Part shown: positions 1 to 64,000 of the stretch, in pieces | Layout: every line of letters begins with the position of its first letter | Numbering within the stretch: position 1 is the first letter of the stretch | NCBI GenBank assembly: GCA_001567115.1 | Contig: LMZT01000169.1 | Span: 46-64,045 of the forward strand | DNA from: Candidatus Hinthialibacteria bacterium OLB16 | GTDB taxonomy: Bacteria; Hinthialibacterota; Hinthialibacteria; OLB16 | Length of the DNA stretch: 64,000 nt | Reading direction: 5' to 3' | Position numbers and translations under genes: made by a program | The notes under the pieces: model-generated | What the model was told of the DNA's origin: nothing | Database searches by the model: none | The model's input: only the letters and a program-made list of their open reading frames with translations

Positions 1-95
1 GCGCCCGACATACTACAACCCAAAAGACAGTTCATCCCCGGCTTGCACCGGGGAACCAATGGAATCCCCTGCCACTGGATTCCCGCTTTCGCGGG

Positions 96-163
96 AAAGA
101 CGATGAAGGGGGAGGGAATGAGGATTGAGAAAACGGTAAAGACGATGAATGGGGTGGGAATTG
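96..163. repeat. Two copies of a ~26 bp direct repeat (aaagacgatgaaKggggWgggaat), period 42 bp, next to tRNA-Ala and flanked by two short GC hairpins (36-53, 81-96)
   Basis: Read directly: 96-120 and 138-163 are 22/24 identical; hairpins ccccgg-cttgca-ccgggg and tcccgc-tttc-gcggga lie just upstream. Confidence 0.5.
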
Positions 164-206
164 CCTGGTGCAGGGGCGGCATTCATGGCGCCCGGTGAAC
201 TGGACA

Positions 207-282
207 TGGTGGAGCTGAGGGGGATCGAACCCCTGACCTCAGGCTTGCAAAGCCCGCGCTCTCCCAGCTGAGCTACAGCCCC
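207..282 (-). tRNA. tRNA-Ala (anticodon TGC)
   Basis: Reverse complement reads GGGGCTGTAGCTCAGCTGGGAGAGCGCGGGCTTTGCAAGCCTGAGGTCAGGGGTTCGATCCCCCTCAGCTCCACCA. It has a canonical cloverleaf, a G3:U70-type Ala acceptor, a CTTTGCAAG anticodon loop and an encoded CCA. Confidence 0.95.
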
Positions 283-439
283 ATGATTGAGTTCATCTGA
301 AATTTCCGCTGCATTTCGACTGAAGTCAAGTCCCATTGGCTGCTTTCGGTTCTTCCTTTGCCGGAGTTTCTGTCTTCCTGCTTTTGTGTATATTATCCCG
401 CAATGGGTTGAATATTCCCGCAAATAAGGAGACACAATC

Positions 440-1228
440 ATGCCACGCATCAGACAATCTTTCTGCTATGGCCTGTTTGCAGATGAGGGGCGCTCGGTGG
501 AGCAGGTATTACGCGATGCTGCCGATATCGGCCTCAAAGCGGTCGAGATTTGGGGGCGCCAGCATGCTCCTTTCGATGAAATCTGTGAAAAGGCAGGAGA
601 AGCTGGTCTGGCAGTCTCCAGCATGTGTGGCCATGAGAGCCTCGAAGATGGCCTCAACAAGCGTGAAAACCGCAACCGTATTGAGGATGAATTGCTGGCC
701 AGCATTGAAATCGCCCGGACCAGAAAAATTTCAGGGCTGATCTGTTTCTCTGGGAACCGTAATGCCGGCCAGAGCGATGAAGAAGGGATCGAAGCCTGTG
801 TCGAAGGGCTGAACCGGGTAAAAAAAGCCGCCGAGTCTGCGGGTGTGAATCTGAATCTGGAACTTCTCAACAGCAAAGTGGATCACCCTGGCTATCAGTG
901 TGACCACACTGCCTGGGGGGTGGAGGTTGTCAAGCAGGTCAACAGTCCGAATGTGAAGCTGCTCTATGACATTTATCACATGCAGATTATGGAAGGGGAT
1001 GTGATTCGGACCATCCGGAACAACATCCAGCATATCGGGCATTTCCACACAGCCGGAAATCCAGGGCGCAATGATATGGACCACACACAGGAAATGGACT
1101 ATATCGGGATCTGCCGTGCCATTGCCTCAACCGATTACCCGCTTTTTGTCGGCCATGAATTCATCACACATCGATCCAGCAAAATGCAGGGACTCAAAGA
1201 GGCATTCGAAATCTGCGATCAGGGGTGA
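440..1228 (+). CDS. Sugar phosphate isomerase/epimerase (xylose-isomerase-like TIM barrel, hydroxypyruvate isomerase family)
   Basis: 262 aa ORF; RBS aaggag 8 nt upstream of ATG; Hyi-like motifs (VEIWG, HFHTAGNPGRNDMD, GHEF). Confidence 0.75.
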   Translation: MPRIRQSFCYGLFADEGRSVEQVLRDAADIGLKAVEIWGRQHAPFDEICEKAGEAGLAVSSMCGHESLEDGLNKRENRNRIEDELLASIEIARTRKISGLICFSGNRNAGQSDEEGIEACVEGLNRVKKAAESAGVNLNLELLNSKVDHPGYQCDHTAWGVEVVKQVNSPNVKLLYDIYHMQIMEGDVIRTIRNNIQHIGHFHTAGNPGRNDMDHTQEMDYIGICRAIASTDYPLFVGHEFITHRSSKMQGLKEAFEICDQG

Positions 1229-1263
1229 AACCCGGCTTGCTCATCGCTGCCTGGCATATTAAA

Positions 1264-1298
1264 GGCTGGAGGATGCTTCATCAAAGCAGCCTCCAGCC
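1264..1298. terminator. Bidirectional stem-loop between convergent genes
   Basis: GGCTGGAGGaTGCTTcatcaAAGCAgCCTCCAGCC, a near-perfect 15-bp stem, between the + gene ending at 1228 and the - gene ending at 1347. Confidence 0.5.
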
Positions 1299-1346
1299 AC
1301 AACCAGCTAAATTACCAAACAGCAGCCGTGTCTGAATGGAGCATGT

Positions 1347-2144
1347 TCATGGATGGCCGGGAAGTCCCGGTCCGCCAGTGATGGCTCCCTCGACAATCTG
1401 GACGCTACGGCACAAAGTCAGGAACTTTTCCTTGGCGGCAGCCATGGTTTTCTCAGGGCCTGTCCCTTTGATATACCAGGGGCCACTGGGTGTTTCGACA
1501 ATCGCTCCCAGCATCATGTACCCTGTCTTCTCCGGCATCGGAGGCATCCCCGGCATCGAGGAAGCCAGCATGGTTCCGGGCACACTCACCAGTTTGATGG
1601 GATATTTGTCTCCCTTGATATCTTCAACCACTGCCTTGGATTTGGGATCCGATCCATCGGGCTGGCTGAACTGGCCAATCCAACGGTCGATGTTGTCCTG
1701 AATGGAGCCGCCGATCGGCGCGAAGAAGGCAATCTCTCCCTCCGAAGTGTCACCCTCCACAGGGGGAATGTTCACCTGGTAAATACGCATCATGGAGGTG
1801 GGTTGTTTGCTCTGCCATTCTTCAGGAACCAGAAACTGCATTTCATGCCCGGTGTTCTGGTCCACACCCTTGGCGACTTTAAAACCTGCAATCGGCTTCA
1901 GGGCTTCCGCCGGTTTGGCTGCCTGTGGAGCGGGGCTGCCCTTTTCTCCCTCCTGGGCAAGCTGGGCTTCCTGCTGGTGGCTGGAACCTACCTGGCCGGC
2001 ATCCCCGGTTGTGACGGTTTCTGTGCTGGGTTTCTTGTTTACCACCACCAGCTCCTGTTCGACTGAAGGCTCACGGGAGCACCCGGAAAAAAGGGTCAGG
2101 CTTGCCAGGATGCACACCCCCAGGCTCAGCTTCTGGATCAACAT
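1347..2144 (-). CDS. Probable lipoprotein / secreted protein of unknown function
   Basis: ORF 1347-2195; internal Met gives N-terminal MLIQKLSLGVCILASLTLFSGC (signal peptide with lipobox-like FSGC); Gln/Pro-rich low-complexity linker then a globular C-terminus. Confidence 0.55.
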   Translation of the reverse strand: MLIQKLSLGVCILASLTLFSGCSREPSVEQELVVVNKKPSTETVTTGDAGQVGSSHQQEAQLAQEGEKGSPAPQAAKPAEALKPIAGFKVAKGVDQNTGHEMQFLVPEEWQSKQPTSMMRIYQVNIPPVEGDTSEGEIAFFAPIGGSIQDNIDRWIGQFSQPDGSDPKSKAVVEDIKGDKYPIKLVSVPGTMLASSMPGMPPMPEKTGYMMLGAIVETPSGPWYIKGTGPEKTMAAAKEKFLTLCRSVQIVEGAITGGPGLPGHP

Positions 2145-2324
2145 ATTCAAACTCCTTTTAATGGCATGTTTTTTTGTGAATCGATGCTGATTCATTTTAT
2201 GCGGAATGGTTCATCTGTCCACTGGTCGAGCCACTCAGGCTGCAAACCCCTGTTCCTGTTCTCAGGAAAAGTTTTTAATGGGTTATCACTATTCCAAGAT
2301 CTGTATGCAAAGGAGTACCGCCCC

Positions 2325-2900
2325 GTGTCCCGAAGTGTTGCTGAACTTAAACAGCTCGCGCTGTATGAAAAACAGACTTTTCACAGGACTGTGTCCACCG
2401 AGGTGTACCTGACTGAAGAGGGAGGCCTGTCGATCTGCAAACTGCATGATAACTACCATGATATGGAACTTGCGCTGCTGATCGATCTCGAAACCTTTGT
2501 CATCAAAGACATCGCAGTTATCATGAACCGCCATCCTTTTGAAGACTGCATCCGATCCTATGTCAGTTATGAACGTCTGATCGGCTTGAAGGTCATGGGT
2601 GGGGGTGTGTTGCACCAGGTTCACCAGCTGATCCCCCGTGTGGATGGCTGCACTCACCTCTATACCGCTCTGGAGGCGGCCTTGCGTGCCCTGTTCATCG
2701 GTGCCGGTTATGAAGGCATCCGCAGCCGGACCACTCCCGGTTCTCGCGCCGAGCACCAGGAGATGCTTCGTCAGCATCCCCTGACAAAGAACACCTGTGT
2801 CAGCTTCCGAACCGATGGAAAGTTTCCTGAATCTCCTGCAGTGTTCCTTGGGAAGCTCGAATCAAAATCCAGTGGGACGGATAACCGGAATGAAAGGTGA
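2325..2900 (+). CDS. Hypothetical protein (about 190 aa); start inferred at GTG 2325
   Basis: Frame-3 ORF 2166-2900. The only strong RBS (AAGGAG at 2310-2315) precedes GTG at 2325. The upstream part of the ORF overlaps the divergent lipoprotein gene. Confidence 0.4.
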   Translation: MSRSVAELKQLALYEKQTFHRTVSTEVYLTEEGGLSICKLHDNYHDMELALLIDLETFVIKDIAVIMNRHPFEDCIRSYVSYERLIGLKVMGGGVLHQVHQLIPRVDGCTHLYTALEAALRALFIGAGYEGIRSRTTPGSRAEHQEMLRQHPLTKNTCVSFRTDGKFPESPAVFLGKLESKSSGTDNRNER

Positions 2901-3930
2901 CAGGCCTCTGCCGGTTCAGGAAATGCTGGAGGGAATCCTCTCGCTGCAGAGGAAGCTTCGGGACCATATCCATCGGCAATTGCTCAGGCAGAGTGGCTAT
3001 GGTTCAGCCATGGTGGCTTTCGAGGCTCCTTCCGACACCATCTATACGATCGACCGGCAGTGTGAGGAAGTGCTTCTTCCTGAGCTCGAAAGCCTTTCAA
3101 AGAAGGTCTCTTTTGTCCTGATTGCCGAGGGAATTTCTGATGACAGGCCGATTCCTTTTCCTGAAGGAAGGGACCCCTCGGACTGCCTGTACCGCATTAT
3201 CCTCGATCCGATCGATGGGACACGCATGTTGATGTATGACAAGCGAAGCGCCTGGTCGCTGGCGGGGGTGGCAGTCAATCGTGGCGAATCCACTTCCCTC
3301 GAGGATATCTGCATGGCTGCCATGACAGAAATCCCTGTTTCGAAACAGACCATCGGGGATGTGGTGTGGGCCTGTCAGGGAGAGGGTTGTCATGGGTGGA
3401 GGGAAAACCTGCTGGATGGCTCTCGCCACGCCTGGAATCCCTCTCCGAGCCGTGCCGAAAATCTGGACCATGGTTTCGCCCAGGTCACCAAATTTTTCCC
3501 CGGGCGAAAAGCACTGGTATGCAAGCTGGAGGAAGACCTCCTGGCTCATCTCGGCGCATTCGACAAAGAGAACCGTTGCCTGGTTTTTGATGATCAGTAC
3601 CTCTCAACCGGTGGGCAGATTTATGAAATCCTCGCCGGGCATGACCGTTTCCAGGCGGATCTGAGGGCTTCGATGCGCGCCCTTGATGATCCGGAATCCG
3701 CTCCACCCGGAATGGCCTGCCATCCCTATGATATCTGCACTGCCCTGCTTGCTCGAGAAGCAGGAATCATTGTGACCGATATCCATAACCAGCCGCTCAA
3801 TGCTCCTCTCGATACAACTACCGAACTTGACTGGATTGCCTATGCCAATCCGGCCCTTCAAGCCAGAATGGCCCCGGTTCTCAGCGAACTTCTCCTCCGT
3901 TACGGATTGTCGCGGAGGACAATCCAATGA
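2887..3930 (+). CDS. Inositol monophosphatase family protein (IMPase/FBPase-like)
   Basis: ILDPIDGT metal-binding motif and the WSLAG motif; start trimmed to MKGDRPL/MLEGIL relative to ORF 2797. Confidence 0.75.
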   Translation, partial: GMKGDRPLPVQEMLEGILSLQRKLRDHIHRQLLRQSGYGSAMVAFEAPSDTIYTIDRQCEEVLLPELESLSKKVSFVLIAEGISDDRPIPFPEGRDPSDCLYRIILDPIDGTRMLMYDKRSAWSLAGVAVNRGESTSLEDICMAAMTEIPVSKQTIGDVVWACQGEGCHGWRENLLDGSRHAWNPSPSRAENLDHGFAQVTKFFPGRKALVCKLEEDLLAHLGAFDKENRCLVFDDQYLSTGGQIYEILAGHDRFQADLRASMRALDDPESAPPGMACHPYDICTALLAREAGIIVTDIHNQPLNAPLDTTTELDWIAYANPALQARMAPVLSELLLRYGLSRRTIQ

Positions 3931-4649
3931 CCACACGAAAAGTGCTGTTCATCCAGCCGATCGGTTGTGAAGGTCCGGGTTTGATCGAGGAAACACGACC
4001 ATCGGAATTCGAGCCGGAAATCTGCCGGCCGGTGATCGGGCAGCCCATTCCAGGCGATGCGGACCCCTATGCAGCTCTGGTTCTCCTTGGCGGCCCGATG
4101 GGGGTTTATGAAACAGAAAAGTACCCCTGGCTGCTTGATCTCTTTGAGCTGATTCGCCAGGGGGTCGAGAGGGATCTTCCGATTCTCGGCATCTGTCTCG
4201 GCTCGCAGGCGCTGGCTGCCGCGCTGGGGGCTGAGGTAAAGCCTTCCGGCCTTCAGGAAATCGGCTGGCACCCGGTCACTCTCAACTCGGAAGGGCAGAG
4301 AGATCCGCTCCTGAGCCTGCTGCCCAGCCCAATCGAGGTTTTTCATTGGCATGGAGACCGTTGGGAACTCCCGCCCGGCGCAACTCTGCTGGCCTCCTCG
4401 GCAATGTGTGATCATCAGGCATTCCGTGTTGGCCAGCACCAGTATGGCTTCCAGTTTCATATCGAGGTGACTCCAGAAACTCCGCCAATCTGGGCTGAAG
4501 CCTACCATGAGGACCTGCTCCGGCATCCGGGCGTTCCATCGCCGGAAGACATCTCCGTTCAGTCAGCACAGTATGGCCCCATCCTTGAGCAATACAGTCG
4601 TGTTATATTCACGAAGTTCTGGCAGATGGTTCACGAACATTCAAAATGA
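3927..4649 (+). CDS. Class I glutamine amidotransferase-like protein (GATase1, GMP-synthase-like)
   Basis: LGICLGSQALAAALG nucleophile-elbow Cys and the FHWHGD motif; ATGA overlap with the upstream gene. Confidence 0.75.
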   Translation: MTTRKVLFIQPIGCEGPGLIEETRPSEFEPEICRPVIGQPIPGDADPYAALVLLGGPMGVYETEKYPWLLDLFELIRQGVERDLPILGICLGSQALAAALGAEVKPSGLQEIGWHPVTLNSEGQRDPLLSLLPSPIEVFHWHGDRWELPPGATLLASSAMCDHQAFRVGQHQYGFQFHIEVTPETPPIWAEAYHEDLLRHPGVPSPEDISVQSAQYGPILEQYSRVIFTKFWQMVHEHSK

Positions 4650-4667
4650 TGTGAGAGGAATGGGACA

Positions 4668-5087
4668 ATGTTAAAAGGAAAACTGCTGCACCCGGAAATC
4701 CTTGGCGCACTGGCTGGTGCAGGCCATGGATCGAAAGTATTGATAACAGATGGCAACTTTCCTCACTCTACAAAAGCAGGATCCCAGGCCCAGCTGGTTT
4801 ACCTCAACCTGGCTCCGGGAAAAGTCCTGGTCACAGAGGTTCTCCAGTCCATATTAACAGTAATTCCAGTCGAGTCTTTCGAAGTTATGCAGCCTGCTGA
4901 TGGGAAGGATGCGCCGATTTTCAAGGAGTTTCGTAAATTGATCGGAACTCGTGTTCCCATGACCCGGCTCGAACGATTTGCATTTTATGATGCCGCAATC
5001 GATCCGGATGTCTGCCTGCTCATTGCGACAGGCGATCAGCGCCTGTATGCCAATATCCTGCTGACCATTGGTGTCGTGGCACCCTGA
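4668..5087 (+). CDS. RbsD/FucU family sugar mutarotase (D-ribose pyranase / L-fucose mutarotase)
   Basis: 139 aa; MLKGKLLHPEILGALAGAGHGSKVLITDGNFP is the conserved RbsD/FucU N-terminus. Confidence 0.8.
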   Translation: MLKGKLLHPEILGALAGAGHGSKVLITDGNFPHSTKAGSQAQLVYLNLAPGKVLVTEVLQSILTVIPVESFEVMQPADGKDAPIFKEFRKLIGTRVPMTRLERFAFYDAAIDPDVCLLIATGDQRLYANILLTIGVVAP

Positions 5088-5094
5088 GGCCATG

Positions 5095-5952
5095 ATGCAG
5101 ATTGTCTCTTCCCCTGAGGAAATGAGGCGGATTGCCCAGCAGGTCCGTCAGGAGGGGAAAACCATTGGTTTTGTGCCAACCATGGGATACCTTCACGAAG
5201 GCCATCTTTCACTGGTCCAGAAAGCGAAAAAAGCCAGCGATTTCACTGTGGTCTCTCTGTTCGTGAATCCCACTCAGTTTGGCCCGCAGGAAGACCTCGA
5301 TCGATATCCTCGAGACTTCCATCGCGATCGGGAACTGCTCGAAAATGAATCGGTGGACCTGCTTTTCGCGCCTGAAAAATCGGCACTCTATCCAGAGGGT
5401 TTCTCGACAGTGGTTCGTGTGGAAGGGTTGACCGACCGCCTGTGCGGGCAGAGCCGCCCCTGGCATTTCGGGGGGGTCACACTGATTGTCTGCAAGCTGT
5501 TTCATCTGGTTCAGCCACAAGCGGCCTGGTTTGGCCAGAAAGATTATCAGCAGTGCCAGGTGATTCGACGCATGGTCAGGGATCTCGATTTCGGCATTCA
5601 AATTCATGTATGCCCGATCATCCGTGAAAACGATGGGCTGGCGATGTCTTCCCGGAACAGATACCTCCAGCCTGAGGAAAGGAAACAGGCTCCAGTTCTG
5701 GTAAGATCTCTTGCAGCAGCCAATCAACTTTTCCTGGAGGATGAAAGGTCCGCAGCCCGGCTGGTATCGGCAATTCACTCCACCCTGGCCAGAAGCCCGG
5801 AGGCGCGAATTGATTATGTCGAAGTGGTGGATGCGGAAAGCCTCGAGCCAATTGAAACCGTGGTGGATCCCGCAGTGGCAGTGATTGCAGTCTATTTCGG
5901 TCAAACACGGCTGATCGATAACCATATACTCGGAGAGGATTTGAGCTACTGA
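5095..5952 (+). CDS. panC: Pantoate--beta-alanine ligase
   Basis: VPTMGYLHEGHLSLV HIGH-like motif, FVNPTQF and FGQKDYQQ motifs; start set at MQIVSS. Confidence 0.9.
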   Translation: MQIVSSPEEMRRIAQQVRQEGKTIGFVPTMGYLHEGHLSLVQKAKKASDFTVVSLFVNPTQFGPQEDLDRYPRDFHRDRELLENESVDLLFAPEKSALYPEGFSTVVRVEGLTDRLCGQSRPWHFGGVTLIVCKLFHLVQPQAAWFGQKDYQQCQVIRRMVRDLDFGIQIHVCPIIRENDGLAMSSRNRYLQPEERKQAPVLVRSLAAANQLFLEDERSAARLVSAIHSTLARSPEARIDYVEVVDAESLEPIETVVDPAVAVIAVYFGQTRLIDNHILGEDLSY

Positions 5953-5955
5953 ATC

Positions 5956-8300
5956 ATGGCAAGGAGCGTATACATCCGTATGGTGCTTGTTCTCTCATCT
6001 GTTCTCTGTCTGGCCGGGGTTTCTGCACAATCTCCGCTGGAGAGCCACACCCTGGTTCTGGATTCTCCCGCAATGACCTGGGATGAAGGGCTTCCTCTTG
6101 GAAATGGGCTTCTGGGTGGCCTGGTGTGGGGTGATGGCGGCCCCCTCAAGATCTCGCTGGATCGAACCGACCTATGGGATCTTCGCCCGGTCCCACAATA
6201 TGATACCCCGGACTACAACTATGCGGCCATGCGCGAGTGGGTGAAGCAGAAACGCATCGAGGATCTTCACCGTTTGTATGATGATCCTTATGGCAATGCC
6301 GGACCGACAAAAATTCCTGCTGGACGGATCGAATTTACATTGGGAGAAAATCTTCCTTTCAAAAAGGCGGAACTTCCTCTGGCGCCTGCCTGTGCGCGTG
6401 TTTCATTCGATGGCGCGAATCAGGTTCGTGCGCTGATCCATGCGGTCGAACCCATCGGCATGATCGAAGTGAGTGGGATCAGCCCGAAAGATGTCCGGGT
6501 AATCGCTCCGCCATTTTCAGGCGAGGTCAAGGATCCGGCCGCCCCGAATAAAATCAGCGCCGGAGACCTGGCTTCTCTCGGGTATCCTGCCCCGGTGATG
6601 ATCCAGGAAGCGACTGCCCAGGGATACACCCAGCAGGGCTGGGGAGATTTTCATTTTGCGGTGTACCTCGAATGGCGGGAAGTGGAACTTCCACAGGATG
6701 CAGGGAAGAAGAAACCTGCCCGCTCCTGGCGGGGAGTCTGGTCAATTGCCACCTCCAGTGAGGGTTCTGATCCTTTGGCGGTTGCCCGAATGCGTGTCAG
6801 GAAAGCCCTGCTTGAGGATTGGATGAATCTTCAAGCAAGCCACCTTCTGGCCTGGCTGGATTACTGGAAGAAGAGTTCCATCGAAATCCCGGACAAAGTA
6901 ATCGAAAAGCAGTGGTACCTGGACATGTACAAATTCGGTTCAGCAGCACACCGAAATCATCCACCCATATCTCTGCAAGGCCCCTGGACTGCCGATGATG
7001 GGAAATTGCCCCCTGGAAAGGGGATTATCATCATGACCTCAACACCGAGCTGTGTTACTGGCCCTGCTACACAGGCAACCACCTCGATGAGGGACTCGGT
7101 TTCCTTGACTGGCTCTGGAAAACCAAACCGAATTGCGAAACCTGGACCAGGCGCTTTTTTGGAAAACCCGGTTTGAATGTTCCGATGACAGCCGATCTGA
7201 ATAACAACCAGATTGGCGGGTGGCACCAGTACACTCACTCATCCACCACCGCGGCCTGGCTGGCACACCACTTTTATCTCCATTGGAGATACAGCACCGA
7301 TGAGGCCTTTCTTAAGGAGCAAGCCTACCCATACCTCAGGGAGACCGCTGTCTTCCTGGAGGCCATCACTGAGAAAGGGGAGGATGGCCAGCGAACCCTT
7401 CCTCTCAGTTCTTCCCCGGAGATCCATGACAATCGTCTGGAGGCCTGGTTCCCTTCGATCACCAATTATGACCTGGCGCTGATCCGTTGGACCTTTGCAA
7501 AAACTGCCGAACTGGCTGATCGCCTGGGTCTGGAATCCGATGCCTCACACTGGCGGGAGGTTCTGGCAGAAATGCCTGAATTTGCTCTTTCGGATAAAAC
7601 CGGGGGCCTGCTTGTGGCAAAGAATATCCCCCTTCAAGACTCTCATCGCCACCTCTCCCATCTCATGGCGATTCATCCCCTCGGGCTGATAACCTGGGAA
7701 AACGGGGAAAAAGACCAGAAGGTAATTCTGGCAGCCCTCGAGGAAATGGACCGTCTGGGAACCTCCCAGTGGTGTGGTTACAGTTTCGCCTGGAAGGCCA
7801 GCATGGCTGCCAGGGCGCGCGATGGGAAACGGGCCGCAGAAGCGCTCAGAATCTTCGCTGAAGCCTTCTGCCTCAGGAACAGCTTCCATGCCAATGGCGA
7901 CCAGAGCGGGAAAGGGTACTCCAACCTGACCTATCGTCCCTTTACCCTCGAAGGGAATTGTGCGGCCGCAGCCGGGCTGCAGGAGATGCTCCTGCAGAGC
8001 TATTCAGGCGAAATCCGCATCTTCCCCGCGATTCCGGATGACTGGAAGGAAGCCTCCTTTGATTCTCTGCGCGCCGAGGGGGCATTCCTGGTTTCAGCCC
8101 AGAGAGCGATGGGGCAAACCCAACGAGTGGAAATACAATCGGAGAAAGGCGGAGCCTGTCATCTCGAAAACCCATTCCCGGATGGCGGCTTCGAGGTTGT
8201 GGAGGGGAAATCCGAGAAAGTTTCTGCAAAGGATTCTCTGATCCTCATCGAATTGCTCCCCGGGGAAAAAGTCGCTTTGACATGGAGGAAAAAGATATGA
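5956..8300 (+). pseudogene. GH95-family glycoside hydrolase (alpha-L-fucosidase-like), interrupted by a 1-nt deletion in a C5 run at 7009-7013
   Basis: ORFs 5956-7176 (frame 1) and 7173-8300 (frame 3). Frame 3 reads back to PPWKGDYHHDLNTELCYW right after frame 1 reads LQGPWTADDGKLPP. Adding one C restores a continuous protein of about 780 aa. Signal peptide plus GH95 N-terminal LGNGLLGGLVWG motif. Confidence 0.8.
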
Positions 8301-9109
8301 AGCCACGAGCCCTTGTTCTGACAGGTTTCGGCATCAACTGCGATTATGAGACCAGCTATGCCCTGTCCATGCCGGAGGTGGGAATGGAGGTGGATAACTG
8401 CCATTTGAATGATCTGGTCGAGGATCCATCACGGCTGGATCAGGCTCAGATGGCCGTGATTCCCGGCGGGTTTTCTTATGGAGACCACATTGGCTCAGGC
8501 AGGGTGCTGGGGAACCGCCTGCGAACCCGTGCCGGTGCATCGCTGCTGAAATTTGTCGATGAGGGCAAGCTGATTTTGGGGATATGCAATGGATTCCAGG
8601 TGCTTGTCAAAATGGGCTTGCTTCCTGGCAATCCCATCGGCGCCGAAAATCCATGGAAGCAGACAGCCACTCTGATGCGCAATGATTCCGGGCGTTTCGA
8701 GGATCGCTGGGTGCGAATGAAGGTCCGCCCCGGCCATCACTGCCCATTTCTCGAAGGGATCGATTCATTGTTTCTGCCATCGCGCCATGGGGAAGGGAAG
8801 CTGGTTTTCGCCGAGGGCATTCTCGAAGAAGCGATTGCGCATCAGCAGGATGTTCTTCGTTACTGCGATTCAGATGGGGTTCCGACCTCCCGATACCCAC
8901 TCAATCCAAATGGGTCGGAAGATAATCTGGCGGGCTTGTGTGATCGCACCGGACGCATCTTTGGTTTGATGCCGCACCCGGAAGCTTATCTCCATCGGAC
9001 CAACCACCCCTCCTGGACCCGTGAAGAGCTTCCCGAGGAGGGGCAGGGAGTTGCCTTGTTCCGCAATGCCGCCAACTATATCCGTGAGGAACTTGGCTGT
9101 ACTGCCTGA
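8297..9109 (+). CDS. purQ: Phosphoribosylformylglycinamidine synthase subunit PurQ (glutaminase)
   Basis: ALVLTGFGINCDYE, GGFSYGDH, GICNGFQVL and MPHPE motifs. Confidence 0.9.
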   Translation: MKPRALVLTGFGINCDYETSYALSMPEVGMEVDNCHLNDLVEDPSRLDQAQMAVIPGGFSYGDHIGSGRVLGNRLRTRAGASLLKFVDEGKLILGICNGFQVLVKMGLLPGNPIGAENPWKQTATLMRNDSGRFEDRWVRMKVRPGHHCPFLEGIDSLFLPSRHGEGKLVFAEGILEEAIAHQQDVLRYCDSDGVPTSRYPLNPNGSEDNLAGLCDRTGRIFGLMPHPEAYLHRTNHPSWTREELPEEGQGVALFRNAANYIREELGCTA

Positions 9110-9135
9110 AAAGACACAGAAAGGGAAATTCATCA

Positions 9136-9468
9136 ATGTTCAAAGGTTTAGGGGATCTTGCCGGGCTGGTAAAAAACGCCCGTGATATTCAGCAGAAGGT
9201 GGAAGAACTGAAAGCTTCTCTGGCTGAAGTTACGGCAGAAGGGGTTTCCGGAGGCGGACTGGTGCGAGTTCGAGGAAAAGGAGATGGCACTATCCTTTCC
9301 GTTGAAATCGATGAGCAGACTGTCAGAGATGGGGATGTCGAGATGCTCCAGGATCTCGTTCTTGCGGCGATAAACAGCTATAACCAGAAGCTTGCTGAAC
9401 TGCGAAGGGAAAAAATTACCGAACTCACCGGGGGGTTGCTGCCTCCCGGGTTCGATCTCGGATTATGA
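9136..9468 (+). CDS. ybaB: YbaB/EbfC family nucleoid-associated protein
   Basis: 110 aa; MFKGLGDLAGLVKNARDIQQK conserved N-terminus; upstream of recR as is usual. Confidence 0.85.
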   Translation: MFKGLGDLAGLVKNARDIQQKVEELKASLAEVTAEGVSGGGLVRVRGKGDGTILSVEIDEQTVRDGDVEMLQDLVLAAINSYNQKLAELRREKITELTGGLLPPGFDLGL

Positions 9469-10076
9469 AGGGATTTCAGAATCTCCCCACAATTGAGAAT
9501 CTGATCACTGAGCTGAACCGCCTCCCCGGCATCGGGCCGAAATCTGCGACTGCGCTGGCTTACCATCTCGTCCACCTTCCAGCGGAAAGGCTGAACCGCC
9601 TGGCAGAGACCATCTCGGCTATACCGGGAAAAATCCTGAACTGTTCGATCTGCGGCAATCTGACTGAAGAAAACCCCTGCCGGATTTGCTCCGATCCGGG
9701 CCGTGATCATACGATGATCTGTGTGGTTGAGAAACCAATGGATGTTCTTTCCATTGAGAGGACAGGAATTTATCGGGGACTGTACCATGTGCTGGGAGGA
9801 GTCCTGTCTCCTCTGGATGGAATTGGTCCGGCCCAGATTCGAATCCGTGAATTGCTTGAACGCCTCAAATCAGCGGAGGTCAAAGAAATCATTCTCGCCA
9901 CAAATCCCTCCATAGAAGGGGAGGCGACTGCCTCTTATCTGTGCGATACTATCGCCCCACTGGATCTTGGAATTACAGTTACCCGCTTTTCACGAGGTCT
10001 GCCGGTTGGTGGTGAACTGACCTACACAGATACCGAAACGCTTTCACTGGCTCTTCAGAGCAGAAAGCCTTTCTGA
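9465..10076 (+). CDS. recR: Recombination protein RecR
   Basis: RLPGIGPKSA HhH motif, C4 zinc finger CSICGNLTEENPCRICSD and a Toprim domain. Confidence 0.9.
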   Translation: MKGFQNLPTIENLITELNRLPGIGPKSATALAYHLVHLPAERLNRLAETISAIPGKILNCSICGNLTEENPCRICSDPGRDHTMICVVEKPMDVLSIERTGIYRGLYHVLGGVLSPLDGIGPAQIRIRELLERLKSAEVKEIILATNPSIEGEATASYLCDTIAPLDLGITVTRFSRGLPVGGELTYTDTETLSLALQSRKPF

Positions 10077-10207
10077 ATTTGCTCCACCAGGCAGCGGAGG
10101 TCTTTCCCCTTTGCCTTCCGGTCTTTTCTTGGCTTGGAATCTGCCTTCACTCTGAGGGTATTCAGGCACTGAAAAAAAAGAGCGAAATTTCAACATAAAC
10201 AAAACAA

Positions 10208-10235
10208 GCCCGCAGGGAACATCTCCTCTGCGGGC
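10208..10235. terminator. Stem-loop between convergent recR and anti-sigma genes
   Basis: GCCCGCAG-ggaacatctcct-CTGCGGGC (8-bp stem). Confidence 0.45.
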
Positions 10236-10265
10236 CTGCCGCTGCTACCGGAAATTTGATCTGTA

Positions 10266-12458
10266 TCAATTCGATTTGAGGTCTTTGGCCAATCCGATCA
10301 GCTGAATGAACTCGGAGCGGTATCCTTCCTTGTCCTGGCCTTTGCCCTGCTGAGCCAGGTTTAATGCCATATCGAAAGTTGCCCCGCCGCGAAAGGGGGA
10401 ATTTCTCAACACCATTCCGAAGGCGGCCACAGAGGCTGCGAACCGGAAATCCACAGAAGTGCTTTCCCAGCCCCCATTGGAATCGATTGCAGGAATTTCG
10501 AGCAGATGACTGTTGTCTTCAGCGGGAAGTTTATAACGCAGCTTGAGATTGAAGCTCTCCCGGCTCTGGACAGTCTCCAGGGGGCGCGGAGTTGGGTTGG
10601 CCTGGTATTTCAACGGGTCAACTCCAGCGACATTGACAGCGACCCCGACAGGAACAACCTCATACAGAGCGGTCAGTGTGTGGCCTGCGCCGATTTCACC
10701 GGCATCCTTGCGGTCATCATTGAAGTCCTGGGCAGCCATGATCCGATTTTCATAACCGATCAGGCGATATGCGCCAACAACTCCCGGATTGAATTCGACT
10801 TGAATTTTAACATCCTTGGCGATGGTGATCAGTGTTCCGGCGATCTGCTCAACCAGCACCTTACGGGCTTCCCGGAGGTTGTCGATGTAAGCGTAATTCC
10901 CATTTCCTTTGTCAGCCAGTGTTTCCAGAGTGGCATCTTTATAATTCCCCATCCCAAATCCAAGCACCGAAAGGAACACCCCTGATTTAGCCTTCTCGGT
11001 AATCAGGCTTTCCAGCTCCTCGGAAGAGGTGACACCTACATTGAAGTCCCCATCGGTGGCGAGGATGACCCGGTTGATGCCCTCTTTGATGAAGTTATCC
11101 AGAGCAGTTTTGTACGCCAGCTGGATGCCAGCAGCCCCATGGGTCGAGCCTCCCGCTTCCAGTTTTTCGATTGCTGCACGAATCGTGGCTTTATCGCTGC
11201 AGGCAGTCGATGGAAGCGCCAGCCCCGAATTGCCCGCATAAGTTACAATGGCGACCCGGTCGGTTTCTTTGAGCTGCCCCAGGAGAAGCTGCAACCCACT
11301 TTTCACTAATGGGAGCTTATTTTCCGGCTCCATGGATCCGGACACATCGATCAGAAAAACCAGATTGGCTGCGGGGCGCTGGGTCTCCGGGATTTCGCGA
11401 CCTTTGAGAGCGATTCTGGCCAGACGGTGTCCTGAGGCCCAGGGGCAGTCGGCCCATTCAATATGCACCGCAAAGGGTTCATCTCCTGCTGGCGGTGTAT
11501 AGTCATAAGGAAAGTAATTCAGGAGCTCTTCGATTCGGACCGCATCTCCAGGTGGCAGATCTCCCTGATCCAGGAATCGGCGCACATTGGAGTAAGATGC
11601 GGTATCCACGTCGATCGAAAAGGTCGAAAGCGGTTCATCCTGCGGCCTTCGAAATGGGTTATCAATGATCCCCGCATACACTTCCTGGCCTTCCGGTTGT
11701 TGAACCTCCTCAGGCCGTTCGAATCGGGCCTCACCTTCCCCCTTAGATTCCCATCGAACAGGTGATACCTCAACCAAAGAAGAATCTGGAGAGACGGCAT
11801 AATAAAAATCTTTGCCGGTTCGTTCTGAATGTGAGTGTTCATTCAAGGCAAGGCCGATTTCAGGCATTTTTCTGTTGAGCGACCCAGCCCGAGAAAACAT
11901 CTTTTGGAGGCTGGGAGGAGCCGCAGGTGGAACTACAGCGAGAGGTTCTGGCATAATGGGGCTGCTGGCAGGCAGTTCAACTGCCTTGGCCACCTGGATA
12001 CTTTCTGTCGGTTTCGTTTCATTTAGTGGTTGATTTGTTGAGGAGATCCCTGAAACAGATCCCTTCGGCTGCACCGATTCAGCAAGGTTCGGGCGAGAAC
12101 GGACTTTTAAATAATTGGGCTGTGCCAGCATCAGAATTCCGGCACAAAACAACAGGGCGCACATTCCCCAGGCGAGGCGGGGAAACAGAAAAGCCCCTCC
12201 CCACCATCCGCTGCGCTTTTCAACCGTTGCCTGTCCAGCACTGCCATGGATATGCCTCTTCTGCTCTTTCGTCAGAGCCGGAACCGGTTCTTTTTTCAAT
12301 TCAGCCGCAAGGACTCCTGCCAGTTCCCTGATCTCATGGATTGACTGCTGAGTTTCCGGGTCATTGGCAATCTCCTGCTCAAACTGCCGGCACTCGTTGC
12401 TGTCCATTTCATCGAGGGCGTATGCGGTCAAACGGGGATCATCTGGATTGATTTTCAT
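10266..12458 (-). CDS. Anti-sigma factor fused to a periplasmic von Willebrand factor A domain (YfbK-like)
   Basis: 730 aa. N-terminal anti-sigma domain (MKINPDDPRLTAYALDEMDSNECRQFE), one TM helix, a YfbK-type N-terminal region (NPFRRPQDEPLSTFSIDVDTASY) and a vWA MIDAS (LVFLIDVSGSM ... ILATDGDFN). 13-nt gap to the upstream ECF sigma gene. Confidence 0.8.
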   Translation of the reverse strand: MKINPDDPRLTAYALDEMDSNECRQFEQEIANDPETQQSIHEIRELAGVLAAELKKEPVPALTKEQKRHIHGSAGQATVEKRSGWWGGAFLFPRLAWGMCALLFCAGILMLAQPNYLKVRSRPNLAESVQPKGSVSGISSTNQPLNETKPTESIQVAKAVELPASSPIMPEPLAVVPPAAPPSLQKMFSRAGSLNRKMPEIGLALNEHSHSERTGKDFYYAVSPDSSLVEVSPVRWESKGEGEARFERPEEVQQPEGQEVYAGIIDNPFRRPQDEPLSTFSIDVDTASYSNVRRFLDQGDLPPGDAVRIEELLNYFPYDYTPPAGDEPFAVHIEWADCPWASGHRLARIALKGREIPETQRPAANLVFLIDVSGSMEPENKLPLVKSGLQLLLGQLKETDRVAIVTYAGNSGLALPSTACSDKATIRAAIEKLEAGGSTHGAAGIQLAYKTALDNFIKEGINRVILATDGDFNVGVTSSEELESLITEKAKSGVFLSVLGFGMGNYKDATLETLADKGNGNYAYIDNLREARKVLVEQIAGTLITIAKDVKIQVEFNPGVVGAYRLIGYENRIMAAQDFNDDRKDAGEIGAGHTLTALYEVVPVGVAVNVAGVDPLKYQANPTPRPLETVQSRESFNLKLRYKLPAEDNSHLLEIPAIDSNGGWESTSVDFRFAASVAAFGMVLRNSPFRGGATFDMALNLAQQGKGQDKEGYRSEFIQLIGLAKDLKSN

Positions 12459-12470
12459 GGTCGTCCTCCT

Positions 12471-13019
12471 TTACACCTGCAGACTGTCGTGTGACAGCCG
12501 CTGACGAAGTGTTTTCATTCCGGCATGGATCAGAACTCCCACATGGCTGATGGAGTGGCCGGTAATTTCACTGATTTCGCGATAGGAAAGCCCTTCCTGG
12601 AATTTGAGACGGATCACCTCCTGCTGGTTTGACGGGAGGCCTCCCAGGGCTTTATAGACATGATGAACTTTCTGTTTGTTATCGAGTTGTTCGGATGGAC
12701 TGGGAGACTGGTTTTCCAGAACAGCCAACTCGGTGTCTTCCAACTGGCTCATACGATTCTCCTTTCTGAGCACATCGAGGGCACGATTTCGGCAGACCCG
12801 GAATAACCAGGCCGGGAGATGATCCCTGACCTGTTGTGACCTTTCCGCACATAACTTCAGAAAGGTGTCCTGGACCACATCCCGTGCTGATTCGATGCTG
12901 CCGAGAAACCTGTGAGCGTAACGGATCAATGGTCCCTCATACTGGTCAAGCGCGGCGCGGATCCACTCTTTATCGTCCCTGTTTGTTTCGGTTCCCATTT
13001 TCCCTCCGGAGGTTTTCAA
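12471..13019 (-). CDS. RNA polymerase sigma-70 factor, ECF subfamily
   Basis: 182 aa; region 2 (DVVQDTFLKL ... WLFRVCRNRALD) and region 4 HTH (LSYREISEITGHSISHV). Confidence 0.85.
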   Translation of the reverse strand: MKTSGGKMGTETNRDDKEWIRAALDQYEGPLIRYAHRFLGSIESARDVVQDTFLKLCAERSQQVRDHLPAWLFRVCRNRALDVLRKENRMSQLEDTELAVLENQSPSPSEQLDNKQKVHHVYKALGGLPSNQQEVIRLKFQEGLSYREISEITGHSISHVGVLIHAGMKTLRQRLSHDSLQV

Positions 13020-13303
13020 CCGATTCTACCTTTTAATACGGCTGACCCGGAATTTTCTTAGCAGGATTTTTTCCTGAAAGCTTTTGTTGAAGAGGAAACT
13101 GGCCTGAGATGACACGCCCCTCATGTGCATTGCAAGTCCTCATTGGATTGGGAAGTCCATCAAACCATTGAATATGGCCGATAACGAGTACAGATATTCG
13201 AGTATTTGGGTTGACTCTCATTTCGGTGCAGTTCTAACCTGCTCTAAAAGAAAAGGATATTCTTCGAAAAGTATGTCCAAATCGCTGCGATAACCGGAAG
13301 GAG

Positions 13304-14713
13304 TTGGCTATGAGCTGCACATTCGGGGTTGTTGTTGGCAATCGTGGTTTTTTTCCGGATGAACTGGCCCGGACCGGGAGAGAGGAGATCCTCGATGCTT
13401 TGAAAAGAGCGGGGCACAAGGCGATCTGCCTGACACCCGAGGAGACCAGGTACGGCTCAGTTGAGACTCGTGAAGATGCCAGAAGATGCGCCAGCCTTTT
13501 TCGCGAGCATTCCAGCGACATTATCGGCATCATTGTTACACTGCCCAATTTCGGGGATGAAAAGGGGATTGCGGAAACCATCCGGATGGCTGCGCTGGAT
13601 GTTCCGGTCCTGGTTCAGGCGACCCCGGATGATCCCAAAGCCTGCGATATCAAAAACCGCAGGGATTCATTTTGTGGAAAGATGTCGGCCTGCAACAACC
13701 TTCGCCAGTATGGCATTCCATTCAGCCTGACTCAAAGCCACACGGTTCACCCGTTGACCGATGAGTTCCAGGCCGATCTGGACTCCTTCGCGGGGGTCTG
13801 CCGGGTGGTAAAAGGAATGAAACATGTACGGGTCGGCGCAATCGGAGCACGTCCGGCTGCATTCAATACAGTCCGGTACAGCGAAAAGATCCTTGAAAGC
13901 CATGGCATCTCAGTTGAGACACTCGATCTCTCGGAAGTTTTTGGAAGAGCCGCCAGGCTGGGTGATGCCGATGCGAAAGTTCGAGAAAAAATTGCCATCC
14001 TGCGGGATTATGTGAATACAGAAGGAATCATCGATATCCATATCCTCAAGATGGCCAAACTGGGAGTGGTCATCGATGAATATATCGAAGCCAATGAACT
14101 CGATATCTGTGCAGTCCAGTGCTGGACCTCCATGGAGGAATACTATGGGGTCGTCCCATGTGCTCTGATGAGCCTGTTGAGCAACTCCCTCTTTTCGAGC
14201 GCCTGTGAAGTCGATGTAACCGGAGCACTGGGCATGCATGCCCTGAGGCTTGCGACAGGCTCTCCGAGTGCGATTCTCGACTGGAACAACAATTATGGAG
14301 ATGATCCGGACAAATGTGTTGTTTTTCACTGCAGCAACATCCCGCGCCATTTCCTGGAGAATCCCGCCATGGACTACCAGAACATCATTGCGGGCAGTGT
14401 CGGGAAAGAAAACACTTTTGGAACTATTATCGGACGGATCAAAACAGGCCCACTCACCTTCACACGCTTTTCGACCGAAGATGAGCTGGGGTCCATTCGG
14501 GCATACCTGGGAGAAGGAGAGTTTGTGAATGACAGCCTGAAGACCTTCGGTGGATATGGGGTTGCCCATATTCCGAATCTGCAGGATCTTCTGAGATTCA
14601 TCTGCAGGAATGGTTTTGAGCATCATGTCGCCATGAGTCTGTCGAGCTGCGCTCCAATCCTGTTTGAGGCCTTCACTCAGTACCTTGGGTACGACACATA
14701 TTACCATCGATGA
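13304..14713 (+). CDS. L-fucose/L-arabinose isomerase family protein; genomic context suggests L-arabinose isomerase
   Basis: 469 aa FucI-like fold protein, placed directly upstream of araB/araD homologs. Confidence 0.65.
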   Translation: MAMSCTFGVVVGNRGFFPDELARTGREEILDALKRAGHKAICLTPEETRYGSVETREDARRCASLFREHSSDIIGIIVTLPNFGDEKGIAETIRMAALDVPVLVQATPDDPKACDIKNRRDSFCGKMSACNNLRQYGIPFSLTQSHTVHPLTDEFQADLDSFAGVCRVVKGMKHVRVGAIGARPAAFNTVRYSEKILESHGISVETLDLSEVFGRAARLGDADAKVREKIAILRDYVNTEGIIDIHILKMAKLGVVIDEYIEANELDICAVQCWTSMEEYYGVVPCALMSLLSNSLFSSACEVDVTGALGMHALRLATGSPSAILDWNNNYGDDPDKCVVFHCSNIPRHFLENPAMDYQNIIAGSVGKENTFGTIIGRIKTGPLTFTRFSTEDELGSIRAYLGEGEFVNDSLKTFGGYGVAHIPNLQDLLRFICRNGFEHHVAMSLSSCAPILFEAFTQYLGYDTYYHR

Positions 14714-14736
14714 ATACAGGGCGATCCGGAGAAATC

Positions 14737-15791
14737 AGGTGAAACAGGCAGTTCTCTGCGGCCCCCGCAGATTTGAGATTCGATCCGAAAAGGCCCCGAT
14801 TCCCGGTTCGGGAGAGGCGCTGATCCGAATTGGACTGGTGGGGATTTGCGGCTCCGATATGCATCTGTATCGTGATGGCCGGATCGGAGAGATCCGCATG
14901 GATTCTGCTTTTGTCATCGGCCATGAATGCATGGGAACTGTCGAGGATGTCGGTCCGGGGGAGGACAGTTCATGGGTCGGAAAACGAGTCGCAATCGAGC
15001 CGGCCCTGCATTGCGGGCTTTGCGAATACTGCTGTGCCGGCCATGCCAACCTCTGCCCCCGGGTGGCATTTCTGGGCCTGCCTCCAACAAGCGGGGCGAT
15101 GACAGAACTCATGACATACCCACTTCACCTTCTGGAGCCTCTCTCAGATACGATCACAGATGAGGGCGCGGTGGTTCTCGAACCACTGGCGGTCGCACTT
15201 CATGCGATCCGCCTGGTCAAAGTTCAACCTGGACAGACCATCGTGATTCTTGGGACTGGAGTATTGGGAACCTGTGTCCTGTCGCTTCTTTCTCTCTATC
15301 GTGGAGTGGAAACCCTGTGTGTTGATATCCTGCCGGACCGCCTTGCCAGGGCTGAGAAGCTGGGGGCTTCCAGAACCCTGCTGGCCCGGGCTGGCGATCG
15401 GAAAAGGATTGCCGGAGAGATAATGGAGCTCACCCGGGGAAGGGGAGCGCAGGTGGTTTTCGAATGCGCCGGTTCAGAAGAAACTCTCTGGAATATGGCT
15501 GAGGTTGCAGCGGCTGGTGGCCATGTCGCAGTTATCGGGACAAATCCCGAGGACCGGATCGGCTTTGCCAGTGGCAGCGCACGGCGCAAAGGTTTGACAT
15601 TCCGATTTGTCAGGCGCAGCTTGAATACCCTCAAGCCATGTATTTCTCTCGCGGAGAAAGGGCTGATTTCTCCGGGAGAACTGGTCACCCACACCTTTAA
15701 GGCTTCACAGGTCGGGGAAGCCTTTGAAATGGTGGACCGTTACGAGGATGGGATCCTTAAGGCGGTCATAGATATGACAAAATGGTCATAA
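14737..15791 (+). CDS. Zinc-dependent alcohol (polyol) dehydrogenase, MDR family (sorbitol/L-arabinitol dehydrogenase-like)
   Basis: GICGSDMHLY and GHECMG catalytic Zn motifs, CGLCEYCCAGHANLC structural Zn, Rossmann ILGTGVLG; start set at GTG 14737 after AGG. Confidence 0.75.
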
Positions 15792-15843
15792 CGGGAAAAT
15801 CGTATCCCGGCAGGTTTCACTAAAAGAGGAGGCGGGAAAAGTC

Positions 15844-17532
15844 ATGAGTCATTATGCCCTCGGACTGGATTTCGGTACCAATTCGGTGCGTGCATTAATT
15901 GTCGATACCCACACAGGAGAGGAAGTGGAAACCTCTGTCTGGAATTACTCACATGGCGAATCAGGGATTCTCATCGATCCGAAAGATCCGCTGCTTGCAC
16001 GCCAGCATCCACAGGATTATATCGATGGAACCATTGCCAGTACCCGGGCGGCCCTCGAGGATGCCCGGAAAACCAAATCCTTCTCTCCACAGGATATTAT
16101 CGGGATCGGTGTCGATACCACAGGGAGCACTCCCCTGCCTGTTGATTCGGAGGGAATTCCATTAGCACTCGATTCCAGATTCGCGAATAATCTCTCAGCG
16201 ATGGCCTGGTTGTGGAAGGATCATACCGGCCATTCCGAAGCCGAAGAGATCACAAGAATGGCCGCAGCACAACACCCCGAGTATCTGGCGAAATGTGGGG
16301 GAACCTATTCATCCGAATGGCTCTGGTCCAAGGTCCTGCACTGCCTCAGGACTTCCCCGGAAGTGTATCAGGCTGCTGCTTCATGGGTTGAAATTGCTGA
16401 CTGGATCCCGGCCTTCCTGACCGGCACTGCCCATCCCTCCAAAATCAGGCGGGGGATTTGCGCCGCTGGCCATAAAGCGATGTTCAATCCAGCCTGGAAA
16501 GGGTATCCCGATGTGGAATTTCTGGCAGGGATTGAACCGGACCTTGCGAAGCTGCGCAATTCATTGCCGGATCAGGCTTACACTGTGGCCGATACCGCCG
16601 GGCAGCTGACAGAGGAATATGCCGGCAAACTGGGCCTGCGCCCTGGCATCCCGGTCGCTGTTGGCGCATTCGATGCTCACCTTGGGGCAGTTGGCTGCGG
16701 AATTACCCCCGGAGTTCTGGTAAAGATCATCGGAACCTCGACCTGCGACATGATGGTTTCACCATTCGATCAGAACCTGGCGGATATTCCAGGCCTGTGC
16801 GGCATCGTGCCAGGATCCATCCTTCCCGGTTCTTTTGGCCTTGAGGCGGGGCAGTCCGCAGTTGGGGATATCTTCAACTGGTTTGTCAATTCAATGCGCC
16901 CGGGTGGACCAGAGGCTGGTTCACATGAAGCATTGACCCGGGGAGCTGAAGTTCTCAAACCTGGAGAATCAGGGCTTCTTGGCCTCGACTGGCATAATGG
17001 AAACCGCACAGTCCTGGTTGACCAGCGTCTGACTGGAGCGCTGTTCGGCATGACTTTGCATACCACCCCTGCTGAGATCTACAGAACCCTGATTGAATCG
17101 ACCGCTTTCGGGGCGCGTGTCATTCTTGAACGATTTGAAGAATATGGAGTCAAGGTCGAGCGGGTTGTCAACTGTGGCGGAATTTCGATCAAGAACCCGC
17201 TGGTCATGCAAATCCTTGCCGATGTAACCAGCCGGACCATGGAGGTCTCACGCAGTGAGCAGACCTGCGCTTTGGGGGCAGCCATGGCGGGTGCGGTGGT
17301 TGCCGGTGCTTCCTCAGGCGGTCATGCCGATTTCGCTTCCGCCGCAAAGGCAATGACCGGGATCCGGGATAAGAAATACATCCCTGATCCGAAGGCAGTG
17401 GCTGTCTATGAGCAGCTTTTCAGACTGTACCGCAGACTCCATGATATTTTCGGGACACATCAGTATGGCGAGAATCAGTTCAGCCTGATGAAGGACCTGA
17501 TGGCTATTCGCGACAAGGTGCGTGGAGTGTGA
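15844..17532 (+). CDS. araB: Ribulokinase (FGGY family)
   Basis: 562 aa, collinear with E. coli AraB: LGLDFGTNSVRALIVD, GIGVDTTGSTP, YSSEWLWSKVLH, GAFDAHLGAVG, CALGAAMAGAV. Confidence 0.9.
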   Translation: MSHYALGLDFGTNSVRALIVDTHTGEEVETSVWNYSHGESGILIDPKDPLLARQHPQDYIDGTIASTRAALEDARKTKSFSPQDIIGIGVDTTGSTPLPVDSEGIPLALDSRFANNLSAMAWLWKDHTGHSEAEEITRMAAAQHPEYLAKCGGTYSSEWLWSKVLHCLRTSPEVYQAAASWVEIADWIPAFLTGTAHPSKIRRGICAAGHKAMFNPAWKGYPDVEFLAGIEPDLAKLRNSLPDQAYTVADTAGQLTEEYAGKLGLRPGIPVAVGAFDAHLGAVGCGITPGVLVKIIGTSTCDMMVSPFDQNLADIPGLCGIVPGSILPGSFGLEAGQSAVGDIFNWFVNSMRPGGPEAGSHEALTRGAEVLKPGESGLLGLDWHNGNRTVLVDQRLTGALFGMTLHTTPAEIYRTLIESTAFGARVILERFEEYGVKVERVVNCGGISIKNPLVMQILADVTSRTMEVSRSEQTCALGAAMAGAVVAGASSGGHADFASAAKAMTGIRDKKYIPDPKAVAVYEQLFRLYRRLHDIFGTHQYGENQFSLMKDLMAIRDKVRGV

Positions 17533-18260
17533 ATTACAGAAAACTGCGTGAGAATGTCTGCAGAATGAACCTCGAGATTGTCGAGGCCGGTCTGGTGTTG
17601 CTGACCTGGGGCAATGCCAGCGCAGTGGACAGAGAAAATGGAGTCCTGGCCATCAAGCCCAGCGGAATCGACTACAGGCAGCTGGCTCCCGAACACATTG
17701 TCATTGTCTCCCTGGCAAATGGGCAACCAATGGGTGGGGATCTGCGGCCATCCTCGGATACCCCAACCCATCTGGAACTCTATCGGAGTTTTCTGGAGGT
17801 CGCTGCGATTGTCCACACTCATTCACAATCCGCGACAGCCTTTGCTCAGGCGGGCCTGCCTGTGCCCTGTTTTGGCACCACACAGGCAGACCACTTCTGT
17901 GGTGATATTCCTGTGACACGTCCACTCACCCGGAAAGAGGTGGAACAGGAATACGAGGCCAATACCGGCAGGGTCATTGTCGAGTGCTTCCAGACCCGCA
18001 ATCTCGATCCCTCTCATGTTCCTGGAGTTCTGGTGAACCAGCATGGCCCCTTTGCCTGGGGAAATGGATGTCGTAGTGCGGTTGAAAACGCCATGGTCCT
18101 CGAGGCCTGTGCCCAGATGGCTCTCTCCTCGAAAAGGTTAAACCCGGCTCTCGGATCGATCCCCGAGTTCCTGCTGCATAAGCATTTCTTTCGCAAGCAT
18201 GGGGCAGGAGCCTACTATGGACAGGGGAACCATGTTTCCAGCCAGCCCGATGGAATATAG
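17529..18260 (+). CDS. araD: L-ribulose-5-phosphate 4-epimerase
   Basis: LTWGNASAVDRE, KPSGIDY, PSSDTPTH, IVHTHS, HGPFAWG and KHFFRKHGAGAYYGQ all match AraD; GTG start overlaps the araB stop. Confidence 0.9.
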   Translation: MNYRKLRENVCRMNLEIVEAGLVLLTWGNASAVDRENGVLAIKPSGIDYRQLAPEHIVIVSLANGQPMGGDLRPSSDTPTHLELYRSFLEVAAIVHTHSQSATAFAQAGLPVPCFGTTQADHFCGDIPVTRPLTRKEVEQEYEANTGRVIVECFQTRNLDPSHVPGVLVNQHGPFAWGNGCRSAVENAMVLEACAQMALSSKRLNPALGSIPEFLLHKHFFRKHGAGAYYGQGNHVSSQPDGI

Positions 18261-18277
18261 GGCACAGGCATCCCGCA

Positions 18278-19171
18278 ATGCATCGGCTTAAAAACCGCAT
18301 CAAATGGATCCTCCAGCGAATCCTGGGGTTCCAGGGCTATCTGCTGGTTTTTTCGTTCTTCAAAATCATCACTTTCCGTTGGGATCGTGCCGAAGGAGAA
18401 GCCTTCCGGCATTTCCTGACACTGCTGCCGGGGAAGGGAATCCTCATCGATGCGGGGGCGAATATCGGAATCATGACCGTCCTGGCAGCAAGGCGGTTTC
18501 CTCAGGTGGTGATCCATGCATTCGAACCCCTTCCGCCCAATTTCCAGGCTCTGTCAAGAATTGTGGACCTGTTCCGGTTGAAAAATGTCGTCCTGCATCC
18601 AGCAGGTCTTGGGGCCAGTGAACAGCAGGTTCAGATGCGGCTGCCGATTGTGGATGGAATTCGCCAGCAGGGAATCAGCCATGTACTCGATGGTCGGGAG
18701 GTGGATCATTCCGGCAGTGATTACAATGTCCGTCTCGAAACAATCGATCAGCACTTCCATGAGTGTGGTGGGCGTGTTGTTGGCCTCAAGGTGGATGTCG
18801 AAGATTATGAGCGATTTGTTTTCGAGGGAGCCAGGAAGGTCCTCCAGCGCGACCACCCCTGGATTTATGCCGAGCTGTGGGAGTCGGACAACCGTGAGGC
18901 CTGCTTCCGCCTGTTGGAGCCGTTGGGATATACCGCCTGGGTGTGGAGCCGGGCGGAGAAAAAACTGGTGGTTTTTAACCACGCCGATTCGAATGCGTTG
19001 TATTTTTTCTTCAACCCCCAGCTGGTGTGTGAGGGAGCGCTGCCCAGTTCATCATCCTTTCGAGCAAGCCCTCTTTCCTCATGGAACCTGAAATTCCTAT
19101 TTCCCCTGTTCTCTCCCGGCATTCCTGTGGTTATATTCCTTTTAATCGGACCTTATGCCATCCGAAATTGA
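18278..19171 (+). CDS. FkbM family methyltransferase
   Basis: LIDAGANIGIMTVLAARRFPQVVIHAFEP SAM-binding motif; the C-terminal 40 aa may be read-through. Confidence 0.65.
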   Translation: MHRLKNRIKWILQRILGFQGYLLVFSFFKIITFRWDRAEGEAFRHFLTLLPGKGILIDAGANIGIMTVLAARRFPQVVIHAFEPLPPNFQALSRIVDLFRLKNVVLHPAGLGASEQQVQMRLPIVDGIRQQGISHVLDGREVDHSGSDYNVRLETIDQHFHECGGRVVGLKVDVEDYERFVFEGARKVLQRDHPWIYAELWESDNREACFRLLEPLGYTAWVWSRAEKKLVVFNHADSNALYFFFNPQLVCEGALPSSSSFRASPLSSWNLKFLFPLFSPGIPVVIFLLIGPYAIRN

Positions 19172-19196
19172 TAAAGAACCGATTGGAGCGAAAAAC

Positions 19197-20189
19197 ATGA
19201 CGACCAAAAAGACCCGTCCAGACTCAAAAGGAACCTGGGTCACATACCGTCCGGATATCAAGGTTCTCGATTGCACTGTCCGCGATGGCGGGCTGATCAA
19301 CAACCACAACTTCGAAGATTCATTTGTCAAAGCGGTTTATGACACATGTGTGGCTGCCGGAATCGATTATATGGAAATCGGCTACAAAGGTTCCAAAGAA
19401 CTCTATCTGCCCACCGAGCATGGGAAATGGAAGCACTGCACTGAAGATGACATGCGCAGGATTGTCGGTGACAACCCGACTGACCTGAAACTCAGCGCAA
19501 TGGCCGATGCGGACCGTTGTGACTACCACAATGATATCCTTCCCAAAGATCAGAGTGTCCTCGACATGATCCGTGTGGCCTGTTACATCAACCAGATTCC
19601 GACTGCCATCGACATGGTCAAAGATGCCACTGACAAGGGATATGAAACCTGTGTCAATATCATGTCGGTCTCGACTGTTCAGGAGAAAGACCTGCTGGAA
19701 GCCCTGGAAGTTTTAGCCGAAACTCCCGCGGAAACTGTTTACCTGGTGGACAGCTTCGGTTCGCTTTATTCAGAAGAGATCCATGATTTCACCAAGATGT
19801 ACATGCGTGCTTTGAAAGGAACCGGCAAACAGATCGGGATTCATGCGCACAACAACCAGCAGCTGGCCTATGCCAATACGATCGAGGCGCTCATCAGTGG
19901 CGCGAGCATGCTGGATGCGACCATCAATGGGATGGGAAGAGGGGCAGGGAACTGCCCGATGGAGCTGCTGATCGGTTTCCTTCACAATCCAAAATTCAAG
20001 TTGCGGCCGATTCTGGAATGCATTCAGGAAGTCTTCCTTCCCATGCAGGATCAGATGGAATGGGGCTATCAGCTGGCCTATATGGTGACCGGCCAGCTCA
20101 ACCAGCACCCGCGTTATGCCATCAAGCATCGTGAGGGTGATACCCCGGATGATATCATCACCTTTTATGACCAGATGACCAGTGATTGA
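19197..20189 (+). CDS. HMGL-like (pyruvate carboxyltransferase fold) aldolase family protein
   Basis: LDCTVRDGG motif, then GIHAHNNQQLAYANT and GMGRGAGN. Confidence 0.7.
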   Translation: MTTKKTRPDSKGTWVTYRPDIKVLDCTVRDGGLINNHNFEDSFVKAVYDTCVAAGIDYMEIGYKGSKELYLPTEHGKWKHCTEDDMRRIVGDNPTDLKLSAMADADRCDYHNDILPKDQSVLDMIRVACYINQIPTAIDMVKDATDKGYETCVNIMSVSTVQEKDLLEALEVLAETPAETVYLVDSFGSLYSEEIHDFTKMYMRALKGTGKQIGIHAHNNQQLAYANTIEALISGASMLDATINGMGRGAGNCPMELLIGFLHNPKFKLRPILECIQEVFLPMQDQMEWGYQLAYMVTGQLNQHPRYAIKHREGDTPDDIITFYDQMTSD

Positions 20190-20215
20190 GTTGGTGATCC
20201 TCAAAACAAATATGA

Positions 20216-20965
20216 GTGAGGTATGCAGCCATGCGAAACAAAATGGATTTGCTCCTGTTGGCAGGAGTGCTGCTTCTCAGCATGATGACCACAGATTCCA
20301 GGGGGGAATCTCTCGTGCCCGGGCAGCAGGCAGTGACGTTTGAAAAGGATATCCGGGTGACCTTGCACTACCTGCTCTATCTTCCGCCGGATTATGGGAA
20401 AGACCCTGATCAGAAATGGCCCCTGATGCTTTTCCTGCATGGGGCTGGAGAGCGTGGCAGTGACCTCGATAAAATCAAAAAGCATGGCCCGCCCAGGCTG
20501 ATTTCTGAGGGAAAAACTTTTCCATTTATTATTGTCTCGCCACAGTGCCCATCCGATGACTGGTGGTCAAGCGATCAGCTTTTCCCTCTGCTCGATGATG
20601 TCGAGTCTCGTTATCCCGTGGATAAAGAACGTGTTTATGCCACTGGCATCAGCATGGGTGGCTTCGGGACCTGGACTTTGGGGATGGAGCAGCCGGATCG
20701 GTTCGCGGCAATTGCTCCAATCTGTGGAGGGGGTGAGCCAATCCTGGCTTTCCGTTATCGCCACCTGCCCATCTGGGCTTTTCATGGAGCCAAGGATGAT
20801 GTGGTTCCACTGCGAAGGTCCGAGGAAATGGTGGAAGCGATCCGGAAGGCTGGAGGCGATGCCAAACTGACAGTTTATCCGGATGCCCGGCATGATTCCT
20901 GGACTGCCACCTATGAAAACCCTGAGCTCTATGACTGGTTCCTCCAGCATAAGCGGCGGAAATAA
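20216..20965 (+). CDS. Secreted alpha/beta-hydrolase esterase (phospholipase/carboxylesterase family)
   Basis: Signal peptide, LFLHGAGERG and GISMGGFG nucleophile-elbow motifs. Confidence 0.75.
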   Translation: MRYAAMRNKMDLLLLAGVLLLSMMTTDSRGESLVPGQQAVTFEKDIRVTLHYLLYLPPDYGKDPDQKWPLMLFLHGAGERGSDLDKIKKHGPPRLISEGKTFPFIIVSPQCPSDDWWSSDQLFPLLDDVESRYPVDKERVYATGISMGGFGTWTLGMEQPDRFAAIAPICGGGEPILAFRYRHLPIWAFHGAKDDVVPLRRSEEMVEAIRKAGGDAKLTVYPDARHDSWTATYENPELYDWFLQHKRRK

Positions 20966-21085
20966 GTCCACGGCCTTCGAACCGTGTTGGCACCGCGAGG
21001 GTGGCTTTCAGCTCATGGCTTGATCTTGGAGGTTCTGGCTGGCAGATGCCTTGTTCCTGAATCCCTGGAACCATAAGATGAAGGC

Positions 21086-23379
21086 ATGTCAATAGTTTTT
21101 TCCTCCTGCTCGCGGCATCGGCCATCCGAATCCGGACGAATCCGTTGGTCTTTGGTCTTGATCCTGGTCCCGATTTTCGTTCTGGCAGGCTGGTGGCTCA
21201 AAGATTCCTTAACAAGAGTTCAGCCTCGTGAACCCAAACGAAAAGTTGTCGTTCTGGGCTTTGATGGTGTCGATCCCAGGCTCTGCCGCGAATTCATGGA
21301 TAAAGGAGCGCTTCCCAACCTCAGCCAGCTCAGCAGGCAAGGCACTTTCCGTGAGCTCGGAACTGTCAACCCATCCCAATCCCCGGTGTCCTGGAGTTCG
21401 TTTGCAGTGGGGGGAGACCCCGGGCAGCATGGAATTTTCGATTTTCTTACACGCACCGGAGATGATCCGACCTATCTTCCCAGTCCGGAGTCTTTCGTTG
21501 GCCAGATTGAAGCCCGCTTCTTCGGAGGTATTCCTGTGCGTCTACCCAAGGCCATCAACAAGCGTGGTGGCAGAGCCTTTTGGGATTACGCTGCGGAGAG
21601 CGGAATCAGGACAGCCCTGGTTCTGGTGCCGGTTACCTTCGCTCCGCCCTGTCTGCCAAATGGCCTGGCGATCTCCGGCCTGGGTGTGCCCGACCTGTGT
21701 GGGACACAGGCCACCTATTTTATCTGACTTCCAATCCTCGAAAGGTCGGGGTCGCTCAGATGACAGAGTTCGGAGGACTGGTCACCCTGCTGAAACGGTC
21801 AGGTGATTCATACCACGCCCAGCTGGTGGGACCTCCCTCGCCTCTCTGGAAACAGGAAAAATCCAGAAAGTCCGATGCGCTGAAAAAGCAGAAGGATTCC
21901 ATCAAATCTCCCGGCCTTTTGCTGGATGAAAAACAGAAAATCCAATCGGAAATCGACCGGCTTCAGAATGACCTGAGTGCGTTTACCGCCCATCCCCAAC
22001 GGTTGTCGATGCCGATCGAAGTGGTGCCCTTATCGGAACCTGGCACAGCGCGGATAACCATCGATCAGGATGAAAAGGTGGTGGCTGTGGGGAAATGGAG
22101 CGAGTGGTATCGAGTTCGCTTCAAGGTGACCCGTTTCATTTCAGCCCATGGCATCTGCAAGGTTCTGCTTCAATCTGTGACTCCGGATGTGCGCCTGTAT
22201 GTCTCACCCATCGAGATCGATCCCGAACGCCCGGCTGTCCCGATCTGCTGCCCACCCAATTACACACGGCAGCTGGCCCAAAAAATCGGCCTGTTTAAGA
22301 CACGGGGATGGGAGTCAGATACCGCTGGATTGAAGGAGGGAGCACTGGATGAAAAAGCCTTCATCGAAGACACCTTTGAGGTCATGGATAAACATGCCGA
22401 AATGGCTCTCGAGGTCCTGCATGAGGATGATTGGGGGCTTTATGTTGCGGTTCTCTCAGAAACGGACCGGGTCAGTCATGTGATGTGGCGGCTGATCGAC
22501 CCCCGGCATCCGGCTTATGATCCGGTTCTGGCTGCGGAGTATGGTGATTCGATCGAGAAAGTCTACCGCAAGATGGATGACCTGGTGGGAAAATTCCTCA
22601 ATGAAATTGACCCTCTGACGACTGATCTCTATATCATCTCGGACCATGGTTTCCGGTCCTTTCATACCGGGGTGAACCTCAACACCTGGCTGTCTCAGAA
22701 TGGACCAGGTGGAGATGCTTCACGCCCGTTCATGAAACTGAGGCTTCCTGCGAACCGCCAGTATAACCTTCAGGATCTGTTTTCCGGAAACACCGATTTC
22801 TTTAAGGCAAGCATACATGATCCGGTGGAGGGAACCACGAAAACCGAGTATTATGTCAACTGGAATGAGACCCGCGCCTTTGCGCTCGGGCTGGGATCGA
22901 TTTTTATCAACCTCCGTGGGCGGGAAACATGGGGATGTGTGGCACGGGCGGACTACAATGCAGTCTGTGATGAGATCATTCAAGGGCTTGAAAGCCTTGT
23001 CGACCCGGCAACTGGAAAGCGTGTGATCCGAAAGGTCTACCGTGGCCTGGAAATCTACCATGGCCCTTATGCGAATATTGACAGCGTTGCATTCCCGGAC
23101 CTTGTGGTCGGTTTCGAGGAAGGATATCGAGTTGGCTGGCAATCCACTCTGGGAGGGATCACTGATCAGGTGCTTGTTCCGAACCGGGATAAATGGAGTG
23201 GGGATCACTGTGGCATCGATCCCTCGCTCACGAGTGGAATTCTCTTTGCCAACCGACCTGTCGAGGCCTCCAGAACTGAGATCATCGATATCGCTCCGAC
23301 AATTCTCGACTCTCTGGGTGTTCCTTATCCCACACTTCAGGGGCGATCTTTTGCCAGAGAAGGTACTGCCAATCCATGA
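21086..23379 (+). pseudogene. Alkaline-phosphatase-superfamily type I phosphodiesterase/nucleotide pyrophosphatase-like protein, interrupted by a 1-nt deletion in a T4 run at 21718-21721
   Basis: ORFs 21086-21727 (frame 2) and 21580-23379 (frame 1). The N-terminal part has VVVLGFDGVDP ... SPVSWSSF ... HGIFDF; the C-terminal part has YIISDHGF. Adding one T gives the continuous read ...GTQATYFYLTSNPRKVG... Confidence 0.8.
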
Positions 23380-26210
23380 GTGAAGCAGCGGCCATTCAGA
23401 AAGCCCCCGGTCTCGATCCGATCGTTCTGGATCTTCGGAAATTTCACCAGGAAGGCCTTGAAAGAATCTCTGCCAGGCACCGCTCAGGCGCGGGTGGATT
23501 GCAGATCGTCGATGAGACCACCGGGCTGATTGACCAGCTGGTGATGAAGGTCTGGCAGCATGCCCTGCGGGAAGGGTCAAAGAATTCGGCGGTGGATTTC
23601 TCCAAAGCGCCTCCGCGGGTGGCGCTGGTGGCGATTGGGGGGTATGGCCGAGCACAGCTCCACCCCCGTTCGGATATCGATATCCTCTTCCTGCATCAGA
23701 AGAAGCTGACTCCGGTGGAAGAGGAGCTGATCAAATCCAGCCTGCGCACTCTCTGGGATGTCGGCCTGGACATTGGCCATTCGGTCCGGACAGTCAATGA
23801 CTGCATACGCATGGCGGGATCGGATCTCAATACCCAGACCTCCCTGCTCGAAAACCGGTTCCTGGCTGGATACCGCCCCCTCTATGAGGAATTCCACAAA
23901 AGGTACCGAAACTTCATGGCGGGAAGAGGAATCCAGAAGTTCATTGAACAGAAAGAGGCCGAACGCCAGGAACGCTACCGCCGCCATGGTGATACGATTG
24001 CCATCCAGGAACCCAATATAAAAGAAGGCGCAGGCGGCCTCCGCGATCTGCACCACTCCATCTGGCTGGCGCTGGCCATGTATGACATCCCTTCACTGGC
24101 AGGGATCCGCCGCCATGGGCTGGTGCGGGAGCCTTTCTATGGAGTTCTGCAGGATGCGGTCGATTTCATTCTGCGCATCCGGAATGAGCTCCACCTGGCC
24201 TTGAAAACCAACTCCAACCGCCTGACCTTCGAAATCCAGGAGCAGGTGGCCAAGTCGTTCCGCTATCAGGATGAAGGTGGAAACCTCGCTGAGGAACGGT
24301 TCATGCGGGACTATTATGCGGCCGCATCCAATATCCAGCAGTTTGCGGATCGCATGACCAACCACTGCCTGAAGCCATCTCGCTGGCAGTCCTGGCTCTC
24401 TCTGATCAACCGGCGGCAGTATGCGGATGGCTTTACCATCCTCGATGGAGTCCTTCGTGTCAAAGAACCGGAAACCTTCTTTCTGGGCCATCCGGCGCGG
24501 ATCATCCGCATGTTCGAAATATCCCAGGAAACCGGCTGTGCGTTCGATGGCGAAATTCTGACCGAACTGACACGAATCCTGAGCAGCATGACCCCTGAAG
24601 ATTTCAATGATCCCCGGGAAATTGGCCCGAAAATCATGGCGATGATCTCGAAAAAGGGGCGTGTCGGGCCTGTGATGCGGGGCTTTTATGAAACCGGGCT
24701 GCTGGATCTGCTGATGCCTGAATTTTCTGTGATCAAATTCCTTCCGCGGCGGGATTTGTATCATCGCTATACAGTGGATGAGCATTCTGTCCTGACATGC
24801 GAAATTCTGGATGGGCTGGCGGATGAACATCATCCCGAATCCCCCTGCCTGCCGGTGGAGGAGCTGGCCTCACGCTTTCCGGATGCTCATCGGCGCTGGC
24901 GCTGGTGGACCGAAAAACCGGTCATATACAAACCCACTGGCGAGGCTGATTCCCCCGATAAAACAGATACCATGACGCTGCCGATCTTCAGCCAGACCGG
25001 AGCCTCCATCATCGACGAAATCAAAAAACTCTACAGTGAAACCACCAAACCCGGACTGCTCTATCTGGCCACCTTCCTCCATGATGTCGGCAAGGGCCGG
25101 GGAGGGGATCATCAAATCAAAGGGGCGAATCTGGCCTGCGGGATCTGCCGGAGGCTGGGGCTGAATGATCCCGATACCGATCTGGTGATCTTCCTGATCG
25201 AAAAGCATCTCGAATTTGCCAAAGTCGCCTTCCGTTTCGACACACAGGATTTTGCAACTGTTCAGGAATTCGCTTCCTGGTGTGACACACGAGAGAAACT
25301 GGATTACCTCTACCTGCTCACACTGGCCGATATCTGGGCGGTGAACACCGACCTTCTCACTGAATGGAAACTGTCCATGCTGCACCAGTTCTATCGTGAG
25401 GTTCGCGCATTCCTCGATGACCGTGCGGCGGTTGAAGCCAAACATGCTGAAGAGCAGACCAGAGTCTGCACAAAATTCCTTTCAGAACTTCCCAGGGATA
25501 TTACCGAGGTCGAATCCGAGACTCATTTGCAGCGGATGCCGAATGAGTACCTGATGAAACAAAGCTTCGAGACCATCCACCACCATCTGAGACTCCTGAG
25601 AAAATACACCGGGGAACACCCGATTGTCGGCTGCCGCCAGACTTTGCCGAATATTCTCGAGGTTGCATCGATTCAACCTTCGAAGATCGGTGATTTCATG
25701 AGAACTGTCCGCCCGCTTTCATCCCTGGGCCTGAGCATTTCTGAGGCGCGAATCTTTGTCCGGGACGACGGGGTTGCATTCACAACCCTGATGGTGGTTC
25801 ACCAGGAGGGTTCCGAGTTCGGGGATGAAATGATCCAGCGTGTCATCGATCGTTCCATGGACTCCCTCGAGGATCGCTGGGAAGAGAACTGGAATCCACA
25901 GCCTTTACGGCTTCATGATCGTGGGAGGTCCCGCCTGACACCCACAGTTGAAGTCCTCAACAATGTCTCTTCGAAATACACTGTGGTTGAAGTTCGCTGC
26001 GCCGATGCAATCGGGGTCCTGGTTCAGATTGCCACTGTCTTCGCCAAGTACGGCCTGGATATCGGGTTCGCGCGAATTCACACAGAAGGGCAGCGCGTGA
26101 TTGATACCTTCTATGTCCTCGATACAAACCGGCGGAAATTTGAAGAGCCTCAAAAGATCAACTGGCTTAAAAACTCGATGGTCAAGGCATTGAACGAGCT
26201 GCTCGGATGA
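23376..26210 (+). CDS. glnD: Bifunctional [protein-PII] uridylyltransferase/uridylyl-removing enzyme
   Basis: 944 aa; nucleotidyltransferase GGYGRAQLHPRSDIDILFL, HD domain (FLHDVGKG), two C-terminal ACT domains. Confidence 0.9.
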   Translation: MSEAAAIQKAPGLDPIVLDLRKFHQEGLERISARHRSGAGGLQIVDETTGLIDQLVMKVWQHALREGSKNSAVDFSKAPPRVALVAIGGYGRAQLHPRSDIDILFLHQKKLTPVEEELIKSSLRTLWDVGLDIGHSVRTVNDCIRMAGSDLNTQTSLLENRFLAGYRPLYEEFHKRYRNFMAGRGIQKFIEQKEAERQERYRRHGDTIAIQEPNIKEGAGGLRDLHHSIWLALAMYDIPSLAGIRRHGLVREPFYGVLQDAVDFILRIRNELHLALKTNSNRLTFEIQEQVAKSFRYQDEGGNLAEERFMRDYYAAASNIQQFADRMTNHCLKPSRWQSWLSLINRRQYADGFTILDGVLRVKEPETFFLGHPARIIRMFEISQETGCAFDGEILTELTRILSSMTPEDFNDPREIGPKIMAMISKKGRVGPVMRGFYETGLLDLLMPEFSVIKFLPRRDLYHRYTVDEHSVLTCEILDGLADEHHPESPCLPVEELASRFPDAHRRWRWWTEKPVIYKPTGEADSPDKTDTMTLPIFSQTGASIIDEIKKLYSETTKPGLLYLATFLHDVGKGRGGDHQIKGANLACGICRRLGLNDPDTDLVIFLIEKHLEFAKVAFRFDTQDFATVQEFASWCDTREKLDYLYLLTLADIWAVNTDLLTEWKLSMLHQFYREVRAFLDDRAAVEAKHAEEQTRVCTKFLSELPRDITEVESETHLQRMPNEYLMKQSFETIHHHLRLLRKYTGEHPIVGCRQTLPNILEVASIQPSKIGDFMRTVRPLSSLGLSISEARIFVRDDGVAFTTLMVVHQEGSEFGDEMIQRVIDRSMDSLEDRWEENWNPQPLRLHDRGRSRLTPTVEVLNNVSSKYTVVEVRCADAIGVLVQIATVFAKYGLDIGFARIHTEGQRVIDTFYVLDTNRRKFEEPQKINWLKNSMVKALNELLG

Positions 26211-26214
26211 TGGG

Positions 26215-27168
26215 ATGACGGAAGCCCACCCGGAAAACGATCCCGGACGGTTTCTCCTGGCCACTCTGCCGGGGATGGGCGCCTCTTCCTGGAAGCGCCT
26301 GGAAGAGGCCATCGGACCTCCATCTGCAGTCTTGCAGGCATCCGGGGAGGAGTTACTCAACAGTGGCATTCGCCCCGACCTGGCTCGTGAAATTCTTTCC
26401 GCCCAGGCACGGCTCGATGAGACCGGTGAACTGCTTGGCGACTGCCTGACGGCCGGAATTCAGATCTTTTACCCGGAGTCAGAAGGAGTACCGCTTCGTT
26501 TGATCAGCGCCACTCCGGACTGGCATATCCTGACACTCCTGGGAGATCCGGGCCTTCTTGATGCCACGACTGTAATCGGGATGGTCGGCAGACGGCAGGC
26601 AACAGAGGTGGGGGTGCAGCTGGCCTTTGATCTGGCTGCCGGCCTGGCTGGCGAGGGTGTGGCGGTGCTGTCGGGAATGGCCCAGGGCATCGATCAATCC
26701 TCTCATGTCGGGTGCCTTTCCGAGGGAGGCAGCACCATCGCTGTGCTGCCGATGGGGATCATGCGCTTCCTGCGTGAAAACAGGCGCTGGAGGCTGATTC
26801 AGGATGCTTTGGAGGCAGGCAAGCTGCTCCTCATATCGGGTGCTCATCCATTGCAGAAATGGGATGTCTCCGAAGCGATGCGGCGGAATGGCTGGATCGC
26901 TGCCTGGAGCGATGTGCTGGTTGTTGTCGAAGCTGGAACACAGGGAGGGACCTGGAAGACAGCCCGCTCCGCCCGTAAGAAGGGGAAGCAGGTTCTGGTT
27001 TTTACTGGATTTGATGGGAATGAGGCGGGTGTCGGAAACAGCAATCTGATCCGGAGCCTGTCAGCCACTCCGCTCGATGCAGGACTGCCGGTATCAGAGC
27101 TGGTCGGGCGAATTCTGCAGGTGGCTGCAGATTCCTTCGATATCTGTCGCGATAAACTTCTGGATTGA
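26215..27168 (+). CDS. dprA: DNA-processing protein DprA (Smf family)
   Basis: Rossmann-like DprA core (VIGMVGRRQATEVG ... VLSGMAQGIDQSSH ... LISGAHP). Confidence 0.75.
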   Translation: MTEAHPENDPGRFLLATLPGMGASSWKRLEEAIGPPSAVLQASGEELLNSGIRPDLAREILSAQARLDETGELLGDCLTAGIQIFYPESEGVPLRLISATPDWHILTLLGDPGLLDATTVIGMVGRRQATEVGVQLAFDLAAGLAGEGVAVLSGMAQGIDQSSHVGCLSEGGSTIAVLPMGIMRFLRENRRWRLIQDALEAGKLLLISGAHPLQKWDVSEAMRRNGWIAAWSDVLVVVEAGTQGGTWKTARSARKKGKQVLVFTGFDGNEAGVGNSNLIRSLSATPLDAGLPVSELVGRILQVAADSFDICRDKLLD

Positions 27169-27225
27169 TCGATACGCTGCAGGTTCTGATATCGGTCTGT
27201 AGCCGCCACCTCCTTGAGATCAAGT

Positions 27226-27264
27226 AAAAAACCCCCACCCGGGGTGATCCAAGTGGGGGTTTTC
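27226..27264. terminator. Rho-independent bidirectional terminator
   Basis: aaaaaACCCCCACccggggtgatccaaGTGGGGGTtttc: GC stem flanked by an A-run and a T-run, between convergent dprA and the prepilin-like gene. Confidence 0.7.
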
Positions 27265-27284
27265 AAATTGTCTGCTCGAAGAGC

Positions 27285-27995
27285 TCAGAACGAGGTCAGA
27301 GGAATGTATTCCCGTTTGGCAAAGGGAATATCATTGGCAACAACCATCCAGAGGTCCCCTTTGCTTTTGGTTCCATTGGTTGGTGTGTATGCCAGCCCGA
27401 TCCCGCGTGGGTCGGAGCCTCGCACCCAGTGTCCTGCAATCAGGTCCGGCCCCGCCACAAAATAGGCCGAATAGCGAATCCATTTTGGATTATCGCCTTT
27501 CCCGAGCGGGTTGTCATAACGTGAATCCATACCCACCGGAATGGTTCCATCGGACCAGGGGTCCACCGTTTTTGCGGAATCTATGAATTTGTTAGGTGTG
27601 GTCAATGGGCAGTGGACGTTCTGCGCATAAAAAGTATTTTGATCCATAAGGTAAGTCAGGCCACCTTTGGAAGGGTTGTAATTCGCGGTAAGAGGGCAGG
27701 GGAGGGTTGGAATCGGGCTGGATTTATTGCGCGATTTGCGTGTCGGGATCGCAGGATCGTTATAATCGGAATAAAGGAACCCATACAGGGTCATGTGGTT
27801 CAGGACAGCGGTCTCCATGGTTTTCAGATTGCCTTTGGCCTTGGCCACGCGGGCTCTCTCCTGTGCCTCCAGGAAGTTTGGGAGAGCGATTGAGATCAGA
27901 ATAAGGATAATTGCAATTACGATCAAAAGCTCAATCAGAGTAAATCCAGACCGCCCTTCCGATCGCCTGCCGAATCGGTTGTGACAACAGGGCAT
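27285..27995 (-). CDS. Prepilin-type N-terminal cleavage/methylation domain protein (type II secretion pseudopilin-like, PVC-type paralog family)
   Basis: GFTLIELLIVIAIILILISIALPNFLEAQ class III signal; C-terminal motif YTPTNGTKSKGD shared with the 47401 paralog. Confidence 0.8.
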   Translation of the reverse strand: MPCCHNRFGRRSEGRSGFTLIELLIVIAIILILISIALPNFLEAQERARVAKAKGNLKTMETAVLNHMTLYGFLYSDYNDPAIPTRKSRNKSSPIPTLPCPLTANYNPSKGGLTYLMDQNTFYAQNVHCPLTTPNKFIDSAKTVDPWSDGTIPVGMDSRYDNPLGKGDNPKWIRYSAYFVAGPDLIAGHWVRGSDPRGIGLAYTPTNGTKSKGDLWMVVANDIPFAKREYIPLTSF

Positions 27996-28349
27996 TATCA
28001 CTCCTCCTTTATTTGTAAAATGAACAGGTCGCCTGTTCATTATAAATTTACCCCCGCCGGGCAGGGCTTGTCAATTGTGAATCGCCGTTTTTTTTCGGCT
28101 GTCTGCCCTTTTCAGCTTTTTATCAAGCAGGCGGGATGAAATTGAACCCGACATGGTTTCATCGGCAAGCAAAAAACACTAACAAGTAATAGAGATCTAG
28201 ATTATTGAATCGCCACTATGATTGGTTTGAACAAAAAAATCTATTCAGATGGGCTGATTTTTCTTGACATGGTTTGGTGAGAGGAGCATCCTTTTTCAGC
28301 CCTCTAAGAGGGTTGATTCTGAGGTCATATCAGAAAGGAGTACGATGAG

Positions 28350-29849
28350 ATGAAAGAAAAGTTGTTCGTGTTGTGTCTGTTCATGTTGTTCGTTTCTCCG
28401 GTGTTTGCTCAATGCCCCAATGCCAGTCCGGCGGATGTTGGGGTGGATGTCCTGATTCCTGAAAGACTGATGTTCGATAATGATGTCGATAACCTGGGCA
28501 ACTGGGAGCCATACACCTCTGCTTTCGGCGATGGAACACTTGCCCTGGCAGCTAACTCTGAATCCAATCCTCCTCAAGAAAATACGGAACGTGTTGTCGT
28601 CGCTTTCTTCAACAATGATAATTCAGTCGTCGAGGTGCCTGGCTTTTACAGTGGAGTCAATCCGGCGGTCAGCTGGGATGGAAATAACGATACCAACCGG
28701 CAGAACGGCAACCCGCCACGCATCGCCTGTGACAAGCGTCCCGGGGCAACAAAGTACCTGGTTGGAAACGAATGCACCCCTTGGGATTTCCCAGCCCTTT
28801 TTCCGAACTGGGGAAGCGGATTCGGGTACGCTGCTACAGTCGGATGCACCCAGCTGCTCCAGAAGTCCGGGAATACCCCTGTCCCGATCAGCCCGGTTAT
28901 CGATCCCACTTATGGAACAGCGACCAGCGGCAGTCAGATTGGCCACATTCGCTTCGGTGGCGAAATCCGCGCTCTTTCTAATGGCAATTTTATCTGTGTG
29001 GTCGAAGATCGCTCGGGCGAGTTTCCCGGAGCCACCGGGAATGTTCCGGTTGGCAGCATCCTCGATGGCAATACCGGCCAGAAAATCGGGGATTCTTTCA
29101 GCACGAATCTGACTGATCCCTCATTCGGCGATATCTGGAGTGGCGTGGCTGCATTCAATGGTGGGTTTGCAGTGAAGCCGGATATGGGTGCTTCCGGCAA
29201 CAAGATTTTTTTCTGGAACAATGCGGGAACCGCACAGGGTGAGTGGGAAAGAATCGTGCGTATGGATCCCAATGATCCGCTTCCCCCTGCCAATGGGAAC
29301 ACCTCTTCGATCTCCCAGGGCGGACGTGGTGATGGGTTCCGTATCGATTCGGATATCCGCAGCAACTACATCTATTTTGCCGGGCGTGGAATCGATGCGA
29401 CCGGGACCGGTGAAGCGGGTGTGTATGTGACCAAAATCAGCGCCCAGACCCGCCAGACTGTCAAAGAAGCCTATGTCACCCAGGAATTCACCGCACAGCC
29501 GGATCGTGTGAATGTCTGCGCGGATGAAAATGACAATGTTTTCGTATGCTGGAATGACAGCAGCAACACCGGCATGCCGCAGGTGATCGGAAGATTCTAT
29601 GACAGCAACCTGGACCCGCTGACAGAATGCTTCCTGGTTTTCGAAAGCAGCGAAGCAAACCCAGGAGAGGTTGTTGATGGATTCACTGTCAATGCGCCAT
29701 CCTGCGCCATGATCAATGGCCGTGTTCTGGTCACTGCACGGGTCTCCGATAATGCAGTTGTTGGCACGAAGTATGTCGGCCAGGACCAGATCGCCACAGT
29801 CCTTAAAGTTCCGGGGCAGTCCAGTGTCAAAAACTGGGATAAATATTGA
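28350..29849 (+). CDS. Secreted Cys-containing protein of unknown function
   Basis: 499 aa; signal peptide MKEKLFVLCLFMLFVSPVFAQ; Gly/Asn/Asp-rich, beta-rich composition; no recognisable catalytic motif. Confidence 0.6.
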   Translation: MKEKLFVLCLFMLFVSPVFAQCPNASPADVGVDVLIPERLMFDNDVDNLGNWEPYTSAFGDGTLALAANSESNPPQENTERVVVAFFNNDNSVVEVPGFYSGVNPAVSWDGNNDTNRQNGNPPRIACDKRPGATKYLVGNECTPWDFPALFPNWGSGFGYAATVGCTQLLQKSGNTPVPISPVIDPTYGTATSGSQIGHIRFGGEIRALSNGNFICVVEDRSGEFPGATGNVPVGSILDGNTGQKIGDSFSTNLTDPSFGDIWSGVAAFNGGFAVKPDMGASGNKIFFWNNAGTAQGEWERIVRMDPNDPLPPANGNTSSISQGGRGDGFRIDSDIRSNYIYFAGRGIDATGTGEAGVYVTKISAQTRQTVKEAYVTQEFTAQPDRVNVCADENDNVFVCWNDSSNTGMPQVIGRFYDSNLDPLTECFLVFESSEANPGEVVDGFTVNAPSCAMINGRVLVTARVSDNAVVGTKYVGQDQIATVLKVPGQSSVKNWDKY

Positions 29850-29888
29850 TCTGCTGAGACTTCTTCAGTCCAGGACTGATGTTATCGT

Positions 29889-29918
29889 GAAGGCCGGTGG
29901 GATACCCCATCGGCCTTC
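29889..29918. terminator. Stem-loop between convergent genes
   Basis: GAAGGCCG-gtgggatacccat-CGGCCTTC. Confidence 0.45.
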
Positions 29919-29936
29919 TACTTTGATATGCCAGAT

Positions 29937-30878
29937 TTACTGATGTGATGTGCCCCGTCGCAGGATCCGCCTGTATCGATACACTCCCCGAAAGAGCAGG
30001 GCAGACAGGCTCTCACCCAGATAAAACTGGCGGCGAACCCTCCAGGAAGCCCCCGGCAGCCAGCTCTGTTCATCCACAGGGTCTCTTTCGATGAGCGCTC
30101 CGGTCTCGACCTCAGCCGCGACCGATTCAATTCCCGAAGCTTGTGCAGATTGAATGGTGGTCCCTTCAACAACCCGGGAGCCACCGGCGAACTGGCAATG
30201 AATTTTCTTTCCGATATAGGGCAGGGTAATCTGTGAGGGTCCGCTGCAGTTGGAAAAAATGACCGGTGCCCCAACAAACTTCGAGATCTTCTCCGGCAGG
30301 AGTCTGACACAATTTCTATGGTAATCCCGGAAGGTTTTTCCACCGACCGGGAGCGAAGATTTCTCGAAATCCGGCCATGCAGCTGAAATCGCGACCAGAT
30401 CCGGTTTCTGTTTATGGTAAAACTCCCAGAGGGCTGGAAAGACCATATCCGCGCAGATGCCCACAGCAATCCGTCCGATGACTGTTTCAATCACACAGGG
30501 CAGCACCCCTCGATTCCAGCTGGCATTTTCAACAGTGGAAACATGAATCTTTCGATATTTGCCGCAATATCCCCGTGGATCGGTGACGACAGAAACATTA
30601 TAAATATGGCATCCGGCCGCCTCAGCCATTCCAGCGATAAGCACCATACTGTACTTTTTCGACTGCTGTTCGAGCCAGGAACTCAATGGACCGGGGATCG
30701 GTTCACCTTGCGGGAAATCCGGCCCGACATCGTAACCAGACATCCCCATCTCTGGCAGAACCGCCAGTTTGACTTCCTGCGATGCGAGGCAGGATATTTG
30801 CGACTCTATGGCAGCCAGCCGGTCCGGCAGACTCTGGGGGTTACCGGGAAGCTGGATTGCGGCTACTTTAATTTTCAT
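29937..30878 (-). CDS. Carbon-nitrogen hydrolase family protein (nitrilase/amidase superfamily)
   Basis: MKIKVAAIQL start; catalytic E (LAVLPEMG), K (YRKIH) and C (GICADMVFP) triad. Confidence 0.75.
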   Translation of the reverse strand: MKIKVAAIQLPGNPQSLPDRLAAIESQISCLASQEVKLAVLPEMGMSGYDVGPDFPQGEPIPGPLSSWLEQQSKKYSMVLIAGMAEAAGCHIYNVSVVTDPRGYCGKYRKIHVSTVENASWNRGVLPCVIETVIGRIAVGICADMVFPALWEFYHKQKPDLVAISAAWPDFEKSSLPVGGKTFRDYHRNCVRLLPEKISKFVGAPVIFSNCSGPSQITLPYIGKKIHCQFAGGSRVVEGTTIQSAQASGIESVAAEVETGALIERDPVDEQSWLPGASWRVRRQFYLGESLSALLFRGVYRYRRILRRGTSHQ

Positions 30879-30968
30879 GGCGAAAGTCGCCCGAGCATCC
30901 AGTGAAAGGCCAGGGTTTTTCAAGCGCTCCTTTCACCCAATTTACCTCAGAAATATTGAGTAATAAAT

Positions 30969-31700
30969 GTGAATCACAATTCCGCATCGATTGATACAGA
31001 GCAAAACCCACTTGTCCGTCTGACCCATGTTCGCAGAACCTACACCGCCGGAGAAATGGATATTGAAGTTCTGCGGGATGTGAATCTTACTGTGGCCCAG
31101 GGCGAATCGATCGCCATTCGTGGCGTTTCCGGTTCGGGGAAATCCACCCTGCTGAATATTATGGGGGGAATTGACTGTGCAACCTCCGGGCAGGTGGAGG
31201 TATGTGGATGGACATTGAATGGATTATCATCGAAAGAATTCACCCGTTTTCGCCGGGAAAAGGTTGGCTTCATTTTTCAGTTTTATAATCTGCTTCCCAC
31301 CCTTTCAGCCCTTGAAAATGTCATGGTCGGCCCTGAATCAGCCGGATTTCCCCAATCGAAAGCCCGTGCCAGAGCGGAAGAATACCTTGAGGCGGTGGGC
31401 CTCGCCGATAAAGCCTGGAAATTTCCCGAGCAGCTTTCCGGAGGTGAGCAGCAAAGAATTGCGATTGCGCGCGCTCTTGCGAAAGAACCGCCCCTCATTC
31501 TGGCGGATGAGCCTACTGGCAGCCTGGATGAGGATACCGCCGCCATGGTGCTGCAGCTCCTCGACCGCCTCAAACTGGAGCACCGCCTGACCTTTATCGT
31601 TGTAACACACAACCCGGCCCTTTCCGATCACACCGATCGCAGCCTCTTTCTGCACAACGGGTCCCTGTCCGAGCTCACACCGAATCGGATCGCCCACTGA
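30969..31700 (+). CDS. ABC transporter ATP-binding protein (MacB/LolD-like)
   Basis: Walker A GVSGSGKST, signature LSGGEQQRIAIARAL, Walker B ILADEPTGSLD. Confidence 0.85.
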   Translation: MNHNSASIDTEQNPLVRLTHVRRTYTAGEMDIEVLRDVNLTVAQGESIAIRGVSGSGKSTLLNIMGGIDCATSGQVEVCGWTLNGLSSKEFTRFRREKVGFIFQFYNLLPTLSALENVMVGPESAGFPQSKARARAEEYLEAVGLADKAWKFPEQLSGGEQQRIAIARALAKEPPLILADEPTGSLDEDTAAMVLQLLDRLKLEHRLTFIVVTHNPALSDHTDRSLFLHNGSLSELTPNRIAH

Positions 31701-31701
31701 C

Positions 31702-34059
31702 ATGAAGCTTCTGGTGACCCATGTAGTGCGTGCCGGCTGGCGCATTCGATACCGCCTTGCAGCGGTGGCACTGGTGGTTGCGGCTGGATTCGGAATCTAT
31801 GCGGGTGTCTATTCAGCCATCGATCTCCTGTTCGATCGTCGAAACCAGGAGTTTGAGGAAGGGCATGTGGCGGACCTTGAAGTCCGTTTTGCTCCGGAAG
31901 ATTCCCAGCGAATCCCAGATCTCGGCAGCCTGCCAGGCATCGCTGAATCTGAAAGCCGGCTGGTCTTCCCCGGCCAGATGATGCTGGCGGATCAACCACC
32001 GCTGCTGACTTTGATGGTCACGATCGACCCGGTCAATGGAGGCCATATCAACCGGCTGAAGATCCTGGAAGGCGAGGGGATCTCCCGGGACAAACCGGAC
32101 CATGTCGTCATTGATCGCAACATGGCCGCTTTCCATCATCTCAAGCCAGGGGATTCCATCGAACTGGTTATGGCCGATGAGTCCTACCACCTGAAGGTAT
32201 GCGGGATCGGCCTCTCGCCGGAGTTCCTTCTTGCACCCGCCAACCCGCGAGTTTTCATTCCCTCCAAAGGCTCCCTGGGGGTGGTGTATGGGCTTCCCCA
32301 GTTGATTCAGGAACGGGTTGGGCTGCCGATGGTCAACAGCCTGCTGATCCGGCTTAAGCCCGGAGAATCTGTCGAAAAGTGGACCGATGAAATCCTCTCG
32401 AAGCTCGAAGGGCAGCTCCTGCTCGATCAGGTGATTCCCAGCACTGAGCAGTTCGGGAGCCGTTTCCTCGAATTAAGCCTGAATGCATTCCGTGTCTGCC
32501 TCCCGGCGCTGGTGATTGTTTTTGACCTGACTGCCTTTCTGGTGACATTCTTTTTGCTCTTTCAATGGATTGTTCAGGAACGCCGTGAGATCGGCAACCT
32601 GATGGCTTTCGGCTACGACCGTGGGGTGATTGGCCTGGCCTATCTGATTCCGGTGGCGATCCTGGGGATCATCGGCAGTGTGGTGGGCCTGGCGGTTGCG
32701 CTGGCAGCCTCCTGCCTTTTTTCAACCAATTATGCCGATTCCATCGGTTTTCCTCATCCGGAGCTGGCACTCATTCCACACCATATCCTGGTGGGTGTGG
32801 GCGGGGTTGGGGTCATTCTTCTGGCAGCGGTCTCCTGGCCGTTGATCTGGTTATTGCGTCTGACTCCTCTCGAGGCGGTTCGTGAGTCGATGGGGCAGGG
32901 AACTGACCGGCTGGGGATCCTGAAACAGATTCTGGCCTGGCTTCCAGGGCGCATCTGGCTGCGATATGCCATGCGAAATCTGGCGAGAAGAAAATCGATC
33001 TCGGCCATGACCATCCTCTCGGTTGCAGCGGGGTTGGGAGTCACGATCTCCTTCTTCATCAATCTGACTTCGAATGCCGGGACAGCGGTCAACATGATTC
33101 GGAATGATCCCTGGAGTGCCATCCTCGAGTTATTCGCCCCGGTGCCGATTGAAGATGCCCGTGAATTCGAGGCAGTCGATGGAGTTGAGAAGGCTGTTCC
33201 ATTCACCAAACTTTCAGCCCGGCTTGCTGGCCCTTTATCAAAGGAGAACATTGCAATTGGTGGAATTCCTCCGGAATCCGGAATCCGTCAACCGGAAATT
33301 CTGGCTGGCCGGGGCCTGCAGGCGGGGGATCAGGAGGCCCTGGTCCTCGAGAGGAACCTGGCGGAAAAATGTGGTGTACAGATCGGGCAGAAAGTCACGA
33401 TCGATTCCTTCGGAAAGAAAAAAGAAGCAACTGTGGTGGGTTTTCTCTCCGGTGCCCTTCCGGGTGAAGCTTATGTCCCTCTTTCCTGGGCACAGGATAT
33501 CCAGGAGTCCGGGGACCTCTGTTCCGGTTTCTTTCTGATATTCAAGGGAGACCCTGAGCAGACCCGAAAGTCGCTCTTCGAGAAAGGGAATATTGCCCAG
33601 ATTACACTGAAAACAGAGATCGTGGCTAAAATTCTGGAAACCACAGGTGAGAAGGTCGGCATCATCCGCCTCGGAGCGATATTCAGTGTGGTGATTACCC
33701 TCCTGTTTATTTTCTGCAGTGTGTCTTTCACAATCCTTCAGAGGAAGCAGGAATATGTCATGCTGCGGGTGCTCGGGATGAGCGATGGCTCCATTGTCTC
33801 GACCATCATTGCGGAAGTCCTGTTCCTTGGATTGATCGCTGTTTTGCTGGCGATTCCTGTCGGCTACCAGACAGCTCACTTCCTGAACAGCCGTGTCTCG
33901 GAAGCCTGGTTCAATGTGACCCTGGTTGCCGAGATCGGTGATTTTCTGAAAACCCTGATTCCCGGGCTGCTGTTGATGCCGATTGCCGCTCTCGGGGCAA
34001 TCCGGCAGATTTTGCGTGAACCCCTGGACCGAAGCCTGAGAGAACGGCAGTGTGGTTGA
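31702..34059 (+). CDS. ABC transporter permease, FtsX-like, with two FtsX domains and large extracytoplasmic loops
   Basis: 785 aa; two 4-TM FtsX-type bundles; start overlaps the ATPase stop. Confidence 0.75.
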   Translation: MKLLVTHVVRAGWRIRYRLAAVALVVAAGFGIYAGVYSAIDLLFDRRNQEFEEGHVADLEVRFAPEDSQRIPDLGSLPGIAESESRLVFPGQMMLADQPPLLTLMVTIDPVNGGHINRLKILEGEGISRDKPDHVVIDRNMAAFHHLKPGDSIELVMADESYHLKVCGIGLSPEFLLAPANPRVFIPSKGSLGVVYGLPQLIQERVGLPMVNSLLIRLKPGESVEKWTDEILSKLEGQLLLDQVIPSTEQFGSRFLELSLNAFRVCLPALVIVFDLTAFLVTFFLLFQWIVQERREIGNLMAFGYDRGVIGLAYLIPVAILGIIGSVVGLAVALAASCLFSTNYADSIGFPHPELALIPHHILVGVGGVGVILLAAVSWPLIWLLRLTPLEAVRESMGQGTDRLGILKQILAWLPGRIWLRYAMRNLARRKSISAMTILSVAAGLGVTISFFINLTSNAGTAVNMIRNDPWSAILELFAPVPIEDAREFEAVDGVEKAVPFTKLSARLAGPLSKENIAIGGIPPESGIRQPEILAGRGLQAGDQEALVLERNLAEKCGVQIGQKVTIDSFGKKKEATVVGFLSGALPGEAYVPLSWAQDIQESGDLCSGFFLIFKGDPEQTRKSLFEKGNIAQITLKTEIVAKILETTGEKVGIIRLGAIFSVVITLLFIFCSVSFTILQRKQEYVMLRVLGMSDGSIVSTIIAEVLFLGLIAVLLAIPVGYQTAHFLNSRVSEAWFNVTLVAEIGDFLKTLIPGLLLMPIAALGAIRQILREPLDRSLRERQCG

Positions 34060-34144
34060 TACGAAGGCCAATCGAAAGAAGAATCCTCTCCATCCGACTG
34101 GGATGGTTTGGCAGCCTGGCACAGGATGCCCGGATTGAACCGGG

Positions 34145-35152
34145 TCAGTTACAACGGGCGTATCTCCTCATTTCATGGAGGTTTTCATGGGGAGTGTCTC
34201 TCGGAACTTCACAACCTGCAGAGACAACATAATTTGGACCGCTTTCCTTGTGGCACCTTTCTGTTTCTCTGAGGACAAAATCCGGGGTTCCATTTCTCAG
34301 GACTGAGACCGGATCGATGTTTCCGAGCAAAACCTGCCCGGGACCCATTCTGTCCCGCGCTTCGCTTACCGGGTTGAGATAATCGAGATCGACTATTTCA
34401 CATCCCAGCTGGCCGATTCCTTCGGACAGGTGGCGTGTGTTTCCGCAGATATGCAGGCGAACCCTTCCACCCATGGCATGGATGCCATCCACAAGTTTCT
34501 TCTCATACGGCCAGATCAGGTCCTGATAGAATTTCTTTCCTACCAGGGATGCAGCTGCATCTCCCATGCCGATGATATCCGCCCCGGCTTCGATCTGCGC
34601 CTTTGCGAAACACAACTCCATTTCGAGGATGAATTCAAACAGGTCGCGGACAAATCCAGGATCATCATAGAAATCCAGCAGGATCGTGTTGATTCCACGC
34701 AAATCCGCAGCTTCCGCGCATGGCCCTTCCACCCAGCCTTCAACCAGCTTGTCATTTTTGACCTTGTCTTTGAGCAGGGCCACTCCTTCGACACGGTCCT
34801 GCATCCGCCCGCCTCCCAGCGGATCTGGAACCTTCAATCGGGCAAGCGATTTTTTGTCATGCAGGAGGGCATGGGATTCATCGATGGCGGGGGGTTGATC
34901 TTCAAAGTAAACAACTCTCGCACCGCAATCCGAGGCTTCCCGTGCCGGATCGGATATGGTCGAAACATGGTCGATATCGAATGTTTCGGCCACATGCAGC
35001 TGGCATCTCGCCAGGACACGATGGTCCCGGGCATAATCCCCATATTTCTCACCGGTGAGGCCTGCCGCGAACATCATTGTAATCGGCATGAAAGGCAGGG
35101 AATCGGTTGGCTTTCCTTCAATCGTGTTCAGAACTCTCTCCAGACCATTCAT
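34145..35152 (-). CDS. Uroporphyrinogen decarboxylase (URO-D) family protein (MtaA/CmuA-like methyltransferase fold)
   Basis: Start MNGLERVLNTIEGKPTDSLPFMP preceded by a GAGGAGG RBS; URO-D fold conserved regions. Confidence 0.65.
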   Translation of the reverse strand: MNGLERVLNTIEGKPTDSLPFMPITMMFAAGLTGEKYGDYARDHRVLARCQLHVAETFDIDHVSTISDPAREASDCGARVVYFEDQPPAIDESHALLHDKKSLARLKVPDPLGGGRMQDRVEGVALLKDKVKNDKLVEGWVEGPCAEAADLRGINTILLDFYDDPGFVRDLFEFILEMELCFAKAQIEAGADIIGMGDAAASLVGKKFYQDLIWPYEKKLVDGIHAMGGRVRLHICGNTRHLSEGIGQLGCEIVDLDYLNPVSEARDRMGPGQVLLGNIDPVSVLRNGTPDFVLRETERCHKESGPNYVVSAGCEVPRDTPHENLHEMRRYARCN

Positions 35153-35381
35153 GTTCGAATCCTCCTCGCTTCGGGAATGCCTCGATCTTACATCTTTACC
35201 CAGCTGGATAGCAGGTGCCCCGCCTGTTTTTTCCCGGGTCCGAGGCCTCCCCTTCGAAAGGTATTGATACCTCTCCAGACCCATACAACTTGCAACTGGC
35301 GGTATCAAGAGATAAATTACAACCATCTTGTCCGAAAAAGAAATGAACACATCGACCGGGTGAAATCAGGCTTTGAATTGA

Positions 35382-36779
35382 ATGATGCTGCGCCGTATAT
35401 CTGGTTTTTTGGTACTCCTTCTAGCCTTTTCACTCCTGGTGGCCTGGCGCTGTATTTCTCCGCGGATGGCCACTTCGCCACGGCTACCGATTCCAGCCAA
35501 CCACCCCTCTGCACAAACAAGCGGTGCTTCGGAGGGAAACCCGGGATCACTCAGTGTGGGGACAGGCAAACCCGGGCCTGAAACTGGTGTGTGGCCCTGT
35601 TTTCGAGGTCCAGCTCGCAATGGGATTGTCACCTCTCCACGAATTACAGCCTGGCCGGAAAAAGGTTTGCAGCCTCTCTGGAAAATCAAGGCAGGGGAAG
35701 GCCATGCGGGTGTGGCCATTGATTCCGGACGGGTGTTCCTTCTCGACTATGATGAGAGCCGGAAAGAGGATGCCATTCGCTGCCTGTCATTCACCACAGG
35801 AGAAGAGATCTGGCGCTATTCCTATTCGGTTAAAATCAAGCGGAACCATGGCATGTCGAGAACAGTTCCCGCTGTCGCCGGGGATTATGTGGTCACACTC
35901 GGCCCCAAGTGCCATTTATGCTGCCTGCAGGCTGCAAGCGGCGAACTGGTCTTCAAAAAGGATCTGGTGAAGGAATACGGCACCCGCATCCCGGAGTGGT
36001 ATGCCGGCCAATGCCCCTTGATCGATGATGGCCGTCTGATCCTTGCGCCGGGAGGCTCCTGCCTGATGACCGCAATCGAACTGGCTACTGGAAACACCCT
36101 CTGGCAGACCCCGAACCCGGAGGGCTGGCAGATGAGCCACTCCTCGATCCTGGCAATCGATTTCGAAGGGGAACGGATGTACATCTGGTGCTCATCCGAT
36201 GGAGCGGTCGGAATCCGAGCGGCGGATGGGGCACTGCTGTGGTCACTGCCCGAATGGAAAATCAAAATCGCTACCATCCCCACCCCCATCGAGATCGGTC
36301 CGGGAAAAATCCTGTTCACAGGCGGATATAATGCCGGAGCGGCAGCCTATCAGCTCGAACACCATGAAGGTGGAATTCGCCCAGCCGAGGTCTTTCGTTG
36401 CGATGCAAAAACCTATGGATCCGACCAGCAGACTCCGGTTTTCCATAATGGCCTTGTTTTCGCTGTGATTCCGGGCGGGAAACCAGCCTGTCTGACTCCT
36501 GATGGGAAAAGACAGTGGATTGAGGAGGATTACAACTTCGGTTTAGGCCCGTATCTGCTTTTCGATGACAAGATGCTGATCCTCGATGATGATCACAACA
36601 AGCCTGGGGAGTTGACCCTTTTCCAGATCGAGCCTGCAGGGTTGAAGCGTCTTGCCGGTGCAAAAGTCATCGAAGGTCATGATGCCTGGGCGCCGATGGC
36701 CTATGCCGATGGGCGGATCATTCTCCGGGATGCCACCACACTGGTGTGCCTGGATGTGTCAGGAAGTGGGGCTCCATGA
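35382..36779 (+). CDS. PQQ-like beta-propeller repeat protein (BamB/YVTN-type), signal-anchored
   Basis: N-terminal hydrophobic segment, repeated W-x-Y/F-x-G beta-propeller blades (LWKIKAGEGHAGVAIDSGRVFL, LWQTPNP..., LLWSLPEW...). Confidence 0.65.
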   Translation: MMLRRISGFLVLLLAFSLLVAWRCISPRMATSPRLPIPANHPSAQTSGASEGNPGSLSVGTGKPGPETGVWPCFRGPARNGIVTSPRITAWPEKGLQPLWKIKAGEGHAGVAIDSGRVFLLDYDESRKEDAIRCLSFTTGEEIWRYSYSVKIKRNHGMSRTVPAVAGDYVVTLGPKCHLCCLQAASGELVFKKDLVKEYGTRIPEWYAGQCPLIDDGRLILAPGGSCLMTAIELATGNTLWQTPNPEGWQMSHSSILAIDFEGERMYIWCSSDGAVGIRAADGALLWSLPEWKIKIATIPTPIEIGPGKILFTGGYNAGAAAYQLEHHEGGIRPAEVFRCDAKTYGSDQQTPVFHNGLVFAVIPGGKPACLTPDGKRQWIEEDYNFGLGPYLLFDDKMLILDDDHNKPGELTLFQIEPAGLKRLAGAKVIEGHDAWAPMAYADGRIILRDATTLVCLDVSGSGAP

Positions 36780-37708
36780 AAAACCTGACTGCCTTCCTCA
36801 AAACCTTCTGTGGGCCGGTTCTGCTGATTCTGGCTGGCATGGCATTTGGCTACTTTGCCACCCTCAAAGCCTATCCGCCTTCCCCCCATTCCGAGGGCAA
36901 ACCAGCGGCCTCAGTCCAGCTCAAATGCATCACCATCAGCCCGGATGACCGTATTTATGTGGGAGGATCCTTTGGGATTGCTGAGGTGAATACGGACCTG
37001 CAATTGAAATCACTCTTTGAACTCCCGGAAGTGGCCCAGGCTCTGGCGGCTGACACGGAGGGGAATTTTTACATTGGTTACCCGGCTGCAATTGAGAAAA
37101 GGGACTCGAAAGGGGACCTGCTGCTGCGCTGGGGGCGAGGGGGATGCGGTGGGGATGCATTCAGTTATGTTACTGGCATTGCAGTCGATGCCTCCAATGT
37201 CTTCGTCGCCGATGCCGGGCTCCGGACTGTTTTCCGGTTTTCAACCGATGGCATTCCCCTGAATGAAATATCCGGAAAGACAACAGGAGCCACAGGCACC
37301 GGTTTCTTCGTTCCAACCCCCTATTTCGATTGTGCTGTCAAAGATCAGTCCCTGTATGTCACTAATCCTGGCTGCCTGAGGGTCGAGCGCTATACCTATA
37401 AGGGGGATCTGCTCGGCTACTGGGAGCAGTCATTCGATGATCCGGACCATTTTCCCGGCTGCAGCAATCCGACACACCTGGCCATTTTCCCTGACCTGCA
37501 TGTTGCCGCTTCTCAAAAAGGGAAAGCCTATGTCCGGATTTACACAAGCGAGGGCAAGCCGGTTCTCGATCTCGGGCGGGATATTTTTCCTGAAAGCACA
37601 CGAGGCCTTGATGCAGCGGTAGACAGCAAAGGCCTGCTGTATGTAGTCGATCCACATGCACTTTGTGTCCGTAAGTTCGATATCTCAGCTGCGGCGGGAA
37701 AATCATGA
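36776..37708 (+). CDS. NHL-repeat beta-propeller protein with N-terminal TM anchor
   Basis: ATGA overlap with the upstream gene; TM helix FCGPVLLILAGMAFGYF; NHL-like blades (FYIGYPAAIEKRDSKGDLLLRWG, VTGIAVDASNVFVADAG, LLYVVDPHALCVRKFD). Confidence 0.6.
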   Translation: MKNLTAFLKTFCGPVLLILAGMAFGYFATLKAYPPSPHSEGKPAASVQLKCITISPDDRIYVGGSFGIAEVNTDLQLKSLFELPEVAQALAADTEGNFYIGYPAAIEKRDSKGDLLLRWGRGGCGGDAFSYVTGIAVDASNVFVADAGLRTVFRFSTDGIPLNEISGKTTGATGTGFFVPTPYFDCAVKDQSLYVTNPGCLRVERYTYKGDLLGYWEQSFDDPDHFPGCSNPTHLAIFPDLHVAASQKGKAYVRIYTSEGKPVLDLGRDIFPESTRGLDAAVDSKGLLYVVDPHALCVRKFDISAAAGKS

Positions 37709-37744
37709 ACCGAACCGAGCCGCACATCATCCTGATGGGAGGAG

Positions 37745-38317
37745 ATGAAGATGAGTAAACCAGATCCAGCCGAGGGCCGAAGATCCTTTCTTGAAAAAAT
37801 GACCAAAGGAGTCAGCTTCTTTGCCTTGGGAGGAGTGACCGGCAAGCTGCTTTCCAATGCCCTGCGTGAAGAAATGGTCTGGCAGATCGATCCACTGAAA
37901 TGTATTCAGTGTGGCAATTGTGCGACTGCCTGTGTCCTGACCCCCTCCGCAAGCAAATGTTACCATGATTTTTCGATGTGTGGTTACTGCCGGGTCTGTA
38001 CCGGATTCTTTCCAACCGATCCGACCACACTGGATGAAGGTGCGGAGAATCAGCTCTGCCCGGTCGGAGCGATCCAGAGGAAATTCGTCGAAGAGCCTTA
38101 TTATGAATATGAGATCGATCGAACACTCTGCATCGGGTGCGCACGCTGCGCCAAAGGGTGCACATCCTATGGGAATGGCTCCCTGTATATGCAGATCGAT
38201 CGCACCCTGTGTGTGAACTGTAACCAGTGCGCCATAGCGCTGGTTTGTGAAGGCAAAGCATTTTCAAGAGTGCCTGTGGAGCAACAGTATGTCCTGAAAG
38301 GCTCCAGAATGTCATGA
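37745..38317 (+). CDS. Tat-exported ferredoxin-type protein with four [4Fe-4S] motifs (NapG/MauM-like)
   Basis: Twin-arginine motif GRRSFLEK then a hydrophobic region; four CxxCxxCxxxC(P) clusters (CIQCGNCATAC, CGYCRVCTGF, CIGCARCAKGC, CVNCNQCAIALVC). Confidence 0.8.
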   Translation: MKMSKPDPAEGRRSFLEKMTKGVSFFALGGVTGKLLSNALREEMVWQIDPLKCIQCGNCATACVLTPSASKCYHDFSMCGYCRVCTGFFPTDPTTLDEGAENQLCPVGAIQRKFVEEPYYEYEIDRTLCIGCARCAKGCTSYGNGSLYMQIDRTLCVNCNQCAIALVCEGKAFSRVPVEQQYVLKGSRMS

Positions 38318-39423
38318 AGGGCTTTGGGGTCGCATGTTGCCTGCTGCTGGCGGCCATTCCAGGCGGGTATGCCGAACGCAGGTTCCCACCTCCGGACTTT
38401 GAAACCGGCTACACCCAGCCACCGGTTGTTTTCCAGGAGGTTCGGACCCCTGTATCGCAATATGTTGACCTCACTCTGCTGGTCGTCTGTCTGGCCATTG
38501 GAACCTGGCTGCTGCATTACCGTCGGAGCCGGCGTGGAATTTTTCTCCTGGGGCTGTTTGCAGTCCTCTACTTCGGTTTTTATAAAAATGGCTGCATCTG
38601 CCCGATCGGGTCGATTCAGAATGTGACACTCGCACTGCTGGATCCCCATTACCCCATCTCTCTTGCTGTCATCGGGATATTCATTGCGCCTCTTTTGTTC
38701 TCTCTCTTTTATGGAAGGGTATTTTGTGGAGGAGTTTGCCCGCTGGGGGCAATCCAGGATCTTTTTCTGTTCCGGACCCTGAGGGTTCCACGGTGGCTCG
38801 AGGGAAGCCTGGGGCTGTGCCGTTATTTTTACCTCGGCATTGCCATCTATACAGTGGCAGAGTATTCGCGCTTTGTGATCTGCGAATACGATCCCTTTGT
38901 GGGCTTTTTCCGTATGAGCGGACTCCCCTGGAAATTAGGCCTGGGTGCGGCGCTGCTGGGAATCGGGCTGTTTATCCCACGCCCCTATTGCCGCTACCTG
39001 TGCCCTTATGGCGGCTTGTTATCACTGCTGGCGCGCAGGTCATCCACCTGGGTGAGAATCACCCCCACAGACTGCACAAACTGCACATTGTGTGATGCGG
39101 CCTGCCCTTATGAGGCCATTCTCCGCCCGGAAGAACCGATTCGCCCTGAAGGAAGCTGGCGCTTCAAAATTATTCTGGCCAGCCTGGGGGTGATGGCGCT
39201 GTTTATTGCATCTGGATTCTATCTTTTCGGAACCGCCCTGAGTGGAATCCTCCTCAGTACCTGGTTTGGTGTCGTTATCGCTTCAAAAATGATGACCCAG
39301 GCCTTTTCGAACCGCCGCAACCACTTTGAGACCGATCACGCGGCCTGTTTATCCTGTGGCCGCTGTTACGAATACTGCCCTTATGGAAAGACAATGCAGG
39401 AGATCGATGCACATGCTGGATAA
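38314..39423 (+). CDS. Integral-membrane iron-sulfur protein, NapH/MauN/CcoG-like
   Basis: 4 TM helices with two CxxxCP motifs (FCGGVCPLG, YCRYLCPYGG) and two C-terminal ferredoxin motifs (CTNCTLCDAACPYE, CLSCGRCYEYCPYG); ATGA overlap with the upstream gene. Confidence 0.8.
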   Translation: MKGFGVACCLLLAAIPGGYAERRFPPPDFETGYTQPPVVFQEVRTPVSQYVDLTLLVVCLAIGTWLLHYRRSRRGIFLLGLFAVLYFGFYKNGCICPIGSIQNVTLALLDPHYPISLAVIGIFIAPLLFSLFYGRVFCGGVCPLGAIQDLFLFRTLRVPRWLEGSLGLCRYFYLGIAIYTVAEYSRFVICEYDPFVGFFRMSGLPWKLGLGAALLGIGLFIPRPYCRYLCPYGGLLSLLARRSSTWVRITPTDCTNCTLCDAACPYEAILRPEEPIRPEGSWRFKIILASLGVMALFIASGFYLFGTALSGILLSTWFGVVIASKMMTQAFSNRRNHFETDHAACLSCGRCYEYCPYGKTMQEIDAHAG

Positions 39424-41140
39424 TCTCCTGGCATTGTTTGACAGGAAAACTACAATTTACCTTGTCGCTGCAAGCGGAGTGTTTTCGCTGGTTGTCATAA
39501 TTGGCCTCTGTTTTGATGGGCTGTGGTATCGCCCGATGCCTGTCTTTGATGTCCCGCTTCTTGAGATGAGGGAGACACTGAGAAAGAACCCTCAAGACCA
39601 GGCCTTGCGTGAAGAGATTCGCCATCTGGACCAGGTGGTTCGCCAGGATTTCATCACCACAAGAAAGCGTCTGCTGGTTGGAGGATACCTCCTGTTCTTC
39701 AGCCTCCTGATTTTTGTCCTGTCGTTGCGAAGATGGACTGTGCTGCAGCAGAAATTGCCGGAACCCCTCCTGTTGTCTCAGCTGGCCGAGCATCCCCAGG
39801 CACAAATGAATTTATTCAGAACTCTCGCCTTTTTCTGCATCCCGCTGGCGCTGCTCTCACTCTATGGGCTTTCATATCTGAAGCACCACCCCCAAATCGT
39901 AAATGAGGCAGGTCTTCAGGCTCCTCAACCACCAGGGCCACCGCTCGAAATTCTGGTGCCTGACAATCAGAAATGGCCTCAACTGCGCGGGCCAAAGGGG
40001 TCAGGGGTTGTCGATGATCCCAATCTGCCTGTTTCATGGGATGTCGAGAAGGCTGAGAATCTTGTCTGGAAAGTTGAAATTCCGGGGAAAGGCCACAGCT
40101 CGCCAGTGATCTGGGGGGATCGCCTTTATATCACGACCGGGGATTTCGAAAGCCGGAAGGTCCTCTGCTACCAGCGAAGTGATGGGAACCTGGTGTGGTC
40201 CTGTGCACTGAGGACCAATGCACAGCTGGATGAAGAGCTGAAGGAAGATGAGGGGGATACCGGCCTGGCTGCTCCGACTGCTGTCACCGATGGACATTAC
40301 ATTGTCGCATTCTTCGGAACCAATGAGATTGCCGGAATCGACAGAGAGGGCCGCCAGATCTGGTCAAGATGGTTCGGCCCTCCGGACAGTGATTTCGGAA
40401 TTGCATCTTCTCCCATTCTCTCCGGGTCAACCGTTTACCTGCAGCTGGATCAGGGAAGCAAAGAAAAGAAGCATTCCATGCTCTATGCTCTGGATATTGC
40501 CAGCGGAAAGCCCCGTTGGGAGATCCCCCGTGAGGTCCCCTGCTCCTGGAGCACTCCGATTCTGGTTGAAAGCAATGGACGGAGCGAACTGATCACTGCC
40601 GCCGATCCATGGGCCATATCGTATGATCCGGTCAGTGGAAAGGAAATCTGGCGCGCGAAAGTTTTGTCCGGTGCAGTTGCACCCATGCCCGCATCCTGCA
40701 ATGGATTCTTTTTTACAGCGACAGAATATTCACAGCTGGCCGCCATCAAAACGGGTGGGCAAGGCGATATCACCGAAACCCATGTGGCCTGGACCATGGA
40801 AAGTGACCTCCCGGATGTAGCCGGCATGGTCACTGATGGAAAACTGCTGATCCTTCCCAATGGGACCGGTAAGGTGCGCTGCTTCGATGTATTGACTGGA
40901 AAACGAATCTGGACTCAGGAGTATGACAATGGTTTCTGGTCAAATCCAACCCTGAATGGTGATCTTGTCTATATGACTGATATGGAAGGGACGACTTTCA
41001 TTTTCAAACTGGCTGATAAATACGAAGAGGTTGGCCAGGGGAAATTCGGAGAGCCTGTTCTGACTTCATTTGCTGTCGCAGACTCACGTTTCTATGTCCG
41101 CGGCGAAAAATACCTTTATTGCCTGGGGAAACCCCAATGA
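39407..41140 (+). CDS. Membrane-anchored PQQ-like beta-propeller repeat protein
   Basis: Two N-terminal TM helices then an 8-blade PQQ-type propeller (LVWKVEIPGKGHSSPVIWGDRLYITT ..., KPRWEIP..., KEIWRAKV..., KRIWTQEYD...). Confidence 0.7.
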   Translation: MHMLDNLLALFDRKTTIYLVAASGVFSLVVIIGLCFDGLWYRPMPVFDVPLLEMRETLRKNPQDQALREEIRHLDQVVRQDFITTRKRLLVGGYLLFFSLLIFVLSLRRWTVLQQKLPEPLLLSQLAEHPQAQMNLFRTLAFFCIPLALLSLYGLSYLKHHPQIVNEAGLQAPQPPGPPLEILVPDNQKWPQLRGPKGSGVVDDPNLPVSWDVEKAENLVWKVEIPGKGHSSPVIWGDRLYITTGDFESRKVLCYQRSDGNLVWSCALRTNAQLDEELKEDEGDTGLAAPTAVTDGHYIVAFFGTNEIAGIDREGRQIWSRWFGPPDSDFGIASSPILSGSTVYLQLDQGSKEKKHSMLYALDIASGKPRWEIPREVPCSWSTPILVESNGRSELITAADPWAISYDPVSGKEIWRAKVLSGAVAPMPASCNGFFFTATEYSQLAAIKTGGQGDITETHVAWTMESDLPDVAGMVTDGKLLILPNGTGKVRCFDVLTGKRIWTQEYDNGFWSNPTLNGDLVYMTDMEGTTFIFKLADKYEEVGQGKFGEPVLTSFAVADSRFYVRGEKYLYCLGKPQ

Positions 41141-41973
41141 TTGTCACAGGTCAACAGGAGATCGTGCTTGCTGAGGTTGACCGGATTGTAGAAACAGTCG
41201 GCGGCAATGGCCAGCAGGTTATACAAATTCTCCAGGCGATACAGGAAAAATACCGCTATCTTCCCACAGAAGCGCTGGAGCGTGTTTGTGAGCTCACTGA
41301 TATATCACCGGCACGCATTGCAGGGGTTGCATCATTTTATTCCCAGTTCCGATTCAACCCGGTGGGGCTGCATCAGATCCGGGTGTGCCATGGAACTGCC
41401 TGCCATGTCAAAGGCTCAGCTCTGGTCCAGGATTCCATTGAACGGCACCTTGATATCGGAATGGACAGGGACACGACAACCGATGGCCTTTTCACAGTTG
41501 AAAAAGTTGCCTGTCTGGGATGCTGCACTCTTGCTCCGGTTGTTCAGATCGATGACCTTGTTTATGGGGGTCTGACACCCGACAAGGTTCCTGTAGTCAT
41601 CAGAAGCTTCCTGAATAATCCACAGCTGCGCAATGGCTCGGTTGAAACACAGGCAGATGATGAAGCAATCGAGAATGTTTTCGGTGAAATTCGGATCGGA
41701 CTGGGATCCTGCTGTGTTGCCAAAGGAAGCGACCGGTTGAAAACCGCGCTCGAAGATGCGATTCGAGAAACAGGCGCACGCGCTGTCGTCAAAAGGGTTG
41801 GCTGTGTGGGAATCTGCCATCAGACCCCACTCATCGAAGTGATTGCTCCCGACCAGACATCTCATCTCTATGCCGACCTCAAACCGACTGAAGCAAAGAA
41901 CCTTGTCGTCAAACATTTTCCCGAGGCGGTCGGTTTTCAAGAAAATCAGCCATTCTCTCAACCGTGTGCTTGA
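41137..41973 (+). CDS. NuoE-like [2Fe-2S] subunit fused to a thioredoxin-like [2Fe-2S] ferredoxin domain (HndA+HndB-like)
   Basis: NuoE motifs VCHGTACHVKGS ... CLGCCTLAPVVQID; second domain IGLGSCCVAKGS ... VGCVGICHQTPLIEV. The 3' end overlaps the next ORF in a different frame (possible fusion, see findings). Confidence 0.75.
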   Translation: MIVTGQQEIVLAEVDRIVETVGGNGQQVIQILQAIQEKYRYLPTEALERVCELTDISPARIAGVASFYSQFRFNPVGLHQIRVCHGTACHVKGSALVQDSIERHLDIGMDRDTTTDGLFTVEKVACLGCCTLAPVVQIDDLVYGGLTPDKVPVVIRSFLNNPQLRNGSVETQADDEAIENVFGEIRIGLGSCCVAKGSDRLKTALEDAIRETGARAVVKRVGCVGICHQTPLIEVIAPDQTSHLYADLKPTEAKNLVVKHFPEAVGFQENQPFSQPCA

Positions 41974-43507
41974 AAAAATATTCCAGGATGATGCCTGGGA
42001 ACCGGTTGACAGATTTTCCATTCATGTTCGTGATGAACCGGTTTCTGCCTTTCTGAGCCGCCAGATCCACATTGCGACAGAGCATGGAGGAACACTGAAT
42101 CCATTTGATCTCGAGGAGTACATCCACCACCAGGGATTCGCTGCACTTAGAAAGTGCCTTGAATCGTATACGCCCGCCCAGATCATCGACCAGATTGCTG
42201 AAAGCGGATTGAGAGGAAGAGGGGGCGCCGGTTTTCATTCAGCGACAAAGTGGCGAAAGGTCCGCGAATCTCCCGGAGAGATCAAATATGTCATCTGTAA
42301 TGGGGATGAGGGTGATCCAGGAGCATTCATGGACCGGATGCTGCTCGAATCCTTCCCGTTCCGTGTCATCGAAGGAATGATTATCGCGGCTTATGCTGTC
42401 GGCGCATCCGAGGCTATCTTCTATGTGCGTGCAGAATACCCGCTGGCTTTGAAAGTCCTCCGGCGAGCGCTGGCGCTTTGTGAAGGGAATGGTTATATCG
42501 GCGGCAATATCCTGGGGAGTGATTACTCAATTCATTTCCATATCGCCGAGGGAGCCGGAGCCTTTGTTTCCGGGGAAGAAACTGCACTGCTGGCATCAGT
42601 TGAAGGGAAGAGAAGCATCCCGAGAATCAGGCCGCCTTACCCTGCGGAAAAAGGGCTATGGGATCAGCCCACGCTCATCAACAATGTCGAAACATATTCC
42701 CTGGTGCCATGGATTCTGCGTGAAGGGGCTGAGTCCTTTGCAGCCCTTGGAACAGCCACCAGCAAAGGGACCAAAGTGTTTGCCCTTGCAGGAAAAGTGA
42801 AACGGGGTGGTTTGATCGAAGTGCCGATGGGGATCACCATCCGGGAGGTTGTTAATGAAATTGGTGGCGGTGTTGCAGATGGAAGGCAGTTCAAAGCGGT
42901 TCAGGTAGGTGGCCCGTCTGGCGGCTGTGTTCCTGCAGCACTTGCTGATACTCCCATAGATTTCGAAGCGCTCCAGTCAATCGGGGCCATCATGGGATCC
43001 GGTGGGCTGGTCGTTTTGGATGATACGGATTGCATGGTGGACATTTCCAGATACTTTCTGCAGTTCACTCAGAATGAGAGCTGTGGGAAATGCACACTGT
43101 GCCGCATTGGTTCCAAGCGGATGCTTGAAATTGTCACCCGTTTGTGTGAAGGGAAAGGGCGGCCACAGGATATAGGCATTCTCGAAGAGCTGTCTGCCGG
43201 AATGAAAGCGGCCAGCTTCTGTGGTCTGGGAAAAACCGCCCCCAATCCGGTCTTGACTTCGCTCCGTTATTTTCGTGAGGAATATCTTGCGCATGTGGAA
43301 GGCCGCTGCCCGGCCGGAAAATGCAAGGCATTGATCCGCTACAGGATTGAGGACCACTGTATTGGCTGCACAATCTGCGCACAGCACTGTCCAGTCGGTG
43401 CAATCCATTCAATCCCCTACCAGCTGCATACCATCGATGATTCACTCTGTGTGCGTTGCGACATGTGCCGTTCGGCCTGTCCCGAGAAAGCAGTCAAGGT
43501 GGTTTGA
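41843..43507 (+). CDS. NuoF-like NAD(P)H-binding flavoprotein subunit with C-terminal 2x[4Fe-4S] ferredoxin domain (HydB/HndC/StnB-like)
   Basis: SGLRGRGGAGF, FMN/NADH-binding GDEGDPGAF, ESCGKCTLCR 4Fe-4S, C-terminal CIGCTICAQHCP and CVRCDMCRSACP. The true start is uncertain: either GTG near 41957 or fused to the upstream gene through a T4 homopolymer frameshift at 41934-41937. Confidence 0.8.
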   Translation: MLPTRHLISMPTSNRLKQRTLSSNIFPRRSVFKKISHSLNRVLEKIFQDDAWEPVDRFSIHVRDEPVSAFLSRQIHIATEHGGTLNPFDLEEYIHHQGFAALRKCLESYTPAQIIDQIAESGLRGRGGAGFHSATKWRKVRESPGEIKYVICNGDEGDPGAFMDRMLLESFPFRVIEGMIIAAYAVGASEAIFYVRAEYPLALKVLRRALALCEGNGYIGGNILGSDYSIHFHIAEGAGAFVSGEETALLASVEGKRSIPRIRPPYPAEKGLWDQPTLINNVETYSLVPWILREGAESFAALGTATSKGTKVFALAGKVKRGGLIEVPMGITIREVVNEIGGGVADGRQFKAVQVGGPSGGCVPAALADTPIDFEALQSIGAIMGSGGLVVLDDTDCMVDISRYFLQFTQNESCGKCTLCRIGSKRMLEIVTRLCEGKGRPQDIGILEELSAGMKAASFCGLGKTAPNPVLTSLRYFREEYLAHVEGRCPAGKCKALIRYRIEDHCIGCTICAQHCPVGAIHSIPYQLHTIDDSLCVRCDMCRSACPEKAVKVV

Positions 43508-43510
43508 CCC

Positions 43511-45499
43511 ATGCCAGATATGGTTTCACTGATAATTGATGGCATACCGGTCCAGGTGGCCTCGGGAGAGACGATCCTCCAGGCTGCAGAGAAATCCGGC
43601 ATTCAAATCCCCACACTCTGCTTCATGGAAGGCCTTGCCGACCTGGAATCCTGCGGTGTGTGTGTGGTCGAAGTGGAGGGAAACCCAAATCTTCTTCCAT
43701 CCTGTGTATCGAGATGCCTGCCTGATATGAAAATCCGTACTGATTCCGAAAAGGTTCGAAAGGCCAGGAAGCTGGCACTCGAACTGTTGTTGTCGGACCA
43801 TCTCGGGGATTGCCAGGCGCCCTGTGAACTGGCCTGTCCTGCGGAAATTGACATCCCCGAGTTCATTCGGCAGATACGATACAACCATCCGGACAAAGCC
43901 CTGCGAGTTATTCTGGAAAAGATCGCCTTTCCGGGAGTTCTCGGCAGGATCTGTCCCAAGTTCTGTGAAGGTGTCTGTCGTCGTGGGGAATATGATGAGC
44001 CTGTTTCTATCTGCTCCCTGAAAAGATTTCCGGCAGACATCGTTCCACAGGATATTAAACAGCAGCAGCACTCTGCTGTTGTCAGGTCCGGAAAGAAAGT
44101 TGCAATCCTCGGTTCTGGTGTCGTTGGCCTGACTGCAGCCTATTATCTCACACTCGCCGGGCATGAGTGTATTGTCTTTGAGGCTGCACCGAGGCCTGGC
44201 GGGGCGATGAGGAATATCATTCCGGAATTTCGACTTCCCGCACAGGTGATTGATGATGAAATTGCGGACATTCAATCACTTGGTGTCAAGATTCACTGCA
44301 ACCAGGCCCTCGGAAAGGATGTTTTCCTGGATGACCTGCGAAATGAATATGATGCAATTCTGCTGGCTATTGGTGCAAATGGGGAAAAACATCCAACCTT
44401 CTCCGGTTCTGATCTGGGCCAATCGTGTTTCAACTTCCTCGAACAGGTTGCCTATGGTGCCTGCACATCGGTTGAGAAAAATGTAGTCATCATCGGCTCC
44501 GGGCCTACCTCTCTGGATTCTGCAAGAACATGCCTGCGGCTGGGAGCTGAAGAAGCCACCATGATAATCCCGTCTTCGCAGCGCACCCATTTCTTCTTTA
44601 CACCGCAACTGCAATACGCGCTTGAAGAAGGTGTCAAGATTCATTATGACAGTGAGATATTATCCACTGCCATCGGAGCAAACCGGCAGATTTCGTGTGA
44701 AGTGAATACCTCTGGAGATCGTTGGGTGATAACTGCGGACCAGATTTTCCTCTCCGGGCATGTCGAGGCTGATGTCCAGCTGCTGGAAGAACTCGGATTC
44801 AAAACCCTCCGGGGAGGAGTCCAGATTGATAAGAAGACCCTGGAAACAAATATCCCGGGGGTCTTTGCGGCCGGCAACATCGCCCAGTCCGGCCGGTATG
44901 CGGTCCATGGCTCGGCTTCAGGCCGGATTGTTGCCGAGTCTATTCATCGTTACCTCACTGGCATCCCGCCACAGCCCGAATGGATCAATGTTCGGATGCA
45001 GCATCTGACAGAGGATGAAAAGGAACTTCTGGGGAAAGACCGGCATGACATTTCACGATTGATGGATTTGATTCTTTCTCCTGAATTCCGTTCCCATAAT
45101 TTCGAGGAATTCAATCAGGGACTCACTACAGATGCAGCGATCAAGGAAGCGGCACGCTGCCTGAACTGTGATTGCGCCAGCAAAAGAGAGTGCTCACTTC
45201 GCATCCAGTCGACATTATGCGATGCAAATCCACGGGCATTTCGTGGAGACAGGCCGGCCTTTGAAAAAGATGATTCACACCCGGATATTGTTTATGAATC
45301 CGGCAAGTGCATCAAATGCGGGCGCTGCATTGCTATTGCGGAGCAGCACCGTGAAAAGTATGGCTTGACCTACATCGGCAGGGGATTTTCAGTCAAAGTG
45401 CAGACACCGATCATGGGAAAAATCGCCGAGGGCCTTTCTCTGGTTGCGATTGAATGTGCCAAGGCCTGTCCGACCGGAGCACTCTCCAGAAAGCGGTGA
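43511..45499 (+). CDS. Fusion of a NuoG-N-terminal-type [2Fe-2S]/[4Fe-4S] ferredoxin domain with a glutamate-synthase-small-subunit-like (GltD/NfnB) FAD/NAD(P)H oxidoreductase (StnA-like)
   Basis: N-terminus IDGIPVQVASGETILQAAEKSGIQIPTLCF ... CGVCVVEVEG; dinucleotide folds KKVAILGSGVVGLTAAYYL and VVIIGSGPTSLD; AGNIAQ; C-terminal Cys cluster CIKCGRC. Confidence 0.8.
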   Translation: MPDMVSLIIDGIPVQVASGETILQAAEKSGIQIPTLCFMEGLADLESCGVCVVEVEGNPNLLPSCVSRCLPDMKIRTDSEKVRKARKLALELLLSDHLGDCQAPCELACPAEIDIPEFIRQIRYNHPDKALRVILEKIAFPGVLGRICPKFCEGVCRRGEYDEPVSICSLKRFPADIVPQDIKQQQHSAVVRSGKKVAILGSGVVGLTAAYYLTLAGHECIVFEAAPRPGGAMRNIIPEFRLPAQVIDDEIADIQSLGVKIHCNQALGKDVFLDDLRNEYDAILLAIGANGEKHPTFSGSDLGQSCFNFLEQVAYGACTSVEKNVVIIGSGPTSLDSARTCLRLGAEEATMIIPSSQRTHFFFTPQLQYALEEGVKIHYDSEILSTAIGANRQISCEVNTSGDRWVITADQIFLSGHVEADVQLLEELGFKTLRGGVQIDKKTLETNIPGVFAAGNIAQSGRYAVHGSASGRIVAESIHRYLTGIPPQPEWINVRMQHLTEDEKELLGKDRHDISRLMDLILSPEFRSHNFEEFNQGLTTDAAIKEAARCLNCDCASKRECSLRIQSTLCDANPRAFRGDRPAFEKDDSHPDIVYESGKCIKCGRCIAIAEQHREKYGLTYIGRGFSVKVQTPIMGKIAEGLSLVAIECAKACPTGALSRKR

Positions 45500-45627
45500 C
45501 TCAGTGAGCTGTACCGGTGGATAGGTATCTCTGCTCCAACCCATGGGGCAGTGTGGCTCTCTGCTATCTTTAACAGAATCAAAGATCGTTGTGCTCGCCC
45601 TGAAAAAAGTGGATACGCAGGCCAGCC

Positions 45628-47084
45628 TCAGCCCAGCCCCAGCCTTTGAATCTTTTTCAATAACCCCCGCCGGGTCAGCCCAAGCATCTCCGCTGCATGG
45701 GTTTTGTTTCCATTCGTTTCCTGCAGAGCTTTCCGAATCAGACGTTTTTCCAGGAGATTGGTGACCTCTCTGAGAGATGAGGAATCAGCTTCGAGGTCCG
45801 GAATGTATGGCGCTTTTCCTAAGGAAAGCAGAATTTTTCGAGAGACCAATTCTTCTGTAAGGATGGAGTCGTATTTCCCCAGGATGACCATCTGCTCAAT
45901 TTCATGTTTGAGCTGGCGGCAATTGCCAGGCCAGGAGTAATCAAGAAACATCCGCATGACCCTGGGGTGGATCTTTTTAGGCTCCAAACCCGCTTCCTTA
46001 ACCGCCTGATCCAGGAAATACTCCACCAGAATAGGGATCTCCTCAGGGCGTTCCTGGAGTGATGGAACTGTGATCGTCAACACACTCAGCCGGTAGAAGA
46101 GGTCCTCACGGAACTTTTCCTTCTGCGATCCAGCGTTCCAAATCCTGGTTGGTTGCAGCAATGATGCGCGCATCCACTTGAATGGTGCGTGTCCCACCCA
46201 CCCGTTCAAAAACGCCCCGATTCCAGAAACCTGAGCAGCTTGGCTTGTATGTTCATGGGGGCATCGCCGATCTCATCCAGAAGAAGAGTTCCCCCCTCAG
46301 CCATTTCGACCATCCCCTTCTTGATGGAGTTAGCCCCGGTAAATGCCCCTTTTTCATGGCCAAAGAGCTCGGATTCCATCAATGTTTCCGTCATGTTGGC
46401 ACAGTTCAAATCAATAAAGGGTTTGCTTTTCCGGCTCGAGTTTTCATGAAGAATTTCGGCAATCAGATTTTTTCCCGTGCCAGTCTCTCCCTGAATCAGC
46501 ACCGGAGCATCGTTATCGGAAAACAGTTCCAGACGGCGCCGGAGATCCTTCATCGCTTTCGATGCACAGATAAGGCGGTCGAAAGCAAACATCTGAGACA
46601 AGTTGCGTGTTTTCCCCGGTTCTAAAGCCAGCGGGACATTGAAAGTGCGGCCTGCGATATCCTCCACAAGCTCCATCACCGCAAAGATTTCCCCACTCTT
46701 ATCACGAAGTGGGATTGCCACAACCTCAAAATGCTTGAAGACAATGCCTTCCTGATTGCGGCTGGGAGCAACACGCCGGACTAATTTTCCGGTCTGGAAT
46801 GCAATTTTCGAGGCACACCAGGGGCAGACTTCCTCGCGTTGATCGTCATTCATATAGGCCTGAAAACAAAATGCCGCCGCCCGAGTTGGTCTATCCGGGA
46901 AAAATGACTGCTGGTGCTGGTTGACGTAGATAATCCGCATATCGCGGTTGACGATATTGATCCCGAAGGGGAGTGCATCTAAAGCGGACAGCGCAAAATC
47001 CTGCACTGAGAAAGGGAGTAAGTCCTCCACAATCCGCTCACCATTAGAGCCGGTCAGACTGGTGATAGATTTCTTTGTCGACAT
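45628..47084 (-). pseudogene. Sigma-54-dependent transcriptional activator (PAS sensor, AAA+ and Fis-type HTH), interrupted by two 1-nt homopolymer insertions near 46208-46212 and 46115-46118
   Basis: ORFs 46206-47084 and 45628-46209. A third frame between them reads [31 protein letters not shown], the conserved sigma54-interaction region. Walker A GETGTGK, GAFTGA motif, ESELFGHEKGAFTGA, C-terminal AAEMLGLTRRGL HTH. Confidence 0.85.
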
Positions 47085-47286
47085 AGGCGGCCAATCGTTT
47101 TCTAGTGTGAATGACAGTTCTCATCCAGGAAAAGCAGATGTGAACGAAGTATCGAGGTGGAACCTTTACGTCCACTCTGATGAATATGAGTGGATGGGCT
47201 TCTACCAGTTTCTTTTTGTGCGGCGGGCCGCTTCAGAAGGGCTTTTGGGTTGTAAATCCAGATATTCACGGAACACTGGTCTCACT

Positions 47287-47302
47287 TGGCCTGGTCTTTG
47301 CT
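47287..47302 (+). promoter_or_regulatory. Candidate sigma-54 (-24/-12) promoter TGGCCT-N5-TTGCT upstream of the prepilin-like/LamG genes
   Basis: tTGGCCtggtcTTTGCt matches the TGGCAC-N5-TTGCW consensus with correct GG to GC spacing. It lies about 100 bp upstream of the 47401 ATG and is divergent from the sigma54 activator gene. Confidence 0.55.
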
Positions 47303-47400
47303 CACATGGTCTGCTGAGCGAATCTGATATGAATAATGTACCTGATTAGCTGAAGCAAGGCAACGAGTCCAGCGGGTCAGAGGGTAAAAAGGAGGACTGA

Positions 47401-48036
47401 ATGCGGCTCAACCAGGGGTTTACCTTGATAGAACTTTTGATTGTTATCGCGATCATTCTAATTTTGATTTCTATTGCCCTTCCCAACTTTCTTGAGGCGC
47501 AACTCAGGGCAAAGGTGACTAAAGCGATGGGAGAAATGAAATCTCTCTCGATTGCGGTTGAAGCCTATGCTTCGGACCGATCCAACAGCAACAGACCCTA
47601 CCTTTTCGGTGAATTTGTTCAGGATAGGCCAATGTACCGGTGGACCTATGGTTATGCCCCTGATTCACTGACAACACCAGTCGCCTACATCAAGATCCAT
47701 CCAGAAGATCCTTTTAATCATGGGGAATTCAGCATATATGGCGGACAGCAGCTCAATTATCCAGCGGGCCATCTGCACCGGCATTACCGCATCGCTCCTC
47801 GAACTCCCTATACAGGTTTCAATTCGGCCTGGACGGAAGATAGCTGGCGAACCTATCTATGGCCAATGATGACCAAGCAATGGGGGGCGTTTCAGTCGAA
47901 TTATATTCTGGTCAGTGTCGGTCCGGATAAGGTGGAAGATATCATTCCAGCCTACCACCCTCTGGTCTACTCCCCTACCAATGGGACAAAAAGTCTCGGA
48001 GATATCGGTATCCATTCCGGCGGCATTGGAAGATAA
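47401..48036 (+). CDS. Prepilin-type N-terminal cleavage/methylation domain protein (paralog of 27285-27995)
   Basis: MRLNQGFTLIELLIVIAIILILISIALPNFLEAQ; C-terminal YSPTNGTKSLGD motif; RBS aaaggagg. Confidence 0.8.
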   Translation: MRLNQGFTLIELLIVIAIILILISIALPNFLEAQLRAKVTKAMGEMKSLSIAVEAYASDRSNSNRPYLFGEFVQDRPMYRWTYGYAPDSLTTPVAYIKIHPEDPFNHGEFSIYGGQQLNYPAGHLHRHYRIAPRTPYTGFNSAWTEDSWRTYLWPMMTKQWGAFQSNYILVSVGPDKVEDIIPAYHPLVYSPTNGTKSLGDIGIHSGGIGR

Positions 48037-48120
48037 ATCTTTAATTTAAACAAGTTTTCAGGCTGTAACGTGCCTTTGTGCTGAGGGCATGCCGAATCGA
48101 ATAGAAGGAGGCTAAAGACA

Positions 48121-49614
48121 ATGTACCGTAGTTTTCTTATTGTGGCTCTGTTGGCAGGACTGGGTGGGCTGGCATTTTCCCAGAATACAACTGATTGGAC
48201 TCAACCTTACGAGGCAGATGCAGGCGCTGTGGATTTATACCATTTCTACGATGGCGCACTCGGCGGGGAACAGGAAATTGTCGACTATGCGGCCCCATAT
48301 TTATGGGGTTGGACTCATAATGGCACGGGAGCCGCACCGCTTCATGTGCCCTCGATGCCTGGATTTGGGGAGTGTATTCAATTGGATGGAATCGATGACC
48401 GTGGTGAGTTTCCTCCCGATGGGGGCGGCGCTCACAATGTGTACTCAAACGACCTTTCTGTTGAAGCCTGGATCAATCCTGTAAACCTTTCCGGAATCCA
48501 CAGGATTGTACATATGCACGGTACAGTCAGTTTCTATAGCGATGGGTCCAACCTGGTTATGTGGCTGTTTGGCAATGATGGGGGAAATATGTGGTTCCCG
48601 GCTACCACCAACAACCCGCTGACTGCAGGAGAGTGGAGCCATGTCGCCGGGACATACCATTACAACGGCGACGGGACTGCGGTCGCCAAGTTTTATGTGA
48701 ATGGCAGCCTCGAGGGAACTCAAAATCTTTCCAGCGGTGCTTTGCCATTAGGCAATGCGCGCAACACCAACTGGCAGATGCTGGGCAGCACCTCCTGGGG
48801 AAGCGAGTATTTCGAAGGGAAAATGGATGAAGTCCGGATCTCCAATGTGGTGCGTGAATATGTCCCGTTAAATCCACCCAATCTGACTGACTGGACCAAA
48901 CCTTTCGATCCTGATGCCGATACTGTTTTCCTGTTTCATACCGAGTTGGATAACGGAAATCCTCAGTTTGTTGTTAATTCAGGCCCCAGTCAGTGGGGGG
49001 CATGGGCAGACCCCATCACAAATGACTCCCATGGAAGCCAACGGTTTGCAACAGAAGTCCCTTCTCCGGAATTTGTGACCAGCATCTACTCTTCAGGGAA
49101 TTCCACTTCATGGCCAAGATGGCATGCGCTTGTGAATGATGTCTTTGCAATTACTCCGCTGGAGAACCAGCTCACGCTCGAAGCCTGGATTCGTCCCGAT
49201 TCAGTTCAAGCCTCAGGTGATGTCATTCAACGAATTATCAGCTGCAACAACTGTTATTTTCTTTACCTGTTCAATAATGAAATCGAGGTTTGGTTGAAGT
49301 ATTCCGATAATACCGATGCTGCGTTTCGGACAACCGGTGCCAATGTCCCGGCAGGGGTCTGGAGCCATCTGGTGGCGCAATGGAATGGCGCCGAACAAAC
49401 TCTGAGTATTTTCATGAATGGCCAGCTGCTGGGATCAGTAGAAGTTCCTGACAAACCGAACCTGAGAACGCCCACAAACACCGACTGGCTGGTGATGTGT
49501 TCTCCACCCTGGAACGCTGAATTGTTTGCCGGCTATATCGATGAAGTTCGCATTTCCAAGGTGGCTCGGTATGAGGATAATGTGACCTCTGTCAGTAACT
49601 GGGATTTGTACTAA
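48121..49614 (+). CDS. Secreted protein with two tandem LamG/concanavalin-A-like lectin domains
   Basis: Signal peptide; internal duplication, each half ending ...SEYFEGKMDEVRISNVVREY / ...AELFAGYIDEVRISKVARYE (the LamG F-x-G-x-hDEVRIS signature). Confidence 0.75.
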   Translation: MYRSFLIVALLAGLGGLAFSQNTTDWTQPYEADAGAVDLYHFYDGALGGEQEIVDYAAPYLWGWTHNGTGAAPLHVPSMPGFGECIQLDGIDDRGEFPPDGGGAHNVYSNDLSVEAWINPVNLSGIHRIVHMHGTVSFYSDGSNLVMWLFGNDGGNMWFPATTNNPLTAGEWSHVAGTYHYNGDGTAVAKFYVNGSLEGTQNLSSGALPLGNARNTNWQMLGSTSWGSEYFEGKMDEVRISNVVREYVPLNPPNLTDWTKPFDPDADTVFLFHTELDNGNPQFVVNSGPSQWGAWADPITNDSHGSQRFATEVPSPEFVTSIYSSGNSTSWPRWHALVNDVFAITPLENQLTLEAWIRPDSVQASGDVIQRIISCNNCYFLYLFNNEIEVWLKYSDNTDAAFRTTGANVPAGVWSHLVAQWNGAEQTLSIFMNGQLLGSVEVPDKPNLRTPTNTDWLVMCSPPWNAELFAGYIDEVRISKVARYEDNVTSVSNWDLY

Positions 49615-49720
49615 CCCGTGGCTGACTGAAAGCAGTCTTTACAGTATCCATAGTGAGATGAATCGTACCCCAGCGGCATGTTGACCGGATTCGGCACATG
49701 CGCTGGGAAACAAGAAATCA

Positions 49721-49737
49721 ATGACGCTATGCGTCAT
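49721..49737. promoter_or_regulatory. Perfect 7-3-7 palindrome ATGACGC-tat-GCGTCAT about 35 bp upstream of the ribokinase start; candidate operator
   Basis: Read directly from the sequence. Confidence 0.35.
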
Positions 49738-49769
49738 GGCAGGGCACAAAAGATTGAGTCGTCAGACAA

Positions 49770-50750
49770 ATGACTACCAGAACAACTACACCTTCCATAA
49801 TTGTGACCGGCTCGGCCAACCTGGATTTCTGTGTCTCCGTTCCACGTTTACCCCAACGTGGTGAGACCTTGATTGGTGAAGACATGCATACCTTTTTCGG
49901 TGGAAAGGGGGCCAATCAAGCCATCGCAGCAGCACGTCTGGGGGGTGATGTCGGATTCATCGCCAAATTAGGTGATGATGCTTTCGGAGCTCAGTACCTT
50001 CGCCATCTCAGGCACGAAGGAATCGATACCTCCTGTGTCTCTTTCGCTCAAAACTGTCCGACTGGCACAGCCCAGATCATAGTCGAAGAGCTCGGACAAA
50101 ATATGATCGTGGTTTCTCCCTCCGCAAACATGCGGATCAGCCTCTCAGATCTGCATCAGGCGGAACACATTATCGCTGCAGCTGGAATTCTGCTGCTTCA
50201 AATGGAAATCCCTCAGGAGATTGTCGAAGGTGCCATCAGAATCGCCAACCGGCAGGGTGTTCAGGTCATACTGAATCCCTCCCCTGTTGATTCACGGTTC
50301 CAATTCAAAGGGCTTGAGATTGATTACCTGGTGGTCAATGTTGTGGAAGCGGAAACCATTACCGGAATTACCTGCCGGGATCTGCAGACGCTCAGTGAAG
50401 CAGCGGAGTGTCTGGTATCCATGGGTGCTCGAAATGTGGTGATCACACGCGGGCGAGAGAGCACACTGGTCGATTGCCATGATACGATTGAGTTCGTTCC
50501 AACTATCCATGTGGACTCAGTGGATGCTGTTGGTGCAGGAGACACATTTGCGGGGGCATTGGCGGTTGCGCTTACTGAGAAAATGGACATTATTTCGGCG
50601 GTCCGGTTTGCCAACTGTGCCGGGGCTCTCGCCACCACCCGCCTCGGTGCTCAGGCTGCAATGCCCTTCCGGGCAGAGGTTGAAGAATGCCTGACTTCTA
50701 ACCTTGATATGGCAGAAAAGACAAAGAGCCGAATGAGCCGTTACACTTGA
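49770..50750 (+). CDS. rbsK: Ribokinase (PfkB family)
   Basis: GGKGANQAIAAARLG and DAVGAGDTFAGAL motifs; TGSANLDF N-terminal. Confidence 0.8.
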   Translation: MTTRTTTPSIIVTGSANLDFCVSVPRLPQRGETLIGEDMHTFFGGKGANQAIAAARLGGDVGFIAKLGDDAFGAQYLRHLRHEGIDTSCVSFAQNCPTGTAQIIVEELGQNMIVVSPSANMRISLSDLHQAEHIIAAAGILLLQMEIPQEIVEGAIRIANRQGVQVILNPSPVDSRFQFKGLEIDYLVVNVVEAETITGITCRDLQTLSEAAECLVSMGARNVVITRGRESTLVDCHDTIEFVPTIHVDSVDAVGAGDTFAGALAVALTEKMDIISAVRFANCAGALATTRLGAQAAMPFRAEVEECLTSNLDMAEKTKSRMSRYT

Positions 50751-50865
50751 TGCGGAGGGATTCCTGCCCGGAAGCAGTGACAAACCCTGGTGAACCCGGC
50801 GCGATTAAAATATAACCCTGCCAGCTCACAATTAATCATAAGCTCCCTTCGGCAAAGGATTTCTC

Positions 50866-53853
50866 ATGAAAAGTTTCGTTTATCAGGTGCTGGACAGGCT
50901 CCTGATGCCATGTTTTCTGTTTGCTTGTTTTTGCTGTATCACTCTGGCAGCCGGAGCAATGGAGACCATGAACAATAGAATGGATTCGGCTCTGCTGTTC
51001 GAGACCGAGCTCGACCCCGTTTATCTCAGGTGGATTATGGGCCCTGGTGAGTTGCGAGGCTTCTGGTTTGCCCATCCTTGTGAAGAGACGAAAGAGCGTA
51101 CTGGCGCCAACACCTTCTCCTCACACATAAGTCTTCACCTCCTGGAGGATCCTGAAAGTCCGGACGGCTTCCGGATCGAATCACCCTTTGTTCCATCCCA
51201 TTCCACTGTGGAGATGGGCTTCCATTCCGGCAGGCCGATGGCAGAGGTTCGTATCTTGATCAGCACCGCTTTCGAAGGAGCGGCAGGAAAGGCTGAACTC
51301 TATCGGATTGAAGAAGATCAAAAGCGGATATTTGCGGGATCCAGCGAGCAGGTGAATGCGCGGAAAGACAGCTGGGGTAATCGTCAAACCTGAGGGGCAT
51401 AACCAGAATTTCCCGGCCGGCCAGTATGTTCTCAAGGTTGCATCACGGCGGATGCGGGTGGAAGTCTGGCCTGGCCCATCGGCCAGCCCTGAGACCTGGA
51501 TCGGATTTCCTGATGAAAGTGAGAAACCGCACCAGCAGCAGACTGCACTCCTTGCCACTGTTTCTTATGTTGATGGAACTGCCAGCCAACTCCGCAAAGA
51601 TGAAGAACAAAGGCCATGGCTCTCACTCGGAAGCCATGATCCTGGCTCCGAAGCCGAGGAGGCCAGGATGTTTTTCAACATCGATCTCGGAGAACACAAC
51701 AATCCCTTCTTCATCTACTATCCACCTTCTTTCCAGGCTGCCTTCCCCAATGCCTTCATGCAGGATATTGATGGAAATCGGATCAAAATTGACTCGAACC
51801 CCATCGGTGAAGTCGAAAACCCTGTGCCGGCGGTAGATGATCCGGATTTGCGCAGACTCTCAAAGAAGCTCATAAAACAGGGCGTGGAGTCTTTACGAGG
51901 ATCCCCATGGCTTCGTTACTATGTGATCGCGGGTGAGGAATGCTATCCCGACTACTTTGGAATGCTTCCGGTGGGTGACTTTCGAAAGGCATTCACCGAT
52001 CGTTTTAATCTCTATTCCCACCAGGAGAAATGGGGGCTGGCTTTTGACCGGGAGGCATTTCGTGCCGATCCCGATGGGCCTCTCGGAAAGGCATGGTACC
52101 TTTTTCGGGAACATGCCATGGCCGACCGTGCGGCCGACTACATGCACACATTTCTGGAGAACGACTCGGAGCATCCAGTTTTCTACCCGACTCATGGGAA
52201 TCCCTTTTTCGGCCTGGGCCAAAGCGGGAGAAAACAGTTGGGATATTCGCCCGGATTGATTGCGGGAGCCTGTGATGGTTTTGAGACCGGCCAAATCTCG
52301 ATTGACACGGATGTGGAATTTCTGAATCTGCTGACACTTTCCCATAACACCTCCTGGGGTGTTCCTGTGGTTTCACCACGTCTTGGAAATAAAACACTGG
52401 ATCCATCTGCTCGAGGAGGCGGAAGAAGCTTCACCCCTACTATGCTTCGCCGCCTCTTCTATGAAGCCATTGGGCATGGTGTCTGGCATGCCGGCCTCCT
52501 GCAGTGGACCGGGGTATTGGGAGATGGTGAGTGGTTCATCAGGGACACTCCGGCTGAACAGGAAGCGCTTCAAGTTTTCAAAGAGGTTGAGTCTGCTTCG
52601 CCATATTTGACAGGAATGAGCCGACTGCAATCCAGAGTTGGCCTGTATATCTCCGATAGCACCTGGATTCATAAGGGCTGGCAGGCCCGTTGGACAGGTT
52701 TTTACCAGGATGCCCTCTGGGACCATTGGCAAATTGCGTTGGTGGGTGACCAGCTGCTTGGTGAGGAACTCGCTTCGAAAATCCCGGTACTCGTTTCTCT
52801 CGATAATACATTGATCGATTCGCAGGCTATTCAAAGACTCAAGGAATACAAGAAGGCTGGAGGTTGCCTCATTCGCTGGGGCGAATTTGGGCAAGCAGAT
52901 GAACTGGGGACTCCATTCGAGGGAGATCCGTTTAAGGATGCCCATGGTGTGGTGGATGTCCAATCTCCCCCTGATGAATCTCAGAGGGAGCTGATGAATG
53001 CCTGCACTACAGGATTGGGAGCGCACAAACATGTCACTCGATATCAGGCAGCTCCTTTTGTGGCCATAAAAGAAGCCATTCTTTCCAGAGTTCCGGAATC
53101 TTATCTGTGCCCAGTAAAAATTGAGGCAGCCGGCCGGATTCATGCCTACACCCTGACCGATGGCTGGAATCTGGTGACGGTTCTTGTGAACCACGAAAGC
53201 CAATCGACAGCTCCGGAGGAAGTCCAAGAAACTGGCATTGGAAACAGATCGGTGTGCCTTCAGAGGCTTCAGGCAAACCCAAACCGGGAACCGCAACTCT
53301 GACTCTGAAGGGAGCCGGCAGTGCTCTGATATGGATGACTCCCGGCGCTGTCCCTGCCGATATTGGAAAGCAGCTCAAATTAAGCCGGGAAATCCTCGAT
53401 CGCTGGGTTGAATGGGGAGTGGATGTGGAAACATACCGAGCCTGTTTAAGTGAAGCAGATACAGCCCGATCTGCTGGCCTCGATGCGAAAGCTCATGCCC
53501 TGTCTGCACGGATTGTGAATGGCCTGGGAATTAATGCGAGTCTTGTTGAAAATGCCTCTGGTGTCTCAAAAATCCGTGCTTCAGTTTTTGATTCATCCGG
53601 AAAGCCAGTTTCGGGAGCCTCCGTCATTTGCCGTCTGGTTCCAGGAAAATTCCACTGGCTCTCCCTCGAGGAGCCTGCACCCGGAATCTACGAGGGAGAG
53701 ATTACGAAGGAGAACCTTCCGGATTTATACAATCCTGGCAAGGGATGCTATGAACCTTACTCCGGTCCGCTAAGGCTGATTGTTCATTCCAGTCAGGGTG
53801 GGCAGGATGGCTTCTGCCTCCGGACCCTCTCATTGGAGAAGAGGATTCCCTGA
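50866..53853 (+). pseudogene. Large (about 990 aa) secreted glycoside-hydrolase-like protein with GH42-type (GATase1-like) middle domain, apparently split into three ORFs by homopolymer indels
   Basis: ORFs 50866-51393, 51356-53302 and 53254-53853 overlap head to tail in different frames, with no RBS or starts at the junctions (G/A runs near 51364-51377 and the A3 run at 53242-53244). N-terminal signal peptide; VLVSLDNTLIDSQAIQRLKEYKKAGGCLI resembles the beta-galactosidase trimerisation domain. Confidence 0.45.
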
Positions 53854-53859
53854 TTCCCC

Positions 53860-55887
53860 ATGCGGAGGCCATTAAAGATTCTCATTACCTTGGGTGCACT
53901 GGCTCTGATCCCAATCATGGTGGAGCGCACAGGGGAAAAGGTTAAAGCCTATCCGGGAGCCTCCAGTGCTCATGCAGAACTTGAACGCGGCCTGGATTTC
54001 CTGATGACCGGCAAGAATATCCCGATGGATTTTTTGAGCGCCATCGAGAAATTTTCCCAGGTTGCCCCTGAACATGGAGCGACATCACTCGAGGCTGAAA
54101 TCGCTGAATTTCTCTCTGCCTGGTGTATCTGGGCTGATCCATCTTCTGACAACAAACGCAAAGAGATGGCCCTATCGGATTTTCAATTGAAATATCCGGA
54201 TTCCCCTTTTCTTGCCCATGCCCTTTTCATGCGTGCCCTTATTGAATCCACGTCGATACCACAAACAGGGCCGGATACCGCAATATCCACGTATAAAAAG
54301 ATCGTCCAGGATTATCCCGACAGCACCCTTGCGGACCTTTCAAGGCTGGCTCTGGCCGGGCTCCATCGGGAGCAGGTGCATGATCTTCGCGAGTCAGCCC
54401 GCTGGTATGGGGAAGTGGTAAGGAGTGGAACGGACACTTTTCTGCTTCATGAGATCGAGCTTTTTCATTACCTCCAGGCGAAAATGCTGCAAGAGGCTGG
54501 CGATGCTGATGAGGCCCGCAGGATATACCATGCCATTCTGGAATCTGAGAAAAAATCAGCGGGAAACTGGAAAGACCGCGCCCTCGATCGTCTTGCTGAG
54601 CTAGGAGAAAAAGTGCAGGACGAATCCTGGGGAGAGGTCCAGCAGACCTCTTTCCCCATGCAAAATCATTCCTTTAGTTCCGACAAGCCGATCACCCTTC
54701 GTATCAGCTCCTGGATTCTCGAAAAGAAAGGGATGCTTGAAGCCTTTACACAGATCGGAGAGAAATACCACGAACACAACCCGGATGTGACGATTGAATG
54801 GATCAGCCTGCCTTATACGGGATACCACGACTGGCTGCAGACTCAGATTCTAAGCGACGAAATTCCCGACATCGTGCAAATTGATAATGGAACTGCAGTT
54901 CGGTATGGAGCTTATCAAGGGAAGCTGGTGGACATCTCCCCCTACCTGGAAAAGCCCAACAACTATACCGGTGTCCGTTGGGCAGAGATGTTCTGGCCAC
55001 AATTCCTGATCGAGGCCCGCGATCCGGTCAAAAGGAGAAACTGGGTCGTGTCATGGGCCTCTGAGAACAGCGCGTTCATTTATAATAAGGATGCTTTTCG
55101 AAAAGCTGGTCTCATCAAACGTGATAACTCCGGGAATGCTGTCAGAGACAGTTCGGGAAAAGAGGTGGTGGATGAACCTGAAACCTGGGCTGACCTGATT
55201 ACCGCCTTTCAGAAACTCGAACAGTCTGGTTATTATGGAGAGGTCTGCAATTTCCATCCCGACCCGGCCCCCTTGATCTGGCAAATGCCTTACATCACCA
55301 AGCAGATTTACGACAACCTGATCCCCAAACTGGATGTGATTGTTCCGGATGACTCTCCGGATGTGTTCGAGATTGCCAAATGCCTGCTGGATGGAACTCT
55401 GGATCTCCGTGATGGCGAAGTATCCGAACTCTGGCGCCTCCTCTATGAAAAGAGCGAATATTGGGTGCCTGGTTCCACAGCCATGGATATCCGGGATGCC
55501 TTCAATGATTTTCTACGGGGCAAGGCGGCCACTCTTCATTGGGTTTCAACAGACCTCGCGGATTTTGAAGACAAGGCTGACTTTGAACTGGGTGTCTTTC
55601 CTTTTCCTTCCCTGGAAGGGACTCCTTATTTTGATGGGCTTTATAATGAGACTCCCAGCCTGAGAGCATTCGAGTTTTCGATTCCACGGGTTACCGAATC
55701 ACGGAACACATTGCCTGCTGCGATGGATTTCCTTATGTACCTGACATCCCCGGAGGCTCAAAGGGTCATGGTAGACAAAGGAAACACCATTCCCCCTATC
55801 CGTGGAATCCAGCCCTCCAGGCGTCTTGAGCCCTTCATGCGGGCCATCGGCAGACGCGGAACTCATACCACTTTCTTTAATCCTTAA
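53860..55887 (+). CDS. ABC transporter extracellular solute-binding protein (carbohydrate, family 1) with an about 250-aa N-terminal TPR-like helical extension
   Basis: Signal peptide; the SBP core begins ITLRISSWILEKKGMLEAFTQIGEKYHEHNPDVTIEWISLPYTGYHDWLQ. Confidence 0.7.
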   Translation: MRRPLKILITLGALALIPIMVERTGEKVKAYPGASSAHAELERGLDFLMTGKNIPMDFLSAIEKFSQVAPEHGATSLEAEIAEFLSAWCIWADPSSDNKRKEMALSDFQLKYPDSPFLAHALFMRALIESTSIPQTGPDTAISTYKKIVQDYPDSTLADLSRLALAGLHREQVHDLRESARWYGEVVRSGTDTFLLHEIELFHYLQAKMLQEAGDADEARRIYHAILESEKKSAGNWKDRALDRLAELGEKVQDESWGEVQQTSFPMQNHSFSSDKPITLRISSWILEKKGMLEAFTQIGEKYHEHNPDVTIEWISLPYTGYHDWLQTQILSDEIPDIVQIDNGTAVRYGAYQGKLVDISPYLEKPNNYTGVRWAEMFWPQFLIEARDPVKRRNWVVSWASENSAFIYNKDAFRKAGLIKRDNSGNAVRDSSGKEVVDEPETWADLITAFQKLEQSGYYGEVCNFHPDPAPLIWQMPYITKQIYDNLIPKLDVIVPDDSPDVFEIAKCLLDGTLDLRDGEVSELWRLLYEKSEYWVPGSTAMDIRDAFNDFLRGKAATLHWVSTDLADFEDKADFELGVFPFPSLEGTPYFDGLYNETPSLRAFEFSIPRVTESRNTLPAAMDFLMYLTSPEAQRVMVDKGNTIPPIRGIQPSRRLEPFMRAIGRRGTHTTFFNP

Positions 55888-55915
55888 TGAGATCGGGATC
55901 GTGAAAGAACCTTGA

Positions 55916-57310
55916 TTGGGCCCGAAGGGCGGAACAAAAGTGACTTGGATGAGCTCAACCAGCCTTCTCGGATCCATTCCCAACTACACTTATTTCAGAA
56001 GCGCTACAGGTGGCACTCGAGAGGTTTATCAGGACTGGCGGAAAGAGAGATTGCAGGAATTCCTCGACAATCTCCAGAAATACTTTGTATGGGCATATGG
56101 GCGTGCGGTTCGTGAATATGCCGAAGACCTCCATGCTGAAATCAGGCGGCACAATCATGACTGGATCGGCCTGTTCCGCAGCACATGGATGCAGGAAACT
56201 CCACCGGATCCGGGAAACGCTCTGGCAGCTTTTGAAGATATCTGGCGGACACTTAACGATCAATATTCGATGATCCTCCTTTGCCAGCGGGTAACAGGCT
56301 CCCATCTTGGTTCTTTTGATGTTGAGTCTCCACCCATCCCGTACCGGACACTGAAAAACATTCAGCGTTTTTTCATTCTTCTGATCGCCTCGATTTTCAG
56401 CCTGGGCCTGGTCGTGATGATCTGGCGGGGAACACTGGATGCGCTTTTAAAGGATGGAAGGGTTCTCTCGGTTTTCCTTCCCACAGTGCTGCTGCTCGGA
56501 ACCTTCTGCTACTTCCCGGCGGGATCCGCTATCTATCACGCCTTTTTCAAGTGGAATGGAGCGGACATTTCCGAGTTCATCGGACCTCAGAATTTCCGGA
56601 ACCTTTTGGCAGATGGGGTCTTATCTGGATCTTTCGCCATCATGGGGGTGTTTCTCATCGCCAGTATCCTGAAACTGACTCCAACCATCGTTGTAGCAGT
56701 TGTGCTCTTCCATTTGGCAAGCAGAACTCTTCAGTACTGGTTCCGGGTTGCTTTTGTCCTGCCGCTCATCATTCCATCGATCGTCGGGATGCTTGTGTGG
56801 AAGTATTTCTACAAGATGGATGGAGGAGTGCTGAATGCCTTGCTCCTGCGCCTCGATGTCATCCAGGTTCCTGTCAACTGGCTCGGCTCCGAAAATACAG
56901 TGGTTCCAGCACTCCTCTTTATCGGGTTTCCATTCGTTTCCACCATCGGGGTCTTGATATTGATGGCGGGCTTGCAGGCGATTCCGGGATCTGTTTTCGA
57001 GGCAGCAGAGCTGGATGGCTGTGGGGCTGTCCGTCGTTTCTGGCTGATCGAGATGCCGTTGATTATGGGGCAGGTCAAACTCAACCTCGTATTGACTACA
57101 ATCGGCACCCTTCAGGAATTCGCCCTGCCATTGATTCTGACACGTGGAGGACCCAATAACGCCTCGATGCTCCCTGGTTTATGGATGTATCTGAATGCCT
57201 TTTCCTATGGAAAGATGGGCTATGCGTCAGCCTTGGGTGTCGTGATGTTCCTTATTATTCTCGGGTTCACACTTGTGAATATGAAGGTGGCAAAAAGCCA
57301 TGTCGATTAA
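55916..57310 (+). CDS. Carbohydrate ABC transporter permease (MalF/UgpA-type) with an about 150-aa N-terminal cytoplasmic extension
   Basis: EAAELDG signature loop, 6 TM helices. Confidence 0.75.
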   Translation: MGPKGGTKVTWMSSTSLLGSIPNYTYFRSATGGTREVYQDWRKERLQEFLDNLQKYFVWAYGRAVREYAEDLHAEIRRHNHDWIGLFRSTWMQETPPDPGNALAAFEDIWRTLNDQYSMILLCQRVTGSHLGSFDVESPPIPYRTLKNIQRFFILLIASIFSLGLVVMIWRGTLDALLKDGRVLSVFLPTVLLLGTFCYFPAGSAIYHAFFKWNGADISEFIGPQNFRNLLADGVLSGSFAIMGVFLIASILKLTPTIVVAVVLFHLASRTLQYWFRVAFVLPLIIPSIVGMLVWKYFYKMDGGVLNALLLRLDVIQVPVNWLGSENTVVPALLFIGFPFVSTIGVLILMAGLQAIPGSVFEAAELDGCGAVRRFWLIEMPLIMGQVKLNLVLTTIGTLQEFALPLILTRGGPNNASMLPGLWMYLNAFSYGKMGYASALGVVMFLIILGFTLVNMKVAKSHVD

Positions 57311-58193
57311 TGGCCCCACATCCGCTCCCATGGAGATGCTCAAAACCAGTGTGCTCCTGTTGGTCTGCCTGTTTATCCTCTTCCCGGTCTACCTGATGCT
57401 GGTGATCAGTGTAAAGGACAACACCCAGTTTCTCGAAGCTCCATTTGTCCCGACCTGGCCGTTTCATTACGAAAATTATGTTACCGCCTGGGAATATGTT
57501 GGCCCCTATATTCTGCGGACCTTGTTCGTGGCGGTGGTTTCGACCTTCTGGGCAGTCTTCCTGGGATCCCTCTGCGCTTTTGTCCTTGCACAGTATGAGT
57601 TCGTTGCCAGAAAATTGATCTTCACATTTGTCGTCGCATTGATGATGATTCCCGGCATCCTTAACCTGATACCCCTTTATGTGCTGGTGGTACACATGGA
57701 CCAGGGGGTGCGTGAACTTGGAAGGTGCCTTTCTGGCTGGACCGGGTGGGGAGAAGATATCCGATTTCTGAATACTGTCTGGGTTCTGATCATTCCTGCT
57801 GCTGCAGGCGGACAAGTCATGCTGGTTTACGTTTTACGGACCTTCTTCCAGTCACAACCCCGCTCTTTATTTGAGTCCGCGCAGTTAGATGGCGCAGGCC
57901 TTTTTCAGATTTATTATCACATAGCCCTGCCCCTGGCACGCCCCATCATTGGCACCATGGCCATCATTAATGCGGTTGCTCTCTGGAATGACTACATCTG
58001 GCCCTTGGTTGTCCTGCAGCGCGATCACTACACACTGTCTGTCGGTTTGAAATACATGGAAAGCTTGAATCTCATTCAGTATGGGCCACTGATGGCGGGT
58101 TATCTGATTGCCAGTATTCCGCTCGTGATTCTCTTCTTTTTCTCGATGCGGCTTTTCATCGAAGGACTGGCCAGCGGGGCTATCAAAATGTAA
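57300..58193 (+). CDS. Carbohydrate ABC transporter permease (MalG/UgpE-type)
   Basis: ESAQLDGAG signature; about 20-aa insertion (HMDQGVRELGRCLSGWTGWGEDIRF) between TM helices. Confidence 0.75.
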   Translation: MSINGPTSAPMEMLKTSVLLLVCLFILFPVYLMLVISVKDNTQFLEAPFVPTWPFHYENYVTAWEYVGPYILRTLFVAVVSTFWAVFLGSLCAFVLAQYEFVARKLIFTFVVALMMIPGILNLIPLYVLVVHMDQGVRELGRCLSGWTGWGEDIRFLNTVWVLIIPAAAGGQVMLVYVLRTFFQSQPRSLFESAQLDGAGLFQIYYHIALPLARPIIGTMAIINAVALWNDYIWPLVVLQRDHYTLSVGLKYMESLNLIQYGPLMAGYLIASIPLVILFFFSMRLFIEGLASGAIKM

Positions 58194-58207
58194 GGAGGAT
58201 TTTTCAA

Positions 58208-59161
58208 TTGTCTACACTTATCATAGATGTCGACACTGCATTGGGAATTGAGGGAGGAGATATCGATGACGCCCTGATGATCGCTTATCTGGCGGGTCAA
58301 TCGAATTGGGCTGGTCTGGCTGGAATTTCTGTTGTTGCAGGAAATGTATCGCTCAGTTCAGGCGTCAAATCGACACTTTATATTTGCGATCTCCTCGGCC
58401 TCGATGTCCCTGTTTTCCCCGGAGCAGCGGCTCCAGCAGATCGGCCGTTGAAGACTGGACACTCCCTCGTCATGGGTAATGCAAACAGTGACGAGAAATG
58501 GATTTTCAGCCACAACCCGGTTCGAGAACCTGAGATAATGAGCTTTTGCGAATGGGTTGGCCACCGGGATCCATCCTTCCGTTTCACCCTCCTTGCTACC
58601 GGCCCCATGACGAATGTCGCAGATCTCCTGCTGAAAAATCCTTCATGTAAATACCAGATTGAACAGATTGTTTCGATGGGAGGGTGGTTTTTTGGTGAGG
58701 AGCGCCATCCAGAGTTCAATATGATGGTCGATCCCCCCGCTGTCTCCACTGTGTTTCAGAGTGGCATTCCCCTGACCATAGTCCCCCTGGAAATGACTCT
58801 TAAGACATGCCTGATGCCCGATGATATCGTTCAATGGCTGAACTATGGGGAGGTTGGACAGGCTTTCCATGATGGAACTCTGTCATGGATGAGTCAGATG
58901 AAATCCATTCGCGGCCAGGAGGGCTGCCACCTGCATGACCCCCTGGCAGCGGTCGCCCTGCTGCATCCAGAGATCATAGAAACTGTTGGCATCATCCCTT
59001 CGATTGATCTGGAGACCGGGAAAACGGATGTTCTATCGGAAGATCCCCACAGTGTAGTAAGAGTGGTCCGGAGTTTTGACAACGCTAAATTCCAGGAACT
59101 TCTGCTGAAGGGAATTGGTGTTGCGTTCGAGACAGCTTCCAGGCCAGCTCTCCTGGAGTGA
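58208..59161 (+). CDS. Nucleoside hydrolase (IU-NH family)
   Basis: N-terminal IIDVDTALGIEGGDIDDALMIAY (the DxDxxxDD Ca-binding motif); TGPMTNVA. Confidence 0.8.
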   Translation: MSTLIIDVDTALGIEGGDIDDALMIAYLAGQSNWAGLAGISVVAGNVSLSSGVKSTLYICDLLGLDVPVFPGAAAPADRPLKTGHSLVMGNANSDEKWIFSHNPVREPEIMSFCEWVGHRDPSFRFTLLATGPMTNVADLLLKNPSCKYQIEQIVSMGGWFFGEERHPEFNMMVDPPAVSTVFQSGIPLTIVPLEMTLKTCLMPDDIVQWLNYGEVGQAFHDGTLSWMSQMKSIRGQEGCHLHDPLAAVALLHPEIIETVGIIPSIDLETGKTDVLSEDPHSVVRVVRSFDNAKFQELLLKGIGVAFETASRPALLE

Positions 59162-59473
59162 TGACTGGCATTCTACGCCATGGTGCTTCGGGGATCTGCC
59201 GGCCTGGTCGCCTGAGGGCCATGTAAAGACAGCGCCCAACCCAAATATCCCGGAGTTGTGTGGCTTCACACGGCTCCCTGCTATCTGAACCCCCATTTCC
59301 TGAATCTTTCACAGATGCCTGTGGTCCTACCTGAAAAGGTGTCACACCCCCCACTCAGGCTTGTAAAGATTCGTTGAACTGTCCAGACGAGCCGATAATA
59401 AGGTCGATCATTGTTTGTTTGTGCTGGCAGTTTTCAACCAGATGAAGAGCATCTTAACACACGGAGGGCATAA

Positions 59474-61714
59474 ATGATGGGACAATTCTCAGATCAAAGC
59501 ATGGAGATCCAGGATTCCACAGCTTGTTTTCAAAGAATTTATGCTCATTCATTGCCAGGTCAGCCTGTTGAGGCCTGGCAGCCCCTTCTGGATCATCTCA
59601 GACAGGTTGCAACGCTTGCAGCTGAGTTCTGCGGAGACTTTGGGTCGTCGGACTGGGGATGGAATGCAGGAATGCTCCATGATGTTGGGAAAGCCTCCAG
59701 GGTATTCCAAGGTTATTTACGGCGGGAAAACCAATTGGATGATGAAGAGTATGATGAAGTCGGAGGGCGGATTAATCACTCCAGCGCAGGGGCGGCATTG
59801 GCCGAAGAAATCCACAACAAGAGGAACCACCCTCTCGGAAGAATATTAGCATATCTTGTCGCAGGGCATCATGCGGGCCTCCCTGATTATTCCACATGCG
59901 ACTCATACAGAGGGGCACTTACCTTCCGTCTAAAGGAAGGTGAAGACCACCTCAAGTCCATTCGAACTGAATCGCAAATTATCCAGGCTGGGCAAAGGTC
60001 TCTTGCTTCGTTACCCCGATTTGTAAAGGCCGATAATTTTCATTTCTGGATGCGTATGCTTTTCTCTGCTCTGGTGGATGCAGATTTCCTCGACACAGAA
60101 GCGTTCATGGATCCACGGAAAAGCCGGCTACGTGAGGATGGCATATCATTGTCGGCGCTCAAAAAAGCTCTTGACCTTCATCTCACGCAAATGGCCCAAC
60201 AATGCGCGGCTACACCTGTTAATGAGGTTCGCCGTGTAATATTGGAAGCCTGCCGCTCCGCTGCGCTTCTTGAACCAGGCCTGTTCTCTTTATCGGTGCC
60301 CACCGGGGGAGGAAAAACACTTTCAGGGATGGCCTTTGCACTAGACCATGCTCTCAATCATGGGAAGAAGCGAATTATCTATGTCATCCCTTATACAAGC
60401 ATCATCGAACAGACTGCCAGAATTCTGGGTGACATATTTGGATCAGAAAATGTAGTCGAGCATCACAGCAATCTGGACACAGAACGTGAAACTCCCCGTA
60501 CACGAATGGCATCTGAGAACTGGGATGCTCCGATAATAGTTACAACCAATGTTCAATTTTTTGAATCCCTTTATGGGGCGCGGGCAGGCCGATGCAGAAA
60601 ACTTCACAATATTGTGAATAGTGTAGTCATTCTGGATGAGGCTCAGCTTGTTCCCCCGAACCTTCTCCAGCCGTGCACTGCCGCCATTAAAGACCTGACT
60701 CATAATTATGGTGTGACATTGCTTCTTTCCACGGCTACTCAGCCTGCATTACCTGGCCTTGAACCACGTGAAATCATTCCAGCGGATCTGGATCTCTATC
60801 TGCGCTTGAATCGCACTGAAATCCTCCTGCCAGAGAATCTGAATGATAAAATGTCGTGGGAAGATCTCGCTGATCGTATTAAAGAGTATGACCAGGTCCT
60901 CTGTATCGTCAACACAAGGCGTGACTGTCATGATCTGTTTTGTCTGATGCCTGAAGGGACTGTTCATCTTTCAGCCCTGATGTGTGGCGAGCATCGGTCC
61001 GTGGTTATCCAAAGAATCAAAGATTGCCTCCAATCTGGTCAGCCGATCCGGGTTATAAGCACTCAGCTGGTCGAAGCCGGAGTTGATATTGATTTCCCTG
61101 TTGTTTATCGAGCTCTCTCAGGTCTGGATTCAATCTTTCAGGCAGCTGGCCGTTGCAATCGGGAAGGTCGCCTGCGGAAGGGGCTTGTCACGGTTTTTAT
61201 TCCACCCAAGGGACCACCCATCGGGCTTCAACGCAAAGGTGTAGATACCACAAAAGAATTAGCTTCTCTCCGTGACTTTGACCTGGATGATCCAAAAATC
61301 TTCAGACGGTATTTCTCTCTCTTTTACTCCAAGGTGACTGAAACTGGAGAGAAATTGCTGAAAGAGCTGAAGCCCTCTGACTCCTGCACTCTGGATATGT
61401 CGTTTCGGTCAGTCGCAAATGAATTTCATCTGATTGATGAGCAGGGGCAAAGGCCGGTCATTGTCCGGTATGGAAGGGGAAACCAGCTGGTTGGCGAACT
61501 TGCCAAAACAGGCCCCAATCGTGACCTGTTGAGGAGACTACAACGCTTTATAGTTAATTTGCCGACGCGAATTGCCGATAGAATGGTGAATGATGGGCTT
61601 CTTGAGGAGGTCTGGCCAGGCTTTCTGGCTCAATGTTCCCCCTCTATCTATGTTGATTCGACAGGGCTTGATGTCTTCAGAGAGACACTTCCCGTTGAGG
61701 ATATATTGCTGTGA
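59474..61714 (+). CDS. cas3: CRISPR-associated helicase/nuclease Cas3 (HD domain plus SF2 helicase)
   Basis: HD motifs (HSLPG, LHDVGK, VAGHHAGLP); helicase motif I VPTGGGKT, motif II ILDEAQ, motif VI QAAGRCNREG. Confidence 0.85.
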   Translation: MMGQFSDQSMEIQDSTACFQRIYAHSLPGQPVEAWQPLLDHLRQVATLAAEFCGDFGSSDWGWNAGMLHDVGKASRVFQGYLRRENQLDDEEYDEVGGRINHSSAGAALAEEIHNKRNHPLGRILAYLVAGHHAGLPDYSTCDSYRGALTFRLKEGEDHLKSIRTESQIIQAGQRSLASLPRFVKADNFHFWMRMLFSALVDADFLDTEAFMDPRKSRLREDGISLSALKKALDLHLTQMAQQCAATPVNEVRRVILEACRSAALLEPGLFSLSVPTGGGKTLSGMAFALDHALNHGKKRIIYVIPYTSIIEQTARILGDIFGSENVVEHHSNLDTERETPRTRMASENWDAPIIVTTNVQFFESLYGARAGRCRKLHNIVNSVVILDEAQLVPPNLLQPCTAAIKDLTHNYGVTLLLSTATQPALPGLEPREIIPADLDLYLRLNRTEILLPENLNDKMSWEDLADRIKEYDQVLCIVNTRRDCHDLFCLMPEGTVHLSALMCGEHRSVVIQRIKDCLQSGQPIRVISTQLVEAGVDIDFPVVYRALSGLDSIFQAAGRCNREGRLRKGLVTVFIPPKGPPIGLQRKGVDTTKELASLRDFDLDDPKIFRRYFSLFYSKVTETGEKLLKELKPSDSCTLDMSFRSVANEFHLIDEQGQRPVIVRYGRGNQLVGELAKTGPNRDLLRRLQRFIVNLPTRIADRMVNDGLLEEVWPGFLAQCSPSIYVDSTGLDVFRETLPVEDILL

Positions 61715-61763
61715 ACCGACAGGTTTGCCTGGCATGCCTGTTTAATTGAGAAAGGAGGTTTTT

Positions 61764-62477
61764 ATGAAGGGCTTCAGCCTCGAAGTAAGTGGAGAATTTG
61801 CTTGCTTTACCCGTCCTGAAATGAAGGTCGAGCGTGTCAGCTATGATGTCATCACACCATCCGCTGCGCGTGCGATTTTCGAGGCGATCTTGTGGAAGCC
61901 AGCAATCCGATGGCGTGTGACGAGGATTGAAGTGCTGGCTCCCATCCGCTGGACGTCTATCAGAAGGAACGAAGTGGAGAAGACAGCTTCGCCACGATCA
62001 GAAGGATTCTTTGTGGAAAATGCTCGACAACAGCGGGCAGGTCTAGTTTTAAGGGATGTCAGGTACAGGCTTTTTGCGGAGTTTGACTTTATTCCGCCTG
62101 ATCAGCGATCCAGGAGCCAGAATCCTGTACCGGAATGGCTGGTCGACAGTGAGGAAGCCAATGAGCTCCAGCGATCCGATAATCGGGCAGATGAAACCGA
62201 AGCAAAATATGCCGCCATGTTCGAGCGTCGAGCAAGAAAAGGTCAATGTTTTACCCAGCCATATCTCGGCTGCAGGGAATTCTCATGTGGTTTTAACCTT
62301 GCCGGCAAAGATGTTTCGGGGGTTTCCCCGATAGAAGAAACCCGTGATTTAGGGTGGATGATCTACGATCTCGATTTTTCCGATCCGGATGACCCCAAGC
62401 CGATGCTGTACCGGCCCATCATGGATCAGGGATGTATTTCAGTCCCACATCCGGACAGCACGGAGGTTCACCGATGA
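61764..62477 (+). CDS. cas5: CRISPR-associated protein Cas5, subtype I-C (Cas5d)
   Basis: MKGFSLEVSGEFACFTRPEMKVERVSYDVITPSAARAIFEAILWKP is the hallmark Cas5d N-terminus. Confidence 0.8.
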   Translation: MKGFSLEVSGEFACFTRPEMKVERVSYDVITPSAARAIFEAILWKPAIRWRVTRIEVLAPIRWTSIRRNEVEKTASPRSEGFFVENARQQRAGLVLRDVRYRLFAEFDFIPPDQRSRSQNPVPEWLVDSEEANELQRSDNRADETEAKYAAMFERRARKGQCFTQPYLGCREFSCGFNLAGKDVSGVSPIEETRDLGWMIYDLDFSDPDDPKPMLYRPIMDQGCISVPHPDSTEVHR

Positions 62478-64000
62478 TACTTCAGGCACTTGCGGAATAT
62501 TTTGATCGAAAAGCAGCTGACCCAGACTCTGACATTGCTCCTTCCGGGTTTGAATGGAAGGAAATTCCTTATGTGATCATCCTTAAACATGAGGGTAATC
62601 CGATCAATATTTCATCTACCTATGAGATAGAAGGTAAGAAGAAAAAAGCAAAAACGTTTTTTTGGTTCCTATTTCGGTAAAAAGAGGAAATAATATTGCT
62701 GCTAACCTCCTTTGGGATAAACCAGAATACGCTATCGGAATCCCTCAGGAAGGAATGTCGAATCGAGCAAATGACCAACACGCTTCCTTCATCAAGCGAA
62801 TTAATGATTTGGGTGATGTCCAGGATGATGGCCTGGAATCAGTCAAAAAGTTCCTTCGGATCCAGGATAAAGTGAAGGTTCTCTCTGTTTATGAGGCTTG
62901 GGAAAATCTCTGTAAGGAATGGGGAAATATTTCGTTCAGCCTTGTGGGCGAAGAAACATTGGTTCTGGACCGGCCCTTAGTAAAAGAGGCTATAAAAAAA
63001 CAAACCCAACAAGAGAATATCCAGGAAACAAGCATCTGTCTTATTTCTGGAGACAGGCAACCAATTGAGAGACTTCATAACCAGATTAAGAATGTAAAAG
63101 GTGCACAGAAATCTGGAGCTAATATCGTATCCTTTAACCTAGCTCCTTTTTGCTCATATCGGAAAAAACAAGGAGCAAATGCCCCCATCGGGAAAGACTC
63201 CGCTTTTGCCTATACCACCGCCTTGAACTACCTGCTAAATGATAATTCCACACAACGTTTACAGGTGGGTGATGCTTCTACAATATTTTGGGCTGAAAGG
63301 AAAAGTGACTTTGAAACAGCAATGACCGATATATTCGGTAATCCTCCGGAAGATCATCCGGATCGTTGCGTCAATGCTGTCAAAAGCCTTTTCAAATCTG
63401 TCGAGTCTGGGTGTCTGGCAATTGAATCGGAAAAGACACGGTTTTATGTGCTTGGACTTTCACCAAACGCATCCCGGATCTCTATCCGGTTCTGGATTGT
63501 GGATACAGTGGCTGGGATGGCTGGAAAAATTGTCCAGCACTTTAAAGACCTGGAAATTATCCATGGACCCAAGGATAAAGACACGCTCTCACTTTTCCGT
63601 CTTTTAGTATCCACTGCTGTTTTAGGAAAATCCGAAAATATTGCCCCTAACCTGGCGGGAGATACCATGCGCTCCATCCTGGAGGGGCTGCCTTATCCCC
63701 GAACATTGCTCGATGCGACAGTCCGCCGGATCCGGGCCGAGCATGAAATCACTTATGCCCGTGCATCACTTATCAAAGCCTGTATTAATCGTTCGACACG
63801 TTTCAATAACCCTGAAAACAAGGAGGAAATAAAAGTGAGTCTGGACAAAAGCAACACGAACATCGGCTACCGGCTCGGAAGGCTCTTTGCCGCATTGGAG
63901 AAGATTCAGTCCGAAGCCAATCCAGGAATCAACGCGACGATTCGAGATCGTTTTTATGGAGCGGCTTCTGGAACCCCTGTTACTGTCTTCAGCAATCTGA
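62474..64000 (+). pseudogene. cas8c: CRISPR-associated protein Cas8c/Csd1 (type I-C), with a frameshift in a T7 run at 62657-62663; runs off the window end
   Basis: MILQALAEYFDRKAADPDSDIAPSGFEWKEIPYVIILKHEG (Csd1 N-terminus) in frame 2 stops at 62680. Frame 1 continues from the T-run as LVPISVKRGNNIAANLLWDKPEYAIGIP ... RFYVLGLSPNASRISIRFW ... IGYRLGRLFAALEKIQ ... RDRFYGAASGTPVTVF without a stop, to position 64000. Confidence 0.75.

What the first reader, a model, noticed from the sequence alone, without database searches (positions are those of the whole stretch)
41137..45499. Stn/Bfu-like putative flavin-based NAD(P)H module with unusual domain fusions (NuoE+Trx-like(+NuoF) and NuoG-Nterm+GltD)
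The soluble module has the cofactor-domain inventory of the NuoE/NuoF/GltD-type three-subunit transhydrogenases (Sporomusa-type Nfn / HydABC-like Bfu family) but no hydrogenase or formate dehydrogenase catalytic domain. It contains a NuoE [2Fe-2S], a thioredoxin-like [2Fe-2S] and a NuoF FMN/NADH site plus 4Fe-4S clusters. It also has a NuoG-type N-terminal ferredoxin fused to a GltD/NfnB-like FAD/NAD(P)H oxidoreductase. NuoE and the Trx-like domain are fused in one ORF. This ORF may be fused further to NuoF if the T4 run at 41934-41937 holds an inserted T (removing one T gives ...KHFPEAVGFKKISHSLNRVLEKIFQDD... continuous). Its placement in an operon with membrane NapGH-like proteins is unusual for this enzyme class, which is normally cytoplasmic
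Basis: partly seen in the sequence, partly recalled or inferred. Interest (0 to 1): 0.7.

Follow-up and report, generated by a model that had tools for sequence, protein, structure and literature searches.

The report
Membrane-linked electron-bifurcation-type NADH module
The flagged genes encode an NADH/ferredoxin iron-sulfur flavoprotein of the known electron-bifurcating "Bfu" family, but its apparent gene split is a sequencing error and it belongs to a widespread, undescribed operon that appears to wire it through the membrane to periplasmic proteins of unknown function.

Summary
The domain inventory at 41137-45499 is real. The NuoE/Trx-like and NuoF ORFs are one gene. The source MAG (Ca. 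Hinthialibacteria OLB16) was IonTorrent-sequenced. The corrected 789-aa protein (NuoE + Trx-like + NuoF + 2x[4Fe-4S]) carries the tested sequence hallmarks of a fused BfuC-BfuB core; the Zn-site ligands were only partly assigned. Its closest solved relatives are the NfnABC/StnABC B subunits.

The 662-aa partner is a pared-down NfnA/StnC. It keeps the FeS wire and the FAD motif. It lacks the Fdh-like domain, clusters A4/A5 and the canonical NADPH motifs. In other phyla it shrinks to about 525 aa, then to an FeS-only protein of about 320 aa. A classical NADPH transhydrogenase is therefore unlikely.

The operon is conserved: two periplasmic propellers, a Tat-exported polyferredoxin, a NapH-like membrane protein, a TM-anchored propeller, BfuCB and BfuA. 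A NapH-like gene lies upstream in 48 of 52 related loci from Planctomycetota, Bacteroidota, Verrucomicrobiota and others. In three sequences the membrane hairpin is fused directly to BfuCB. Best reading: a membrane-associated Bfu variant that exchanges electrons with the periplasm. The terminal partner is unknown.

The parts
30969..31700 (+). ABC-transporter ATPase (context; recurrent neighbour of the cluster)
   Evidence: ORF list. ABC_tran is called for the identical gene in L001-L007. A homologous ABC ATPase sits next to the cluster in 14 of 30 fully flanked loci.
31702..34059 (+). MacB/FtsX-type ABC permease, 785 aa (context; recurrent neighbour)
   Evidence: FtsX + MacB_PCD + FtsX on the identical gene in L001-L007. 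FtsX/MacB permeases of 1029-1113 aa lie beside the cluster in 15 of 30 fully flanked loci, upstream or downstream.
35382..36779 (+). PQQ1: secreted BamB/PQQ_2-type beta-propeller, 465 aa, first gene of the operon
   Evidence: PQQ_2 E 5e-21. One N-terminal hydrophobic segment. Invariant across 25 sequences from several phyla: H156, C181, C211, M251, H253, C370, C456. A profile search against PDB finds only BamB and quinoprotein propellers.
36776..37708 (+). NHL-repeat six-bladed propeller, 310 aa, N-terminal signal or anchor
   Evidence: NHL repeat. Deposited as KXK28724 'NHL repeat protein'. Conserved F-x-G-C-(C)-N-P motif. PDB profile hits are NHL/TRIM propellers only.
37745..38317 (+). NapG-like Tat-exported polyferredoxin, 190 aa, about 4x[4Fe-4S]
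   Evidence: Fer4 families. The twin-arginine motif GRRSFLEK has R12 and R13 conserved in at least 90% of 42 homologues, and 17 conserved Cys form four cluster motifs. No NapG-specific NCBIfam hit.
38314..39423 (+). NapH-like integral-membrane FeS protein, 369 aa (Fer4_5 CX3CP motifs plus two cytoplasmic 4Fe-4S motifs)
   Evidence: Fer4_5 E 2e-12. NapH NF007013 scores 69 bits and TIGR02163 67 bits, both below their curated cut-offs of 234 and 213. Multiple TM segments. Its start overlaps the NapG-like stop codon (ATGA).
39407..41140 (+). PQQ2: three-TM-anchored BamB/PQQ_2 beta-propeller, 577 aa; probable membrane anchor for BfuCB
   Evidence: PQQ_2 E 4e-24. Three conserved TM segments with a KR-rich second loop. 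Its stop codon overlaps the BfuCB start (ATGA at 41137-41140). In L042, P0109 and P0119 the TM1-loop-TM2 hairpin is fused to the BfuCB N-terminus instead.
41137..43507 (+). BfuCB: one gene for a 789-aa fused NuoE (C1 2Fe-2S) + Trx-like (B5) + NuoF (FMN, NADH, B1) + 2x[4Fe-4S] (B3/B4) protein, broken in this assembly by one extra T
   Evidence: Pfam. PDB best hits are NfnB/StnB/HydB at 534-666 bits, against 395 for FdsB and 360 for Nqo1. P0001 is an intact 789-aa protein, 99% identical, found on 86 contigs. The corrected translation differs from P0001 at 4 residues. Motifs present: GRGGAGF 360-366, NGDEGDPG 388-395, and Cys at 649/652/655/695, 741-751 and 771-781.
41916..41919 (+). T4 homopolymer holding the spurious extra T (true frameshift site)
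   Evidence: All 8 loci L001-L008 (98.6-99.3% nt identity) have T3 here. The source assembly, OLB16, was sequenced on IonTorrent PGM, and its authors report persistent frameshifts.
43511..45499 (+). Minimal BfuA (NfnA/StnC-like), 662 aa: A1 2Fe-2S; NfnL/GltD-like domain with A6/A7 and the FAD motif; a degenerate second Rossmann subdomain; A2 and A3 clusters. No A4, A5 or Fdh-like domain
   Evidence: phmmer gives E 1e-116 to 9bov_A residues 5-672 of 1178. Pfam: Fer2_4, Fer4_20, Pyr_redox_2, Fer4_Nqo3. Cys map. Three of the four A4 ligands are replaced (alignments). NADPH motifs are absent. The subdomain at residues 301-440 has conservation 0.33, against 0.52-0.61 elsewhere.

Best explanation
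Window 35382-45499 is one seven-gene operon. It appears to encode a membrane-associated variant of the Bfu (HydBC/StnAB-type) flavin/FeS enzyme family.

BfuCB is a single 789-aa polypeptide once the sequencing error is removed. It binds NAD(H) at FMN and carries the [B1-FMN-C1] site plus the C-terminal B3/B4 ferredoxin-docking clusters.

BfuA (662 aa) is reduced to the FeS wire A1-A2-A3-A6-A7, with an FAD domain at its end. Its NADPH subdomain is degenerate, so NADP(H) is probably not the conserved third substrate.

Instead, the module is held at the membrane by the 3-TM N-terminus of the PQQ2 protein. It exchanges electrons with the cytoplasmic 4Fe-4S clusters of a NapH-like membrane protein. 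That protein relays them to a Tat-exported NapG-like polyferredoxin and on to periplasmic BamB-like and NHL-like propellers.

The most likely direction is outward. NADH, with ferredoxin as co-substrate in a bifurcating or confurcating mode, would supply electrons to a periplasmic acceptor or process.

Shown: gene structure, cofactor motifs, family relationship, conserved synteny, and the fusion evidence. Inferred: physical docking to the NapH-like protein, direction of electron flow, bifurcation itself, and the periplasmic acceptor, which remains unknown.
For: (1) Family. All three parts hit Csac NfnABC, Tsi NfnABC and Sov StnABC best. The BfuB hallmarks that non-bifurcating homologues lack (N-terminal Trx-like domain, C-terminal 2x[4Fe-4S]) are present, and they are invariant in 25 diverse homologues (criteria from PMC9304861).

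(2) Single gene. The intact 789-aa form occurs in 8 near-identical loci, and the 120 best homologues, mostly 777-835 aa, all span the fused query.

(3) NADPH is not the conserved partner. Canonical NADPH motifs are absent from every cluster-linked BfuA except L069. They are present in 10 of 11 Nfn-Bfu loci without the cluster. Cluster-linked BfuA ranges from 733-662 aa through about 525 aa (no NADPH subdomain, e.g. Maribellus luteus) to about 320 aa (no flavin domain, Parabacteroides L066). A1, A6/A7, A2 and A3 are kept throughout.

(4) Coupling to the membrane module. A NapH-like gene lies upstream in 48 of 52 loci with BfuCB at 51% identity or more, and in 0 of 10 at 49% or less. Genes share one strand and have overlapping stop and start codons. 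The phyla covered are Hinthialibacterota, Planctomycetota, Bacteroidota, Verrucomicrobiota, Kiritimatiellia, Lentisphaerota, Hydrogenedentota and Calditrichia.

(5) Rosetta-stone evidence. In L042, P0109/L094 and P0119/L093 the PQQ2 propeller is gone. Its TM-loop-TM hairpin is fused to the BfuCB N-terminus, directly after the NapH-like gene.

(6) The NapG-like protein has a conserved twin-arginine signal.
Against: - There is no biochemical or structural evidence for a BfuCBA/NapH contact. Synteny and a weak HMM match for the fused hairpin (E 1e-4 to 2e-3, TM-rich sequence) are indirect.
- Four related loci (L016, L023, L035, L049) lack NapGH/propeller genes in the upstream flank that was held, at most 10 kb.
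- The window's BfuA keeps a second Rossmann-like subdomain with a GxG motif, so some nucleotide binding cannot be excluded. L069 keeps canonical NADPH motifs inside the same operon type.
- The propellers show no recognisable redox cofactor motif and no CxxCH. PDB profile hits are only BamB and NHL scaffolds, so a terminal acceptor is not identified.
- Bifurcation cannot be read from sequence.
Confidence: 0.6

Rival explanations
1. It is an ordinary cytoplasmic Stn/Nfn-Bfu transhydrogenase (NADPH + NAD+ + Fd) that merely lies next to unrelated NapGH-like and propeller genes.
For: The best PDB relatives of all three parts are the characterised NfnABC/StnABC enzymes. BfuA keeps the FAD GxGxxG motif, the A6/A7 cysteines and a second Rossmann-like subdomain. 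Fused BfuCB also occurs with full-length NADPH-type BfuA in genomes without the cluster, such as Thermosediminibacter and Paludibacter.
Against: GGGNTAMD, YRRxxxEMPA and the GEPDxSGRRRP loop are absent. The subdomain is the least conserved part of the protein, and it is deleted in most lineages with the same operon. The Fdh-like domain is missing; in Stn and Csac Nfn that domain anchors the NuoE-like subunit and forms the tetramer. Synteny with the NapGH-like genes holds in 48 of 52 loci, and there are TM-hairpin fusions to BfuCB.
Confidence: 0.15
2. It is a non-bifurcating NADH dehydrogenase module, used like NuoEFG, FdsBG or HoxEFU. It simply feeds NADH electrons through BfuA into the NapH-like protein, to quinone or to the periplasm, without ferredoxin.
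For: Bifurcation is never provable from sequence. The complex has an obvious single exit wire through BfuA. NapH homologues are quinol dehydrogenases in Nap systems (general knowledge), so an NADH:quinone or NADH:periplasm function is the simplest chemistry.
Against: The protein keeps the features that distinguish Bfu B subunits from non-bifurcating NuoF, FdsB and Nqo1. These are the N-terminal Trx-like 4-Cys domain, the H719/C724/C729 site and the C-terminal 2x[4Fe-4S] domain, all invariant in 25 homologues. Scores are 534-666 bits to bifurcating B subunits, against 395 to FdsB and 360 to Nqo1.
Confidence: 0.2
3. The split is real in this strain. A NuoE+Trx-like protein (HndA-like, 278 aa) and a separate NuoF protein (HndC-like, about 513 aa) are made, as in the deposited annotation.
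For: The deposited OLB16 record annotates KXK28728 (278 aa) and KXK28729 (513 aa). A Logan contig of SRR29904083 reproduces the neighbouring sigma-54 activator frameshift of this assembly.
Against: All 8 independent assemblies at about 99% identity have T3, and the index lists the intact protein in 120 blocks of the collection. OLB16 was IonTorrent-sequenced, with acknowledged residual frameshifts. Another 8-9 single-base indels, mostly +1 in short homopolymer runs, break or alter other genes between 45.5 and 51.4 kb. No candidate restart codon (41843, 41870, 41903, 41966) has a Shine-Dalgarno sequence. The Logan contig does not cover 41916.
Confidence: 0.07

Closest known systems
NfnABC (Nfn-Bfu) of Caldicellulosiruptor saccharolyticus (PDB 9BOV) and Thermococcus sibiricus (9N5U); StnABC of Sporomusa ovata (8OH5)
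   Same: The BC core has the same domain order and cofactor motifs (FMN, B1, B3, B4, the Trx-like domain, C1), with HMMER scores of 640-666 bits. BfuA has the same unusual topology: a 2Fe-2S N-terminal domain, an inserted NfnL/GltD-like FAD domain with two 4Fe-4S clusters, then NuoG-type clusters (E 1e-103 to 1e-116).
   Different: Here C and B are one polypeptide. BfuA stops at about residue 672 of 1172-1178, so it has no Fdh-like domain, no A5, and no A4 ligands. The canonical NADPH motifs are missing. The genes sit in a conserved operon with membrane and periplasmic proteins, whereas Nfn/Stn are soluble three-subunit enzymes (PMC10482914, PMC11829005, PMC12018979).
Electron-bifurcating hydrogenases HydABC / NiFe-HydABCSL (7P5H, 8A6T, 7Q4V, 7T2R)
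   Same: A homologous HydB/HydC core, scoring 561-603 bits, with the same proposed FMN/FeS bifurcation site.
   Different: There is no H-cluster or NiFe subunit. BfuA here has no catalytic domain beyond a flavin domain that is probably vestigial.
Predicted membrane-bound Bfu enzymes Nuo-Bfu and Mbh-Bfu (Schut et al. 2022, PMC9304861)
   Same: The same idea: a BfuBC core wired to an integral membrane module, predicted from operon structure.
   Different: Those use complex-I or Mbh antiporter-like modules. This one uses a NapH-like polyferredoxin membrane protein, a Tat-exported ferredoxin and beta-propellers. It was not found in that paper, in its one supplementary file held as text, or in my other searches.
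NapGH quinol dehydrogenase and the NapH-family relatives MauMN, NosGH and NosR
   Same: A Fer4_5 membrane protein with CX3CP motifs and cytoplasmic 4Fe-4S clusters, paired with a Tat-exported 4x[4Fe-4S] ferredoxin. From general knowledge, MauMN and NosGH/NosR likewise accompany periplasmic beta-propeller enzymes (MADH, NosZ).
   Different: Scores are far below the NapH/MauN curated cut-offs (69 against 234 bits). There are two extra TM helices between the two FeS motifs. No napA/B/C, nosZ or mau genes are present. The cytoplasmic partner is a Bfu module rather than the quinone pool alone.
NCBIfam NF009454 (PRK12814, 'putative NADPH-dependent glutamate synthase small subunit', 657-aa profile)
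   Same: A similar-length architecture of 2Fe-2S + GltD + C-terminal FeS. The match covers profile positions 3-633 (E 2e-147).
   Different: The score of 493 bits is below the 916-bit equivalog cut-off, so the protein is not a member. From memory only, untested: Geobacter SfrB may belong to that architecture.

Membership tests
Bfu family (BfuBC core; Schut et al. 2022) | BfuB: NuoF-type FMN/NADH site plus the B1 [4Fe-4S] cluster | tested here: met
   Complex1_51K 3e-41 and NADH_4Fe-4S 5e-31. GRGGAGF 360-366, NGDEGDPG 388-395, and C649/C652/C655/C695. All are invariant in A1.
Bfu family (BfuBC core; Schut et al. 2022) | BfuB C-terminal domain with two [4Fe-4S] clusters (B3, B4), absent from non-bifurcating NuoF, FdsB and Nqo1 | tested here: met
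   Fer4_21/Fer4 at residues 464-514 of the NuoF ORF. C741/744/747/751 and C771/774/777/781 are invariant. The criterion is from PMC9304861.
Bfu family (BfuBC core; Schut et al. 2022) | BfuB N-terminal thioredoxin-like domain (B5 site: 2Fe-2S or Zn) | tested here: met
   Residues 184-260 align to residues 2-77 of 9bov_B and 8oh5_B. Four invariant Cys: 192, 193, 223, 227.
Bfu family (BfuBC core; Schut et al. 2022) | B2 (Zn, 3Cys+1His) site between the NuoF core and the C-terminal domain | tested here: inconclusive
   H719, C724 and C729 are invariant. The fourth ligand was not assigned, and metal identity cannot be tested from sequence.
Bfu family (BfuBC core; Schut et al. 2022) | BfuC: NuoE-like subunit with the C1 [2Fe-2S] cluster | tested here: met
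   2Fe-2S_thioredx E 5e-52. C84, C89, C126 and C130 are invariant. Here it is fused to BfuB.
Bfu family (BfuBC core; Schut et al. 2022) | BfuA with at least the A1 and A2 clusters feeding the core | tested here: met
   Fer2_4 (C37/48/51/65), H97-x3-C101 and C550-x2-C553-x-C555-x5-C561 align to Csac NfnA.
Bfu family (BfuBC core; Schut et al. 2022) | Coupled NAD(H)/ferredoxin bifurcating or confurcating activity | not testable with these tools
   Needs enzyme assays.
Nfn-Bfu / Stn transhydrogenase | NfnL/GltD-like domain inserted in BfuA, with FAD and two [4Fe-4S] clusters (A6, A7) | tested here: met
   Fer4_20 2e-22 and Pyr_redox_2 1e-26. GSGVVG 201-206. Seven Cys at 101-168.
Nfn-Bfu / Stn transhydrogenase | Canonical NADPH-binding Rossmann subdomain (GGGNTAMD, YRRxxxEMPA, GEPDxSGRRRP loop) | tested here: not met
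   The window has GSGPTSLD...IIPSSQRTHFFF, and the loop is deleted. The motifs are absent in 60 of 61 cluster-linked BfuA ORFs, some of them partial. They are present in 10 of 11 Nfn-Bfu loci without the cluster. Conservation of this subdomain is low.
Nfn-Bfu / Stn transhydrogenase | C-terminal pterin-free Fdh/NuoG-like domain with the A4/A5 branch | tested here: not met
   The protein ends at the equivalent of residue 672 of 1178 in 9bov_A. There is no Molybdopterin Pfam hit. Three of the four A4 ligands are replaced.
Nfn-Bfu / Stn transhydrogenase | NADPH-dependent reduction of Fd that requires NAD+ | not testable with these tools
   Needs enzyme assays.
NapGH quinol dehydrogenase | NapH: membrane protein with CX3CP motifs and two cytoplasmic 4Fe-4S motifs, reaching the NapH/MauN family thresholds | tested here: inconclusive
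   Fer4_5 is above the Pfam threshold (47 bits against 22). NF007013 scores 69 against 234 and TIGR02163 scores 67 against 213, both below cut-off. It is NapH-like, not NapH.
NapGH quinol dehydrogenase | Genetic association with the periplasmic nitrate reductase genes napA/napB/napC | tested here: not met
   No molybdopterin or cytochrome c genes occur in the operon, in the window or in related loci.
HndABCD NADP-reducing hydrogenase (deposited annotation) | [FeFe]-hydrogenase catalytic subunit HndD in the operon | tested here: not met
   No Fe_hyd domain appears in the window operon or in relatives.

The most novel reading that the evidence does not exclude
This would be a new class of Bfu enzyme that is widespread in FCB and PVC bacteria and several candidate phyla. 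Its 'third substrate' would not be a soluble molecule. It would be a NapH/NapG-type transmembrane polyferredoxin conduit. NADH/ferredoxin bifurcation or confurcation in the cytoplasm would then drive, or be driven by, a redox process in the periplasm. That process would be carried out on conserved BamB-like and NHL-like propellers, and may be linked to the frequently co-located MacB-type ABC exporter and GT4 glycosyltransferase.
Probability: 0.4. Interest if true: 0.8.

Novelty: new variant of a known kind. Interest (0 to 1): 0.62.

Why it matters
Bfu-type enzymes are the least understood class of flavin-based electron bifurcation. Every characterised member is soluble, and the only membrane-bound forms proposed so far are complex-I-like or Mbh-like.

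A conserved operon that ties a complete BfuBC core to a NapH/NapG-like transmembrane relay would extend bifurcation chemistry to periplasmic redox processes. It occurs in very common anaerobic and facultative polysaccharide degraders: Bacteroidota, Planctomycetota, Verrucomicrobiota, Kiritimatiellia and others.

The operon also provides a natural deletion series of BfuA, from about 1170 aa to about 320 aa. That series independently supports the published claim that the A4/A5 and Fdh-like branch is dispensable.

Cultured carriers such as Maribellus luteus make the system experimentally tractable.

A practical point: the deposited OLB16 annotation (HndA, HndC, PreT) is misleading and rests on an uncorrected homopolymer error.

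Tried and rejected
The alignment to 8 loci places the only indel in this gene at 41916-41919.
- Programmed frameshift or re-initiation is rejected. No Shine-Dalgarno sequence precedes 41843, 41870, 41903 or 41966. Nine or so other homopolymer indels occur downstream, and the data are IonTorrent.
- A NapH-BfuCB gene fusion in L042 was checked. A stop codon separates the two genes. What is fused to BfuCB is the PQQ2-type TM hairpin.
- A sigma-54 promoter upstream of the operon was sought. No -24/-12 match lies near 35.2-35.4 kb. The only plausible site (47287-47302) precedes the pseudopilin gene, and overall match counts equal chance.
- Cofactor clues in the propellers were sought. There are no CxxCH motifs. 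NCBIfam and Pfam give only generic PQQ_2, BamB and NHL hits. Profile-versus-PDB searches return BamB, quinoprotein and TRIM-NHL scaffolds. No function could be assigned.
- Literature searches for a NapGH-linked Bfu/NuoEF system found nothing (the Schut et al. supplementary file held as text; and the Kiritimatiella, Hydrogenedentota, Omnitrophota and Hinthialibacterota papers). This covers only the open-access library available.
- Structure prediction and fold search were not run. The sequence matches to solved Nfn/Stn structures were already decisive for the cytoplasmic part, and propeller folds were unlikely to discriminate function.

Full report
**What is in the window.** On the + strand, 35382-45499 holds a tight gene array:
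- PQQ_2 propeller with a signal peptide (35382-36779).
- NHL-like propeller (36776-37708).
- NapG-like ferredoxin with a GRRSFLEK twin-arginine signal (37745-38317).
- NapH-like Fer4_5 membrane protein (38314-39423).
- A 3-TM-anchored PQQ_2 propeller (39407-41140).
- The three ORFs of the finding.

Stop and start codons overlap (ATGA) at 38314-38317 and 41137-41140.
- NuoE-type 2Fe-2S_thioredx (E 5e-52) plus a second Trx-like region in ORF 41137-41973.
- Complex1_51K, SLBB, NADH_4Fe-4S and a C-terminal 2x[4Fe-4S] domain in the next ORF.
- Fer2_4 + Fer4_20 + Pyr_redox_2 + Fer4_Nqo3 in 43511-45499.

No hydrogenase or molybdopterin domain is present.

**The frameshift.** Searching with a joined NuoE-NuoF protein gave P0001. 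It is an intact 789-aa protein, 99% identical, seen on 86 contigs. The 120 best homologues are mostly 777-835 aa, with a few longer ones up to 934 aa, and all span the fused query. Eight loci at 98.6-99.3% nucleotide identity (L001-L008) carry the same gene order with the intact gene. The base-by-base comparison shows one indel in this gene: the window has TTTT at 41916-41919 where all eight have TTT. The true junction is ...VVKHFPRRSVFKKISHSL.... Removing one T gives a 789-aa product that differs from P0001 at four residues.

Exact-sequence look-up identifies the source as Candidatus Hinthialibacteria bacterium OLB16, on a contig of 64,351 bp. The two halves were deposited there as "HndA" (278 aa) and "HndC" (513 aa), and the third protein as "PreT". 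OLB16 was sequenced on IonTorrent PGM, and its authors mention persistent frameshifts (PMC4821891). The window also carries another 8-9 single-base indels, mostly +1 in short homopolymer runs, relative to all or most relatives between 45.5 and 51.4 kb. These split a sigma-54 activator and a roughly 1000-aa ORF. No candidate restart codon has a Shine-Dalgarno sequence. I conclude with about 0.9 confidence that the split is an assembly error and that the real gene is a fused BfuC-BfuB.

**Family assignment of the cytoplasmic module.** Against all PDB sequences, the NuoF part scores as follows:

| PDB chain | Enzyme | Bits |
|---|---|---|
| 9bov_B | Csac NfnB | 666 |
| 9n5u_B | Tsi NfnB | 644 |
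| 8oh5_B | Sov StnB | 640 |
| several | HydB proteins | 561-603 |
| 6vw7_B | non-bifurcating FdsB | 395 |
| 2fug_1 | Nqo1 | 360 |

The NuoE part and the 662-aa protein rank the same three enzymes first. The joined protein aligns end to end with NfnB/StnB from its residue 184.

Schut et al. (PMC9304861) distinguish true Bfu cores from non-bifurcating homologues by the extra clusters of BfuB. All of these features are present here, and they are invariant in a 25-sequence alignment spanning several phyla:
- FMN and NADH motifs.
- B1 (C649/652/655/695).
- B3 and B4 (C741-751, C771-781).
- The Trx-like 4-Cys site (C192/193/223/227).
- H719/C724/C729 at the Zn/B2 position.
- C1 of NuoE (C84/89/126/130).

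Membership of the Bfu family is therefore met at the sequence level. Bifurcation itself cannot be tested.

**BfuA is a pared-down NfnA/StnC, and probably not an NADPH site.**
- The 662-aa protein aligns to residues 5-672 of the 1178-aa Csac NfnA (E 1e-116).
- It keeps A1 (C37/48/51/65), the seven cysteines of the NfnL-type A6/A7 pair, the FAD GxGxxG motif (201-206), the A2 motif (C550-C561) and A3 (C600/603/606 + C653-P).
- It lacks three of the four A4 ligands, A5, and the whole Fdh-like domain.
- What remains is exactly the functional path FAD-A7-A6-A3-A2-A1 defined by cryo-EM. The discarded A4/A5/Fdh-like branch is the one both structural papers call a non-functional remnant (PMC11829005; PMC10482914).
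- The second (NADPH) Rossmann subdomain is degenerate. It has GSGPTSLD instead of GGGNTAMD and IIPSSQRTHFFF instead of YRRTREEMPA, and the GEPDxSGRRRP hairpin is deleted.
- Among 44 long-form homologues this subdomain has mean conservation 0.33, against 0.52-0.61 for every other cofactor domain.

**Comparative genomics.** A genome scan with the BfuCB alignment returned 80 loci. tblastn with the window's proteins gave these results:
- Loci with BfuCB at 51-70% identity nearly always carry the same array. A NapH-like gene lies upstream in 48 of 52 loci that have at least 4 kb of flank.
- NapG + NapH + PQQ2 are present in 37 of 42 loci with at least 7.5 kb of flank, and all five upstream genes in 30 of 42.
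- The ten loci at 49% identity or less (e.g. Thermosediminibacter, Paludibacter) have none of these genes. They carry a full-length BfuA.

Regex tests on the BfuA partners show canonical NADPH motifs in 10 of 11 of the loci without the cluster. Only one cluster-linked protein has them (L069). Elsewhere the cluster-linked BfuA is about 525 aa, with the NADPH subdomain deleted but the FAD domain kept (Maribellus luteus). In gut and host-associated Bacteroidales it is about 320 aa with no flavin domain at all, while A1, A6/A7, A2 and A3 remain (L066). What is conserved is therefore an FeS wire, not an NADP(H) site.

The carriers span Hinthialibacterota, Planctomycetota, Bacteroidota (including cultured Maribellus luteus and Draconibacterium), Verrucomicrobiota, Kiritimatiellia, Lentisphaerota, Hydrogenedentota and Calditrichia. 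Closer relatives show the same order. In one (L011) BfuA is encoded elsewhere on the contig.

**Evidence that the module is membrane-associated.** PQQ2 has three conserved TM segments. Its second loop is KR-rich, which places the propeller in the periplasm. Its gene is translationally coupled to bfuCB. In L042, and in P0109 and P0119 (loci L094, L093), the propeller is absent. A TM-charged loop-TM hairpin is instead fused to the N-terminus of a 931-934-aa BfuCB, whose start overlaps the NapH-like stop codon. An HMM of PQQ2 N-termini hits only these sequences (E 1e-4 to 2e-3). That match is weak, but it is collinear and specific. Together with the synteny, this is Rosetta-stone-type support for a BfuCB/PQQ2/NapH membrane complex. 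It also fixes the topology, because the NuoE domain must be cytoplasmic. The NapG-like protein keeps its twin-arginine pair in at least 90% of 42 homologues and has four 4Fe-4S motifs.

**Proposed mechanism.** NAD(H) reacts at FMN of BfuCB. The [B1-FMN-C1] site and the B3/B4 domain allow coupling to ferredoxin, as in HydABC and NfnABC. The mid-potential branch runs A1-A2-A3-A6-A7(-FAD) through BfuA and continues into the cytoplasmic clusters of the NapH-like protein. From there it crosses the membrane to the NapG-like polyferredoxin and reaches the propellers. Docking, direction and acceptor are all inferred. The propellers give no cofactor clue. PQQ1 does have an unusually rich set of invariant Cys, His and Met residues, and the NHL protein has a conserved G-C-(C)-N-P motif. 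A MacB-type ABC exporter (15 of 30 fully flanked loci; present in the window at 30969-34059) and a GT4 glycosyltransferase (13 of 30) recur next to the array. This hints at a link to an exported glycoconjugate, but it is not explained.

**Rivals and limits.**
- A soluble Stn-like transhydrogenase is disfavoured by the motif loss and by the synteny.
- A simple non-bifurcating NADH dehydrogenase cannot be excluded without assays.
- A genuine gene split is unlikely.
- Four related loci lack the membrane genes in the upstream flank that was held, at most 10 kb.
- I found no description of this operon in the searchable literature. That absence covers only the library available here.

**Verdict.** The frameshift guess is right in spirit but wrong in position, and the shift is artefactual. 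The module is a Bfu-family member by sequence. It is not a bona fide Nfn/Stn-type enzyme, because two of the features of that group that were tested are not met.

Noticed in passing
window 45628-47084 (- strand): A sigma-54-type activator (PAS + Sigma54_activat + HTH_8) is split into 292-aa and 193-aa ORFs by +1 insertions at 46115 (T4 vs T3) and 46208 (A5 vs A4). Three more insertions at 46871, 46874 and 46888 together keep the frame. The gene is an intact 483 aa in L001-L008.
   Followed up: partly
window 50866-53302 and 53211: An ORF of about 1000 aa, intact in the relatives, is split at 51374 (G4 vs G3) into 175-aa and 648-aa ORFs. A 16-bp deletion relative to all relatives lies at 53211.
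   Followed up: partly
Logan contig of SRR29904083 (7579 bp, roughly window 42157-49735): A separate public assembly reproduces the window's sigma-54 activator split exactly and encodes the identical 662-aa protein. It may derive from the same data or from the reference sequence, or the indels may be real in some population. It does not cover 41916.
   Followed up: no
window 47287-47302, upstream of 47401-48036 and 48121-49614: A -24/-12-like element, TGGCCTGGTCTTTGCT, lies about 100 bp upstream of a prepilin-type N-methyl (pseudopilin-like) gene, which is followed by a Laminin_G_3 protein. It may be the target of the adjacent sigma-54 activator. The pattern count over the whole window equals chance.
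   Followed up: partly
L042 9578-12388; L093 1891-4695 (P0119); L094 7187-9991 (P0109): BfuCB variants of 931-934 aa carry an N-terminal TM-charged loop-TM hairpin that resembles the N-terminus of PQQ2. The PQQ2 propeller gene is absent in these loci, and the NapH-like gene overlaps the BfuCB start.
   Followed up: yes
L042 5467-7947: The PQQ1 and NHL-like propellers are encoded as one 826-aa ORF, which suggests that the two periplasmic propellers act together.
   Followed up: no
L012 10001-12595 (P0016, 864 aa): This BfuCB has an additional C-terminal ferredoxin-like domain: a second copy of the 2x[4Fe-4S] region.
   Followed up: no
window 30969-34059; e.g. L050 14111-20794, L039 15124-22158: A MacB/FtsX-type ABC exporter recurs beside the operon in several phyla, either upstream or downstream. 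In many loci a GT4 glycosyltransferase and a fourth PQQ_2 propeller recur as well. Counts among 30 fully flanked loci are 15 for the permease, 13 for GT4 and 18 for the extra propeller.
   Followed up: partly
window 35382-36779 (PQQ1) and 36776-37708 (NHL-like): PQQ1 has many invariant polar and redox-capable residues across phyla: K153, H156, R160, C181, Y207, Q210, C211, M251, H253, Y316, Q349, C370, R449, D450 and C456. The NHL-like protein has a conserved F-x-G-C-(C)-N-P motif. A metal or cofactor site is possible but unidentified.
   Followed up: partly
window 34145-35350 (- strand); L009 3686-4693 and 15960-17231; L011 17785-18870: MtaA/CmuA-like (URO-D family) methyltransferase genes lie next to the operon in the window and in its closer relatives. 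Their relevance is unknown.
   Followed up: no
window 39000-40000: The N-terminal TM region of PQQ2 is a local hot spot of substitutions against the ~99%-identical relatives: 22-23 mismatches in this kb, against 3-17 in other kb windows.
   Followed up: no

Follow-up and report, generated by a model that had tools for sequence, protein, structure and literature searches.

A probable sigma-54 promoter lies between a divergent PAS-type activator gene and prepilin-like and tandem-LamG genes in an OLB16 bacterium

Are a prepilin-type gene and the secreted LamG protein gene behind it, in Candidatus Hinthialibacteria bacterium OLB16, controlled through sigma-54 by the activator encoded divergently beside them? 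The question stems from a first-pass annotation of the window (a stretch of 64,000 nucleotides of contig LMZT01000169.1), which had placed a near-consensus sigma-54 motif at 47287-47302, about 100 bp upstream of a prepilin-type gene at 47401 and a tandem-LamG gene at 48121, and opposite a PAS-type activator transcribed from 47084; together with an inverted repeat in the shared intergenic region, this was taken to suggest signal-dependent control of a pseudopilin/adhesin-like surface module. The sigma-54 reading becomes convincing through comparison with orthologous loci: judged from sequence, the element at 47286-47302 is very probably a sigma-54 promoter, and the divergent activator would control the prepilin-like and LamG genes (features in Table 1).

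Table 1. Positions and properties of the features of the locus and of the corresponding sites in orthologous loci.
Feature	Position	Strand	Properties
Sigma-54 enhancer-binding protein gene	45628..47084	-	PAS_4, AAA+ with GAFTGA loop, AAA lid, Fis-type HTH_8 (Pfam)
Frameshift site 2	46112..46116	-	T4 vs T3 in L085, L086, L004
Frameshift site 1	46204..46208	-	A5 vs A4 in L004, L085, L086; 292-aa ORF stops after ...LESGRF
Conserved box 1, GTGTGAATGACAGTTCTCA	47105..47123		21-39 nt upstream of activator ATG
Conserved box 2, TGTGAACGAAGTATC	47139..47153		~148 nt upstream of -24 TGG; conserved in L003/L106 alignments
Predicted sigma-54-type promoter, TTGGCCTGGTCTTTGCT	47286..47302	+	-24 GG 47288-47289, -12 GC 47300-47301
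Predicted transcription start	47312..47314	+	from sigma-54 promoter geometry
Conserved box in predicted 5' UTR, TATGAATAATGTACCTGATT	47328..47347	+	three-lineage alignment
Ribosome-binding site AAGGAGG	47389..47395	+	5 nt before ATG
Prepilin-type gene, 211 aa	47401..48036	+	class III signal peptide, PilA/GspG-like N-terminal helix
Secreted tandem-LamG protein gene, 497 aa	48121..49614	+	two Laminin_G_3 stretches
Structured spacer 3' of LamG gene	49615..49769	+	GC-rich hairpins, z = -2.5 to -2.7
Ribokinase gene	49770..50750	+	TIGR02152 316 bits vs cut-off 299.65; PfkB
~1000-aa secreted protein gene	50866..53853	+	three ORFs: +1 insertion 51374, 16-nt deletion 53210
TPR-containing solute-binding protein, two ABC permeases, IU_nuc_hydro gene	53860..59161	+	same strand
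L099 -24/-12-like site, TGGCATGCTGCTGGCT			strong
L101 -24/-12-like site, TGGCACACGATCTGCT			strong
L104 -24/-12-like site, TGGTATGGCAGTTGCT			strong
L102 -24/-12-like site, TGGCACAGTTTTTGTG			weaker; TTGT replaces TTGC; weakly significant

The activator matches PF00158 (E = 6e-47), PF25601 and PF02954, with GETGTGKN (Walker A) and GAFTGA visible in the sequence; at its N-terminus Pfam identified PAS_4 and no Response_reg domain, and this sensor domain carries an invariant C72 and C86-P-W-C89. The NCBIfam PrdR, AtoC, NtrC and NorR models match only the AAA+/HTH part and score far below their equivalog cut-offs. Whilst domains and divergent orientation are as first annotated, the gene is not a single ORF in the window: it is split over three frames, of which 46206-47084 encodes the PAS domain and the start of the AAA+ domain, 45628-46209 encodes the AAA lid and HTH_8, and a short frame lies in the middle; the intact 483-aa L003 orthologue aligns to it by tblastn as three HSPs in three frames. 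Both uncompensated frameshifts are +1 homopolymer insertions (near 46208 and 46115), and a compensated pair is found at 46871/46888. The activator is intact in the same-species assemblies L085 and L086 and also in L003, L106 and cluster P0121, which is present on 63 contigs and conserved in the species; the L004 copy is frameshifted differently, by its own 1-nt insertion about 9 nt from frameshift site 2. Given the frameshifted activator in this assembly, either signal-dependent control is possibly defunct in the strain or the assembly is wrong: the activator switch would be off unless the frameshifts are assembly errors.

A circuit that is genuine in the species and dead in this strain, with the activator a recent pseudogene, its strictly activator-dependent promoter silent and the operon decaying, is a possibility that we take seriously without thinking it likely. 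Four of the seven indel events unique to the window (10.5 kb compared) fall into the 1.46-kb activator gene, and L085, L086 and L004 contain none of the window's unique indels. Further downstream, the 1000-aa gene has a +1 insertion and, relative to L001 and L004, a 16-nt deletion that is not a homopolymer-type error, and a Logan contig (run SRR29904083) exhibits the identical 292-aa plus 181-aa split of the activator, although this contig is possibly not independent of the window's source data. However, every single-base indel is a homopolymer-length change, other genes in the window are split too (GH95 at a T6 run; a phosphodiesterase) and L004 has unique homopolymer indels of its own: indels of this kind commonly arise from long-read consensus error. 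Further points against decay are the density of window-unique substitutions in the activator, at 2.1 per kb the lowest of the genes compared, and the pilin and LamG proteins, which are 98.6-99.5% identical to those of other strains.

The sigma-54 motif was found with the correct spacing and on the correct strand: TGGCCTGGTCTTTGCT occupies 47287-47302 of the + strand with GG-N10-GC spacing, and the distance first given as about 100 bp measures 98 nt to the ATG at 47401. Compared with the consensus TGGCAC-N5-TTGCW, TGGCCT-GGTCT-TTGCT has two mismatches, both outside GG/TTGC. Counted in the window alone, the motif does not exceed the chance frequency, since TGGC-N7-TTGCW has one match against 1.9 expected and looser matches are not enriched (80 seen, 98 expected); its significance lies in position and conservation and not in rarity within the window. 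In order to provide a null set for the promoter score, 900 control windows of 320 nt were used: a score of at least 18.5 was reached in 0.7% and of at least 19 in 0.1% of these, and the score of the 47286-47302 promoter was matched by 0.1%. Among 45 paralogous pilin-like genes sampled in other genomes regardless of activator linkage, not one reached a score of 18, and the paralogous pilin gene at 27285-28040 is preceded by TTGACA-N18-TAAATT, without a sigma-54 site. No rpoN gene was detected either in the window or among 107 sequences scanned with Pfam and an RpoN-box pattern. Sigma-54 transcripts usually start 11-13 nt past the -12 GC, which is the basis of the start predicted in Table 1.

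Conservation in orthologous loci, the absence of which would have counted against the reading of the first-pass annotation, was observed at two evolutionary distances. The intergenic DNA has diverged among three OLB16 lineages (the window, L003 and L106), whose activators in L003 and L106 are 86-87% identical to the same-species copy (tblastn or BLASTP) and whose pilin in L003 is 82% identical; TTGGC-N7-TTGCT is invariant throughout, with the variation falling into the seven spacer positions (CTGGTCT, CTGGTCC, TTCGAAC). Four distant activator orthologues (L099, L101, L102 and L104; 43-61% identity) each exhibit a -24/-12-like site facing the divergent operon, with a per-region chance of 0.004-0.027 for such a site, or 0.15 in case of L102. 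Wherever an orthologous locus extends to that side, the divergent activator lies adjacent, and its GAFTGA motif is conserved.

These observations also bear on whether TTGGC-N7-TTGCT could instead be the site of another DNA-binding protein, with transcription from a sigma-70-type start. The strongly conserved 20-nt box downstream of the motif holds an AATAAT/AATACT -10-like hexamer at its 5' end (47332-47337), which makes a weak sigma-70 start conceivable, and the frequency of the motif in the window equals chance. Nevertheless, we regard this explanation as highly improbable: the conserved positions fall exactly on -24 and -12 and the variable ones on the spacer, unrelated intergenic regions beside the distant activator orthologues share the bipartite motif and its spacing, a dedicated GAFTGA activator invariably lies alongside, no -35 element is conserved and a sigma-70 scan of 47085-47400 returned no sigma-70-like promoter. 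The same downstream box starts with GTGTGAAT in L003 and L106, resembling box 1; it has no Rfam match and its RNA fold is not significant (z = 0.06). That the motif is a chance match without function, as one match against 1.9 expected might suggest, deserves almost no credence, with the motif conserved through diverged intergenic DNA in three lineages, recurring independently in four further orthologous contexts and attaining a score that control windows almost never reach.

Two conserved boxes further upstream are the likely sites at which the activator binds. Box 1 forms an imperfect palindrome, GTGAAT-N4-GTTC(T/A)C, whose core is invariant in the three-lineage alignment and in a second alignment, and it is a candidate activator-binding and autoregulatory site; box 2, which holds the sole TGTGAACG of the 64-kb window, is a candidate upstream activating sequence. 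In L099, L101 (twice) and L102 the 7-mer TGTGAAC/GTTCACA precedes the -24 element by 90-127 nt, a range of 90-148 nt once the window, L003 and L106 are included, against a chance expectation of 0.011-0.026 per region. In two orthologues, L104 and L105, the activator HTH has RKGLLNK in place of RRGLLKK, and TGTGAAC is missing from L104, the one of the two whose divergent intergenic region could be inspected. The inverted repeat GTGGA-N9-TCCAC is indeed present (47157-47175, part of the 47157..47194 region) and extends to a perfect 7-nt repeat, TCCACTC-N10-GAGTGGA (47171-47194); it is one of 16 short inverted repeats in 361 nt, and we rejected it as an activator site because the region has diverged in L003 and L106 and is not conserved in orthologues. 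Boxes 1 and 2 are more likely to serve as the activator sites.

The 47401 gene carries the canonical prepilin leader MRLNQG/FTLIE (Pfam N_methyl; G at -1, F at +1, E at +5), in agreement with its first description, and the N-terminus MRLNQG/FTLIELLIVIAIIL scores above the cut-offs of PF07963 and TIGR02532. It matches the N-termini of pilins in the PDB, with an AF2 helix at residues 9-58; the C-terminal domain represents a conserved subfamily without known structure. The head is poorly predicted by AF2 (mean pLDDT of the model 65.7), and a Foldseek search with this poorly predicted model gave no PDB match with E < 0.001. Neither a prepilin peptidase nor an assembly ATPase/platform gene was identified among the scanned ORFs of the window. 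The secreted LamG protein was also correctly recognised: PF13385 (E = 4.7e-47) covers two stretches behind a signal-peptide-like N-terminus, the internal repeat is visible (TDWTQPYEADAGAV / TDWTKPFDPDADTV) and the protein ends in a conserved tail, ...VxxVxNWDLY. GC-rich hairpins follow the LamG gene in each of three lineages, with hairpin sequences that are not homologous; the spacer may act in termination, attenuation or transcript processing.

Beyond this spacer, the ~1000-aa secreted protein has no match in Pfam, NCBIfam or the PDB, and IU_nuc_hydro denotes the ribonucleoside hydrolase family. Nucleoside hydrolase, ribokinase and 1000-aa protein genes are also linked to the activator across orthologues, a sugar-type ABC transporter is found at the locus in the window, L003 and L106, and in other orthologues such downstream-type genes sit directly behind the same promoter type. 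Sigma-54 control of the prepilin-like and LamG genes, strongly supported by conservation in orthologous loci, is retained as a prediction; the pseudopilin/adhesin-like surface module is, on gene content, only part of a wider linked set, and its adhesin role is putative.

Single-component sigma-54 activators divergent from their target operon include NorR-norVW and PrpR-prpBCDE in enterobacteria and XylR/DmpR in Pseudomonas. Our locus resembles these systems in that an N-terminal sensory domain replaces the receiver, followed by AAA+ with GAFTGA and a Fis-type HTH, in that the activator gene is divergent from a -24/-12 promoter and in that candidate sites lie 100-200 nt upstream, overlapping the activator's own upstream region. 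It differs in its sensor (PAS_4 with C72 and C86-P-W-C89), its targets (prepilin-type, LamG, nucleoside hydrolase and ribokinase genes) and its host, an uncultured OLB16/Hinthialibacterota bacterium. A second group of relatives places pilin genes under sigma-54: PilS-PilR/RpoN controls the major type IV pilin gene pilA in Geobacter sulfurreducens (PMC2725144), PilRX-RpoN2 acts in pilin control in Xanthomonas oryzae (PMC7170775), and further cases are known from Myxococcus (PMC6211767) and, as Npa-RpoN-pilE, from commensal Neisseria (PMC6528607). In these systems, as in the present locus, a -24/-12 promoter precedes a prepilin-leader gene and a dedicated activator of the NtrC family is encoded close by; the pilin-like N-terminal helix is most similar to PilA of Geobacter and Myxococcus. 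Unlike PilR, the activator has a PAS instead of a REC domain, and no histidine kinase gene adjoins it in the window, L003, L106 or L102; unlike PilS-PilR loci, no pilus assembly genes are nearby among the scanned window ORFs, the C-terminal domain shows no relation to pilins of solved structure, and the pilin-like gene is accompanied not by pil genes but by those for LamG proteins, a nucleoside hydrolase and a ribokinase. The prepilin leader (G/F...E) and N-terminal helix are shared with T2SS GspG (TIGR01710, E = 1.2e-9, residues 5-60), but at 38 bits against a cut-off of 88.85 the helix alone matches, and there are no adjacent gsp genes. The locus is a well-supported further case of a known layout, that of NorR/PrpR-type divergent control and of PilR/sigma-54-pilA.

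The comparison documents the geometry and conservation of the motif, its co-occurrence with activator orthologues and the recurrence of the candidate binding motif; from these sequences we infer sigma-54 dependence, transcription start, binding site, operon extent and a sensed signal as follows. Sigma-54 RNA polymerase would sit on 47286-47302 as a closed complex, and the single-component enhancer-binding protein of the divergent gene would open it; this protein most likely binds the TGTGAAC-containing boxes ~150-185 nt upstream (47105-47123 and 47139-47153). The transcript from ~47313 would encode the prepilin-type and secreted tandem-LamG proteins, and the hairpins that follow may reduce transcription continuing into the ribokinase, 1000-aa, ABC transporter and nucleoside hydrolase genes.

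A wider interpretation, which we consider speculative and rather unlikely, is that the activator defines an undescribed OLB16 regulon in which a surface capture/secretion device is functionally linked to the import and breakdown of ribose-containing substrates under a Cys-cluster PAS switch. If this were true, the device would combine the dedicated pseudopilin-like protein with secreted LamG proteins that have the C-terminal tail ...W(D/E)L(Y/F) in common, nucleosides or nucleic-acid debris would be handled via the ABC transporter, ribonucleoside hydrolase and ribokinase, and the Cys-cluster PAS sensor might be redox- or metal-responsive. The regulatory logic of the locus is textbook; what it offers is a concrete, testable circuit (promoter, candidate TGTGAAC motif and sensor protein) in OLB16/Hinthialibacterota, a phylum without cultured members. 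Orphan prepilin-like genes are very abundant in these bacteria, and one subfamily is now tied to a defined gene set of LamG proteins, nucleoside hydrolase and ribokinase, joined by the ABC transporter in the closest lineages: this linkage provides a starting point towards the role of such pilin-like proteins.

The sigma-54 promoter that the first-pass annotation placed at 47287-47302 is very probably called correctly, with good support from comparative evidence. The motif is spaced like a -24/-12 promoter (GG-N10-GC), and its coordinates, spacing and distance of about 100 bp from the prepilin-type gene all check out, as does the order of this gene and the LamG gene behind it, with a prepilin leader and two Laminin_G_3 domains found; no sigma-70-like site was found in a scan of 47085-47400. 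Within the window alone, the motif is not above chance: TGGC-N7-TTGCW occurs once in 64 kb against 1.9 matches expected, looser sigma-54 motif matches are not enriched, and it is comparison across loci that carries the argument.

Features of the locus encoding the sigma-54 enhancer-binding protein (EBP) and of the compared loci (L-numbers)
Feature	Locus	Position	Strand	Remarks
EBP gene	window	ATG at 47084	minus	divergent from pilin-like gene
EBP/pilin-like intergenic region	window			316 nt
Conserved box 1, GTGTGAATGACAGTTCTCA	window	47105-47123		near-palindrome GTGAAT-N4-GTTCAC in L106
Conserved box 2, TGTGAACGAAGTATC	window	47139-47153
Inverted repeat GTGGA-N9-TCCAC	window	47157-47175
Extended repeat TCCACTC-N10-GAGTGGA	window	47171-47194
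Sigma-54-type motif, TGGCCTGGTCTTTGCT	window	47287-47302		98 nt 5' of pilin-like ATG
20-nt box, TATGAATAATGTACCTGATT	window	47328-47347		predicted 5' UTR; almost invariant across three lineages
Prepilin-type gene	window	47401-48036	plus	211 aa; canonical leader MRLNQG|FTLIELL
LamG gene	window	48121-49614	plus	497 aa; two Laminin_G_3 domains; signal-peptide-like N-terminus
LamG-ribokinase spacer hairpins	window	49615-49769
LamG-ribokinase spacer hairpins	L003	10213-10340
LamG-ribokinase spacer hairpins	L106	6350-6495
-24/-12-like site, TGGCATGCTGCTGGCT	L099	351-366
-24/-12-like site, TGGCACACGATCTGCT	L101	370-385	minus
-24/-12-like site, TGGTATGGCAGTTGCT	L104	1421-1436	minus
-24/-12-like site, TGGCACAGTTTTTGTG	L102	7823-7838	minus	weaker
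C-terminal tail	window	49585-49614
C-terminal tail	L003, L106, L102			LamG genes
C-terminal tail	L088	1262-2374
C-terminal tail	L095	1057-2112
C-terminal tail	L100	1-138
Gene arrangement	L098			ribokinase - pilin - IU_nuc_hydro
Gene arrangement	L099			EBP, divergently pilin - IU_nuc_hydro
Gene arrangement	L100			protein ending ...NWDAY - pilin - 1000-aa homologue
Gene arrangement	L102			EBP, divergently sulfatase - IU_nuc_hydro - LamG - LamG
Gene arrangement	L104			EBP, divergently IU_nuc_hydro

Two close lineages of the OLB16 phylum (L003 and L106) share the gene order EBP, divergently pilin-like gene, LamG gene, ribokinase, ~1000-aa gene and solute-binding protein; their EBPs share 86-87% identity with the same-species copy, and the pilins of L003 and the window share 82%. 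In an alignment of the three intergenic regions the DNA has mostly diverged, yet neither TTGGC nor TTGCT changes, while the seven positions between them vary (CTGGTCT, CTGGTCC and TTCGAAC in the window, L003 and L106): fixed ends around a variable spacer are what one would expect of a -24/-12 element. The motif is thus kept at orthologous loci, loss of which the first-pass annotation had named as grounds for refutation, and analogous sites occur further afield. The more distant EBP orthologues (L099, L101, L102 and L104) are 43-61% identical and adjoin intergenic regions that cannot be aligned, each of which holds a -24/-12-like site aimed at the divergent operon, with a chance probability of 0.004-0.027 per region (L102: 0.15). 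In the calibration of the sigma-54 score on 900 control windows of 320 nt, a score of 18.5 was reached by 0.7% and a score of 19 by 0.1%. Upstream regions of paralogous pilin-like genes from other genomes showed no sigma-54 enrichment, with none of 45 reaching a score of 18; therefore, sigma-54 control appears to track the EBP-linked orthologues and not the whole pilin family. No internal sigma-54 site conserved in position was found inside the operon, and there was no match to an RpoN box in the window or the compared loci.

NorR, PrpR and XylR/DmpR are single-component EBPs transcribed divergently from their own sigma-54 operons, a layout that the present locus shares. It also resembles the sigma-54/PilR control of pilin genes (PMC2725144, PMC7170775, PMC6211767, PMC6528607); a PilS-PilR system was rejected, because the EBP has no receiver domain and the locus has neither an adjacent kinase nor pil assembly genes nearby. 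Our literature search found nothing on this locus, on OLB16 and sigma-54 or on prepilin plus LamG in bacteria. In place of a receiver, the EBP exhibits a PAS_4 domain with an invariant C72 and C86-P-W-C89 across the orthologues P0121-P0128, which would fit a sensor of the metal, Fe-S or redox type; clustering of the cysteines is not readable from the AF2 model (pLDDT 62, below 50 in the Cys region).

As to where the activator binds, the repeat GTGGA-N9-TCCAC highlighted by the first-pass annotation is indeed present in the intergenic region, but fails as an activator site: it is one among many short repeats, and neither L003 nor L106 has kept it. The activator probably binds conserved TGTGAAC-type blocks, judging from their distribution: TGTGAAC/GTTCACA is the most widely shared 7-mer among independent upstream regions (expectation 0.011-0.026 per region) and lies 90-148 nt 5' of the -24 element in the window, L003, L106, L099, L101 and L102, occurring twice as an inverted pair in L101. 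TGTGAACG has no second copy in the 64-kb window. The word is not found in the L104 upstream region, and the HTH of the L104 and L105 EBPs reads RKGLLNK where other EBPs have RRGLLKK; this fits a picture in which protein and site co-vary, with L104 the only word comparison for the RKGLLNK type, as L105 has no divergent upstream region. Autoregulation of the EBP is plausible, because box 1 lies only 21-39 nt from its own ATG. The L003 and L106 versions of the box in the predicted 5' UTR begin with GTGTGAAT, as does box 1, and CCTGATTGAG is also present in the L104 leader. A riboswitch or leader RNA was rejected here: there was no Rfam match, the fold does not surpass that of shuffles and the two-sequence consensus is weak.

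The gene, strand and ATG of the divergent PAS-containing activator were as first annotated, but the gene is not intact: tblastn with an intact orthologue as query shows it spread over three frames, with +1 insertions in A/T homopolymers at ~46208 and ~46115 and a compensated frameshift pair at 46871/46888, which places PTRAAAF instead of QLGRRI shortly before C72. The insertions are absent from all three same-species assemblies compared (L004, GCA_016706995.1; L085; L086; 98.7-99.0% identity), with L085 and L086 encoding an intact 483-aa EBP, a form (P0121) seen on 63 contigs; L004 carries its own 1-nt insertion ~9 nt from the ~46115 site. The EBP is thus disrupted in this assembly through either an assembly error or recent pseudogene formation. 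An error may be indicated by the fact that all single-base differences are homopolymer-length changes, by the few window-unique substitutions in the gene and by split genes elsewhere in the window. Real decay may in turn be reflected in the concentration of window-unique indel events in the EBP gene, whose 1.46 kb contain four of the seven found across the 10.5 kb compared, in a 16-nt deletion in the 1000-aa gene and in the same 292 + 181 aa split in a Logan contig. The other split genes, present as overlapping ORFs, are a GH95 fucosidase-like gene (5956-8300, at a T6 run near 7155), a type I phosphodiesterase gene (21086-23379) and the 1000-aa operon gene (50866-53853), which together suggest either homopolymer consensus errors or widespread gene decay.

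Several other genes of the window were noted. A second prepilin-like gene (27285-28040, minus strand) and the 47401 gene encode the same N-terminal helix, GFTLIELLIVIAIILILISIALPNFLEAQ; upstream, to ~28110, the second gene has a sigma-70-like TTGACA-N18-TAAATT site and no sigma-54-like site. Upstream of the activator, the cluster at 37745-45499 (ferredoxin-like, NuoE-like, NuoF-like and GltD-like 2Fe-2S and FAD/NAD oxidoreductase genes) resembles an electron-bifurcating NADH-dependent complex. Type I CRISPR-Cas genes (59474-62477; cas3 with HD and helicase domains, cas5) directly follow the operon. On the minus strand, an ECF-type sigma-70 family factor (12471-13019) and then a large vWF_A/VWA/YfbK_C-domain protein (10266-12458) are possibly a sigma/anti-sigma-like pair.

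The pilin-like protein is one of a well-conserved subfamily and has an N-terminal helix similar to Geobacter and Myxococcus PilA and to GspG. No solved relative of its C-terminal domain was found, a Foldseek comparison with the PDB being uninformative with an AF2 model too poor to classify (pLDDT 65.7). A scan of the genome collection keyed to the generic FTLIELLIV pattern of the full pilin alignment returned distant paralogues only; a metagenome scan with the C-terminal part gave two same-species loci, nine full- or near-full-length paralogues of 42-45% identity and two short fragments, and neither activator nor LamG gene was matched beside the paralogues. Secreted proteins encoded beside pilin-like genes share a C-terminal tail, ...V(S/T)xVxxxW(D/E/N)L(Y/F/R)-stop (for example NVTSVSNWDLY and SVTGVATGINSWELF), possibly for sorting or docking. 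Among 1365 long ORFs, 10 end in W[DE]L[YFR], every one a secreted protein beside a pilin-like gene, and no other similarity was detectable between the L088/L095 family and the LamG protein.

Strong GC-rich hairpins lie 3' of the LamG gene in all three lineages (z = -2.5 to -2.7) with non-homologous sequences, and therefore the primary transcription unit may be the pilin-like and LamG genes, with read-through beyond. Downstream on the same strand follow a ribokinase (above the TIGR02152 cut-off) and the ~1000-aa secreted protein, for which sequence comparison with Pfam, NCBIfam and the PDB gave no match; after these come a TPR-containing solute-binding protein, two ABC permeases and a ribonucleoside-hydrolase-family gene. 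The same kinds of gene recur in shuffled order beside EBP or pilin orthologues. The pilin-like and LamG genes of the pseudopilin/adhesin-like surface module first proposed are present, but the conserved unit is therefore broader than an adhesin module, taking in IU_nuc_hydro, ribokinase and the 1000-aa gene.
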